Positions 1 through 63,707 are shown, counted from the whole stretch's first letter. The stretch: DNA of 63,707 nucleotides, filler included, from Folioceros fuciformis (GCA_049999805.1; 7 parts of 7 records of this genome joined end to end with filler, not necessarily neighbours in it); one strand, 5' to 3'. Numbers and translations: made by a program. Notes: a model not told the origin generated them from the letters alone.

Positions 1-424
1 CGGAGGGGGCGGTGGTGGCGGTGGTGGCGGCGGATGCTTGGGATGATGATGCTTCACCCTATGCTTCACTCTGTGCTTGCGATGCCGCTTATAAAGACCG
101 TGTTTATGCTTGCCTGCTTCCTGCATTGGCACCAGGCACCCGCAGGATGGTGAGCCATCTGCAATAGAAGAAGCACGACGCCAACAATGCGTTCATGGGT
201 TGCCAGGCCTTACTTGTGGGTGATCGTTCCCGAGAGTCCCAATGGCAATGTCCCCAAGCACAACCTGAGACAAAGCAAGCATCGCTGCATATCAGGCTGG
301 CAGGCATAACCAAGAAAAGAAACGACCAGTCTTGCCACAACGTTTGTCAACGATTGTTGCAGAGGAGGGGACGAATGACAACCGTGAGAAGCAGAGCAGC
401 GATCAGCAGCTTGCTGGTAGCCAT
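1..424 (-). CDS. 5' part of a secreted His/Lys/Pro-rich protein (extensin- or GASA-like layout); continues beyond the window start
   Basis: ATG at 424 gives the signal-peptide-like MATSKLLIAALLLT. GT-AG splicing joins it to VVLGDIAIGTLGNDHPQ and then EAGKHKHGLYKRHRKHRVKHRVKHHHPKHPPPPPPPPPPP, which runs off the window edge. Confidence 0.55.
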
Positions 425-1166
425 GTCTGATGTATCTGAAAGCATGAGATACGCTGCTGCAGGCCTCACACCTCCAGGACTCCTGCTTCCTACCACCCAT
501 CTCGTCCGGATCCAGGGTATTCATACTGTCAGGCTGCAGACGCGACGGAGATGAGGTTTGACCGTGTCCTAGTCGTGCACTGCTGTGCGGTCACGTAAAG
601 GCTATTCTGGCACACTTTACAAGTGGTGTCAGTTGGCGGCAATTCGCCCAGCCTGATCAGCTACCGGCACGCGCCGGTTCCCGATCGCCACGGCGTCAAT
701 TGAAGCATCACTCCCTGCTATACGATGCCCTCATGTCGTTTATCATGTTTCGAGGTACGAACTGCTTAAACCAACTTCTCTTGGTCGAACTCTTCACCTA
801 ATGAACATCCGGACTCTTTGCATCAGCCGGCCTGAATCGCAGACTTCATTACAACCTCCCCATCCATCGGGCGAGTGTGATTACAACGTCACGGGTACAT
901 TAATCATGCCAAGCATGCTTGGCCAGGTCGCAACGTTGCCAATACCTGGAACCGGCGCGTGTCGATAACAGCTTGAGGTGAACTAGATGAATGGCCTTTC
1001 GTGCGTGCGAACTGCACAAACCTCCAACTCCAGCAAGAGGCTATTGCTAAAGCTTAATCCATCGGTTGATTCTATTTTTGGGCACCCTAACTGGGTGCCT
1101 GATGATAGGCACTCAGCGTTCTGGATCACTTGCGTGGTGTACACGTCATGTGTCGAAGTTTAGTGG

Positions 1167-4100
1167 TCACACGGCAGAATGGAGTTGATCTATCTGACGG
1201 CTTGCTTTCAACTTCGTTGGGAAGATCGGATAGTAGCTGTCGATGTTGATATCCTTTAGGACTTGACCGATTTTGGTGAGGTAGGCGAAGTGTCCGTCCA
1301 CGATCTCAGTCACGTCAACCTGTAAACGAACACAGCATGATTTACGAACTATAACTTGGGTGCTCAAGATATCCTTGCAGGCTTACTGAAGAGGGAGGTA
1401 GAGTTAACTTGTACATTTTCAATGCCCGGCATTGTGACTTCTTGGATCCCAGCCAGACCTTGTGTCAAACACCTGCATGGAGTAGAATTACAGAAGACAG
1501 ATTTCAGAGATTGAATACCCATGGCAAAGATGAGCGAACGGACATAATCGTAAGAAGAATTCTCTTACGTTGCTCTGTATGCGATGCCCAGTATCCAGTC
1601 GTTTGTAGAGTAGCAGTTGATGAACCTCCCAGCCACAACCTGAGGAGAGTTGCTGGGGAACATGAAACACGGGATATTGGAACACAAGGGCTCTGTTTAT
1701 AAAAAAAACCCAATTACCTTTCGGACTGATTCCCATCGTTGTTGATCTAATGGAATGGGTGCGCCGAGAAGTACAACCCGTTCAACTATCCCAGCTGCGG
1801 AGTACAAAACCAGCGGACATGTCAATCCTCCCTTTGCACATTGTAGTCATGAGCTCTTCAGCATAAGAAGACCGCGAGAGAAGCACGTCAGCTTAAGCCA
1901 CGTCACTCACCAGCTGCTTCTCCGTGTTTAGCCAGTGTCTCCAAACACGAGAATATCAGCCGAGCCCCCAAAGAGAAGCCCATCAATGTAACAGGCCTGC
2001 CATGAAGCAGAGTTCACACCTCGGTCAAGAGTCGATTAAAACCGAGGCTACCCGTGCTTTACAAAACTCAAACAAGATCTCCACCTGTTTCCCTGTACCC
2101 CATCAAGCAGAATCCTTGCCAAAAGTTTCCCCGCTTTGTCTGATCTGCGAATGCACATTCTTGTGAGGGAGTCAGCGTTTCCACCAAGACGTGCATACAG
2201 CGAGATGCAGCTTGGGGGATCATGACCACCCCACCTGTCAACCGCAATGGACCACTTGCTGTCGATGAAATCAACGACACTAAGGATTGCAACTGGCCAA
2301 GCCAAGGCAGTCACTAGCCCAGCCAAGACAGTCATCATTGCTCCTTGCTTCATCACCTCCCGTGCGACAGCTGCATAAAACTGACTTTTCACCACCCCGC
2401 ATGACACAAAACTGCATACTCAACTTGACGTATTAAGAAACGTACTTGAGGTCATCCAGTCCTCCATGGCTGTGGCTACTGCCATTAGCTCCTTGGTTTC
2501 CCAACGCAACGCATATCTAAAACTCCAACAAAGGTCAACCCTCAGACATAGGCACCAATGGGGTCGACCCGCCAAACTTACGATACAACTATGCAAAACA
2601 AAAGAAAGACAAACCTTTCCACATCACTATCCGGGCCCATCCATGGTCTGATAAAGTCCTCAGTCTCCACGATGGTGCCAGATACCAAAATGGAGACAGC
2701 CAAACGCTGCACATGCCACGCCAAGCCCCAGCAGTGAGGGTATTCCAAGATGTTATGCAGACCATCAAACCATGAACATCCACCATGCAGGAGTCTGGCA
2801 AAAGAAAAGGACCATACCCCTTGCTGATGATTGTCGCCAACAGGGATAAACTCAAATTCACTAACTCCCCCTATTCTACGGGCCATTTTGGATCCTGCCA
2901 GCCCAGCACCCGCAGCTGCAACAAATACTCCATTGCTTGAGTGAACAAAGTCCTGTGCCACCTCAGGAAAAACAAAACCCCATTACTCGTGCATACCTCC
3001 AAATGAAGCAGCCACAGCAACAGAGCCGGCAGTAGTCCCTGCAGCAGCGAAAGCAGCAGCCAGGCCAGTCGTTCCAATCAAAGGCATCATAGGCCCCAAG
3101 ACAGGTGCAAGGCTGGCAAGGCCAGCAGCAATGGCGGGTGCTGCCAAACCTGCTCACAGAGAGGAGTACCCCTTGTTAGGTGCATTCTGATAAGGGAAGA
3201 CCTGCTGACAGCATTCAATGCATAATTCTTCGGATCACCACCTCCAGTTAAGGCCAGGAGTGCTCCTCCAGCCAGGGCAGCAGCACCAATGATGCCTCCA
3301 CGCTTGATTGTCTTCCACGTGCTTTTGAATCCTTCATCCTTACTATCCTTCGATGCTTCTTTCTGCTTGGCCAAGGCCATATATGCAACCATGACCTCCA
3401 TGGCAGCCTGATGGGAAATGCACTAGAATTGTCAGCATTCACACGCTTGGAATTACAGCAGCAATGGAGAACATTTTCCAAACTACACTAGCAAGACCAT
3501 GAATCAAACAGCAGGCTGCTGTTAAGGGGTGAGCCATCAGGCTAAGTGTCCGTGCTGACACCAAATGATAGGTTTGAAGTGCCTTCGACTCACCACTTTT
3601 CTCCAGCTTATGTCGAGCCAGGTGGCCAACAGACGCAAAGCGACACGATGACGAGCATCATATCCAGCTCTCAATACAGCTTTGCCTGCCTTCTCTTCTG
3701 GAGTGTCTGCTACACAGGCAATCAGTAACTCATACAAGACTGCTATCTTTCGTTGTCTTTCCATCACCATGGCTGGTGTCATTGTCGGGGTATAGGGAAA
3801 TTCTTCTGAGTTTGCCACAGGTTCACCATCAACGCTGCCTTGGTCATCAACTGCTAATGATGTCTCGGTATTTACAATTGGAGAGCTTCCAGGAGCTAGC
3901 TGGTTATGAACGGTGGCATCCCCTTCGCTGCTCTTTGGCCTGTGAGCTGTGAATACCGTCTCAGAGTTGACAGGCCCATCGGATGCAGAGTTTGTGAGCA
4001 ACAAAGGCTCGGTTTCATCTGACTCTGCTCCTGTATTCCTAACTCCACTCTGCTCATCAGGGAAGTCACCATCCGAAATGCTGCTGGCTACTGGGGTTCC

Positions 4101-4746
4101 TCCCTCAGACTCTCGAAGCTTTAAATCCATCGCATCAACTGCAGTAGCCAAGGCAGCCTGCTTGCTTGCATCCCCATTTTCCTCAGAAGGTGGGCCACCC
4201 TCTTCCTCTGTAAGAATTCGCACAAACTGCCAATGAACCCGGGTCATCCACAACCACCACTAGAGCCCCCGAGAAGAACCTGACAGACAACCTCTCTGCT
4301 TTGCCGCCAACGGATATCCCCACAGAAAAAGCCATCAACAGCTGAATGCAACAGCGCTACGTACCGCTCCAACGTGGTGGCGGGCATCTGGAGACATTGC
4401 TGTAGTCTCAAGGCCCACCCAGGCCTTCGGATCAATGTTCAGGTGCCTATTGGTTGGAAATCATCGAACCTGTTACCACTAGGTGCCAAAGTTCTCCAAG
4501 GCAACAGCAACCACGGCCCAATTCACAGCCGTAAAACATCGCATGAATGACAGACCTGAAAACATGATGAAGCAAATTGGACTGTGCACTGCTCCAAGAA
4601 CCGTGATTCTCGTCCGCTGCAGCAACATCTTCAGAGGCAGGACTCCAATCAGTGGGCAGCACATGCTGATGCAATTGTGCGTGGTTCAAAGCCAGAGCCA
4701 GCAATCCACCGGCCACATAGCGGTGAACGCTTCCTAGCTCTGACAT
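1167..4746 (-). CDS. TMCO4: TMCO4-like / DUF726 alpha-beta hydrolase-fold membrane protein (multi-exon)
   Basis: Exon translations include GYDARHRVALRLLATWL, KRGGIIGAAALAGGALLALTGG, AAGAGLAGSKMARRIGGVSEFEF, ALAWPVAILSVVDFIDSKWSIAVDRSDKAGKLLA and VDVTEIVDGHFAY. Introns are GT-AG; ATG at 4746, TGA at 1167-1169. Confidence 0.85.
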
Positions 4747-6845
4747 TGTCAATTTTTCACCGCATCCGTAACACCAGCCAGCGTACTCCTCGGCTGCAGG
4801 ACCTGGACAGATTAGGGGCTGAGAATGAACAACCTGCCCATTGCACAAAACGGTCATTGTTTGTGACAAACCAAGAAATGTGTGAAACCGCTACCAGCGC
4901 CACCCTTAGACCAACCTCGGGACTTCTCGGTCTGCCACTGATCAACAGCAGTGCCTGCACTCACCGCCCTCAATGACACTGGCTTCTGCCACCAAATTCG
5001 ACACAGACACTAGTGCCGTGTCTTGTCGTGTCGTGTCGTGTGACTCCCGTGTGACTCCGTTCTTTGCTTCCTTTGTTCCTTGCAGCCTACGACGGCCGGC
5101 GCATCGCCACGTGGTCCGGGAAATAATGTTATGTGAATGAAATTTTGTCATTCGGTTTTCTTGCAGTTCCACAATTCGTTATGTATTTCAAAACATCTAT
5201 TTATTTATTGAGTATATATATAAATCCATTGTGTGCGGATCGTTTTGAAGCGTGATGTTTTTCCGATCGGAGCTTTGACGGACCTCACTGGCTGGACAAG
5301 TCCAACCGCAGCGCAAGATCCATTTCGAAGTTATTCATGCATGCAACACATTTTCGACAAATGCGGTGTAAGAGAACTACAAAGAACTTGGAACGGATGC
5401 TCACTGCGCCGCCCTAGCCTCTAGCATACAGCTTGCTCGAATGCATATGTAACCTCGACATCCATCTTAAGCAGTGGAGCAGTGGTTGGACTTGTGCAGT
5501 CCTAGGAAGGACCGCCAGCCGGTTGGGAACTTGTGTACCAAGAGGTTGCCATATATCTATCCCTACGGCTCCACTGTGAGCTGAAGCTCAAAATCTGGCT
5601 CTAATCGAACTCGGACCAGCATGGCCACCAGAAAGGTACATAGTGCGTGCCCCTTTCCGCGAATGCATCGCTACATCGACAAGGTTCCGGAAGGAAGATT
5701 AGAAATCTTACACTGCACGACGGTGTGGCACCGGAAGTCGCAATTTTTAGAGATGTTCGTTCACGTACTCGGTTCAATGTCGAATCACGGTGGACATGTC
5801 AGTAGTAGAGAAATGTACATGCGGCCCTGTTGGCTCATGCAGATCCTACTCAGACTTTCCTCATCGGCCCGAATGCAGCCCAAGTCACCTCCAGCTCATT
5901 AAGGAACCGGCGCTAGTGGTGCAGATTAACCGCTAGAGTTAGGTCGTACTGCCGAGCCAGGTTTCAAATGGGATCGACTCTCCAGGCCTACTACACTGCA
6001 CCTAAGGGACGTCAAGTGCGCGGTTTTCAGATGAGACTACGCGTTTTGCTTGTAAGGTGTAGTGAGTTTTCGTGCTCTATTCAGTTTGAAAGCACCAGTG
6101 AGACCTTGTTCAATGCGAAGGCAGTGTCTGCGCACAATATGCACATTTTGCCTGTCTGTTTCCCCGATTCTTTCCTAAGGAGCAATATCCTTGCCAGCAG
6201 TGCTACTAGGAAAGATAGACCCGAGAAAGTTCTGGGCTATGGATATTCAATCAATCACAAATATGATGCCTGATTTCGATGTGCTTAAAAGGCTGGGACC
6301 AAAGTCGCTGGCCACCAGCTGAACTGAACAGAAAGCGCCAAACCAACCTCCCTTTATCTCCTGCTGCACTCAGTGCACTGCCGCCCAACTAGAATGCCTG
6401 AAGCTGGAGAGGTGTCAGGATAGGGACCTATTTGTGCTTTTTCAGAACAGTCTACTCGGAACATTTGACAACCCGCTGGTAACACGCAGCCCGATGCGGA
6501 AAACAGACTTCCAGAGGCGTGGGATCCGGCCTTCGTGATGTTGAATCAACAGTGGGAACCGTCAGGATGCCAGAATTGGCAGATGCCGCCAAGAGTTGCA
6601 AGTAAGACCGCTAGGGAACATGTACCATTCTAAGAAAAACCGATACAAGACAATTGAACTTGAACAGTTCTTCCGACTCTGCTTGGTCATATCAAAATCG
6701 CTTTAAGAAGTGGACAAATGGAGCTAAGTGTCTCCACACTGCAAATAGTGGGAAAAAAAATGTCCGAAGTTTCCCAAGCTGGAACGTCTGGCGTACATTA
6801 GAACCGAAATACCTCAATACTCATAGTAGGAATCCACGAATTTTC

Positions 6846-8325
6846 TCAAGGCTTGAGAGCTAGAGCCAAACCAAGCTTAGCACTCTTGTCAAGGGCCTTA
6901 GTGTCGACCTCTCCGGAAATGGTGACCAACGACTTAGGCCTGAATTCATGCTGCAAAAGAGCTGCTACTTTCCCATGGTTGGTTGCCCGTGCTTTCGCTG
7001 TAGTCAAGGCATCCAACTCGTACAAGCCACCCACAGTAAACGTGTTCTCTTTCTTCGAAAACTTGTGCGCAATTTCAACGGCAATTGTAGTCCGCGTAGC
7101 AGGACTGACGTTGTGCAAATATGAAGCCTTGAGTGTGTCACCTTTATCAGACCTGCACAACAACTTTCAAGCTATCAGTCTCTGTTTCCACCACCTAACC
7201 CAAACGTAACATTGAGCACCCACACCTATCCTCCCGAATCCCAGCAGAAGCCATTCCGCAAACAACCTCAGTGCGTTCCATTCACAAGGTTCAGACTTAC
7301 AGAACAAGGGCGGCACTGAAATCCGGTTTTGTAAATCCAATGCCAGCACTGTACTTCGTCAACGTTGCTGCAGCAGTATCAAAACCCAACTCGCCACCCA
7401 ACGAGAAACCTTCACTTCCAACAGCACCAGCGATATCCAAGACAGGGGCAGAGGTAAGGCCAACACTGGTGGCAATAGCCGCATAATCATGCGCATACTG
7501 AAGCTCCACCTGCATACAGACACTTCCATAAAATCAGTATGCATGCACTGGCAAACTACCTCAGTGCGACCGATGTACTGCCTGAAACGACGGAAGAGCA
7601 ATCATGGGGCAGGGGGGATATCACCGATTATCAAAAAATGGTGTCTAAGGTTCACTTTGACAATCAGACCGGAACCACGACGTGAGCAAAAATTTCCAGC
7701 ATAGAATTGTGCAGCGCAGTCATACCTTGCCAGACTTCTGGTCAGGAATTGTGAAAGTAACTATGGATTTGGCTCCTTGGGCAAATTCATCAATGGTGAG
7801 GGTGGTGTGGACCTGTCCAACGCACAAATTGTTAACCCTTTCAAATCCATGACAACTGTTGCGTACTGAAGCCCGTAGAGTGCAACATAAGTGGAAACCC
7901 TACGTTGGACTTGGTGTCGACTTTAACATCAGCCGTGAGGTTCTTGTTCTTGAACGAGGTATTCACATCCCCATTGACAGCTTCCCCTTTCTTCAACACC
8001 GTGGTTGTGAAAGACTGCACAGCACAGACAGCCTCATCATCTGACATACTTTTCCAACGAATTCCAACACGCGGCTTCCAACACCACAAGCAACGTCTCA
8101 AGCTCACCAGCCCCGCAGAGGTTGTCGTGGTCACAGTAAACTTGTGATCATGATTGTAGTCCTTGTGGAGAATGTCTGCAAGACCAGGATGCGCTCAGAT
8201 GGGAAGCACGCAGCACATCCGGCTAGGGCAGAAAGATGAAATGATCGAGATGCAAGAAGCGCGTGAGGAATCCCACCTTTGGCCTTCTTCCCAATGTCAC
8301 CGAACAGCCCTGGACCCTTGCCCAT
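6846..8325 (-). CDS. VDAC: Mitochondrial outer membrane porin (voltage-dependent anion channel), 6 exons
   Basis: Reads MGKGPGLFGDIGKKAK...DYNHDHKFTVTTTT...KSLVTISGEVDTKALDKSAKLGLALALKP, with canonical GT-AG introns. Confidence 0.95.
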
Positions 8326-9346
8326 GTCGCTAGCACGCTATACGGCGAGACCTGCAGCTTCACTAACAGCCGGCCAGGATCTCGCAGCTTGCCAGAGCAC
8401 AGAGCAGATCTACGGCTCGCCTCCCTCGCGCAGACGGAGAAGGGCCGGCTGCCCTAACAGGAAACCCCGAGACGCACGTGAATAGAGGGCCGTCCCCTCT
8501 CTTTCGCGACACCTTCGGAGCAACCTGCAGGGGTCGCTGGCAGACTGGGCCACTAAGCTAAGGTGCTTGCCAGAGGACACTCCAGGTCTACTGGTCGCCT
8601 CTCTCTCGTGTGAAGGTCGAGGAGGGCCGGCCGGCTGCCCTAATCAGAACAATGCATGAGGATTGCAAGCAGGAAAGGAATCTTGTGGGATATCGAGTAC
8701 GTACAGTATGGTCAATTCAGAGAGCGGAGGTTACTTACGCAATACCGCATGTACATAAAATGTTGATAATCAGAGGTGCATGACGCAAACAGTGCAAGGA
8801 AAGGGGTGGAACACGTAATTTGTGTCCTCCGAAACGAATGGATTACCACCGTCCCTGCTGGCAGCATACAGGAAGGTGTATCTCTTCAAGGAATATGCCG
8901 CCAGTCTGTGACACTCCAGCACGACCCACGCGAATGCTAGTAGACAGGTAAAGATCCAGCCCTAATTTCCATTCCTGGATTCGGCCGCAGCAGTTTGTGA
9001 GTTGCCGACTTTCTTCACGAAGACACCAACAATCTCACATTTCGCTGATCTCGATCGATGTTCTGGGGCTCTGGATAGGAACATCTGCAATCGAGCCTTG
9101 TCGTCGTGGAAACACATTGATCTGGTGTAGTCCGTTAATTTGGCCTGTCCAGCTAGCAGGAAAAATCTGCTTTACTGTCTGCTACAGCAAGTGGCTTTTG
9201 CATGTCGCGCTTTCGATACCTCGCTTGAATCTTTTCGGTTGCCTTCCGCGCTGCACCATGCTGTTCCATCAAGTGAACAGCTGGGGGAGTTGAATAGCGT
9301 ACAACGTCATGCAGCCAGAGACGTCCAAAGAAAGCCTGCTTGACCC

Positions 9347-9434
9347 CACTGTGGAATCAGCAAGGACTGGCGGAGGAGAGGCAGACTGAACACTGTGGAA
9401 TCAGCAATGACTGGCGGAGGAGAGGCAGACTGAA
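9347..9434. repeat. 44-bp tandem duplication (2 copies, 1 mismatch) downstream of PDAT
   Basis: CACTGTGGAATCAGCAA(G/T)GACTGGCGGAGGAGAGGCAGACTGAA occurs at 9347 and 9391. Confidence 0.9.
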
Positions 9435-9842
9435 CGTGGAGAGACCGCAAAGTTCGCTGAATTCACCGTCCCCGACTGGGCTTACGGTTTGAGCGCAGAG
9501 GCAGCTGTAATCGGAACATGTGAAACCGGAGCCTGCAAACAGTTTCAGAACATAGCATGGTGAGCATTCATGGTATTGACTTGTCGAGAAACTGCAATAT
9601 CCTGTTTGTTGCGTAGTACAGTTCCCGTCCTGGTGGTGCCGGTGGTTGCCATTGCAACGCGAAAAAACCGTTCGCACATTTGCGAAAAAACGAGCTCGCC
9701 CGAGTCCTTTGGGACGACAAGGCCCTCTTGGTAGAGGCCCCGCAGAAGATGATACAGACACTTCCCCAAAAAGTGCACGGTGAAAGAACCATCCCTCGAG
9801 GCAGGCTCTTCTCCGAATGGCCCATCCAATCCGACGGCGCCA

Positions 9843-12614
9843 CTACACCTTGAGAGGGATGCGATCAGCCCACTTTTGGAGGTCCGAGTACAGACGGTCA
9901 CCCCCAATTTCCTCTCCGGAGGCCCCTGCCACAATCCGCAAGACGTCGTCCAACAGACCAAAATTCCCCAACACGTCCACATGGCTGCCACTCTGCGTGC
10001 CACGGCCTTCCAAAATCATGTTGGAAGGGGGTGCATGGTCGTATTCTCGGACATAGGTGGCAACCCCAGAAGGATTGTACTTGGTTTTACCTCGCCATCC
10101 TTTGGCACACATGAAGCCTGCGCTCAAGGTGGGGACTGTCTCATCTCCGTCAACAAAATGCACACCACCCTTGAGGCATCCTTCGGAGTCGCCATCTGCA
10201 GATGTGTCAATGCGGAAAGGAATGTAGCACGTGTCACTTGAAGGGGAAAGTTTGTATATGTAGGACCTCTCGGTCAGGATGCCCGTCCCGTACATGCAGA
10301 ATACCTCCATATCTGGAGCGTTCGGCAGCCTGCATGGACAGGAAGTGTTTATTGTCATGCGGCTGGAACGGAGGTGATAGAAAACGAAGCAACTTGCATT
10401 GTGCGGCACTTACGTGGTTTCCAAAGGATTAGACCAGTATTTGTGATGGCCATACTTGGGATCTGATGGATCGTCGGCGACACCATAAGACCACGTAGCA
10501 TCTGCACGGTGCATCATCCTTGGAGCCACAACTCTGAGCAGATCCAGGATTGAGCTGGATGTGTAGATGCCATGGTTCTCAACCGCCTGGATAACATCCC
10601 AACTTATATCATGGTATTCAGTCCAGACTTCTCCACAGGAAATGTTCGCTTTCCCAGTCACTAAGCCTGTCTTCACCATATCCTGCACGTAACCATACCG
10701 GTCTTTAGCCAGAATAGCTCAACTAGTCTCTAAGGTTGAGGCGAGAAATTCAGGATGTTGACATTCACCTTAACGTCCTGAAGATCCCCTTTGAGCACAT
10801 CCTTCGATGGGAGATGTGCAGCGCTCTTCCCGAAGGACACTATTCGCCCATAATGTGGCAATGGCTTCCCATGACTTCCCACAGCGATCTGTGTGCAGTT
10901 GTCTACGGAAGCGACAACACACTCGTGTGTCTCCTCGCCCTTGCTTTTCTTGAGAGTACAGTCATATCCCTCTTCAGGAGACCAGTCAGCCCCACCCCAC
11001 ACAACCTCTCCACCCCTTGGCAGCATAGACATGGTAGAATCCCAGGTTCGTGTTACACGCATCATATGCTGCAAAGTCTGGAGGCCAAACAGATCACTGT
11101 CCAACACTCCGGGTGCAATAGCTCTGTTCCAACACAAACGATTCTCCATGAGCTCCCCACCAAACGCTCCGGAGATGAGAAACGTTAGATGTACTCACAA
11201 TTTCTCACCTGGCGACAGCAATGTCTTTGGCCTCAGCTGAGAAAAGCCCCGTAAACGCCTTGGGAACTCCCAGGAAGGGGCCTCCGATGTTCAACACGGT
11301 CTTGAGGTACTTGGCACACCACGTGGGACCCCCTCCTCCTCCCATGGGAAGGGGAGCCTCAACCCACTTTATGAAATGCAGAAAGTAGAGCGAACCCATG
11401 GAGTGCGGAATGACAACCACCTTCTGCTGCTCGTTGGTGTTGTAGAGGAGCTCTATTGTGCTTTTCATCCGGCTCAGTGATTTGTCACGAACCTGCTCAC
11501 ATACCGTCGGACCGAATCAATCAAACCAGACCCAACACCATGCAGCTCACATCCTCCAAGAAGATCAAACGAACTTGAGGAAGTGAAGGCGAAGCATGTC
11601 CCGGTACATGCCTCGGTGTTCTGAAACGATAAACGCCAGTCATAAGATGCCATGTACAGTGATCGCTCCTCGTACCCAAGACGAGCCAAGTTTTCAATCA
11701 GCACAGCCCACACAAAATATCCGGGAGCAAAGTAGTCCGCCGCAACCAGCCCTGACACAGGCCTCACTCTGATACCCTGGGGATCCAACCCAGTCTCATT
11801 GTTCAACTGCATATGCTCCATCCAGCACTTGGGCCTGCCAAGCACAGACCACGGTACTGTCAACATCACACACAGCAGACCACGACTGCAAAGCGGCATC
11901 TGCGTGTCAAAGCTGCACCCCCCCTCGCAGCAGCAGCTGCAACCTCAAGAATCCCACCTCTTGTAAACCTCCCCAAATGTGCCACCCCACAAACGCTTCC
12001 GGAACAGGCCCTCCATGCAGGGATGCCCCTCCCAGAGCTCCAGGCCCCCAGTCACGATCCCTGGCACGAACACTACGGGATGCTTGGCCCGCAACCCCTC
12101 CTTGGCCAGCCTGAGCCCCGGGGGATCCGGCAACGGGCCCGTGATGACCTCAGTCACATACTGCGGCAGCGAAGGCAGCGCATTGTAGATAACCAGGATC
12201 AACCACCACGTGACGCAGCCATACCCAATGAGCCAGCAGCAGGAATCCAGGCACCATTTCACCCCGCACTTCCGGCGAGGCTTTCCCTTCGCCCCGGGCC
12301 CAGCCGAAGGCACAGTCACTCCCTGCTTCTGTCCCTGCAGCTGAGGCTCCCCCTCCTTCCCCTCCTTNNNNNNNNNNNNNNNNNNNNNNNNNNNNNNNNN
12401 NNNNNNNNNNNNNNNNNNNNNNNNNNNNNNNNNNNNNNNNNNNNNNNNNNNNNNNNNNNNNNNNNNNCTTCCGTTCCTTCCGTTCCTGCTGCTGGGGCTT
12501 GGCTTCCTTCCCATTACCAGCTCTGGGTTCCTTCAAATCCTTCGCCTCCACTGCTGCTCCCGCTTCTTGCTCCTTGTCCGCATTGGTCACCGGCCCCTTG
12601 CGCTTGCGCAACAT
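9843..12614 (-). CDS. PDAT1: Phospholipid:diacylglycerol acyltransferase (LCAT family), multi-exon; N gap in exon 1
   Basis: Contains CLDSCCWLIGYGCVTWW, HPVVFVPGIVTGGLELWEG, YDWRLSFQNTE, the lipase motif PHSMG, DGDETVP and GSHVDVLGN. Confidence 0.95.
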
Positions 12615-13934
12615 CTCCGCCGATCCTTCACGCCAGCTGGGAAGTCGCAGGCGTCAAGGCACACGAAGCTGCTGCACAAAGGATGGCCTCGTAGGGAGAA
12701 GCATGATGCGGTTTGGCCCGCCTTCCGGCTGCAGCCTGCATGACAGCAAGCTCCCGAACGGGAGGTTTTTTCTGGTCAGAGCGAGAGGCAGCGGGCGAAG
12801 AGGGGCGGTGGCACGCAGCAGCATCCGCCGCTACCGGACACAAGACTTGGCATCACGTGTCAACGCACACAACACGCCCCTGTTGAGACCTCCGCAAACA
12901 ACCAAGGCCCGGGCCTTCCGGAATCTGTTTGCAGGTGAATCCACAATACCTTGAGACACGCGTCGGTTCAATGCTGCGACGGGAGCTCGTCGTCTGGCTA
13001 ATAAGCTCTGTTCAGGTGAGTAAACGAAACGAAAAGCTCATCTCGGCCTACACGCTGTGTGTGTGGTCAGGCCGTTCCGGTTCCAATCTGGACAGAGAGG
13101 TGGGTGACATAGCAAGAGCGGAGGGCATGGGCATTCACCATGGAGCGTGGATTCACTCCGAGGTGGGAGAAGTGGCTGGCAACACCTGACCATGATGGAC
13201 CTGATTCGGAGATCCTTTGTTAGGACAATGCAGAGTGTCCAATGGAAGACGTACAAAGTGATGCGCGACGCACTCACGGATTGGGAAGCGTATCCTACTA
13301 GTTAAATACCCCAAGAACAAATATCCATAATGTTCCGCGTGGAACTATCATTCTTTTCATATTATAGAAAATGGTCAACCAAGGAAATAATTTATTTTGG
13401 ACAGGGCAGGTTTATCCCAAATAGAATAAGGATTGGATAAAGTATAGTATATCAGCCTGACAACCACCAAACCTCTTGTTTTGCCTTCCACCACTTGGGC
13501 AATGCATTACGGCCAGGAGGAGGAGGCCTATGGCTATAGAGGTGGGGGTTGCAAGGCGGCCTCTATGAGGCCGAGCTCCTTGTGGGGCTGGTCCGGGCTT
13601 GGCAACGGGGCAAGGTTTGGCAGACCCCAAGGGTTTGTCGTACTCGAATTTGTGGCCTTCCTGTCCGAGGAAGTTGGGTGTTGAGGATCTTTTGGTCTCT
13701 TTGTTATTTTCTTTATGTTATGATTTCTTCTAGGATTCAAAATTTCTGATTGGCCTGGAGATTTTCAGAGAGCTTTAGTTCCACGATGTTTCTACGTTTT
13801 GATATTCAGGGCTGAAAGCCGAAATTATTCCGGCAGGTTGGAGCTGGCACGATGTTTACTGTTGGTCTCTCTACGGCATTCTATTTTGTTCACTTATGGC
13901 ACCTCATTCTTCTACGCCAGCCAAGGATACCCCG

Positions 13935-14625
13935 TGTCCCGTATGCAATAGTTTGTTCAAAGGGGTGATGGGGGTCAGGTGTCACTTGGTTAAAGCACAC
14001 AAGGACTTTCATCGGACTCTTTAGGAGCTACAGGTTAGGGGTGCATTTTCCATTATTGCTACTCCTTCAACTTCTGCTCTAGGCGGGCCCCTTGCTCCCT
14101 CGCAGGAATCTTGGTTGTGGCTGGACATAGGCTCCCCATCTTCTAGCCCTTTATGAGACACATCTTCCAGGGCCACATCTGTTTCGACGTCTCCCTAGGC
14201 ATTCGTATGACAATGTTTGTCTCCTTACAAGCTACCATTGGAGCACCTTGCTTTGAACCCCCAAGACGAGTCAACATGGACATTCTTCCTCGTTTTTCCT
14301 AGGTGGTGCTTTCGTTGTTCCAGGAACGGTCTTTCGGGTCATAGGGAAGTGGTCTTTCGTCTTTGCCGGTTCCGCAGGGGATTGGGAGGCTTTACAGGTG
14401 GAGGCTAGCTGCGTTGCGAAATCAAGGTTGGAATCCGCCAAGTTCAACCAAGTCCATCAGATCCTGCAAAGGCACGTCTTAAGAGGTATCTCTTACTTGC
14501 TCAAGCGAAGGAGTTTGCTAGAGCCGCCAAGGCCCTTTGGCCGGAGTCGGTGGCATTGTGGCGGCAGAACCCCGGGCACTGTTTGCCCATAGGTTCGACC
14601 TTTAGTGGTCACACTTATCCCATTG
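13935..14625 (+). mobile_element. Decayed 5' fragment of a CRE/R2-like non-LTR retrotransposon ORF
   Basis: A C2H2 finger CPVCNSLFKGVMGVRCHLVKAH starts at 13935. It is followed by WTFFLVFPRWCF..RNGLSGHREVVFRLCRFRRG and ARLKRYLLLAQAKEFARAAKAL, which resemble the pre-RT region of CRE-clade elements. Stops and frameshifts are present; no RT core was seen. Confidence 0.55.
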
Positions 14626-15151
14626 TCGTTGAGACATTGGGTTTCGTTCCCACGAAGGAGCGATGGGGTTTCTCGCTCCTATGGATGGAGGGTCGGAGTC
14701 AATCGACTCAATGACGGATTCGAGGGCTCCCCTCCAGCTCCAATCAGGCGTGGGATAGTCCTCGCTGTCCACCAGTCAGTTGCACCTCTCTTGGTGCCCA
14801 CAAATGCACTCCAGTCACTACAACAACACTAACCTCTCAGACTTTCCTCACTCACTTCACTCACTCACTCACTCTAGCACCAGCAACCAGCAACAACACT
14901 ACCTTCTACACTTCCCTATTAACTCCCCCACTGGGCAAGAGTAACTAGACTAACCCCAAAGAAGAGATAGAGGGAATCACACTCCCCTCTCGGATATCTC
15001 TTGCTCGCAACCTTACCAAACGCCATGAAACATGGCCAGCCTACAGCACTTGTCCAATTAGGGAACAAGAGTGGACAGGTTAAGAGAAAGACACATCATT
15101 TACAATCAAGAGCTAGGGGCAAGCCCCTTCACCCTAGTCATCACACCTCAT

Positions 15152-15309
15152 GATCCTACCAGACGTTGTACAGCCGGCAACACGCTGCTCGCGATCCTAC
15201 CAGACGCTATACAGCCGACAACACGCAGCTCGCGATCCTACTAAACGCTGTACAGCCGGCAACACGTGGCTCGCCATCCTACTAGACGCTGTACAGCCGG
15301 CAACACGCT
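15152..15309. repeat. 41-bp minisatellite, ~3.8 copies, probably inside an LTR-like segment
   Basis: Unit GATCCTACCAGACGYTGTACAGCCGGCAACACGCWGCTCGC starts at 15152, 15193, 15234 and 15275. Confidence 0.9.
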
Positions 15310-15944
15310 ATAGGTCCTGAACCAAGCAGGGATAGACCACAAGAGAGATCGTGAAGTGACACCTACAGACTCATTTGATCTTATAGGAGTCTCTCTCTCT
15401 CTTACCTCAGCTCTCTCTAGCTTGACAATTATTATTTTAATAAGACCACTAGCCTAGCCGGCTGTCACCAGCCACCTATTTAGACTTTCCTAGCACATCT
15501 GGCCGCAAATGAGCTAGCCCTACAACCTGCTGACCCTACCACCACAAGTATCCACCACCTCTTAAACTATCCTAAGACCTTGAAGGATGTCTTATCTTCA
15601 AAGATCTTGGGGACGCCCCCTCTTTCCTCTTCGATGGCTGTCCGCAAAGCCTTCTTCTGCAACTGTTTCCCGTGGTGACTAAGTTTGTCTCCATGGGAGG
15701 AGTATGAGCAGTAGGAGAAGAAAGGAAAGAGGTGAGAAGACGTGTATTCAGCAAAATCAGCTTCTAGCCAAAACGATTCCTCGGCCATGGAAAACTAATG
15801 TTGGGGTCCTAGGACAGTTCAAACTGTCGACCAAGTGAGGTAGGTAAGGTTCATACTTTGTAGAATTATCTCCCAAAAAATAGCAAAGAATAAGGGAAAA
15901 TAATAATAAAGGAAAGGGGCAAAAGGGGAGGGGAGGCGGGACGG

Positions 15945-16760
15945 GCAGCTTTCTGGGCAGCGCGGGCAGACGCGAGGCAGCATAGGGCAGCCCTACTGCC
16001 TGCGCCTGCCCATTCTGCCCCGCACTTGCCCGCACTGCCTTGTTGCCCGTGCCTGCCCATTTTGCCCCGCGCCTGCCCACGCTGCCCTGCTACTCGCGCG
16101 CGCAGGCGCAGGGTAGAATGGGCAGGTGCGGGCAGCAGGGCAGTGCGTGGCAACGCTGTGGGCAAGCGGGCAGGTGCGAGGCAGAATGGGCAGGCTGAGG
16201 CAGCAGGGTAGCGAGGGCAGGTACGGGGCAGAATGGGCAAGCGTAGGCAGCAGGGCAATGCACGGCAGGCATGCGGTAATGTCGCGAGCAAGCAGGTCAG
16301 TGCGGGGCAGAATGGGCAGGCAATGGCAACAGCGCTGAGCAACGCCACAGGCATGCGGTAATGTCGCGAGCAAGCAGGTCGGTGCGGGGCAGAATGGGCA
16401 GGCAATGGCAACAGCGCTGAGCAACGCCACAGGCAAGCGGGCAAGCATGGGGTAGAATGGGCAGGCACACAGTAGCGCCGCGGGCAAGCAGGTAGGTGTA
16501 GGGCATAATGGGCAGGTGCGAGCAACGCTGCGGGCAAGCAGGCATGTGCGGGGCAGAATGAGCAGGCGCGGGCAACAGGGGCAGGCATGAGCAACAGGGG
16601 CGGGCACGGGCAGCAGGGGCAGGAGCGGGGCAGAATGGGCAGGTGCGGGGCATAATGGGCAAGTGCGGTCAATAGGGTAGCACGGGCAAGCGCGAGGCAG
16701 AATGGGCAGGCACCGGCAACAGGGTAGCGCGGGCAAGTGTAGGGCAGAATGGGTAGGCAC
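15945..16760. repeat. GC-rich degenerate satellite built on GGGCAGAATGGGCAGG, with an orientation switch near 16078
   Basis: Many copies of the core lie on the + strand from ~16090 to the gap. Reverse-complement copies (CTGCCCATTCTGCCC) lie at 15995-16070. Confidence 0.85.
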
Positions 16761-16860
16761 NNNNNNNNNNNNNNNNNNNNNNNNNNNNNNNNNNNNNNNN
16801 NNNNTTAATTAATTAANNNNNNNNNNNNNNNNNNNNNNNNNNNNNNNNNNNNNNNNNNNN
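16761..16860. other. Assembly join: 44 N + TTAATTAATTAA + 44 N (same spacer at 23802, 27170, 36905, 41585, 54126)
   Basis: An identical 12-mer that stops all six frames is centred in 100-nt N blocks at six places. Confidence 0.95.
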
Positions 16861-17074
16861 TAGATATGGCGCACAATAGGAAGGGGCTTGCTTTTCATCT
16901 TCGCTGCATATCGCAAGTAGAAATTTATAGCTAGCAAGGATCCAACTTGCCGGACACTCGGCGGTCGTGAGCACCCTTGGGTAATTCCGTCAACATTGGG
17001 AATTTACAAGGTGCCTTGGAGGACTTTTATTTTCAATCCTTTGAAGGAGTATATCTTTATATACTTTCTATAAA

Positions 17075-17215
17075 ATGTCTTCTCATGACTCCGTCAGTAA
17101 GCTGGTGAATTTCTTCGATGGCACCAACTACCCATCATGGAGTCATAAGATCGCCATGGAGTCATAAGATCGCTGCGCATTTTAATAGCCACGAGGTGTT
17201 ACCAATGGTTCTTGC
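17075..17215 (+). mobile_element. Ty1/copia gag N-terminal remnant
   Basis: MSSHDSVSKLVNFFDGTNYPSWSHKI matches the FDGxNYxxW copia gag start. It is disrupted by a 19-bp tandem duplication at 17136-17173. Confidence 0.55.
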
Positions 17216-17567
17216 AAATGGGTGCTGGGGGCGTATCCTTCACAGGTGAGGCTTAAGGAGATGATGAAAGAGGACGTGTGAGTTTGGGTGGAAGGCCACA
17301 AGGTGTGGCTGTCCAGTGATGAAGAACCAAGAGGGGTTCCTAGAAGGAGAGAGAACAATGGACAGTGGGAGTGAAGTGGAGGTGATATGGGAAGATCTTC
17401 CGAATGAGCGAAGCGGCAAGAGGGCTAGGGGAATTCCAAGGGACCAGAGGCTGAGACGATCGCAGCGGAGATGGGCACGCTAGTCTAGGATGCACACTAG
17501 GTCAGATTTTTATTAAAGGATAGTAAGCCAATGAATTCTGAACCAAGGATTGTTGACCTTAGGAGCG

Positions 17568-20500
17568 TGTCAGGAACGTGTAATCATTTCTTAAGACTCT
17601 AAAAGGCTGCGGCAATAATGGTGCCCCAAGGCCAGATATACAAGAGACCTTGCTGTGTCTCTCTCTAGAGACAATTTCAAGTGTGAGCTTCTGTGTGCTG
17701 ATTTTGTGCGCTGTGGGTTGGTAACATCTGATCGATGCAGCCTTGATGCGGCATGCTGTCCTCTCATCACAAGAGGACTAGGAAGNNNNNNNNNNNNNNN
17801 NNNNNNNNNNNNNNNNNNNNNNNNNNNNNNNNNNNNNNNNNNNNNNNNNNNNNNNNNNNNNNNNNNNNNNNNNNNNNNNNNNNNNCAAGCTCTACGACTG
17901 GGGTGGCAAGTGGAAGGGGTGCACCTGTGAGGAAGGGAGATTTCTGCAGAAGGTCAAGGTTGGAACGCGAGTTTCACAAAACCCTTGGAAAGCCGAGAAG
18001 GGATGTGAGTTTTGCAAAACTCTTGTGGAGCCGTTCGGCTGCGATTTTTCCCCTTCCTCACTTCACTGCCTAACCAGACCGTGTTCAATCCCAAGAAGGG
18101 GTTTGTGTGGCCCAAGGAGGAGGATTGAGTAAAGATTTGATGTAGGTGAAGTGTGAGTGCTGGGAATTGGGAAGTGTTGAGGAACATTGGTGATAGATTG
18201 AGTGGATAATCAGTGATAAGGTGAAGTGCCATAGTGTGGATGACCCTAATCTGCAGCTACTAGTGAGATCTAGGTGTAGAATAACATGAGAATGGCTGGG
18301 TGTGCATGAGAATCAGCCTGCACAGACCATAGCTCCTTAACAGACGTGGCCAAAAACCACATGACATCTAGGCGTCGCAACACACACATGCGCCAAATGG
18401 GTGGGTCCCACCACGGTGAAGGAATCCACTACCGTAGTGGCGGAACTCACTACAATGGCGGAGTCAGGTACAAGGGTGGTGGACTTAAGCACGGTGGTGG
18501 AATACGTCTAAGTAGGAACTGATTGTAGGAAGTCTAAAAGTCATAGATTTAGAACAACTTGACACAAACTATTTCCTTGGGATCAAATTCTAGGACTATA
18601 ACAACATATAGGGTGAATGTGGGCCTCATTGTGTCCCTAGACACAGAATTTCACACCACATTTTGGCGCCATTGCCAGAGAATGAACTGTTGTCAAGGTT
18701 GTAGGAAGGACTAACAGTAGCATTGTGTGTCTAGTGAGTGTGTTTAGTTTGGTAGATGGATGCCACGAATTGAGCCGAAGGATTCTGAGTCAAGATGTGA
18801 GGACCAGCTCCAAGCAAGGCAACAACGCCAAGCAGAGGAAAGGTTGTGAAGGGCTACAGACCGAGAGCTAAGAAGGACCTTATCCGAAGACACACTTATT
18901 GGAAGGGGAAGGGGAGTAAGGAATTGACCAAGGGTTGGGGGTCCAATCTTGTTGGAGCAAGATCCCCAAACTCTAGTCTTAGATGAGGTGCCATGGCCAA
19001 GGGACCTTGATCCAACCTTGCCTTCTGACCTTTTTTTCTGGGAGTGTGCAGATTGTTGTAGTCTAACCAACTCTCGTAGGCAATGTTGCTGGATCAACTA
19101 CGGTTGTCGAGTCAACCATGGTAGTCATGTCCACCACAGTACCGGTGGCTATCACCACTAAGCAACCTTACCCATTGTACAGGGAAGGGGTATGAGGATC
19201 ATGACGAGTTTGTTGAGCGTTTTGAGCAACTAACGATTGCAAAACAAGAGGCGGGCAACGCTTAGCGCATTCGTCTATTTTATGGAGTTCTTCGAGGTGG
19301 GCTAGCTAAGTGGTATATACGCGAGTATCTCAAGACAGCACCCCCCAATCACCTTTGAGGCATTGAAGGACACTTTCTAAGAGTGGTTTAGGGGAATTGA
19401 TGTGTAGGGCTATGTTTTGTCCAGACTTGAGAGGTTGCATCGAAAGAGGAAGGAAACCCTGTAAGCATATGTTGAGAGGTTTCACAGTTTGCGTGATCAT
19501 AGTGGTCCTCATTCAGAGCTGCAGGTCATACGGTGGTTTGCTAAGGGATTGGGTTCTAAAATGGGGAGGCATGTAAGGTTGCAAGCGCAGAAGAGTCTAG
19601 ACATAGCAATCAGGGCAGCATTGAATTATGAGGAATCCAACTTGCAGGAAATAAAGAGAACAAGGAGGGAGGAGAAGAAAACCAAGAAGAATAGAAGGAA
19701 GTTCCACAAATGGAACAAGAAGAAGGATTCCTCATCCTCCGTAGAAGAAAGCTTCACAGAAGGAAAGAACTCTTCAGAAGATGCTATAGGGGATTTCATG
19801 GAGGAAGAAATGAGTGATAGCTCGGAGGAAGGATCATCGGAAGAGGAGCGCACTAGAGGGAAAAAGAAGAAATCCAGAGGTGAAGTGGAAAATAAGAAAA
19901 GTTACGCACAGGAAAACAAGGAGTTGGTAAGGGCAAAACAAGAGGCCATGCATGCTAAGAAAGATGTGGAACAGGCAAGGAAGGAGGCTGAGATAGCAGC
20001 CAAGAAGGTGGAACAACAAGGAACCAGGTTGCAAGAGATGATGGAAAATTTTGAGAGATGCCATCTTAATGGAGTAAAGGAGTATGAGAGACACAGGGAT
20101 GTCACGAACGCACAGGCTAACCTCTTTCATTCCACATGTGGTCAGCAAGGGCACTCCAAGGCTAATTGTCGAACAACGAAAGTGCACTTGCTAGGCTATG
20201 AAGAGAGGAGGAGGAGAATTTTATGGAGGAATCATACCAGATTCAAGAGGTGCAGCCCAGCCAAGGGTATCCAAAACCCATGCATCCTTCTAGTAGAAAA
20301 ACCCGAATTGCAACCCTCAAATGAGGCCACGAAACGAAAAGCAGAAAAGTTAGGGTTTCCACGAGATGTGAGGAGGGAGGTTATGGAAATGATCCAGGAG
20401 GAGTTAGGGAAAATAGCCACGGTGGTGGAATCCGGGGTGCCCATTCCACTACCTCCCCACTAGATTCTGCCACCCTACCTGAGAGAGCCACCATTCCTTA

Positions 20501-21260
20501 GAGCACATCAGTGCCAGATCCTAGGACCAACCCTGGGGGGAAGGAACAGGCAAGTGCTCCTTTTGACCTAGCAAAGGCCATCATGGACTAGCGTTTCATG
20601 ATCACGTTTGGGTAACTTAGGGATAATCCACGGTATAGGCAATAGATAAGGAGGGCATTGAAGATGGCCCAGCCTAAGAAGCCTGCCTAAGCTAGGACTA
20701 ATGCCACTTCCTGTGAACTTGGTACCCATGGTAGATTAGGGCCCTGCTGAACTTCAGGTGGAGATTTCAAGATGTGTGATTAAAGAAGTACTACTTGATA
20801 TTAGTTCAGGTGTGAACATCATGACGGAAGAAACAGCCCAGAGATTGGGGTTGGAGATCGAACACACCTCAAAAGTTCTACGGTTAGTGAACATGTCCAT
20901 TATGACACCGATAAGGGAATTAACAGGGGTGTTAACAATTATTGGGACCATCCTCTATCTAATGGATTATATAGTCATTAAGTAGAAGGTGCTAAGGTAT
21001 GAGATTTTGATTGGACGAACCTGGATGTATGGGACGCGATGCACACTCAAGTGAGGTAGAAAGGACAAGGGATTCAAACTGTTGGATTGGGATCCGAAGG
21101 CTAAGGAAGAGCGAATTTGCGTATCCTGGAGTAGAGACAAGTATGCTGACGAGACCCCAACCGAACAAGTGGGTATACCTCAACGAAAAGCCCGGTAGGA
21201 GAGAAGGAGGAGGAAGATAAATTTCCATTCGCCCACATTTCTTGGTCTGAGGAGGAACAG
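17568..21260 (+). mobile_element. Degenerate Ty3/gypsy (Athila-like) LTR retrotransposon: putative 5' LTR, PBS, gag and aspartic protease
   Basis: A CA end at 18660 is followed by TTTTGGCGCCATTGCC, an Athila-type PBS. Gag-like DEFVERFEQL at ~19200 precedes the 324-aa ORF 19489-20463 with the degenerate knuckle HSTCGQQGHSKANC. The protease motif VLLDISSGVNIM is at ~20790. No RT or integrase was seen, and the LTR 5' boundary is tentative. Confidence 0.7.
18661..18678 (+). other. Primer-binding site (Athila/tRNA-Asp type)
   Basis: TTTTGGCGCCATTGCCAG follows ...CACCACA directly and has one mismatch to the TGGCGCCGTTGCC consensus. Confidence 0.65.
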
Positions 21261-24200
21261 GATTATCAAATGAACATTCCACACTCGATCAATTTAGTAC
21301 ACATTTTGCTGCAAGACGACAGTTGTCGGGTATGGGCAACAGCGTTCTCTACAGTATGCCAGATGGGCATGGAGGCAACCGAGTTTGTTACCCAGAAGGC
21401 TAGTCGCAACGCGATGGACGTCGTCCACCGCACAATCGGGAGACGGGTGAAGGTGGTAATTACCGTGAAGAACCCATGCAACAACTGGAAGGCAAATGTG
21501 GTTCTGCAGCACAATGTGTGCATGGAGGACGAGGGTGGGGGAGGCTTCTTGCCTGCAAACAAATGTTTTGTGGGAAGACCACGCATTGACATGCCAAACC
21601 TTCTGGCATGCCACCCGCCTTGCAATTGGAACAGGAGATGGGTTATGTTTGGGGGTGTTGTAGTGGCCTGCATACTGGTTGTCGTGGATCGCTACCATCC
21701 CACCCTCTGCGGTTGTGGCAATTACATTCATCTGAACCATTCTTGTCGTCGCATACACGTACACACAAGCTTTGTGAGGTGAGTCAAGGTTTCAAGTGGG
21801 TGAAAGAGTTGGGAGGGTAGGCATGAGGTGCTCATATGCAAGGTTGTAGATAACGTGCACGGGCTACCAGAAGCTCTGAGGCAGCCGTGAGTGAAGGTAG
21901 GGTGTATGCCTGGATGGGAGGATTCCCTAAATGAATAGTAGGAGGGGGGGGTTGTGAAGGGGTTTTGAGGTGTGCAAGATGGAGGTCGGCCATGTAGAAG
22001 TGTGCAACTTGGAAAATCAATGGCTTCCACTAGGAAAATGCAATGCAGCGCCCCAAATGAGGTTGGCATACTACCAGATGAGTGGTGCACATTTCATGGA
22101 GACATGAAGATGGTGGGCCGAAAACGGGGTTGTGGCATGCAAGATGGATCACCACGTTTATGGACGTGGATGTGGGGGTGGCATCCGGGTGGCAAGCTTG
22201 CAATTGTTCGCAGTGAGAGGTGCATGCAGTGGGCACCATGCAGTGGAAATTGCAAAGGGTGCAAAGCCCACGGGTTCGTGTGGGCATGAAGCATATGCAG
22301 CATAGAAGTCAAGAATGTATAGCTAGGACTTCAGTTAGATTCACGGCCCCTCATAGTGGAGTGTGAGCACAACATTGAGGTTTGGAGGGCAGGGTGGCCA
22401 GGTGTGCATGCTTGGGAGGGTGCGGGGCAGTAAGCAGGCGAGTGGGCGTCGTTGGTGCAGGCCCAGGGAGCAGCCGATGGTGGTGGGAAGCATATCACAG
22501 TGGCATGAAGGAGGGGATGCTAGAGGCTGCAACGGGAGGGGCGGTGGGCACCCTCTCAGCCCTCAACACTGCTGTAGGTGATGTTAAGGTTGTGACTGAT
22601 ATAGAGCCCATCGATAGCCTCACCATTGTGGTGTTCGAGGGGAATGGCGGCGCACATGGACACCTGTCTATGGGAGAGGCAGGGGGGAAAGAACATCTTC
22701 CCCCCCTGCAAGAGGAGGTAGGTGTTGGGGGGAAGAAGGATGAAAGCCCTGGCGTGGTTGGGTAGGGTGCAGAGCTTAGTGCATCCGACCAGCTCAAGTG
22801 AAAGCTAAGACTACGGTGGACGAAGACCCAAGCCCAAAAGTCATGGCCGAGATAGCAGCAGGCACTTGGAATTGGGCTATTGGGGACAGACTTTGAAAGG
22901 CCACGTATGGTGAAAATGGCCAATTCCAGCGGTGGAGGTACCTTGATGTGATTCAAAGCAACAGTTGAGTAGGAAGTTGGCCAGACCTAGTTGTGGAGGG
23001 GAAGAACGCCGTGTTCTGCAAATGGAGCTCGATGCGGTGGAGGAGAGTATTCCCAAACACACTGCAGGTGGCGGAGGAGGTCCCCGAGGGACCCTAGGCA
23101 ATGGTGCAAGTCAGGACGCACGGTGGGGTGGTGATGCAGATCGAAGTTCAGGGTCCAACATCCCGCCAATGAGGAGGGTGCGCAAGCGGTGGCACGAGCT
23201 CTCCTACTCTGAGGTGTATTCCTTTGGAGAGGAGGAGGATGAGACGCCTGTGCATCCATGGTGAGGTGCCGCGGCAGACAAGGGTGATACGCAACAAAAG
23301 GAGGTAGCAACTGAGGCAATGTCGCGAACACCCTAGTTGACACGGTGCATGCTTTGCACAACAGCCTAGGCTTGGTGGAGTCGTTGGAAGGTAATTTGCA
23401 CAAGTTGAGGGCAAACATACGTGACTATGCAGCACATGTGGAGGTTGCCTCTCGTGCTAGGGATTGCGAGGTTTAGGAATGCATGTGGCGTTGTGGGCAA
23501 GCGGGTATGGTATCCCTACCAGGCACCCGCTCACATGTATCTTGGCCACATCAATCCCACGGTCGTTGCAGGTTTCCCCGAAATCGCTCCCCTCTGAGTC
23601 TGGTTAGCTATGTCTATCGCTCCCCTACACTAGTCAACTCTCCCAACCACGTACCTACCAATCTGGCCACACGTCCCATCAATAGGTAGGCACCATTCCT
23701 TCACTTGGAAGGGCCCCAATACCTCCCCTACCGATTTCTACCTTCCAATCACGTTCCNNNNNNNNNNNNNNNNNNNNNNNNNNNNNNNNNNNNNNNNNNN
23801 NTTAATTAATTAANNNNNNNNNNNNNNNNNNNNNNNNNNNNNNNNNNNNNNNNNNNNTGCCATGATGATTTGCAGATAAAAAACCAACTTAAAATTGCAA
23901 CGATGCTTGTAGGGTTACCTGAAGGAGGCCTTGGTGAATATAGCAAAAGTGGTAAAACAAGGAGGATAAATATGGCAAACAAGGTCTTAGGACTTATGAT
24001 AGACTTGGAAGGAACAAGGGTAAGTAGTGAACAAGACTCCAGACAAGGCATGAAGGCTCCATGTAAGATTGCTTGCCTATCAAAAACGGCAGGCTTGTTG
24101 TTTGCTTAGCAAGAAGACATGAGACTCCATACAGGGTAGGAGGGTTACTATCTTGGCAAGAAGACTTCCTTCAAGAAAGCAACATGTTTGGTTTCAATGG

Positions 24201-24790
24201 ACTGATGATAGTGTGCACCAACAAGGAGACATAAGCATACATAGTTCTTAGCACTCAAACATACAGCATGTTCTCAACGTGTGCATGTGGAGTGACAAGG
24301 TAATTGGTAGGTAGTGGAATTTGAAGGTACGTAGCAGATCACAAATGTGTGCACCTAGCAGTAGCTTGCAAGTACATGCATTTCATCATTTGTTACGGTG
24401 TGCTCTCGTATTTGGTTGTTTCAGCTTGAATGGAACACTTTTCATAGCATGTGGNNNNNNNNNNNNNNNNNNNNNNNNNNNNNNNNNNNNNNNNNNNNNN
24501 NNNNNNNNNNNNNNNNNNNNNNNNNNNNNNNNNNNNNNNNNNNNNNNNNNNNNNTTTCAAAGGCATATATCGAAGCATCTAAATTTAGTTATTTCAGCTT
24601 AAATTAGACAATTTCCATAGCAATTTCAAAGGCATATATCGAAGCATCTAAATGTGTGTTTGTATGCCACAAACAACTTTGCTACTACGAAGCCTCAAAC
24701 ATTTTTGGTCCCTTTGTTTTTCCAATACTTGAACAACTTATTTTATTTCATCATTGCTATGTTGTGCATCCTACATTTTCCAAGAGCTTC

Positions 24791-25700
24791 TTACGTATGG
24801 TTACACTCAGTTTCGTGTAGTAGAAATAGGTCTTCATTATATTGTTGTGCTTCTAACTTTCCAATTTGTATACGAAAATTATGAAGTGTGCAATAAGCGA
24901 TGACAACATCTGAGCCAAACTTCAAACAAACATTCAAATTCTTCAGAATATGCCACTTATTTTTCAATAGGGCAAAGGCATTCTCCACTTTTACTTTGCT
25001 CCTTGTCAAGATCGATTGAAATATTTTTGGGTGTGGTCTTCACGTGTTGCATAAAGTGATTTCATGAGGAAAGGCATTAATGGGTAAGCACTATCATCTG
25101 AGATATATGGAGTTATTTCAACATCCTCGATATGTAGAATGAGGTCTCTTAAAAGAACAATTGTCTTCATCTTCTCATGTATGCTACCCTCCCTAAGAAT
25201 TGAAGCATTATGAACTCCACTAGGATGAGTGTAACATACATTGCTGATTTTTTTTGTCAGTTGTGCAAGTTGCCACATAAAGCTATGCAAGTTGAATTCA
25301 ATGTGAATTCAAGTGCAAAGATGTTCAAATTCATCACCTGCGTGGCTACCTGAATTAATTCTCTACCACTGTTGCATATATCAACCTGCATTAGTGTAAT
25401 TACTGGACTTGTATACAATTCTGTGACATCTTGAATGCATTGATGTAGTGGTGTGGTTGAATTCACAACAAGCATGCCATAGAATGGCATGCTTGAGAAT
25501 GGCACGACAACCAATGGCATCTACCCTATCCACCCTTGCAAACAATTGCCTCCCGTTTTTGGGATGAATAATGCTGAACTGCACAATCCCCCCCTCAGTG
25601 TCGTTTGCATTGTGAAAGGCCCTTGAGACTATGTTCCTCAACCATGAGGGCAATTTTTTCTTAACATTTAACAGGCCTTTCTCATCAAAGATGACAAAGT
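24791..25700 (-). pseudogene. PIF/Harbinger DDE (HARBI1-like) transposase pseudogene
   Basis: Fragments include PSGVHNASILREGSI, PYISDDSAYPLMPFLMK and KVKVENAFALLKNKWHILKNL...VIAYCTLHNF, split by frameshifts. Confidence 0.85.
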
Positions 25701-26133
25701 GAATGGTGCTGTTTGCAATTCACTTCGAAAAGAAGGGGAATACCTTATTCTTGGCCTTCTTTTATGTAAAGAGCTATCCCCTTATGGCGCTTGCCGGGTC
25801 GCAATCAAGCCAAAAAAAGGCCCTTTATTTGTACGCTTGCAAGCCTTGGTTCATTTGCAATCGCTTAGTCCATAAGTCATGGTAATCTCGTCCTTACTTA
25901 GCCTGCCCGAATTGTCGTGGGTGCTGCGGACAAAGCCGTATGTTGCCTTGCCTTGGTGCTACATGCTCTCTTTGAACAATGGAGAAAGCCGTGCATATCT
26001 TCACCAATACAAGTACTCAGCAGTCACTTTTGGCCGGTATAGAAAATATGGAGCAAGATTCGGATGATGATGTGCTACTGGGGAGTGCTAGGGATATGTA
26101 GACACTCCAAGAAAACGTTAGGAGGCCATCACT

Positions 26134-26445
26134 TGGACCGAAGAAGCAACTGTGTCTTTAATCGAGGCATATATCAAGATGCAAGTTGTCCACCTCAAGT
26201 GCTGCAACCTAGCAACTAGACATTGGACACAAATCTCTAAAGATGTGAGTAGCTCTTGCAAGATTAATGGCTTGTTGGCAAAATAGTGTAAACAGAAGTT
26301 GGACAATTTGAAGAAAAAATACAGGAAGGAGCAGGAGTCCAAGACAAGCTCAAGCCAAGTGAACTATATGTGGGTGCACTATGAGGCGAAGGCTGCCCTT
26401 TATGAGGGCAATCCCAAGTTCGCTAAAATTCCAAACACATAGGAT
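26134..26445 (+). pseudogene. Myb/SANT (trihelix) DNA-binding ORF of the same Harbinger element, decayed
   Basis: WTEEATVSLIEAY...RHWTQISKDV...K*CKQKLDNLKKKYRKE...WVHYE reads in one frame with an internal TAG. It is divergent from the transposase. Confidence 0.75.
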
Positions 26446-28339
26446 CTGGGTAGAGCCACCTTCGATTAGACTTCACAAACCAAGCCCAAGATGGAGCATG
26501 ACGTAGACACAACACTAAATGGCACACTTGTGGATGGTGTGGGTGACAAGCAATCCACCTCCACCATTGATTCTTGGGTCGAGGTAACAGATCTTCTATA
26601 CGATTCAAAGTTTTTATGCTTGACAAAGGTGTTGGGTGGATTTTGTTGCTAGGTTAGCAGCTTTAGCTCAGTGCATGTCAGCAATTGAGGTTGCCAAAAT
26701 GGAAAACATTTTGAAATGCAAACACTTCTATTGAAGTATGATATGAAGAAACACAAGATGCAGTCGGAGAACCACCTACACATAGCTAGGGTTTTCGGAA
26801 AGCAGTCTCCAAAGAAAAGCAAGCATTAGAATGTGGACAAGTAGTAGCTAAACAATTCTATGTTCTTGCTGTGTGGAGTTGTTTTCTGTTACACACACTG
26901 TACTCCACAAAATTATATGGCTTCCCCCATGTAGGGAATTTTTCCAACTTTGAAATGAGGCTTGCCTCCTTGTTTTCACCTCACTGTGCATCTGCCTAAT
27001 AGATATATCATCCCACATATTCCTATTGTAGAGGCCATGTAAAGAAAATGGGTCGTCATCGACGTCACTAGCTTGGGCTGTGAAACATATATAGTCGTAT
27101 ATATATTTATTAAGCTACACTTGCTNNNNNNNNNNNNNNNNNNNNNNNNNNNNNNNNNNNNNNNNNNNNTTAATTAATTAANNNNNNNNNNNNNNNNNNN
27201 NNNNNNNNNNNNNNNNNNNNNNNNNACAAATGTGCCGCACGCCAGCACAATTGTTGCCAACCAAGGCTTCTTCCACATGACCAAATCCACACCGCCTTGG
27301 CATGTCATTCCGGTTCCTTCGCTTCCAGTGAAGAATTCCAAGAGACTTGAATCCTACGACGAGATCATCCCTGATACAGCATCACCAGCTTGGTGCTAAA
27401 TCAAATTCATCATCCTGCCTCTCCAGGGTTTGCCCTCGTCAACTGGACATATAGATCTGCAATCCGCCAAGCATCGGGCTCCGTCAGGATCACATAACTC
27501 CATCAACAGCTCATATCGCCACACTGCAACACAAATGCTCCGAAAACTCGTAAGGTAATGGATTCCGCAGCTTAGGATGCCGCTGAAGCTCTACTGCTGC
27601 GCGTGCTCGGGGCGAGCGTCCTATGCGTACTTTGGCTTTCTGTACTAACTCGCCAGGAAGGCACTCCGGCNNNNNNNNNNNNNNNNNNNNNNNNNNNNNN
27701 NNNNNNNNNNNNNNNNNNNNNNNNNNNNNNNNNNNNNNNNNNNNNNNNNNNNNNNNNNNNNNNNNNNNNNATCTCTCATTTCACAGTCCACAACCTCGAG
27801 CAGTCCTCTGGAAGTTTCACAGACATTCATCGTTTTAATCTTTTTTCGTTTCATCACTGCTTTCGTTCGTCACAGTCCACGAGCTGATTTAAACCTCGTC
27901 ACAGTGTACAGGCTTTTTCCGGACGATGGAAAGGGAAGGAAAGGAGTGGTAGTATCCGCTGTGAGCTGCACGTTCACTTGGGTGCCAACATTCAGGAGAT
28001 ACACTCGGGACAGGTATAGTGGGGTACACGGCCGCTCTTCAAAATCAGGCGGACAGGTCCATCGGAGGCACGGGTACCGTCCACGGCATGTGCGAAGCAC
28101 GATAAGGCTGCAGCAAGTGCTCCATGATTTTTCTCGACTGACAGTTGAGCCCACCAGGCCCGTCCATGGTGAGAAGAGAATCAGACTGTCATAGCTTGCC
28201 CATGTTGTCCGCTTGGAGTTTCCTTGACAGCAAGGAATGGGGTACTCACCAGCCTCTACTTTGCAAATGCACAAGGTTGGCATTGGAATCCTTCGCTGAT
28301 GCCGAGTTCCGGTGAGGGATTGGTCATGAGCACAGGGTC

Positions 28340-31300
28340 ATGGAATTCATAGACGAATGTCTCAAAGTGATAGGACGAGTAAACATCCTGGTGCACTATG
28401 ATCCCAATGTGAAAATCCTTCTCAATAGAAGGTTGTGCGAGCTGGTGGTCCTATTATACAATGTAGCAAGTATCCACTGCCTGCCAGTGTGGAAGAAATG
28501 CGAAGCCGCTATTCCGAAGTGCCAGCTAGCGCTTAAGGAGTTCTACAAGCAGCTGCTCCTTGGGGAAACCCTGGTTCAAAGCTCCAGTTCCAAGCACTTT
28601 TGGAAGCTCAGGAAGCTGGGAGGAGAACTTCAGTATCTGCACTCCTGTGACAGGTAATGTGATGGGAATGGGGAATGCCTATAATTTCGGGCTGCAGCTA
28701 CTTCCTTGGACTGGTGCTAAGCATGACATCTGTTTTGGCTGCAGCGCCTTGGATGGCTGGAAGACGGTGACCCCTTGGAAGGGGAAGCTTCCCCTACGGT
28801 GCGATCGACTGAAGCATCACGTGGAACTGGTCGATGAGAATGACCAGATATTTGTCAAGCACTCCTGTCTCTGTGTTGGTGGCTATGATGGGAAGAGCGT
28901 TCCTCTGCGATTCCGGGAGGGCAAAGTCATCAGTCTTCCTTGTATTAGTGATCACTGGTTGAAACTCTCGATTGTGGGGGCACCCCAAGGAGCGTTTGTT
29001 GTTCAGTTCCTTCTGGACTTATATTGGCACATTATACAAGTGAACAGGTCACTTCTTGCGAGTGCGAAGCACGAACAGTCTGCTCGTTCCAGGGCTTATC
29101 ACAGATGGCACATTCTAAGTTGTGGAGGCATTCTTTCTGACAAATACCATAAGTATCTTGCGGCGGAGCGTGAGAATGGTCTCGGCTCCTTTGAGAAGTG
29201 TCAAGAGGACTGTGAGCTGCTTTTGAAGAAACTTAAGTACATCGCTGATCAAGGTAGGCAACCGCAATTTCTAGTTCTTCGGCCGGTCATATGTTTAGTG
29301 TGTTTGTTGAAAGGCCCTGGACGTGTCGTTGTGGTCCCACTGTTGGTGAAACTCTATCTTTGCCCGTGCCCAGGTCCAAGAGTAGAGAGTTCAACACTCA
29401 CGAAGGAAGAAGAGCTTCACAATCACAGGCACGACATTGCAACTTTTGTTTTAAAACAGTTGGCCGATCGTTATGACGTTGCCGAGAGGTATAAGATATG
29501 TGATGATGGATGCGGCTCTCCGTCTGCACAGGATCTGTTGAGCAATAAAGTACGGCTGCCTCAGTATCTCAAGATTGACAAGAAGAAGTTAGATGACAGT
29601 GGTCTGACTTTTATTGCCCAAGGCTCCTCTTCATCCGTTTGGAGATGTGCATATCTCGGAGAAAGTTTGGCTGCAAAGAAATTTAAGGCTATGAGTTTCA
29701 GGGATATCTTCCCGAACGAGTTGGAAACCCTGTACAAGCTTAAGCACTTCCACATTGTTCAGCTGATTGGCTACAGTTACTTTGATTCCACTGATGATCA
29801 AGGAGGAAACAATCAATTGATACTTGAACTTATGTATCGGGATCTATCGAGATTTTTGAAAAATTCCACCAGTGGTGCACCGTTTCCTCTTCATGTGGCG
29901 GTTGATATATTACTTCAAATAGCTAGGGGAATGAAATACTCTCATGATAGTGGTGTAATGCATCGGGACCTGAAGGCTCGTAACATTCTGGTTAAGCGGA
30001 TTATGTCCAACGGCAACTCAGAAGTGAAGGATCTGTCTGATGACGGCTATTGCTATGTGAAACTGACAGATTTTGGCTTTGCCAAGAAGTACAGGGAAAC
30101 CACACCGATGACTAATGTTGGAACTAGTTACTGGAGGGCCCCTGAGGTGCTTGGCGATGTTACTCAAAACTACAGTAAACCAGCAGACGTCTACAGCTTT
30201 GCAGTCACTTGCTGTGAAGTCTTTGGAGGACAAACACCTGAGACGTGGATGGTGGCAGGGAACGCACGACTTCTCGATGATCTTCGGAAAGGTGTCAGAC
30301 CCTCTATTAATAATTGTCCAGCCTATTTGGTGGACTACATTGAGCGTTGCTGGGACACAGAACCTGGAAACAGACCCTCTTTCGTTGATATTTGCGTTGT
30401 GCTCCTCCACTACAAGAGTGTGCTTATGAAACCTGACTTTGACCCGAGTGCTGACTATCGGATTTCAACAGAGGAAGACATGATTGAACTCGCTTGTCAG
30501 GGCGGACTCAAGTGGTTAACAAGGGAGGTTTTGAACCATGGGATCGACACGGTAGATGTGGGTTCCAAGTATTCGAGGATACCCATGGACGTCTTCCTGG
30601 ACTGCCTCGTTAAATGGGAGTACCCTACGCCAATATCATCAGATGGTACGACACCACCAGCAAGCCTTTCAGCACGTAGTGCGAATTTGTCTGCTGGCGT
30701 GGAGCTTTCTCTTCAGGACTCCGCCGGTAGTTTGTTAGAAGGTTTCGAGAAGCTCTGTATAGTCCACTATGAGTGGCAGGATGTGCTTAAAGATCTCCCG
30801 GAAGCCTGGGTACATGTGGGAGACCACTATGCCTCGTGGGAAAAGAAAGATCATGACTTCGAAAATGCTCTAAAGTGGTTTAAGAAAGCTTCTAGGCATG
30901 GTCATCCAGATGGCTTCGTCAGGGTTGGAATGTGCTATCACTCTGGATATGGCACTGAGAGGAATTTGAAGTTAGCCATACAAAATTATGAAGAAGCGGC
31001 CACGAGGCACTCCGCAGAAGGGTACGTGTATCTGGGCCTTGCCTATGCGGAAGGCAACTTCAAAGAGAAGGGATTGGAGTTCTGGCAGAAGGTTGGTTTG
31101 ATTGAACCAGCCGTCTGGATGTCTTCTAGGAGAGACATATTTGTCATGACTGTTATGTTTTGCAGCCAGGCTGATGCTTGTTACTAACTTTTGTCCCTTC
31201 CTTCTTAACAGGCTATGGATTACCAGAACGCAAACAGAACAAGCATTCGAATCATCAAACTGTTCATCAACATCATGCTTTGCAGCGTCCTTGATTCGCA

Positions 31301-32018
31301 CAATGTGTACGAAAATGTTGTCAACAGGCTTTTGAAGATGACTGTGAAGGAAAACTCTATCGGCCGTAAGCTTGTTGCTGGTGCAGCTCCCAAGTATACC
31401 AACGTCAGGCTGGTCCTTGATGCTGTAAGGAAGGCGGCCGTGGACGACAAGCAGCGCGCAACCAAGCTCCTTCGAAACTTATCCACAGAGCCCGAGGTTG
31501 CAGAAAAGATAAGAGAAGCTGGAGGCGCCCAGGTGAGCTATCACCTGAACCACGAGACTTCGCTGCTGCTGCACCTGTGATTCCCTGCTCTCCGCTGTAT
31601 CGTATGTTTAGTTCAGGATTCTCAGGCCTCTTCTCTGTGGCAGGTGTTGAAAACTCTTGTGAAAGAGAGCTATGAGCCGGGCAGTAAAGTAGTTCCCAAA
31701 ATTCTTGTGGAAACATTTTGCAATGTTATCCCCGACCATAGCGAGCGGATGAACTGTCTTGAAAGTTTTCATCAGGACGATAGGGGGAACCTAACAACGG
31801 AGGAAATTCAGGATTTCCAGTCCAGGATCGAAAAACACCTGGACAGGCTTCTTCAGGAAAATGTGAAGTTAACAAACGGGGGAGTACAAGGGCTGGAGGG
31901 CATTGCAGCGGAGTGTGAAGCAGAAGTAGGATTGGATCCAGCGGTTCTTACTCCGGTAGAGGTTTTGCAGAATAGTCGAGCAGATGACGGAGTCGGAGCC
32001 GTGGCAATGGCAGACTAG
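28340..32018 (+). CDS. MLKL-like protein: N-terminal 4-helix bundle (HeLo-like), brace, TKL-type protein kinase, SEL1-like repeats, ARM-like tail; predicted 5 exons, ~1078 aa
   Basis: Predicted exons 28340-28653, 28745-29253, 29374-31091, 31212-31532 and 31644-32018 are joined by in-phase GT-AG introns (3237 nt total). Kinase motifs: AAKKF, HRDLKARNIL, DFG, GTSYWRAPE, DVYSFA. SEL1 motifs: ALKWFKKASRHGHPDGFVRVGMCYHSGYGTERNLKLAIQNYEEAA. The N-terminus LLNRRLCELVV...ALKEFYKQLLLGETLV resembles the plant MLKL N-terminal domain. Confidence 0.8.
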
Positions 32019-32391
32019 ACCTAGCCGGTTGTTTGTGCAGTAACACTCAGCGTTCTGTTGTAACAGGGACATACTCGTGGGTTGTGGGGTCTCCGAAACA
32101 GGATTTACAGGGCATTTAGACTACTGTGTGAGATTGAATCTGGACTTTTTCTTTTCAGAGCCTTCGAACCGGTACTTAGATGCGGTCAGTAAAGGGAAGA
32201 ATTAGTCTAACCTTTCGTGGACTCCAACAGAGTTCATCTTCATGGTGCAAGGATGAACTTAGACCGGACATAAGCAACCTGCTTGGCCCAGAACGGGAAG
32301 GATGCGGGGCTTACCACGGGCACATACGCATACATGTGATGGGATGCTTGAACGAGAAGGTTTTCAGTGCTTTCACGGTGCACAACAGAAC

Positions 32392-33405
32392 TCAGACTGC
32401 ACAAACCTCCGTGGCCCAGGACGGGAGCGGGGCGACCACGAGCACATCTCCAGATGTAATGGGATGCTTGAAAGAGAGACTCCCGGCATGAAGGCAATGG
32501 GCGTCGAACTTGATCCCATCGAACAGCTGAGGAAAAAAAAAAAAAAAAAAAACTACTAAAGGCAACCCCAAATAGAGACAGTGCAACCTGATTTGATGCG
32601 TCCTACCCGTCGATGGAAATGCTCTCACCAAAAATTTCTGCACATTCTGTGATGCACTGAAGTCTGGCAACCTACTTGCAGAAAAGTGTTCAGAAGTGTG
32701 TGCACGTTTCAAATCCTGCTGAGAGACAGCACAATCCCTTCCAGCAACCCGCAGCTCATGGTGGTCAGTTTCATCTTTCCAGTCGGAATTGCCACTGTCC
32801 CTGTCGCTGTCGCTGTCGCACCCCAGTGCTCCACTTACGACCGACCGCTGAAACTTTTCAGACACGCTTGAGAACAAAAATCTTGTTCTCATCTCTTTCA
32901 CCACCGATCCGCCCGGACCAGGAAGCCTCTTGCCAATGTCATCGGCAGAGTACACATGATAACTGCCAAACCGGGGCCTGCCATGTCCAGACGTGACAGT
33001 CACCGCCCTCCACGGTGGCTCCGCTCCGATACACAGCCCAACATAGCTCTTGGCCACTTTCTTCCTCGCAAAAAGTTGCCCGAGTTTCCCAGACGCTTCC
33101 CTGGACTTGGAGATGACCAGCACCCCACTGGTGTCTCGGTCGAGACGGTTCGCTAGATGGAGGCAGGCGGCATCTGCTGACTGCATCACCGAGGGTGCCG
33201 AGGCGAACACATGGCCAGTATACAGGCCACCAGGTTTGTTCACCACCAACAACCACTCGTCTTCATACAGAACGTCCTGCTTGGTGATGGCAGGGCCAGC
33301 CCGCATCGCCGCCTCAGCCACTAAGGCCCTTTGGTATTCCACCTCTCTGGCATCCTCAGAGTAGCAAGGCGTCAGAGGAAGGGGCAGGCACGGCAGGGAA
33401 GACAT
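32392..33405 (-). CDS. RNA pseudouridine synthase (RluA family, plant PUS1-like), intronless
   Basis: Contains LYEDEWLLVVNKPGG, the catalytic motif LANRLDRDTSGVLVI, TGRTHQIRLH and HCLHAGSLSFKHPITS. A poly-T run replaces the expected GDxxYG motif. Confidence 0.9.
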   Translation of the reverse strand: MSSLPCLPLPLTPCYSEDAREVEYQRALVAEAAMRAGPAITKQDVLYEDEWLLVVNKPGGLYTGHVFASAPSVMQSADAACLHLANRLDRDTSGVLVISKSREASGKLGQLFARKKVAKSYVGLCIGAEPPWRAVTVTSGHGRPRFGSYHVYSADDIGKRLPGPGGSVVKEMRTRFLFSSVSEKFQRSVVSGALGCDSDSDRDSGNSDWKDETDHHELRVAGRDCAVSQQDLKRAHTSEHFSASRLPDFSASQNVQKFLVRAFPSTGRTHQIRLHCLYLGLPLVVFFFFFFPQLFDGIKFDAHCLHAGSLSFKHPITSGDVLVVAPLPSWATEVCAV

Positions 33406-33640
33406 TCTGAGCCTCAGTGACCTGGGCTACCAACAGTGAGGCCACGGGAATTTGCCTCCACCCTCATCAAGGCTTTCCCAGCTCAGAGCACTGTCTCATT
33501 AATCTGCGTTCAAGATGACATCCTCATAGCAGACAACATCCCAGTCTATGAACCCCACTTTCCCATGTCGACCATTCTGTATTCCCTGGAAGATGGTATA
33601 CCGCCGCGCAAAACTTTCTGTCAAAAGACGGAGTGACCGT

Positions 33641-33679
33641 AATGGTATTCCACACTTCAGGTGAGTGTGGAATACCATT
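33641..33679. repeat. Perfect 16-bp inverted repeat with 7-nt loop
   Basis: AATGGTATTCCACACT-tcaggtg-AGTGTGGAATACCATT. Confidence 0.9.
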
Positions 33680-34559
33680 TTATATATGAGATAATAAAAA
33701 AATATTGATTTACATTTGTTTCAATATGACATAGACCTTGGCTTTATTACATGGATCACAAAGTAATATTTTATTATCCTTGCCCGAGTATGCACTCCCT
33801 GCTTCACCTCAACATACACGCAAAATTAATCCTCTTTTTCCAACTAATTTTCCAACATCATATCACTACATCTCTAATTGCAAGCCACGTTGAACCTGCT
33901 TCCAAGTAAATCTGGACAAAAGCCCTAAACCCCTACGCGGCATGTTAAACCGCTTCGCCATGGAGAGATGACACGTAGACGCTCACCGTGAGGTGTAACC
34001 TAGGTTACATGCGGGGTATAGGCTGCAGGCATGACGGTCCAGGGTAGTGCGTCGCCTGCTGGTTTTACTAGGAGAATGGTCGACTGCAACCAAGGGTACT
34101 TTTGGAACGTGTCTTAACCAAAAACGTGTTGGATTCAGAACACAGTCTGCAGTAAGTTGCAGTGTCATTCACCAGTCATCGCAGTTGTGAATCTGAACGG
34201 ACGATAGAATGGCAGCGCAACAACCTTGAGCTGCTTTCACGACTCATGGCAATCCTTGTACACCACATAGCCGACAAGGACTCGTAGCTGGTTTAACAGA
34301 CCTAACACACCTCCTTAAACATCAGTGCACATGTCACAGATTGGATCTGCTCGGTTGTGCAACGCTTTCCAGTGCGTTGTGCATGCTGCGTTGCGCATGC
34401 AGGTTTGAGAGACTACAAATTGATGCAACGGAGGTGCAGACGAACTGATGTAACAGAGGTGCAGACGCTCTCTGGCAGAGAAGTTGGAGGATTGTTTAGG
34501 TCGTAGTTTGGAATTCGGTGTGAGAAGTGTGGACGCATATCGCTTACTAGAACGCAAGA

Positions 34560-35504
34560 ATGCTGCACCATTTACTTCGTGGGACTTTGCCGGCGGTGGC
34601 CTTGAGGAGGAGCTTGCCGTCGCCGAACGGAGGGAGTGCTAGACTCCTTCTTTTCGCACGGGTAAAGTTGAGCTTCAATTCACTATGTATGTTGTTTCAG
34701 ACTTTGTGGAGGATTTTGGTTAGGAGAGAGAGGATACTGGCGGCAACGTGAGAGGCAGGGTGGGACAGTGTCTTGCCTCTCAGTCTGACGTCGTTGTGTT
34801 GATCCTGCAACAGGCAATGTGCTCACGGGTGGGATCAGGGAGCGGGGGCCGCGTTGGAGGACCGAATGTGAGGCCGCCACCTGAGATCCCCTACTCAGTG
34901 AAAGGCCTCAGGCATATTGCGATTGCTGTTCCGGATGTTGTTGCGGCTGGTGAGCATTACCGGACGGCTTTTGGAGCCCGAGTCAGTGATCCTCAGGTTG
35001 AAATTCTCTCGTCTGCAAGCGATCACCACATCGAGTCCTATCGGAGAACGTGCTGAGGTTGAGCATTGTTTCTGTTGTTTGCTGCTGCAGCCAATCCCTG
35101 ACCATGGAGTCACCACAGTCTTCGTGATTTTGGGGAATTTTCATATTGAGCTGTTACAGCCGCTGGGAGATGATGGCAAAGGTCCGATCTCCAGGTTTCT
35201 GGAGAAGAACCCGAAGGGCGGCCTCCACCACCTATGTTTCGCGGTATGTTTTGGTTTGGTGCTTCTGAGCTCAGAGATGTGACCTTGTAGTCCTCCCTTC
35301 ACTTCCAACGTGCTGTTGTAACTTGCACTTCGTTTTCAGGTGGACGATTTGAACTCAGCTGTCGATCATCTTAGTGCACTAGGCATCTCGAGTTTGGGTG
35401 ATGGCAAGCCGAAGATCGGAGCAGAGGGGGACCCTGTCCTGTTCCTTCATCCCAAGGATACTATGGGTGTGCTCACGGAATTGCAACAGGTGGACCCTAA
35501 ATAG
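34560..35504 (+). CDS. MCEE: Methylmalonyl-CoA epimerase (VOC/glyoxalase fold) with mitochondrial-type presequence; 4 exons, 200 aa
   Basis: Exons are 34560-34661, 34814-34996, 35091-35243 and 35340-35504. Motifs LRHIAIAVPD, PDHGVTTVFVILGNFHIELLQPLG, FLEKNPKGGLHHLCF and KIGAEGDPVLFLHPKDTMGVLTELQQ match the MCEE consensus, and the N-terminus is Arg/Leu/Ser-rich. Confidence 0.9.
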
Positions 35505-35851
35505 TACTGCACAAGGAGCTTCGTCTATTCGAGGTCGCATCCGTTTGACCCTGACTTGTGGGAAAAGGCCTACTGGAATTTGAGCACGGGATTGAGAACG
35601 GGACTCCTGGCAATCTCTAGTATAGATCGGCATTCATCTGCTGCAGGGCTAGAACGAGGATGAGCAAGGCCATGCACGCCACTTGGATGTAGGTGGTCTT
35701 TCTGTTTCTTTCTGGATGATGTTGGTCTTTGATAAGTCGAGTAACAGTGGAGTAAGTTCTGTACATGTTTATGCCAGAGGTTTTACTTCATAACCGTTTC
35801 TCTTCGCGATCTTACTTCACAAACCGTTTTGTAGTTTCATACCTTTCTGTA

Positions 35852-36729
35852 TCATGATTTGCATAATTTGCGAGCGGTGCTTAAACATCTGCTTTGCCTG
35901 CGCTCTAAATCCTGTATCTCAGCCTTCAACCAAGTTGAATGGTCGCGATAAGAATTCAAATTCGGTATCTTCCCAGCAGATACGCCATCGACAGTAGGCT
36001 CCATGGGATGGTCAAGTGACTAAAAGGGCATACAAATCAAATTGTTAGAGTGTGTTGTACAACATACTAATGGAACTTTAGGGTTCAGAGCTTAAGGAAA
36101 TGGTTGCTCACCATATCCCAGCAACATTAGTGTGACCCTATAGTACTCACCCATTTTATGCCCTGTGCCAGAGCGAGCTGAACTTCTAACTCCCTCACCC
36201 GCACAAGAAGTTGATGCTGACTTACTGTTAGGTTTGCCTCAAGTTTGTAGGCCTGGTTCAATTTCTGCTGGGCAAGCACACGGTCAGTGAAAAGATGATC
36301 CCGTACCACAGTGATCTTGAAAAGGGCTTCGTCACAGTTTACAACCACACAACAGGCGTAGAGCCGGCAATTGCGGCCTACGGGAATACCGCGTTGCATG
36401 GCTTAAGTCAACCTTTTTCAAGGAGTGGACTTCGTGGATAAGTTTCTTTCTGCCTTCTTTGACATTACTGACTTCCCTTTTCACAAGGGCGTTCTTCTCA
36501 GCATCCCAGTTGCGCTGTACGTGAAGGCAACTAACAACGGTGAGGATTCTGCCCATGCCCGAAGGTTGCTGTGATGTGATGGTGTGAGGTGATAAATTGC
36601 TGTTGCATACCTGTGCTTCGTCCATTAAACGAGACTGATTCATCAGATCCTTGGACCTCAAGGCATTAAGTTCCTCAATCTCAATTTTCATCCTTCCCAA
36701 TTTCCGCTGAAGCTCACCAATTGTGCTCC
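35852..36729 (-). CDS. 3' exons of a coiled-coil protein of unknown function; 5' end lost in the gap
   Basis: Spliceable heptad-rich segments: STIGELQRKLGRMKIEIEELNALRSKD, RNWDAEKNALVKREV, QKLNQAYKLEANL and LKAEIQDLERRQSRCLSTARKLCKS*. Confidence 0.55.
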
Positions 36730-36960
36730 TACACAGGAGGTACCAAATTTGGCAGTAAGAAAACAACGCTCCTGACTGAATGAAGTGAAGGGCAGGACAT
36801 TTGAATTCACCCAACGAACTTATTATCAGCTGTTCGACTATGCGTCTCTTGATACTTATTNNNNNNNNNNNNNNNNNNNNNNNNNNNNNNNNNNNNNNNN
36901 NNNNTTAATTAATTAANNNNNNNNNNNNNNNNNNNNNNNNNNNNNNNNNNNNNNNNNNNN

Positions 36961-39900
36961 CTTCAACTCTTTGGAGGCCTGAGTGATGGGCATGTTGAAG
37001 TAGTGAGAGAGTTCGGCCAACGTTATCTCTGTCATCCTCTCGGACGGACCCCGCTGGTGGTGGCCCTGTGCATTGCCTGTCACCTTCTCCAGCATGTTCT
37101 TTGTTGAGATATTGCCCACAGCGGCGATGTCTGAAGTCCGGTTGAGATAGTTGACTTCTGGCCCCCTTGCGAAGTCCAGGGAAATCGCATCACTCCTGCC
37201 GTTTCTAGACAGTAGACCACCTTGATTGCGAGGTGGATCTCTCAATAAGGAGCCACCATTTCCAACTTGGCCATCTTGCAGGTATCCCACTCCATGGAGT
37301 CCCTCGTTGCGACAGTCCCTAAGGAAGTTCTCGTTCCAGAATATGTCGGCGTGGCCACCAGGAGGAAAAGTATCGGCCCGAGGTGCATAAATAGTGTCAT
37401 TCTGAAACCCAGAAAACGACTCGTTCTGACACCCACCGTAATTTTCAACCTGAGCAGTAGGAAACACTTCCAGACGACTTGCGCTGAAATCCTCCACAGG
37501 CTGGCCACCTGAATACCTCCCATTTTTTAGGAAACTCTCATTAGCACAGGCTGGGAAGGCTTCGAGTTGAAGACCAGAAAAACTCCGTGGAGTCGGGCAG
37601 CCCGCCGCACCTTCAATTGAGTAACCGGCCAAGTCTCTGTACATCAACCCAGTCTCCTTATCACCAGCTAAAGAAGTTCCTAGGGGCTGGAGGGAGAGCC
37701 CAACCGATGCCAATGCCTCCGCTTGCGCAATTCTCTTTGGGTTCAGTGGAGTGCCCACGCTGTCATCGCTGCAATGTGAAGGAGACCGTTCATAAACCCT
37801 CCTCAAGTGTCCTGCAGAGTTCAGTTGTCTGACCTGCTTGGGACCTAGAAGGGAATTGACACTCGACTCTAACAAAGATCCGGGGCTCAAAGGTGTGAGG
37901 GAGTTAGAGAAATCGCTGGCAGTGGACAGGGGCTTGAGGTGAGCCAGGCTACTATGGGTTGACAAAGAAGAGGAGGGATCCACGGGAAAACCATCAACAG
38001 CGGGGAGACTGCCGCTGGAAATAAATAGAGGGGAGTTCCAGGACGAACAGTGCGGGCCTATTCCGCCTCCTTTCTGGTTTGTAACCATGCTGGATGTAGG
38101 ACTGAGGGCAGTAGGACTCACACCTGACAAACCGCCTGCACAGCAACAAGGGCGTTCACTAGGCGACCGACAATCTCTCAGCGGTCAAACAGAACGAACA
38201 CATTTACGACGGTAAATAAGTTTGTCATCAACACAGAACGGGGACCAACAGCAGCACAGAAGAGAGTCTTAAGAAACAGGGCACAAACCTGCAAAAGTCA
38301 TGGTGCTGGTGCTCCAAGACGATCCCAGTTGACATGGGTGAAACATTCGAGGACTTGCAAGTTCCAAGTCTGAGCCCCACTCATGCAGATTGGTCTCGGC
38401 TTGGTGCATCTCCATTTCATGCTGTCCTGCTATGTGGCCAGGCTCATCTTCGTGTTGCCCCAACGCATCATGGTCCCCACGAATCAACAAAGCTTCACGT
38501 TCGGCATCTTCCTCCGTGTTTCCAGATTGTCCAGTCAACGCAGACATGGCCGATATGCTCCACTTCGTTGGGCTCTGTAAAGATGTTTCCTGAGGGGAGG
38601 GCAGACTCCTCGGAGATTGTAGGCTGCCATAGTGACATCTGCCATGGTGAGGGCTATCTAGCTCCAGAAGGCGAGAGGGAGGCACCACGACTTGGTTGAT
38701 ATCGCAAGCTCTGCTCTGAATGTCCTTCTCAACCAACATGAGATCATACGCCAGGCAGGGCAAGCTCTGCAACAGAGGGTTACTGGAAAACAGTAAAGGC
38801 GAAAGAGTTAGTGTCCACTCCCATCTAAGCAAAATTCACAGAAATACGAGCTCTGGACAGAGAGTCGACCTGGACACGGACAAAAGCTGTGGAATGGTTG
38901 CCGGCACTCTGTGGGTGTGATATTCGAAGATGCACTTCCAAAGGTCCTTCTCATTGATCTTCTTTAAAGCATTGAAGAAGTCCTCAGAGTCGATTGCATT
39001 GTACTTCCTGAAATAGGACGGAATCGGTTCACTGATTTGAGCATATCCGTTGGGTGAAAATGTAAGCTCCTGCTGTATAGCTGACAAGCTTCCATTCTCC
39101 GAGTACAGTTGCACACTCTTGAGGACCTCTGCAGGAAGAGAGACGGGCACGTCAAGCGTCGTCGGGAATCCAATTCCTGCGCCCAATGCATCTATCTCTA
39201 AGCGCAAAACTCCTTTAAATTTTACGGGAGATTCATGTTACTACCACTCCAACTAAAGCTTTCGAAAAAAAGCGCGGACCCTTCATCTGCGAATCGGAGG
39301 ACTAAGAAGGCATCGACCGGCACTGGCGCCTTCGCCTACAGCAGAGAACAGGATAGCTTGTACTCTCCAAGCAATGGAGAGCAGTTTGCAGGCTCCTCGG
39401 GCTCGTGACCTTGTCTTCCAAGTATGCATTCCCCCAACGACATAGCTCTGAACAACATGCATTTCTTGCCCGCGACAGAAATCTATGACAGTTAGATTTC
39501 CCGACATATAACCGCTTACTATTGACACTAATCTAGGCAGACGAAATCAAATCGTGCAGACTAAACACTACAATGCGGCAAGATGGATGATCATGACAGC
39601 TAAGTGTCTCGCCCGGAGCTGAGGAACGTATTCCTTCATTGTGGAGGGAGGATAAGGCCACCAGTAGCTCCCTTGAGAGCTCACGACATCATCTTGGCTC
39701 TAAAACGCATGCAGTTGTCATCACAATCACAGTGCTCTAAGCAGAAACTTGGGACTCCTGTGGAGGGGATGGAGGCTACGCAAGAAGCAACTGCAGTAAC
39801 GGGCTCCAAGGAGTTCTGCTCAGCGCCACGGCACATGACACCCGCAGCAGAAGGAGGTGAGGAGAATGTACCTGGATTGGAGAGATGCTCAAACACGCAG

Positions 39901-40010
39901 AGAGCTTGAAGGATTCGACTGGAGGCTTGAGTCTTTTGTCTCAGGGCCTCACTGGAGGAGGCCGTCGATGTAGTAGGGGTAGGAGAGGTGTGGAGAGTGG
40001 TGCTTGCCAT
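36961..40010 (-). CDS. RKD: RKD-type RWP-RK transcription factor; the RWP-RK domain is truncated by the assembly gap
   Basis: ITLAELSHYFNMPITQASKELK abuts the gap and is the start of an RKD RWP-RK domain. The spliced N-terminal domain LQALCVFEHLSNP/EVLKSVQLY...LWKCIFEYH...IPQLLSVS/NPLLQSLPCLAYDL resembles the RKD5-type N-terminal domain. Confidence 0.8.
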
Positions 40011-40955
40011 GGAAGCTTGCACCTCCAGGGAGATATGAATGTGAGCGATAATGCAGTGTCACCTACCACAGTCGGCGAAGCCAGTCTACCATCTCACCGG
40101 CCCAGGGTAAGATGGGGCGGAGGCCTCAGGATCTGGCGCGCTCCTTCTTGCGAGAAGCCAGCCTGACTGCAGGTAAGAATGAATCAGATAGACTTGAGGC
40201 CGGTTGTGAGGGCTAGGTGCGCATCTGCTGCCGTGAGGTGAGCGGTGAAAGTGTGCTCACTCAGAGAACACCACCGGCCAATGCTATCGCCGCCAGAATT
40301 GGATAACCGCACTCCAGCTTGCACTGCAGCAGCATGTGATAACAGTTGTCACTGAGAGAACTGGCAGAAGTGGTCCCCCTCGGTAGAGCCAGCGGGCCTG
40401 CGCGACTAGGCGCGCTCCACTACTATTCCAGCCTATACCACTCCCTCCTGCAGGAAGAAACCGGACACACTTGCTGAATTCGAGTGGAAAGTAGGATCCA
40501 GAATGCAAGACCCGGATGCGCCGGCTTGCAAAGGGAGGCAAGAGACAGAAAGCGGGAGCTAGTGAAAGACTCCTATCACGCAAACAAGGACTCAAAGACT
40601 CGGCGGCGCCTGGAACGCAATGCAAGGCCACGCAAGGGGGCAACCACCACGAGCCGCCCGCGGACAGTACTAAGAACGACAGGACAGGACAGCACACGGC
40701 AGCACAGCACAGCACAGAAGAGGTTCCTGGGACTCAAACTCACGCACACACTCTCTCTCACACACACAAACAAACAAAGCTCCGGGCCACCGGCGGCACG
40801 CTAAATGCAGAATTGCAGAAGGCGTTCCCGCAGCCAAAGCCGCAACACAAATGCGCAGCAGCTAGGGTGGACACACATACTTGCAGGCATCCAGGAAGAA
40901 AGAGTATACACAGACGAGGAATCAAGAGAAGCGACGGCGGCACTCAAAACACTCT

Positions 40956-40958
<3 letters not shown>

Positions 40959-40986
<28 letters not shown>
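40959..40986. repeat. (CA)n microsatellite upstream of RKD
   Basis: Uninterrupted AC dinucleotide run. Confidence 0.9.
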
Positions 40987-43310
40987 TCGACCAGGCAGCC
41001 AGCGCGCGTAACCGCAAATCCTTGCGACACCTCCGACTCGAGGAAGATAACTGCACTGAGACGCACCAAGCAGCAGCAGCAAGAGCAGAAGCAAGAGGAA
41101 GGCCAAGTGCTTTGGAAGCTCCCGGTCCAATCCACAACAGCCNNNNNNNNNNNNNNNNNNNNNNNNNNNNNNNNNNNNNNNNNNNNNNNNNNNNNNNNNN
41201 NNNNNNNNNNNNNNNNNNNNNNNNNNNNNNNNNNNNNNNNNNGCGCCACAATTGCACCTCACCAGAACACCAATCCTGCTCCCGCGAGCCGCAAATTCCC
41301 GCGCGCAACCGCCTAACCAGCCGTGGCCCCTATTCTCCTCCGTGCCAGGCTCTTCCGATCAATCCTGCGCTCAATCCAGGTCCCAATCCCGCACATCCAT
41401 GCTGCTTCCGCGGCGGGGCCTCACGATCCACTGAGCCGTGCCATTTCCCGCGCTCTCGCTCTTCCTCGGCGCACAGCGGAATCGCGGAGCGGGCGAGGAG
41501 AGAATGAGGTATCCGCGGGCAGCAGCTGAGCTCGCCTGTGNNNNNNNNNNNNNNNNNNNNNNNNNNNNNNNNNNNNNNNNNNNNTTAATTAATTAANNNN
41601 NNNNNNNNNNNNNNNNNNNNNNNNNNNNNNNNNNNNNNNNGGACTGCTGTGAGTGGTGAGTGCGGTGCGTGCGCAGTCGGGCCCAGCACACGAGCGAAAG
41701 CAACAGGCCAACGGCACTGGTAGCAAGTGCATGCACGCTTGGTGCCGGATGCGCAAATTCGGGAGTGCCGGAGGCGAGGAATTCTGGATGCTCGGGCATC
41801 TGGCCGGGCGGGGCCGAGGGGCGAGAAGGGAACAGGCGGCAACAGGAGCGCGGGCGAAGACAGCTGAACAGCAGAGCAGGCCAGCACCAGGATCCAGAGA
41901 CAGGTTGTAAGCGAGGCATGCCATCCCATCGGCTCGCCTCGCCTCGCCTCGCCTCGCCAACACGAAGAAGGGAAAGCGGATGCAGCCAGGCGGGGGTGCG
42001 GAGATTGCGACGGCAGCAACCACTGTGGAACAGGAACGAGCACTTAGGCGAGGTGAGAGGCGAGACTCGCAAGCGGCGAGCGGCGACACCCTCCGCGTCG
42101 TCATCGTCGGCTTAACTTGACTGGCCACAAACAGACAAATGCGCCTCATTAGGGACTTGTTAATAATCGTGGCATGACACCAGGACGTGAACTGCAGTCC
42201 CTCCAGCCCACACGTGCCTCCCCGGCCCCTGATTCACGTCCTTCTATTTACAGCCGCAGTTTCAACCCGGCCCCCGTGCGCACACTTCGTATTTTTAGAA
42301 GTCATGCTCACCATGACGACTCCTCCGCTACGCTTCCCCTTGGTGGAATCAACTGGCTTGGCACTTGCACCCTTTGGCCTGGGTGCTTGGGCTAGGATTC
42401 TGGACTGCTTGCAATTTCTTGCCCGCCTCCTCCGATGCAGACGAGACGGTTTTCTGGCCTGCTTCACTGCAGTGAAGTGCACAGAAGAGAAGAGCAGAGC
42501 AGTGCAGTGCAGTGAAACTGTAGCTCACACACAGTCCGCCTGCGATGTGAACAATTTTCCATGCTACACTGCAGTCCACTGTAGCTCACGCGCAGTCCAG
42601 TCCGTACCCACCTTCATCAGCCATCTCCTCATTCCNNNNNNNNNNNNNNNNNNNNNNNNNNNNNNNNNNNNNNNNNNNNNNNNNNNNNNNNNNNNNNNNN
42701 NNNNNNNNNNNNNNNNNNNNNNNNNNNNNNNNNNNCTCCGCCCCTCCGTAAGCAGCAGCAGTAGCAGCTGCTGCTGCTGCCGGGCCCCCCAGCCTCCGCT
42801 ACTTGGTCTCCATGTCCATGTCCAGCACACGTCCCTGCAAGACCTCCGTAATCAGCTGGTCGGCCTGCCTCCCTGCACGCCCCGACAAAACAGGAGCTAC
42901 TGTGCATGTCAAGCCACCAATGGCTGAGGGTAAGTGAGCCTTCAGCCTGAGCGCACACAACAACGAGGGTCGGGTAACCAGGCACAGCTGTCCACGAGGG
43001 ATGAACCACAACATAGAATTCACATTACAGACCCACACCAAGTGGGCGCTTCGTATTCACAACTCCATTTCACTCCGTGTCGAGAGTGGAATGCCCGCCG
43101 GAATACCAATAGAAATCAATGCCTACCTAGCTTAACCCGTATCCCAAACGACCTTCCTGTACAACCCGGGCTTCCCCTCACCAGCATTGAGGATCACAGG
43201 CCGCCTCGGTCGAGGATCCTCACACACTTTCTGGATTATTCAAAGAATATTATCGAAACTAGATCAAAGGGTACTGGAAACACCAGCTCATAGACCCAAT
43301 AGATCCAAGT

Positions 43311-46300
43311 TCATCTTCTACGAGTCTTCTCTTTCATGACCAGGTAGGCATCCACTTGCGTGTCAACGAAGCCCTTCACCTTTTCCGCCAGTCTGGACTT
43401 CACAATCGCTCTCACAACTCCCTGCTACGTCAAGCCCACATAGCACATGAAAATCACCATACGAGACATCAACAACTAAACCAACTTCACAGCTACTACT
43501 GTCTTTACGTTCCACCTCGCCTCTGAACGAATACTCACGTTTTCAGTGTTTCTCTTGTACTTCTCCATTTCCTTTTTTATTATCTGTTCACCAAGCCTCT
43601 CATTCAGCTTCACTTCATCTCTCGCACTGAGCTGTATACACCAAAGACGTGGTCATTCAAATCAGATGACGCAAAGGATAAGCAAAACACGAGCTGTTCC
43701 CACAACTGATACACCAACACACCTTATGTGCACCAAGATAATGGCCAACTAGACTTTGGACCTGCACGGAGAGTTCAGGAGGGAAACGTAAGAATTCAAA
43801 GCCAAATGCCACAGATTTAAGCAAAAGCATGTCATCACTTACATGTGCCTGGAAGCCAGGTGATTCAGGCGAATCCCATCCATCCACATTTTGCCTTGAG
43901 GACCTCTCCTCACGGGCACCTCTTCCACCAGAATCATTCCGTTGGGAACCGTGCCGTAACGATGGATCTGTGTGATGTCTCCCATCCTCTACACGCTGAC
44001 CTGATTGAGAGCCTGAATAGTGACCAGATATTGTTCGTGTGTAAGACCTTTGATCATGCACATCTGACCCTCTTCCACCATCCCGCTGGTGCCTCATGTT
44101 CGAGTCTACATGGCGGTGGGGCCTGGGATGGTTTCCATTGTGCCCTCCCGTGCCCCTGTCACCACCCTGCTCTCGCCACCTGCCCCCTCCTGACATCGAT
44201 TCTTTTGTGTTGCTGCCAGAAGCCAACTGAATCTTAGACTTGCCTTCGATTTGTCTCACGTCCTGGCTCCACGTAACGCTATTGTGCTTGACTCCCTTGC
44301 TACCTTCGGAACGCTGCCCCTTTCCTGCGCCACCTTCCACTTCTTTTAAGTCCACCGCTGTAGGCTCATAGGCATTTGCAGCAGCCTGTTTGGATATGTC
44401 AACTCTGCTCTCAGTTACACGAGGCTCACTCGACTTTCCCGAAGACAGTACCTCTGTGGCCAAAATCTCTGTACCAACAATGCTGTCTAACTGGTGCTCA
44501 TCCACATCTTTCGCACCCTGTTTGCATATTGGCCCATCATTGATTTGGACATCAACAGCGCCTTGCACACGCAGGCCTGTTACTGATCCAGGACCGTCAC
44601 CAGCAGCCCCTCTATCATTGGAGCAAGGTTGCAAATTGCTCCTGAATTCAGAAGTAGAAGTTTCAGCCTTGCCATCCTTTTGTCCTTCCAAACCTTCCTG
44701 ATCCAGATCAACGCAGACAGCAGCACCCACACTGGCCTGCATTTGACCAAGATTTGAAAGACAGTCATTTCTTCCACCATCGTCCGTTTCAGCAGGATGT
44801 TTAGCTTCCCTGCGTGCATGCAATGTTAAATCACAGTGGTTTGGGCCGTTGCATTTCCCTGCGTTTGGTTCACACTGTCTTTGCTGGATATCTTCTGAGA
44901 CCACAAAATTCAAAAGCCTTTCACTTGACACATGCGACTCAAGTGGCAAACAGTGATGCTTCTTCCAACTGGTTTCTTTCTTGCTTTCCTCACAGACATC
45001 CCCTTCCAACGCTTTACCATCAGGCCTCCGTTCGATCCTTTCGCTACCCTGCAAATCGGCTGGATGTTCATTTTCATGCCGCATTCCAACAGGATTAACA
45101 TTACGCTGATCCATCCCCGCATCAGGGTGCCTTCCCTTAGAGGATGCCTCAGGATGTAGCCATTTGCAAGGCTTTTCTGTATGTTCGGGAACCGAGGAAT
45201 CACCACTTAAGGGACGAGGCATTCTTGGCCTGGAAAAGTCAGGTCGTCTGCTGTGTCTGTCTGGAGCCGATTCTTTGAGAGCACTATCAGAGTGCTCCCA
45301 CCTGCGAGGCTCATCTCCACGATTCAGTCCCGTCATGTCCAATCTGCCAGACCCATAACCCGCCTGGCCCAAGAATGCTGCACCGTCATCTCGACCATCT
45401 GCCAGCCTTGCAGAGCCACCTACGCATGCTTCCCTTCGTACAACATCAGTACCTGGGCTACCTTGTATACACCCATCTTTTGTACTGTCCTTCACCTGCT
45501 TTGCTGGCTTCTGATGGCATCCAGAGAGATTTTGAATATCCCCCCCATACTTCAACTGATCCTTTTGTGTTCCTGCCGTACCCAGACCACCAGGTTCTCG
45601 ACCCCGAGGTGACAAACCAGGAACTGGCGGCTCTGGCTCCATCTCATCAGGATCTTTTGTGCCAGCATTGTCAGGTAGCCATGGACCACCAGCTTCTGCC
45701 TGACTCTTGGACCATGGTGATGATCGTTCTGGAGCATCCACCTGAAAACCTGGAGGCCCTGCAAAGGAAGACGCTCCAGACTGCATATGCCACGGACCAT
45801 GATGTCCTGCAGGCATGCTCTGCAAATGTGGAGGTCCCAACGCCCCAGGAGGATAGGATGCCATTCCCAAAGCATGTAGAGGCTGGGGCCCCTGAGGGTG
45901 CACATGAACCCCTTGTACTCCTGGAGGACCTGGAGGACATGGTGGACCACAATACATACTTGGCTGAGTTATTGCAGATGGACCCAACTGACCCGGCGCA
46001 GTAGCTGCCATGGTACTGGGAGTGAACCCTGGTGGAAGAGGAGGCCCTGACGGCAACGAGGCTGGATGAGGAGAGTGCTCGCGGTAACGTGGGTACTTTG
46101 GCGGGGGTGGTTGCTGCCACTGTCTCTGATACCCCTGTTTGGTTTGTCTCAACCAGTCTGACTGGAACTGGGGAGACACTGCAGATAGCCCACCAGATGG
46201 TGATGAAGGGACCTGGGAAACTTGCCCAGCCGATCTTGAGTTGGTACCTGATGAAGCCTGACCTGCAACTCCTAGCCCTTGAACACTCGCCTCATTTGTT

Positions 46301-49300
46301 GTACATTGGTCCCACCGACTTTTGCGCTTCCGCTTCTGAGGAACCCCTTGGCCATCTTGTATAGTGGCCTCTATCTCCGTTGTAGGCGTGTTGCAAGGAC
46401 TTTGTGCCTTTCCTGTGCCAGATATCTTTTCAGAAAGAGAATTATCATCAGGTGATCCACTCTTGACACCAGAAAGGGGCCAGATCTGAGCTGTAGGCTT
46501 CTGTCCAGCACTAAGTACAGAGGCGTTCAAAGGTTGGTCGGATGTTGGCAGAGAACTGCAAGGAGCTTGCCCTAGCATGTGAGGTAGATTGAGTACTCTG
46601 CTTCTCCCACTCGACAGATCAGCAGTCGATAAATGCTTTGGAGGTGATCCATTCTCCTTCGGACAAGTATCTGGCAATTTTGGAGGAGGAAATTTTCTCC
46701 GGAAATTCATTGCCATTTCTTGCACCTGCCAGTTAGGAAAAGCAGGAATGAGCCGGTTGGAAGAAACTGACACTGGAACAAAAGAGAACCCACCATTTAA
46801 TTCATCTAATTTAGCAGATCCCCATGCCCCTCTACCTTACCTTCTTATCACTGTGGCGACAGAGTTCATACAAAGACTTCGAGAAGCTGCAATGCCACAA
46901 CCCCTTCAGTCAGTTAACTAGATTACCACAAACAGACATTTAGCTTCACATCATGTCCCTTGCAAAGTCATATGCTGCTTCAACAAACTTAGAACCGATT
47001 CACGGAGCAAACCTTTCTACTGTGCCCCCAAGAGGGCCAGGACGAGAAGTATACATCTGCTCAGGAGTCAGCACGCCAGTAGAGGCAAGCATCTCCAACA
47101 CCTGGATAAGAACATGTTAATAAGGCAGGATAATATCAGTAATCAACTGACACCTCAGGCCAAGAATCATATCACAGATACAACAGACACATAGACCACC
47201 TTCACGAGTTTGCGGAGGTGTGGTATTCTATTATGATGTCTCCGAAATTGCTTTATTATGTTGTGCAGCCACATGAAACCTGTACCAGCAGGATCTGGTC
47301 AGCAATACATCCCAAAACCAGTCCGCTATACCAACATCACACAGAGCAGACCCTGTACTTGCAAAATAGAGCAATACAGCTGAAGACTAGTAATCCTAGA
47401 ACATCTGCCGTGACAAGGGGCACACAATGACGGAATACTACTAATTGACCTACCGTTTTTCACCATTATCTCCCTCAACACAACAGGCCACTGTGTCTTG
47501 TGAAGCGCATCCAATAGCAACGACAAGTCCCTCAAACCTCTGCTCAACAATTACAGATTTTAAAATACACACCCAAAAGAACAAAGGAAAAAAATAATTC
47601 ACACATAGGCGGTTTATTGTATTGTACCTGTTATCCTCCTCCTGAGATACTGGCACAGATACAAGGAGCCTTAAATAGAGCTTTGCATTTTCCTGCAAAA
47701 CAGTGATCAAATCAGGACACTTTCTTCACGCACCATCGCAAAGCATCAGACTTTGCAGGATTTGAAGGAAAAAGGGGGACTCGCAAATAGTCCCACGATT
47801 GCTGAGGACATACCTTTTTCTTTCTGAGGCCTCCTTGAATATCCAGCATCGCATTCAGCTTATCTTCAACTGCCAAGCAGCCATGCCCATCAAAGATAAT
47901 TCGAGTGAGAAGAAAACCAAATTCTATAGCCTCTAGATTGAGTGCACTGTAATGCATTACAAACTCAAATACGCATGAAGTCAACTTACTTTCACTGTGC
48001 TGTTTGCCAGAAGTATCTACAGTCAGCCCTCTTAGCTTCGCTGGACCAGTCTTTACTACAGGAGCAATAGTCTTTATCCGCTTCACAGGTAATGGGACCT
48101 TGGATTTGGCACTGCCCTTGTCACCTTCAATAGCAGCAGCTCGTTTCCTCTTAATGCCCGCCACAATCTTTTTCGGCCTTGGTTCCAACACCACACTCGG
48201 CCTGGCATTGCTTTCTTCTTTGATGATATCCGAAGTAGGTGGAAGTGATGAAGGTTTTGTGATATCTTCTACATCCCCTTCGAGCATAATAGGCTCCAGG
48301 TCTTCCTCATCTGAGTCACTCTCCACCACCGCTCCAGGCGTATGTGGATCGCCACCAATATAACCACCACAAGATGGTGTCCCACATTCACACTTCTTTG
48401 CAGCTGCGCCCCCAACTCGAACAAAGTTGTAATCAAAAGTTAACTCCTCGCCCTGTGACAACACAAGCATGATTAGCTTGGGTTTCATCCCAATGGAAGC
48501 AACAGAATAAGTTGTGACAATTGAAGTACCATGGCGACATCTTTGGTAGCAAAAAGACCGATGCACATCTCCCCATTTACCAACCACTGATTGCACATAC
48601 AACTGTCAAATTTTAGTCCTCGTCCTTCATAAGATCGGTTTAGTATACACAGACAACTATGTACATGCAAAATATTGAAATATACACAGTGACTCAAGCA
48701 GATCGAACAAGGATAAGAGACAGCACCAAGTAAGAGGGGGATACCTTCTCGGTCACACAGTTGGGATCACAGCTATGATTTATGAAACGTCCCAGATTCC
48801 CTTTTGAGCACGCATCAATCACCTGTACATGAGACCAAAGCTAAGCAACGAAGCTCAAAGCTCTTTGAATATTTTTAGACATCAAACAGGCTGACTAAGC
48901 TAACATAACACTTGCCTCATTGCCAGTCAGTGTCATAAAATAGAAATGCTTCTGCCCATGGCGGGCATAATCCCTCTGACGATCCTCAAATGCCTTTGTG
49001 TCTAGGACCTACACACACACAAACAAATGTCGACCATCAGTCCTTGGTACACCGCTCTTAGAGTATGCCATCACGTACAGGCAAAATCACTGGTCCTGCT
49101 GGCATAGCCCCAGGTAACAATAGTCAGACGACAGCAAAGCCAGGAGAGTTGCACACACCTCACCAACATATTCTATGACAAAAGATCCCTTAGAAATATT
49201 CTCAAGAGCTTGTAGACCAAAGCCCTTCTTTCCACATCTGAAGTGCCCAACTTTGGCATATAGTCGTTTTTGAAACTGTGAAACACCAGCACCGAAACCA

Positions 49301-52300
49301 AATAAATTCCCACACAGGAGGGCTTTAAGAACAAACACAAAAGATGTCTAAAACGCTGCAGTACAAGAACATACCTGCTGATTGGAACACGCTTCCCCAC
49401 ATGGACAGTAATCTGGATGACACTCAACAAGTAACATTCGATTCAGGCAGTCTTCATCACAACCTGGCCCACCATCAGAGGGCGGCCTGCAATTACAGAG
49501 GACAATCTGCACAACCAACACATCACAACCCTTAGCAACCACTAGAGGAGTGCAAGTTGCCAGGCAAGGGCAGTGCAGACCACGTTCTCATACCTCATCC
49601 GGATCTAGTTTTTTTCTTGCCCGATGACGATAGATGTTGCATGGAACCCGTGACCATACAGCTGGGCGGACTTCTGGAGGCATATATGAAAGTGGACAGC
49701 GCAGTACATCAGTTCAAAAGAGAAAACAAAACCCCCTAGTGTCAAGGTGCGAAACACCAAATACAACCGGGACAACATTCCTTGACTGACGAAGTCACAC
49801 AGCAGTGTTGAAGAGAGTGTAAACCTTGTTGGCCCGAGTCATCCCCATCCTTGTCATTATCCTCTTCGCCTGCAGATTCGTCTGAAATGTCGAGTTCCGC
49901 ATTGATCTCTGCATTTGATTTCTCTTGAGGTATAGAGCAATCAGCAAAGTCTGTATTTGGGTTCTCTTTACAGGTCCTGCAACATGTCACAAGAAGCGTA
50001 AGTTCAACTTCACAGGCGTGACACCATTCCCAACCAAATCCGACATCATCCTAACCACTGGTCCCGAGGGGGAAGAATTATTCTTACCAGGTGCGTCCGG
50101 TTGCCTCAATCTGCTCTATCAGATCTGCTGGCACGCACCTCCACTTTTGGCAAGCATCACAGCATACCCACCCGGCTGTGGAGGCCCCAGCCTCTGCCAC
50201 ATCTTGTCCATTTTGGCTTGTCGAACTGCTGTGGGTGTTTGGTTCACCCTCAGTGACTCCACTTGAGAAGTCTTCAAGGAGGGTCGAATCTCCGTCTTTG
50301 ACCCCACCACTTGGTTGGCATTCAAGTTTCACAAGATTAGGCATGCTAGACTGTGGGTCAGAAAGACTACGACGGTCTCCACGAGAGGAGAGCGAGACTT
50401 GTTTGTCTTCTCGTCCTTCGAGTCCAACTTCCTCCTTACCATTAGTTCTCACCCACTCCATGGCTGTAGCTAAGGAAACCTCAGGCTCCACCGTGTCATC
50501 AGCTCTCACCATCCTGTCGGAATTGTTACACGGCAAGGTGGCATTCATGCCTGAGGTGTGCTTCACTGATACTTGCATGCCGTCACACCCATCCTCCGAC
50601 TTTCTCTTCTCCTTCTTGAGGTGCTTGCCAGAGGACTTTATGGTCGCCTTCTTTGGACTGGCAGCTTTGGTTTTCCCCACCACACTCGACCCCGTCTTTC
50701 TTCTCTTACCTGCTCTGCTATCTTCCCCTAAGGAGGCCCCTCCTGCAGCAGTCTGTGATGTATCCAACTTCCCAGAATCAAGCTTGAAGACTTTACTTTC
50801 ACGAGAGATCGGAATGTCCGAAGCCAAACCTGATGGGTCTGAGACTCTAGAGCGCTTCTTCTTCCCTGAGTTCTTCACAATTGGAGTGGTCGTCTTAGTA
50901 CCTCCATCCGCTTTTTTTCCCTGCTTCTTCTGTTTGTTTGGACTCTTTGATGGCTTTCCGTTCTCAGCAGCCTGCCCGCCAGCCGCCCCTCCTGACCCCT
51001 TATTGAGATCAGAATTACTTCTCCTTGGCCTCAGAGTTCGTAAATCCCGACCCAACAAGGATGACATCATCTCTGGGCTATTACGAAGATCCTCAGATGA
51101 GGTCTCAGCCTCACCAAGGATTTTTTCACTTGAACTGCGCTCTATCAATTCCAGATTCGCACGCCCATCAAACTCATCGACAGCCCCCTTCTGCTTCTCC
51201 AGTCCTCCGCTGTCTTTGAAATGGTCGCCCGGCCCTTCCCACAAACCGTTAACAATCTTCGTCCCCGAATCTTTAATCTCACCAATAGCGTGGACCTCAG
51301 CGAGGGTAAAGCTAGTATCTACATGGTCACTAGAAACCCCTGAAAGTTGTTTCTTAAAATCGCCTGACGACTTGTCTAGAACCCCTGAGCCAAACCTGGC
51401 GAGCTCTGGCGGGTGACGTCCGCCCGTAACAAATTCCTGCCCAGAACTAGCCATAGTTTCTCTTGAATCATCATAATCAACCTGCGGTGAGCCAATACGT
51501 CGGGGTAAACTATCATCAAGGGGTGGGTGGCCATTCGGCAGGAACGAGGAATCAGCTCTTGGCAACGGCTGAGAGGCTGCATCCATTTCCTGCCCTACGA
51601 CCTTGCTCCTTTGCCGTGGTGTCCTTCGTTTCACTGCAGCAGACTGAAAGCCAGTACCAATATCATCACCAGCGGGTAGCTTCAAAGGTTGGACAGCCTT
51701 CTTTCCACGACCCTTGGGAGTGGACAATTTGCCAACCTGCTTGGCACCCTTCTTGGCCAGAGACTCCTGAGCCTTTGTGGTTTTGCGGGTTGCAGTACGC
51801 CCAGCAGATTTCTTCTTGCCCACGGTAACAAGCCCAGGCCCGGTGCCTTCATTCCGCGGGCACCCCTCCTCCTTATCCTCTGCAAAGTTTCCTGCTGCCC
51901 CCGCAGGTTCCCCATTGACAGGGCAATCCAGAGAAGTGCTCCATCCAAGACGCCCACCCCTGCCAGCGCTTCGCTTCCCAGTCCTCTTCCCCGAAGGCTC
52001 TTTAGCGTCGGAGGTGCTGGCCCCCGCAGTCTCCAATTTATCGCCCTCGTCCGCCTTCTGAGAGAAATCCAGAATTACCACGGATTCTCCGCTGGCGTTC
52101 TTCTGAGGCACGTACCTGCCACCTGCGTTGCTACGAGTGAGGCGCCTAGGACCAGCGACATCCCCGGCAGCGAACCCGTGCAACGTCGAGAAGAGCCCAC
52201 CTGACGCATCAGCACCAGCAACGGCTGCTGACAACAGAGCATCAGCCTCCCTCCGCACTCGCGGTCCTTTCCTGATTTTCACTCTATCTCCGCTACCCTC

Positions 52301-52670
52301 CCCCGAAGGTAACGGGACCTGCGCGCCAGCTTCCATCCTCCCGTTCTCTATCCTATCCGCTGCTTCATGGCAGGCAGAAGCGGTCCCGGGCAATCGCGCA
52401 TCAGCGCGATCACCTTGCCCACCCAGGATATCCTCCCCGCTGCCCTCGTCCTGCGACCTGCTTGCGGTTGCTAAAATGGATTTTCCTCCTTCTCCTTCTC
52501 CTTCTCCTCCTATTCCTAGTCCTAGTCCTAGTCCTAGTGCGGCTCCCCCCTCTCTAGTCCCAGAACTGCCCGACGTAGCCAACCCAAGAACGGCGTCACC
52601 TGCGTCGCGAGACACACCACAGCCAACCAGGCCCCGGACGGCCTCAAACCCTGCTGTTCCAGCAACATCC

Positions 52671-52705
<35 letters not shown>

Positions 52706-53257
52706 GAATTCCCTGCACAGCCTGCTCACTGGAGAAGCGTTCTTCCCGCACATGTCCACTAAAACAGGATAGCTGCTGGGATCGAAAGCGTCCAACAACG
52801 ATCCACCATCGTCCCGGATTTCATGATAAGCAGAAACTGCACGGGGCTGTCTCACGTTAGAGGGCGGAGTCCTGGGGTGCTCTCGGAAACGGAAGGGCTC
52901 GGAGGCATAGCGGTCGAAGGCCGCTCCCGGAGCTGCTCCATTACTGCCGGCACGGAAGTCCTCGGCAGCACCAGCATCATGGTCCGGCCCGGAGGCAGCC
53001 TCCTCCCCGTCCTGCTCTCCGTCTAAGTCCCCGCTGGATCCCTCGCCGGTCTCTCCAAAACCCTGAAACTCCTGCTCCACCTCCTCCTCTTGATCATCGC
53101 CGCCGCTCTCGTCTGCGGAGTCCAGGACCTTGAAGAGGGTATCCACGCTGCTGGAGGTGTCGTCATCCTTGGTAGTCCCCTGGTAGGCGCCATCGTCGTC
53201 GGCATTGTCGTCGGACTGATCCCCGCGCTCGGGCCCGTCGTCCATAGGGTCATCCAT
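43311..53257 (-). CDS. ASHH2: Histone H3K36 methyltransferase of the ASHH2/SDG8/EFS type (CW, AWS, SET, post-SET and an SRI-like C-terminus)
   Basis: CW domain [14 protein letters not shown]...[93 protein letters not shown] and [10 protein letters not shown]; post-[16 protein letters not shown]. The start is set at the first in-frame ATG (53257); stop at 43311-43313. Confidence 0.9.
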
Positions 53258-54867
53258 CACTTCAGACCCGGAGCGCACAGCAGGCACGCATCACTCATGT
53301 CTCCTCTCGCATCGCATGTATCAGCCAATTCCGCGCCGCGGCCAGCACACATGCCCACTACCTTCTGGAACTGTCAATCTTCGCCTCCGCCTCCACCTGC
53401 GCCTGGTGCATCCCGCTTCTGCCAAGCTGCGCAGAAATGTAAAACGTAAGCATGCCCGCAGCCAGTCGCGGAAGCAGGTGCACCAGCGTAGGATGCGTCG
53501 CCCCAGGAGCTACCAATCGAGCCGCTGAATCGTGGAGGCATACGCCAACGCAAACGCAAGCTCCTCTCAGCATGCTAACTTGCTTTCTATCTTGTTCCTA
53601 CGCTATGTACTTCACATAGCTGCTATAAATTTAGGGCAGCCTTGTGATTAGGTACCCAACACCTAGGTACCCAGATAGGGAGCTACTGTCCTCTCTTAAT
53701 CATTGCCTTCTCCATTTTGTTCTCGGACCTGTAGTATCACCTAAAATGTGTTTACTCCGTCTCTTACAAGTACTGTACATACCTAGTAGATATTATAAAA
53801 ATCTTATAATAGACTAAGACCTATTAATTTTAAAACTTAATAAATTAAAATTAAAATTAAATTATTTTATATATATATATTATTATTATTTTATATCTAA
53901 GATTTTTACTCTATTTAAAATAATTAATTATAATTTATGTATAAAAAATCTCTATATTTCAAGAATTATGATAAAAACTATATTTTATATTTTATACCTA
54001 AAGTCATCTATGGTGTCATAGTCTTTCCTTGTGTCTTTCATTCTGCCTTTCATTGTGTCCTAGATATGGAGAGATATTAGANNNNNNNNNNNNNNNNNNN
54101 NNNNNNNNNNNNNNNNNNNNNNNNNTTAATTAATTAANNNNNNNNNNNNNNNNNNNNNNNNNNNNNNNNNNNNNNNNNNNNTAAGAGACAGGTGCTGGAA
54201 TGCACGCCATGGCCTCGCCCGCTGCTGGCCGGGTTTGACTCACCGGAGGAGCGGGGGAAAAAGTCCGCCTGGCATTGCTCGTGTCATGCGCAGTCGGAAG
54301 CTCATGATTGCCACGCATTTACTCGGACATCAACGTAAGGACGCTAGGGAGCAATTTGTGGACGCGGATAGCAGGACCAAAGAAGTTGAGGAAGTTGGGC
54401 ATTGACGAGATTTCCTTCCGCCCTGCCCTGGTATGTGCGCCTTGCTTGTCGGGAACGGAGGCTGTGTCTTGGTGCTGGGCTAGTGCGCTGACGGGCTGCG
54501 CCTCGGCCGACCGACACCTACGGCCGAAGCCACCACCACGGCCAGGGCAAAAGGAAGGGCCAGGGCCAGGGCGACGGCCAAGGCCAAGGCCGAGGCCGAG
54601 GAGGGGAAATATCCCTGGGGGAGGGTTTTTCCTGCCTTCGGGTCTGCTTGCCCTCCTGCGTTGGTGCTGCGCGGAGAGTGTGGACGGGTCCGAATGTGGC
54701 CCTCTGTACATATACATGTTAGACGCAGGCATTGGTGTAATAGTAGCTAGGAGGCAGAGGTCAGATCTGTAAGCCTCCTACTTTTTACCTCGTAGGAGAA
54801 GGTGGAGTAGTGGGTGACGCCCGCAAGAACGTCGCGTTTCCGCCACCCGGACACATCCATTCCAATT

Positions 54868-56564
54868 ATGCAGGCCAGAGAAAGCCAGGACCCCTCTGCC
54901 ACGGAGTCGGGGGGCGTGCCTGGACCTTGGGTTGGGCCGTCCATTTCCCAGGTGTCTCAGGCTGCTGTTGATAAGCAGCTGTTTGGGCAGCCGGGTAATG
55001 TTGCCGTTGCTGAGAGGCCTACTGTTCTGCCTCCCTTCCCTCACTTGATGCACATCTCGGACGGACAGCCGGGACAGGTCCCAGCGGAGGGCCACCCTAT
55101 CGGCCAGTCAAGGCTCCCCGCAATGCCTCCTCAGCCTGGTATGCTCTTCTTGCCCGTCTCCTCCTATGTTTGCCAGGGCCTCACGGTTTGTCTCCTCAGG
55201 GTCATGTCCATTGCAGCAAATGCTCTCTCTTCTGCTGTTGAGCTCATGTGTCAGTGTTGTAGGTATTCCCAAAACGTCTTCGGATGCTCCGTGTCACTCA
55301 AATGTGGTCCTTGGTTGGCTGTGCGTGCCTCTTGTCATGTCCAGGTTATGAAAGTAGTGGCACTGAGGATCAACAGGGTCAGCCTCCGCAAGCCCCCCAA
55401 GCCGTCCTCCCGCCTCCTGGAGAGTACCTTCTTCCACACACGCAGCTGGAGCTGGGCATGGTAGGGCTCTCCTCTGCATTTAATCATTGTGTCTCTTCAT
55501 TTGTCCTCTTTTGTTTCCTTCAGTCTCGTATGTTGCTGTTTTGATTATAACTTCACCTTCTAGTGTGTTGCCGTAAATTTTGTCACCCTGACCTGACGGG
55601 ACTTGTGGGCTTGCAGGCTCGAGCTGCTGCTGCTTATCCTTACGCTGACCCATATTATGGAGGAATTGTCGCAACATATGGGGCCCAGGCCGTGGTGAGC
55701 CATTCTGTCTGTGCGATCTGGCTACGCCTCTGGTGCCCTGGGTGTTTTGTGAATGACATGTTTTCCGTTCTGTAGCTCAACCCCCTGCCCTCTGGTTTGT
55801 TCACAGATACACCCGCATGTGCTTGGAATGCAACAAGCACGGATGCCTCTGCCATCAGAGATGATGGAGGAAGAGCCTGTCTACGTCAATGCCAAGCAGT
55901 ATCATGGTATTCTTCGTCGTCGGCAGTCCCGGGCGAAGGCTGAATCTGAGAACAAACTGATCAAAGCTCGTAAGGTGAGACATGATGCTCTCATGGAGGA
56001 GGTTCTGCCAAGTAAATATGGGGTCTCTTGAGATATGCGTCTAGAAGGTTTGCAGTTTGCATTTGCCCTCCCATGTGGCTGAAAGGCTTCCCGTTTCCTC
56101 CTCAGCCTTATCTGCACGAGTCAAGACACCAACATGCCTTGAGAAGAGCGAGGGGATGTGGTGGGCGTTTTCTCAACACTAAGGCGAAGGAAGAAATGAA
56201 AGCAAACGGAGACCATCATCGGTCATCTGATGGACAGTCTTCCCATGGCCGCAACCATGGTTCGGATTCGCTTGCCTCCCCTTCAGGCCAGGGATTGTCG
56301 AGTTCAGCGCAGGAATCAGCTGTTCTGTCTGGCCAAGCTCTTGCCCAGATGGGTGGTGGAGGATACCATGCTATTCTCCCTAACGGTGGCCATGCTGGGA
56401 TGACATCGAGTCTGTCTGCAGGTGGATATCTCAATCATCATCAGAGCCAGATGTATCACCCCTCTACTTTTCACCCACTCACGGCTGGGAGTGATCCGGA
56501 TGGGGGCCAAAATGGGAGCATGGTGTCGGGCGGATCACAACAAACAGTTGTCGCCACACAATGA
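54868..56564 (+). CDS. NF-YA: Nuclear transcription factor Y subunit A (CCAAT-binding factor B), 5 coding exons
   Basis: Contains [37 protein letters not shown] and [27 protein letters not shown], with GT-AG introns. Confidence 0.95.
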
Positions 56565-57835
56565 AGGTGCAACCAACCTAGTCGTGATGCCTTTGCCAAC
56601 AGTGTCCAGTGTGGTTATCTTCTGCCATCCAGTTGCCCAATGCCTTTCACGAACTGGGGGTGGGTCTGTGACTCGCAACACTTTGACTAGTTCAAGATCT
56701 TGCTGCCGCTGCTGATGACCAGAGCAGCCTCCCGTGCTGCCCATCAGTATGAGAATATGTGACTGCCTGCTGGTGCTCATGCACCCAATTGTCATCCGTT
56801 GCCGATGTGCTACAGTGTGTCTGGGAAGAGAACTCATGGATGATCCATGAAGAAACCTGCCAGTGGCGAAAGTTTTGGTTGCCTGTGCAAGCGACTCATC
56901 TGGCGGAGAAGCAGAGAGCCTGGGTGACGTGAGACTGGGCTGAACTCGCTGCTTGGGCTCAGCTTTACAGCTTGTGAAGATTTGTCGAAAGTTATCCATG
57001 TGCGTCCGAGTAGTGTGGACCTTGTAGTGCGAGAGTTAGTTATATGTTTAGCTGCGTGGATTGGAATTTGAGATTGCAAGTCGAACAGGAAGCTATTTAG
57101 TTGAGAATTTCAGGTTGTCCGCTACATCTGCAGTAATAGCCAGTAGTCCTTTCCATTGTAAGTATCATCATTGTAGCTTTTTCAAGTGGACATCCAAGTA
57201 TCTAGAAAAGACTCCTCTGGCATGCCTTCCCGTGGATGTAGGAGGTAATATATATTGATGATGCTCTTGCTGGAATTTTCCACGGTTCTACATGTGAGTG
57301 CCTTATTTCATAAATCGTGCGGACAATAAATTAGATCTCCGACACGAACGTCTCAATGTTGGCACTACAAAGTAGCCCATTGGCTCCCACAGCGGTCCAA
57401 GGAGGTCACGCAGCAGATGACACTGAATAGGTGGTGCCCATAAGATCGGAAGGTGACTTGAATTTTTCAGGCACACATCAACTCCAGGCGTCGCCGACCT
57501 GCGCGAATTTGCTAAATGTACAAGATGAATTACCCACGAGAGNNNNNNNNNNNNNNNNNNNNNNNNNNNNNNNNNNNNNNNNNNNNNNNNNNNNNNNNNN
57601 NNNNNNNNNNNNNNNNNNNNNNNNNNNNNNNNNNNNNNNNNNCTCTTATGTCGTTCCACGCAGTTTGTACTCTTCAGCGGCATGGATTTCTTTAAGGAAG
57701 TCGAGCTTAAGGGCTTCCGCCCCCATCACTGTTGACGTCCTGTGGCGGTAGAGGAAGCACGTACACATGGGCAGTGCATTCCAATTCGTGGTGCAGTGAA
57801 TGAATCCCAAGGAAGCTCTGTCACAGTCAAACCTC

Positions 57836-59899
57836 CTAGTGCTGGACCCCGGAGCCAACGAGAGCTTCTGCCGAGTTTTCTTGCAGATGACTGGATTCCA
57901 TTTCATCGAATGGAAAACCAAGAGTATTACACTCTGGTGTAGAGTCCCAGGCAGTGAAATCTGCTCGCTGGCGATTTAGCTCCATCCTACTCCGAAGTCG
58001 CAGATTGCTGTGAACAAGAACTAGATCTTTGGTTATGGTGTCCTTGGGCCTGCTCCTCTTCTTGGACAATATAAAATCATACGATTTCCAGTTTCGCTCA
58101 AAAGGCGAGGCAGTAGTTGGCTGTCCCAAGATCCGCAGAGCAAGTACAGTTAGCTCTGGCGTTCCGGTCCCATAGTCCTGCCACCACTTGTGAGGTGTGA
58201 GCTTCGTACGATTCCACTGGGCTTCTTCCTGCCCAAAACTTCCCATCTTCTGATGATAGTACTTAAGCTGCTCCATGAGATTCCTTAACTCCACCTCCTT
58301 GTTCGACAACGGACTTATCATCTTCTCTAGAACCTCTGCACAACCAGTTGCCAGATCCCCCCCTTCCATTTCCTGATCTATGACTCCCTGAAACTCTGGA
58401 TCTAAAAAGTAGGCCGCAGAATGCAGGGGAGCATGCAGTTGACTCCATCTAGCTTTGCACAAATCTCTAATCTCGGCTGTCTTCCATTCACTCACAGTAG
58501 GTGTTTGTCGCAGAGAAGACACAATCCTGTCAATTGCGGAATCCATGCGTCTGTATATCTTCCCAATCATACAGTGTTGAAGATCTGACTCCAACATCCG
58601 CAGCAACTCCAAAAGTGGGTTGCTTATCTTCAAAATAAGCTCAACCTGCTCCCACAGTTCTGTCCCTAACAATGTCAGCTCAACGTCCTTTCCCGGCCCT
58701 AACCTGGCTTCAGGCCATGCCACCCACTCATCACTGACCACAGTTTGCCTGAGGGGATTTTTCACTTCAGCCAGCATCTGCAGTGTCGTGAAATCCTTGG
58801 CATACTCTGCGACTTGCCCAGCCCGTAGCAAAGACTCCAGATTAGAATACTTCCTAAACAGATCTAATTGAAAAGAGCCAGTAATTGAGAAGAACTTGGC
58901 AATCTGCAGCGCCCGGCCAAGGATCTGCTGAACCCATTCCAGCCTGCTGATATCCTCCAGCAGCAAATTTAAGCATTGTGCAGTGCATGGAGTCCAGAAA
59001 ATAGAAGGAAACTCTTCATGAATAGTGGCAGCAGCAAGCTTGCAGCTCGGGGAAAAGTCGGTGATGAGCTGAACGACATGGCTGGGACCCAGCTTGTATA
59101 TGACCTTCTTGAGCTTCTCAGCTACAAACTCAGCAGATTTATTCTCGCCTAACGTGTCAATGGCTTTGCAAAACGTGGTCCCATGCAAACCGCTCACCAT
59201 CACGTTCACCAGAGGACTCTTCTCAACCTCTGTCCACCCAAAACTTACGAGAGTACACCCCCACCTAGCCCACGTCTCCGCAGCAGCCTTTTGCTCCACT
59301 GCAATTCTTGCCATCTCATCCTGTAGATAGTCCTTTCGGAACTTGCTCGGGCTGGGTGGCTTGTAATTCGGGTTTCCCAGAGCAGACATTGCAGCCAAGA
59401 CTTCTGCAAAATACGGCGAATTGGCTGCATCGAAGGGCAAGCCATTGGCGTAGAACCACCTTGCGATTTTCCTGTCCAAATCCTCCTGCTTTGGTGTGCT
59501 TACATATTGGAATGTTCTCTCCGGAGCCCAAACCTCCATCAAGTTGCTTTTCTTGGGAGCTGCTAGCAAAGGCATAATGGGGACGTTCTCCTCCTTGGGC
59601 ACCACCACAATCGAGCTGGGCCCCCTCCTGCAAGTCTTCTTTGCTTCTTTCTTGTTCGCATCATCATGGCTCCTCGCAAGCTCTTCAGCTTTGATCGTCT
59701 CCCGCACCTTGTCAGGACAATCAGGACAGGGCCTCACCCCGTGGCCTCCTCCCCCGAGAAGGTGGCTACGAGCTCTCTGCAAAGTAGCAGAGAAGCGCAG
59801 ATGGCAGAACTTGCAAATCACCTTCTTCACCCCGCTGCCCTCCGTGTAGCGCCCGACCTCATCGAAGTGCTGCCACGCCGAGTCCGCTACCCGAGGCAT
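57836..59899 (-). CDS. hAT transposase-derived protein (BED zinc finger, DUF659/RNase H-like, hATC dimerization), intronless, probably domesticated
   Basis: Intact 687-aa ORF with AWQHF..VICKFC..RARSHLLG..VRPC, IARWFYANGLPF, WTPCTAQCLNLLLEDI, LHAPLHSAAYFLDPEF and WWQDYGTGTPELTVLALRILGQPTTASPFERNW. Confidence 0.88.
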   Translation of the reverse strand: MPRVADSAWQHFDEVGRYTEGSGVKKVICKFCHLRFSATLQRARSHLLGGGGHGVRPCPDCPDKVRETIKAEELARSHDDANKKEAKKTCRRGPSSIVVVPKEENVPIMPLLAAPKKSNLMEVWAPERTFQYVSTPKQEDLDRKIARWFYANGLPFDAANSPYFAEVLAAMSALGNPNYKPPSPSKFRKDYLQDEMARIAVEQKAAAETWARWGCTLVSFGWTEVEKSPLVNVMVSGLHGTTFCKAIDTLGENKSAEFVAEKLKKVIYKLGPSHVVQLITDFSPSCKLAAATIHEEFPSIFWTPCTAQCLNLLLEDISRLEWVQQILGRALQIAKFFSITGSFQLDLFRKYSNLESLLRAGQVAEYAKDFTTLQMLAEVKNPLRQTVVSDEWVAWPEARLGPGKDVELTLLGTELWEQVELILKISNPLLELLRMLESDLQHCMIGKIYRRMDSAIDRIVSSLRQTPTVSEWKTAEIRDLCKARWSQLHAPLHSAAYFLDPEFQGVIDQEMEGGDLATGCAEVLEKMISPLSNKEVELRNLMEQLKYYHQKMGSFGQEEAQWNRTKLTPHKWWQDYGTGTPELTVLALRILGQPTTASPFERNWKSYDFILSKKRSRPKDTITKDLVLVHSNLRLRSRMELNRQRADFTAWDSTPECNTLGFPFDEMESSHLQENSAEALVGSGVQH

Positions 59900-60613
59900 C
59901 GAGGAAACTAGTCAAAACACCGCTAATCTGCTCCACAACAGACAGCTCACACCAGCACACAATTGCTGCTGGAATCGATCGCAAAGCATGCCGAATCAGC
60001 TTTCTGACTTCCCCTTCACCCGCAAAATGTCACAGGTGTGTCAAATATGCGGGCCTGACAAGCAAATCATTGCCAACAGTCGGTTTGCGCTTCGTGCACT
60101 CATAACCTAATTCCATGTATCCACTTGTGCGTTGCCATCTTCAGTTCCCCAGCCAGACTGCTACTGCCTCCCATTCCCTGGAGCCTGGTCAACTGTGTTT
60201 CACAAAATTCCCGCAGGAGAACTTGACGAATCACTCCACACTCTTATGCGAAGAGAGCTAAGGCCACACCAAGAAACTCCTGTTCCGCCATAAGTCAAGG
60301 TCACAACTCCACACGACTGTGCATCCACAGAGCTAAACACTCTACAACTGCTATTGTGATCTCGTCTGTGTTCGTCACCATCACTCACTCGCTCACAAGC
60401 CCAACTGCGAGACCTTGACCAGCAGCGGGTGAACATAAGCAGACAAGTAACCTCACTAACTTTCGTCACATTTACGAGTTTAGGACCTCAATAGCTCACA
60501 CTTAAGAAATATTAATCGTTAAAGAGCTCAGCTTCCGAGAGCACTGCATATTGCTATTGCCGGCCACCGCACCGAACAGCTGGATCTGAACGAGCGAAGA
60601 GAGGTGGGGCAGG

Positions 60614-63585
60614 ATGGGATCTGTCGATATTGAGTCCGCGCTTCACAGCGTGGCAAGCATCAGTGACCAGAAGCACAAGATTGATCAGTACAAGATGCTG
60701 TTGTCGTCCATCACCTCCACGAATAACGTTGCGCATGCCAAGGCCTTCATCGACCACAGTATGACCTCTTCCTGCTCGTCACCACCATGTCCATGACCTT
60801 GTTTTGATGCCATATCACATGGACCTGCCAGAGTGTTGAGTAAGTTCTCTGTGAGGTAGAGACGAACGAGGTACCAGTCCAAATATTCTTGTTTGCTTAT
60901 TTGCAGTGGTGACGGACGAGGTTCCTTTGGTAGCTTCTCGACAGTTGCTGCAAATATTTGCACAGGAATTGAACAAACTGGAGCCAGAGGCTCACAAGGA
61001 GATAGCGCAGTATGCATTGGCTCAAGTGCAGCCTCGCGTCATTTCTTTTGAGGAGCAGGTGCTTTTGCCATGCTTGATCATCCCGTTTCTCCACTGCACT
61101 GCACTGCCAGCGGCAGTTCGACTTGCTGGTCACTCTGATGTTTCCGGTCAGGTTTCTGTCAAAATCTATTCTTAGGTCACTCCAGTGATTTAAATAAGGG
61201 CTGTGGAACTGGTGCTGTGAGTGTCAAGCATCGTTAGCGGGCAACGGGAACCAAGAAATCTGGGTTCTCAGGAGGTGTAGTGACAGTCAATAACCTAATG
61301 GAAGGGTTGTACTGTACAAGCATGAGGTGGTGCTATGAGAGGTCACATGATGCACCTGGGTTCTAGCTCTTTCTTTGAGTTGCTGGAAGTGTCGTGTGTG
61401 GAGTCATTGTGATTGCAAAGGCCTTGCATCTCCGAGACTTTTTAGTGATTTACGCTCTTTTGACATTTTGCAGGTGTCTGTCATTCGAGAAGGATTGGCT
61501 GATCTGTACGAAAACGAGGAGCAGTGGTCCAAGGCTGCAGAGATGCTGAGTGGGATTGACCTTGATTCCGGCATTCGGTTAGTTCAAAGTAACCTTCTTG
61601 TGGGCTCCTCTAATTTGAGTCAAACTTTTAACCAGACTTGACATTTTTCAGTCTGTCCAGTTCAGTACCAGTGTTTTTCCTTGTTGTAACGTTATCTGTT
61701 CCCCTTCAGGATACTTGAGGACACCTATAAGCTCGAGAAGTGTGTGAAGATTGCACTGTTATATCTTGAGGTCTGTTCTATTGCGTTGTGCAAGTTATCT
61801 TGTAGCAACAATCAGTGACTGCGGCCCATGACCTAGTTCCTCCTTACCTCTTATCTACTGCATGCTGCAATAGGATGATGATGCCGTGAAGGCAGAGGTG
61901 TTCATCAAGAAGGCATCATTTTTGGTGAATAATTGCAAAGATGAAGCTCTTACTCTCCAATTCAAGGTATGTGCGAGATGAAGATCGATGGTTACAATAT
62001 GTGCCGCCTTGGCTCTAACTGTGTGTTCCATGACAGGTTTGTTATGCACGCATTCTGGATTCCAAACGCAAGTTCCTGGAAGCTGCTCTTCGATATTATG
62101 AGCTTTCACAACTGGAGAAACGAGAAATAGGTGGCAGGTTGTTCTCACTTTCTGTTAATCTCAGGACTCATTTAGATTTGTGTTGCTTGGCATGGTCAGC
62201 AACCATGCTGATGTTGAGTGTAGGAGCTGGACATGCTGAAGGTTTCCCTTTTTTTTCAGGCAAGTCGATGAAGATGAGCTGCAACAAGCACTTACAGCTG
62301 CTGTAACGTGCACCATTCTAGCAGCTGCGGGACCTCAGAGATCTCGAGTGCTGGCAACCCTGTACAAGGTTAATGGCCAGTCACTTTGGACTGCAAAAGG
62401 CTAGGAAGGTGGTGGGGGTTCTTACTTGGCTCTAGACATCTGTGGAGACGCACATCCTTAACTATCACGTCCTCTTTCTTGCAGGATGAGAGATGCTCCA
62501 AGTTGAAGATTTATCCCATTCTACAAAAGGTGTGGGGGTGACAACGGAGTTGTTGGTCGTGTGATGTGAAATGGCAAAGGGGTTTCTAAAGCTGAGAACT
62601 GAGCGTGTTGTTTCAATCACTAGGTGTTTTTGGAGAGAATTCTACGGAGACCCGAAGTGGAGGCATTCTCAGCGGATCTCAAACCCCATCAGGTAGGTAT
62701 CAATGCATCTAAGTTTGTGTTTAGTGCTCGTTTGGAATCGGACCTGGGCGGGTGGAGTAATTTAGTGGCCAACATGTTGATTTCCAGAAAGCTCTACTGG
62801 GAGATAACAGTACTGTGTTAGATCGGGCTATGGTGGAGCACAATCTTCTGAGTGCCAGCAAGCTGTACACAAACATTAGGTGAGAGTTTGGTGACTAAGT
62901 TACGTGCTGCGATGCCGTTCAGGCTGGGCCGGGCTGGGCTGGCTTGACTTTGGTCCGGCCACCTGGTGTCACTTGCAGTTTTGAGGAGCTAGGAGCGTTG
63001 CTAGGAATCGATCCTCAAAAGGTAAGTACTTGTGCGATTTGTGTCGTGAGCAGGATGAACTTGTGTGCTGTGTTGATGAACTTCAAATATTTGGATCTGC
63101 ATAGCAATATACAGCGATTGCCTGTTTTGTTCGTGCAGGCAGAAAAAATGGCTGCGAACATGATTTCAGAGGATCGCATGAGAGGCTCAATTGATCAGGT
63201 GGGGGTTGATTTCACAATAGAAAGCAAGTGCCTGAAATAGAGATAGAGAGACTAAAAGCAAGTTGCACACGACGGTCGTGGCGAGACGCAGTGATGAAGT
63301 GTCTGGACTCATGCGCACAACTCTGTTGAGTGATGCATATTGATGGATTTGGGCGATGCATTTCAGGTGGAGGGAGTCATCCATTTTGAAAACGACATTG
63401 AAGAGCTGCAACAGTGGGACCAACAGGTACGGTGGTTGAGTCGGCTCTGGTTTTGGCGTATGATGTGCGATGCATTCGTGACTGAACGTGGGTGTGTAAT
63501 TCCGGTGCAGATCGTAAATATTTGTCAAGCACTGAATGATGTACTGGACAGCATGGTGAAGAAGGGGATGGCGGTAGCTGTGTAG
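60614..63585 (+). CDS. CSN4: COP9 signalosome subunit 4 (PCI domain), multi-exon
   Basis: Contains DEVPLVASRQLLQ, VQPRVISFEEQV, CYARILDSKRKFLEAALRYY, CTILAAAGPQRSRVLATLYKDER, EHNLLSASKLYTNI and MISEDRMRGSIDQVEGVIHFE. Confidence 0.95.
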
Positions 63586-63707
63586 CATTCTGCAGGTGGA
63601 GGAGGGAATAAAGTTAGATGTTTTCTCGTTATCTGTTGTTGTCGTTGCGGCTTCGAGAGTTGACACTCGGAGAGTTGGGTGACGAGGTAGATATTGCGGT
63701 CTGGGGT

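Follow-up and report, generated by a model that had tools for sequence, protein, structure and literature searches.

A transcribed Folioceros fuciformis gene combining a putative MLKL-type head, a kinase with intact catalytic residues and Sel1 repeats

Described MLKL-type proteins and the Folioceros gene

The MLKLs of seed plants are known as pseudokinase executors, animal MLKL is activated by RIPK3, and studies of proteins that join a four-helix-bundle (4HB) head to an active kinase have up to now dealt with cereal resistance genes. Under the strict definition of Mahdi et al. (the DUF1221 clade), a plant MLKL comprises a HeLo bundle, a multi-helix brace, a homologous pseudokinase and a Ser-rich C-terminus without a known domain. 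According to the accessible text of the source, MLKL-type proteins have been counted in all the tested plant lineages, including bryophytes (PMC11218826). The head and brace of Arabidopsis MLKL kill cells, and its role in immunity is separable from cell death, as far as the accessible part of the report goes (10.1101/681015). In the text available to us from a survey that distinguishes six clades of monocot MLKLs, none of the clade-1 (DUF1221) members retains the catalytic residues, R3AK combines a 4HB with a kinase of intact catalytic motifs and executes cell death, and Pm13 is cited as a direct executor (10.64898/2026.08.07.743466). The corresponding part of the Pm13 paper describes a 4HB head fused to a kinase whose catalytic motifs are intact, and a cell-death role of that head is proposed only (PMC10951266). 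Pm13 has a kinase of the RLK/Pelle LRR_8B subfamily (PMC10951266) and therefore represents a separate fusion, the kinase described below being of the plant-MLKL / TKL kind.

The gene analysed here occupies positions 28340-32018 on the plus strand of the window, i.e. the whole stretch of 63,707 nucleotides of Folioceros fuciformis DNA that was analysed, in which seven pieces are joined end to end with filler. We read its 1078-aa product, at a probability of roughly 0.55, as a member of the family that combines a HeLo/MLKL_N/DUF1221-type head, a brace and a TKL-type kinase, plant MLKLs included, and that would act in the way suggested by analogy below. The protein would then have gained three features specific to its lineage, namely ~125 residues inserted between helix 3 and the likely helix 4, three Sel1 repeats and a tail of ~220 residues.

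Arabidopsis MLKL1-3 resemble the window protein in its best solved kinase match and in the order of helical head, helices, kinase and partly Ser-rich stretch. In AtMLKL2 the VAIK Lys is replaced by R, HRD by HGD and DFG by GFG, whereas the window protein keeps all three motifs. It thus departs from the strict plant MLKL definition, in that the catalytic residues of the kinase are retained and the C-terminus consists of Sel1 repeats and the tail, the Ser-rich stretch lying in the linker instead; its head also differs from the Arabidopsis heads by showing no DUF1221 or MLKL_N match and by containing the insertion. With Pm13 and R3AK it shares an MLKL_NTD / 4HB-type head and a brace (both putative in our case), a kinase whose catalytic motifs are intact and the proposed logic of a kinase switch and a bundle executor; Sel1 repeats, tail and head insertion, all three present in the window protein, are unreported in the accessible texts on those two proteins. 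Animal MLKL has in common with it the layout of head, brace and kinase fold proposed here, and in common with its relatives the name MLKL_N; however, animal MLKL is a pseudokinase and the kinase of the window looks active.

Kinase domain, Sel1 repeats and their relatives

The protein kinase domain (29586-30425, plus strand; residues 346-625) is TKL-like; it adopts a protein kinase fold and exceeds the curated cut-off for a domain match (Pfam PF00069 / PF07714). The first-pass annotation had stated that the kinase keeps its Lys, HRD, DFG and APE motifs, and all of these could be located by residue within a retained catalytic set of K376 (the VAIK Lys), E390, H471-R472-D473, N478, D507-F508-G509 and A530-P531-E532. 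The domain looks catalytically competent and, keeping every catalytic residue, is probably able to bind ATP and to transfer phosphate. Activity is not assured, because the glycine loop is atypical (A356-x-G358-x-x-S361, AxGxxS) and lacks the first and third Gly; the middle Gly alone is kept, as in the relative P0001.

In sequence, the kinase is akin to those of plant MLKLs. Of 2067 solved sequences matched, the top-scoring one is 6lba_A (1.2e-29, 106.4 bits), which we take to be AtMLKL2, and 6ka4_A, presumably AtMLKL3, was recovered by the same search (9.5e-24, 86.9 bits). Human kinases follow closely, with MLK1 at 4.3e-26 and 94.7 bits, ~12 bits behind AtMLKL2, and RIPK1 at 85.5 bits. Among the matches listed by Foldseek and VIA-align for the exon 3 model there were generic kinase domains and no plant MLKL structures, a result without bearing on the brace. 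That the human kinases nearly equal the plant MLKLs speaks for a possible, though doubtful, alternative, namely that the protein is an ordinary TKL signalling kinase (MLK/Raf-like) whose N-terminal helices are regulatory or dimerising and whose Sel1 repeats and tail serve as scaffolds for partners, in a pathway other than immunity, for instance in stress or development. Membership in the MLKL-type family is instead favoured by the kinase tree (54 rows, a quick search without bootstraps), in which the window protein and P0001 (99*) nest inside a 21-row group (SH-aLRT 88) containing all 18 relatives with helical heads and one truncated Sphagnum protein.

Among named relatives, proteins of the moss Sphagnum are the nearest, with 39-42% identity over the covered part, which is the kinase. 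Precomputed Pfam assignments for the best 21 database hits give MLKL_N in five and DUF1221 in one, and a Pfam scan of nine relatives again found MLKL_N in five (three above the cut-off) and DUF1221 in one. The Sphagnum MLKL_N-kinases (P0002, P0007, P0011, P0014 and close kin) have intact catalytic motifs, as in the window protein, and heads that are weakly alignable with its residues 24-89. However, they are of ~530 aa and stop soon after the kinase, without the insertion, the Sel1 repeats or the tail, and their heads lie at or near the Pfam MLKL_N cut-off, whereas the head of the window protein does not.

The kinase is followed by a linker (30426-30794, plus strand; residues 626-748), in which blocks conserved with P0001 flank a Ser-rich stretch (11% Ser) and the AF2 pLDDT is under 50. 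Where two or three SEL1-like repeats had been proposed at ~30805-31091, three were identified at about 30795-31238 (plus strand; residues ~749-856), crossing intron 3. Pfam Sel1 (PF08238) scores 31.4 bits, exceeding its cut-off of 30.7, in two stretches (29.7 bits on a longer read-through ORF), the solved Sel1 protein 6ok3_A is matched in three stretches (2.9e-25), and the AF2 model of the region shows six helices at pLDDT 71-93. The helical-hairpin repeats are thus shared with the solved Sel1 proteins 6ok3_A and 8sxq_A by a confident match, and in P0001 the same Pfam model reaches 48.8 bits. Sel1 repeats are general protein-binding modules that also accompany kinases in unrelated architectures, a point in favour of the signalling-kinase alternative; in the two examples, P0023 and P0024, they precede the kinase and occur with ankyrin or LRR repeats, whereas in the window protein they follow it. 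P0023 falls outside the 21-row kinase group, and P0024 is not among the rows of the tree.

The remaining ~220 residues form the C-terminal tail (31239-32015, plus strand; residues 857-1078), with an ARM-like motif across the junction of exons 4 and 5. Scanned separately, the exon 4 and exon 5 products gave neither a Pfam family at the curated cut-off nor a repeat family in the tail, and the search of solved structures gave no match for the exon 4 product and one, not significant (E 0.19), for the exon 5 product.

Relatives that extend beyond the kinase are few. P0001 is 51% identical to the window protein over 535 columns, the likeness taking in the kinase, the linker and the Sel1 repeats and reaching to the end of exon 3. 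A HMMER search of exon 1 against 1.84 billion proteins gave two hits, of which P0087, a 113-aa ORF 78% identical to exon 1 with the same starting Met, is the sole true relative; the other, P0088, is a spurious hit to a repeat protein, in seven stretches of one low-complexity repeat. A word-based search with the linker and Sel1 repeats as query recovered one unrelated Sel1 protein, P0089, and missed P0001, so searches of this type evidently miss relatives. Judging from the one partial relative found for exon 3 and the one found for exon 1, the architecture is rare.

Candidate head, its insertion and the brace

Residues 1-85 (28340-28594, plus strand) are candidates for helices 1-3 of a HeLo / MLKL_N-type bundle, as suggested by AF2 and by remote profile similarity. 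The AF2 model of the exon 1 product places helices at 2-17, 22-46 and 48-73, followed by strands at 76-103, with low confidence (pLDDT 56). On a profile of the heads of 18 relatives, residues 1-104 score 15.4 bits, reached by none of 500 shuffles, and in another run on such a profile the head scores 14.4 bits, the highest of 2000 shuffles reaching 8.5; the similarity spans residues 9-89 and the scores are small. Six further profiles were used, five of them with one subfamily left out each and one built from a Sphagnum-type subfamily alone. On these, the head scored 7.2-13.8 bits, certified left-out members 1.9-11.6 and unrelated proteins at most 5.3, and it ranked first or second among the non-training rows on all six, the Sphagnum family protein P0016 being excluded. 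By hhalign, residues 25-89 of the window protein paired with family positions 24-89 at P 1.7e-4, compared with 7e-4 to 0.32 for certified subfamilies against the Sphagnum-type alignment (four comparisons); with the query reversed, P was 0.095-0.25. As language-model neighbours, exon 1 had the fungal HeLo-like families PigL_N and SesA together with MLKL_N, at 0.85-0.87 only.

Direct searches gave no family for this region. Pfam returned none at E up to 10 for the exon 1 and exon 2 products, each scanned alone, and annotations of MLKL_NTD, MCAfunc, Cbl-N or DUF1221 are absent from the exon products scanned singly. The solved-structure sequence search found no match for the exon 1 profile, one for the exon 2 product (at E 0.3) and no direct sequence match between the head and animal MLKL. 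A two-chain structure prediction of the exon 1 and exon 2 products yielded no verdict at a score of 0.00, the partner's own fold being uncertain.

The lack of a family match and the weakness of the profile similarity are again points for an ordinary signalling kinase, as is the separability of AtMLKL immunity from cell death in the accessible report cited above. Against it, the head stands at or near the top of the non-training rows in every leave-one-subfamily-out profile, the neighbours of exon 1 include MLKL_N and HeLo-like families at their modest scores, and the kinase nests among relatives that all have helical heads. An MLKL-type 4HB is a candidate assignment for the head that is only indirectly supported. 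The weak remote homology over residues 9-89 agrees with the proposal of an N-terminal MLKL HeLo/4HB domain for that part, whereas Pfam matches are lacking and another part of the proposed bundle lies in the insertion.

The inserted stretch (28607-29081, plus strand; residues ~90-217, ~125 residues) spans intron 1 and is missing from the heads of the relatives; on their head profile, residues 86-175 score -1.0 bits, reached by 74 of 500 shuffles. It contains 'HWLKLSI..QFLLDLYWHI' (residues 175-209), which had been counted as part of the bundle; in this position, and being unlike the helical heads of the relatives, it probably does not form one of the helices of the bundle. The candidate head domain is interrupted both by intron 1 and by this insertion.

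The fold of the insertion is possibly beta-rich. The ten best family-bearing language-model neighbours of the exon 2 product all belong to one clan (0.88-0.90), a result that serves as a lead only, since a third of shuffled proteins also give ten out of ten and recognition is poor, with a value of 1760. The families listed for them are Fascin, FRG1, RicinB_lectin_2, FGF and Inhibitor_I66, all presumably beta-trefoil folds. These neighbours, the strands at 76-103 (the highest-confidence part of the exon 1 model) and the missing family signal in residues 86-175 could point to a new composite domain rather than a HeLo bundle, made of three helices, a beta-rich module of ~125 residues (possibly trefoil-like and ligand-binding) and more helices, the likeness to MLKL_N being generically helical. 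We regard this as unlikely. No Pfam beta-trefoil family was matched, a threefold internal repeat in residues 76-220 was not significant (317, 647 and 745 of 1000 shuffles reach the scores), the neighbour scores have the limits just given, and the flanking helices could still form a bundle despite the insertion. A word-based protein search found no relatives of the exon 2 product.

On the reading of an MLKL-type head, helix 4 and the brace helices would lie in residues 218-345 (29082-29585, plus strand), spanning intron 2 directly before the kinase. Residues 227-270 score 3.5 bits against the end of helix 4 and the first brace helix of the family, reached by five of 500 shuffles, and AF2 predicts a helix at residues 285-308. 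Both of the brace-like helices proposed earlier, 'DCELLLKKL' and 'DIATFVLKQL', are present, the latter being the predicted helix at 285-308. A by-eye likeness to P0005 had placed helix 4 at 'HWLKLSIVGAPQG..'; this was discarded, the profile aligning residues 227-270 instead.

Gene model, proposed action and meaning

The 1078 codons and the stop are the product of five exons joined in phase (3237 nt) with four GT..AG introns, all on the plus strand. Exon 1 (28340-28653) starts at ATG 28340, encodes residues 1-104 and contributes two bases to codon 105; it is followed by intron 1 (28654-28744, 91 nt), exon 2 (28745-29253, residues 105-274), intron 2 (29254-29373, 120 nt, without an in-frame stop), exon 3 (29374-31091, with the end of the brace, the kinase, the linker and most of the Sel1 repeats), intron 3 (31092-31211, 120 nt), exon 4 (31212-31532, residues 848-954), intron 4 (31533-31643, 111 nt) and exon 5 (31644-32018, residues 955-1078, with a TAG stop at 32016-32018). 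The transcript evidence is one public run, X1, whose type 'RNA?' was guessed, none of the listed sources being recorded as RNA; two further runs, X2 and X3, contributed no contig to the locus. The contig 2 of X1 (4351 nt) lacks all four introns, with joints at 28653|28745, 29253|29374, 31091|31212 and 31532|31644, and is otherwise letter-identical. The expectation that four ORFs splice in phase into ~1078 aa thus holds, with open frames, GT..AG joints and 1078 open codons, and the five exons, put forward for confirmation by RNA, agree with this contig of guessed type. In it, exons 2-5 follow directly on the 3′ end of exon 1, placing exon 1 and the Sel1-bearing exons in the transcript of the kinase. 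An alternative model with an acceptor at 28949 (1010 aa) is also in phase; it was rejected on the contig's use of another acceptor.

Upstream, an in-frame TGA at 28313-28315 shuts the reading frame 5′ of the ATG, and an 8-codon uORF (ATG 28326) lies out of frame. The region 27771-28339 (plus strand) is transcribed, being covered by X1 contig 1 (2679 nt, depth 46), which is unspliced on 27771-28591 and extends further upstream; it represents a long 5′ UTR or else an overlapping transcript. Both the linker of the join (44 N, TTAATTAATTAA, 44 N at 27126-27225) and a 100-N gap (27671-27770) are 5′ of the ATG, and no join or gap occurs inside 28340-32018, so the earlier supposition that an artificial join runs through the gene does not hold. 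Its position beside a transposon island is artificial as well, because the island belongs to other joined pieces. Self-comparison of 27771-32700 with the window revealed no second copy. The gene is real and expressed; that it is a pseudogene or an artefact of assembly or annotation, as suggested by the concatenated and gapped window and by the 100-N gap 570 nt 5′ of the ATG, is very improbable and largely refuted by the uninterrupted locus, the single mismatch-free contig that runs from the 3′ end of exon 1 through exons 2-5 across canonical introns, the open frame of 1078 codons, and the conservation as protein of exon 1 (78%) and exon 3 (51%) in relatives.

For the family member that we favour, we infer the head fold, catalytic activity, immune role and order of events as follows. 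By analogy with the AtMLKLs, Pm13 and R3AK, the head would be kept inactive at rest by the kinase and the brace. The Sel1 repeats and tail may bind a partner or a pathogen-derived cue, upon which the kinase, by its nucleotide state or through (auto)phosphorylation, could switch the protein to an oligomer whose head would act on membranes, resulting in ion flux or cell death.

The suggestion of an undescribed receptor/executor class was overstated, since 4HB heads with kinases of intact motifs are in print; because such cereal fusions (Pm13 and R3AK) have already been described, the gene is a new variant rather than a new receptor class. What sets it apart is the insertion in the head and the extension by Sel1 repeats and tail, neither of which is described in the literature searched. 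That literature also gave no account of a Sel1-bearing MLKL-type kinase and none of active-kinase MLKLs in bryophytes, although supplementary lists (Mahdi Table S1, the NLRtracker data sets and the 714 MLKL_NTD-kinase proteins listed with Pm13) may include architectures of this kind.

A bolder and quite improbable version of the proposal is a single-chain sensor, switch and executor, with a membrane-acting HeLo-type bundle bearing a beta-rich, trefoil-like binding module in the loop between helices 3 and 4, a live MLKL-clade kinase in control of it and a C-terminal Sel1/ARM-like solenoid sensing a ligand or guarded partner. If true, this would be an NLR-independent immune receptor architecture of a non-seed plant, in one lineage only. 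At the level of the family, the gene presents an MLKL-clade kinase that has its catalytic residues and has gained protein-binding repeats, with its nearest named relatives in mosses. This suggests that the pseudokinase state of seed-plant MLKLs is derived, and that the family has been remodelled through domain addition, much like NLRs and kinase fusion proteins. The gene also offers a construct for asking whether kinase activity gates a HeLo head outside flowering plants.

Gene model, transcript and surroundings

The gene at 28340-32018 (+) is real and transcribed. Stop-to-stop frames on the plus strand gave four open pieces (28316-28657; 28530-31187, 885 aa; 31209-31580; 31581-32018), and canonical GT..AG introns placed by reading the DNA led to two in-phase models, of 1078 aa with the exon 2 acceptor at 28745 and of 1010 aa with the acceptor at 28949. 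Among public sequencing runs the gene was recovered in X1, which contained a fraction of 0.86 of the sampled words; it is one run of one study, its RNA type is a guess, and its contigs do not reveal strand or transcript ends. X1 contig 2 (4351 nt) had zero letter differences from the window and skipped four plus-strand introns with GT..AG bounds, at 28654-28744, 29254-29373 (120 nt), 31092-31211 (120 nt) and 31533-31643 (111 nt). It unites the 3′ end of exon 1 and exons 2-5 in a single molecule, which bears out the five-exon model of the first-pass annotation and settles the choice in favor of 1078 aa. The 1010-aa model (acceptor AG 28947-28949, in phase) was unused in the single contig seen. 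The lengths of introns 2-4 are multiples of three; intron 2 is free of in-frame stops, so a transcript that kept it would stay in frame and gain 40 residues in the brace (the helices between bundle and kinase).

A TGA at 28313-28315 closes the frame, making the ATG at 28340 the first in-frame start, and P0087, the only relative found for exon 1, begins at the same Met. An 8-codon upstream ORF (ATG 28326) lies out of frame and overlaps the main start. A second X1 contig (2679 nt) was unspliced over 27771-28591 and extended 1858 nt further upstream, past an assembly gap, at a depth of 46 vs 27 for the contig of the gene; it may belong to a 5′ UTR of unusual length or to a separate transcript. 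At the other end, contig 2 extended beyond 32700 into a convergent RNA pseudouridine synthase gene (32392-33426, minus strand; PseudoU_synth_2, 4.8e-18), and the 3′ ends of both genes may therefore overlap. Between the stop and this neighbor lies a direct repeat of ~119 bp with 72% identity (32239-32357/32372-32477).

With N runs across 12368-57642, the window is divided by six linkers (44 N, TTAATTAATTAA, 44 N; at 16761, 23758, 27126, 36861, 41541 and 54082) and by seven 100-N runs, which look like assembly gaps. The linkers unite separate pieces, so adjacency across them carries no meaning. The gene lies entirely within the piece 27226-36860, downstream of the gap 27671-27770; it is crossed by no join, contrary to the earlier description of a gene assembled across an artificial join beside a transposon island, and that island sits on other pieces. 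There, a hAT-type transposase ORF (57836-59911, minus strand; DUF659 4.7e-40, hAT dimerization 5.8e-07) and a 1068-aa ORF (50084-53290, minus strand) with a weak zf-CW match at its end were found, both types being usual in plant genomes. Positive GC skew (0.19-0.24), with AT skew, was sustained over 16001-24000, ~8 kb across several joined pieces, and the 4 kb after 24000 were low in GC (0.38-0.41).

Kinase domain and its relatives

The exon 3 product matched Pkinase at 1.5e-37 in the Pfam scan, and a 27-row alignment indicated that the VAIK Lys (K376), the alpha-C Glu (E390), HRDLKxxN (D473, N478), the DFG Asp (D507) and APE are all kept. The glycine loop reads AxGxxS rather than GxGxxG, as it also does in P0001, the best exon 3 relative. 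The label "apparently active" is thus fair but unproven: the catalytic residues are present, but the glycine loop is atypical, and the kinase is somewhat more likely than not to be active. In a search against all solved structures, the top kinase match was 6lba_A (1.2e-29), labeled "Protein kinase family protein" in its file, which we take to be the AtMLKL2 cryo-EM entry; its alignment places R, HGD and GFG opposite the K, HRD and DFG of the window protein. It was followed by MLK1 (4.3e-26), 6ka4_A (9.5e-24) and RIPK1 (about 2.7e-23), of which 6ka4_A is AtMLKL3 according to the preprint of Mahdi et al. (10.1101/681015).

When exon 3 was used as query in a word-based search, 86 of 8000 scored candidates had E values of 1e-3 or lower. 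P0001 (525 aa, 51% identity over 535 columns) has kinase, linker and Sel1 repeats in common with the window protein and stops at the final "WQK" of exon 3, and the next matches were ~530-aa proteins, several of them Sphagnum-named, with 39-42% identity over the covered part of the query, which is the kinase. When nine relatives were scanned with Pfam, five were reported with MLKL_N, above the cut-off of 27 bits in P0002 (34.1), P0003 (28.2) and P0014 (28.1) and below it in P0007 (24.5) and P0010 (19.7), and one, P0005, with DUF1221 (71.7 bits). A quick maximum-likelihood tree was built from 54 kinase domains, those of the window protein and of 53 stored proteins with a kinase match extending over 200 or more of 281 positions; the remaining stored proteins were dropped. 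The window protein and P0001 were paired (SH-aLRT 99) and nested in a 21-row group (SH-aLRT 88, in a tree without bootstraps) made up otherwise of all 18 relatives with a helical head and a single truncated protein of Sphagnum. Outside this group fell MAP3K13, ACK, FAK and bacterial kinases.

In the subfamily P0017-P0021, Ala replaces the VAIK Lys (AIAIM) while HRD and DFG are kept, indicating that loss of catalytic residues occurs also among non-seed-plant-like relatives. P0002 has head and kinase repeated, P0003 has two kinase domains and P0005 has a second DUF1221-like region C-terminal to the kinase. The head-kinase family seems prone to domain shuffling.

N-terminal head and its proposed insertion

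We put the probability that the head is a HeLo-type bundle carrying an insertion at roughly 70%. Direct searches were silent: with E values as high as 10 allowed, Pfam returned zero family matches for the products of exons 1 and 2, in scans run on separate exon products, so that the junction at residues 104/105 falls between products, and a profile search of exon 1 against solved structures returned zero matches. An HMMER search of 1.84 billion representatives, with exon 1 as query, turned up P0087 (113 aa, 78% identity) as the only true relative; a second match, a repeat protein, was set aside as spurious.

Indirect tests compared the head with the family. Against a profile of 18 of the 20 heads P0002-P0021 (P0008 and P0016, truncated or partial, were excluded), the first 330 residues scored 14.4 bits, whereas the highest-scoring of 2000 shuffles reached 8.5; the alignment placed residues 9-89 on profile positions 13-95. 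Six further profiles, five leaving out one subfamily each and one of the Sphagnum-type subfamily alone, gave the window head 7.2-13.8 bits, which ranked first or second among non-training rows once the Sphagnum family protein P0016, entered among the background rows, was set aside. This is on par with certified left-out heads (P0005 9.7-11.6, P0003 8.2-11.3, Sphagnum type 4.5-7.2, P0017 type 1.9-4.5 bits), and unrelated stored proteins reached at most 5.3 bits. When exon 1 and P0087 were aligned profile to profile with the entire family, the probability was 49% (P 1.7e-4; residues 25-89 on family 24-89). Certified subfamilies, set against the Sphagnum-type alignment in four comparisons, gave P 7e-4 to 0.32, and the reversed query gave 0.095-0.25. 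Language-model neighbors of exon 1, which are leads only, were clusters of the fungal families PigL_N and SesA and one of MLKL_N (0.85-0.87). An AlphaFold2 model of exon 1 from two sequences had helices at 2-17, 22-46 and 48-73 and strands at 76-103 (pLDDT 56), and a fold search with this low-confidence model found generic helical matches only. Taken from sequence, these indirect homology signals for the head are positive but weak.

The proposed insertion was placed by scoring segments. Residues 1-104 scored 15.4 bits (reached by 0/500 shuffles), residues 86-175 carried no signal (-1.0 bits, 74/500) and residues 170-275 scored 3.5 bits (5/500), residues 227-270 lying opposite the end of helix 4 and the first brace helix of the family. 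In relatives, these elements come within ~30 residues of the conserved Trp that follows helix 3, vs ~140 in the window protein, which is why we interpret residues about 90-217 as inserted. The stretch HWLKLSI..QFLLDLYWHI, previously counted as part of the bundle, falls within it. The acceptor at 28947-28949, if used, would drop 68 residues of the insertion. The ten best family-bearing language-model neighbors of the exon 2 product were all of one clan (0.88-0.90), an agreement that, by the tool's own warning, a third of shuffled proteins also reach; their families are Fascin, FRG1, RicinB, FGF and Inhibitor_I66, which we take to be beta-trefoil folds. Sequence search found zero relatives of the exon 2 product, and internal repeats sought in the insertion were not significant.

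C-terminal half and place among head-kinase proteins

The linker (residues 626-748), Ser-rich in its middle, contains blocks that are also conserved in P0001; it was modeled with pLDDT under 50. The SEL1-like repeats proposed at first pass held up: Sel1 scored 31.4 bits on the exon 3 product (Pfam cut-off 30.7) and 29.7 when the longer read-through ORF was scanned. Among solved proteins, the Sel1 protein 6ok3_A matched at 2.9e-25 in three stretches, and the region was modeled as six helices (pLDDT 71-93). Together, the helices and stretches indicate three repeats, the last extending into exon 4. A search with linker plus Sel1 found one unrelated Sel1 protein and missed P0001, indicating limited sensitivity. 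For the tail of ~220 residues, Pfam gave zero families at curated cut-off, and zero significant solved relatives were found; its putative ARM-like motif is split by intron 4, so that the junction at residues 954/955 falls between the scanned exon products.

Plant MLKLs are defined by Mahdi et al. through a HeLo bundle followed by a brace of five helices, a pseudokinase without phosphoryl-transfer residues and a Ser-rich tail; that survey covered 48 seed plants, and head plus brace were enough for cytotoxicity (10.1101/681015). Strict plant MLKLs are thus pseudokinases, whereas the window protein keeps the catalytic residues, and it is therefore not filed among them. The earlier proposal of an undescribed receptor/executor class is not sustained, because an executor with a live kinase is already in print. 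Pm13 is an MLKL_NTD-brace-kinase protein of RLK/Pelle kinase type with all key catalytic residues, and 714 MLKL_NTD-kinase proteins are mentioned in its paper (PMC10951266). R3AK, according to its preprint, is a 4HB (four-helix bundle)-kinase helper and cell-death executor that becomes auto-active upon catalytic-lysine changes; the same text divides monocot MLKLs into six clades that arose independently, with catalytic residues retained in zero members of clade 1 (DUF1221), and names AtMLKL2 as calcium channel-forming (10.64898/2026.08.07.743466). MLKL-type proteins were present across all tested lineages, bryophytes and algae included, according to Chia et al. (PMC11218826). Literature searches brought up no intact MLKL-clade kinase that combines Sel1 repeats with a long tail and an interrupted head; supplementary lists may contain such proteins.

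A role for the window protein in immunity or cell death is judged somewhat less likely than not. We place the protein in the wider head-brace-kinase family; it most likely works like other members of that family, with added partner-binding modules.
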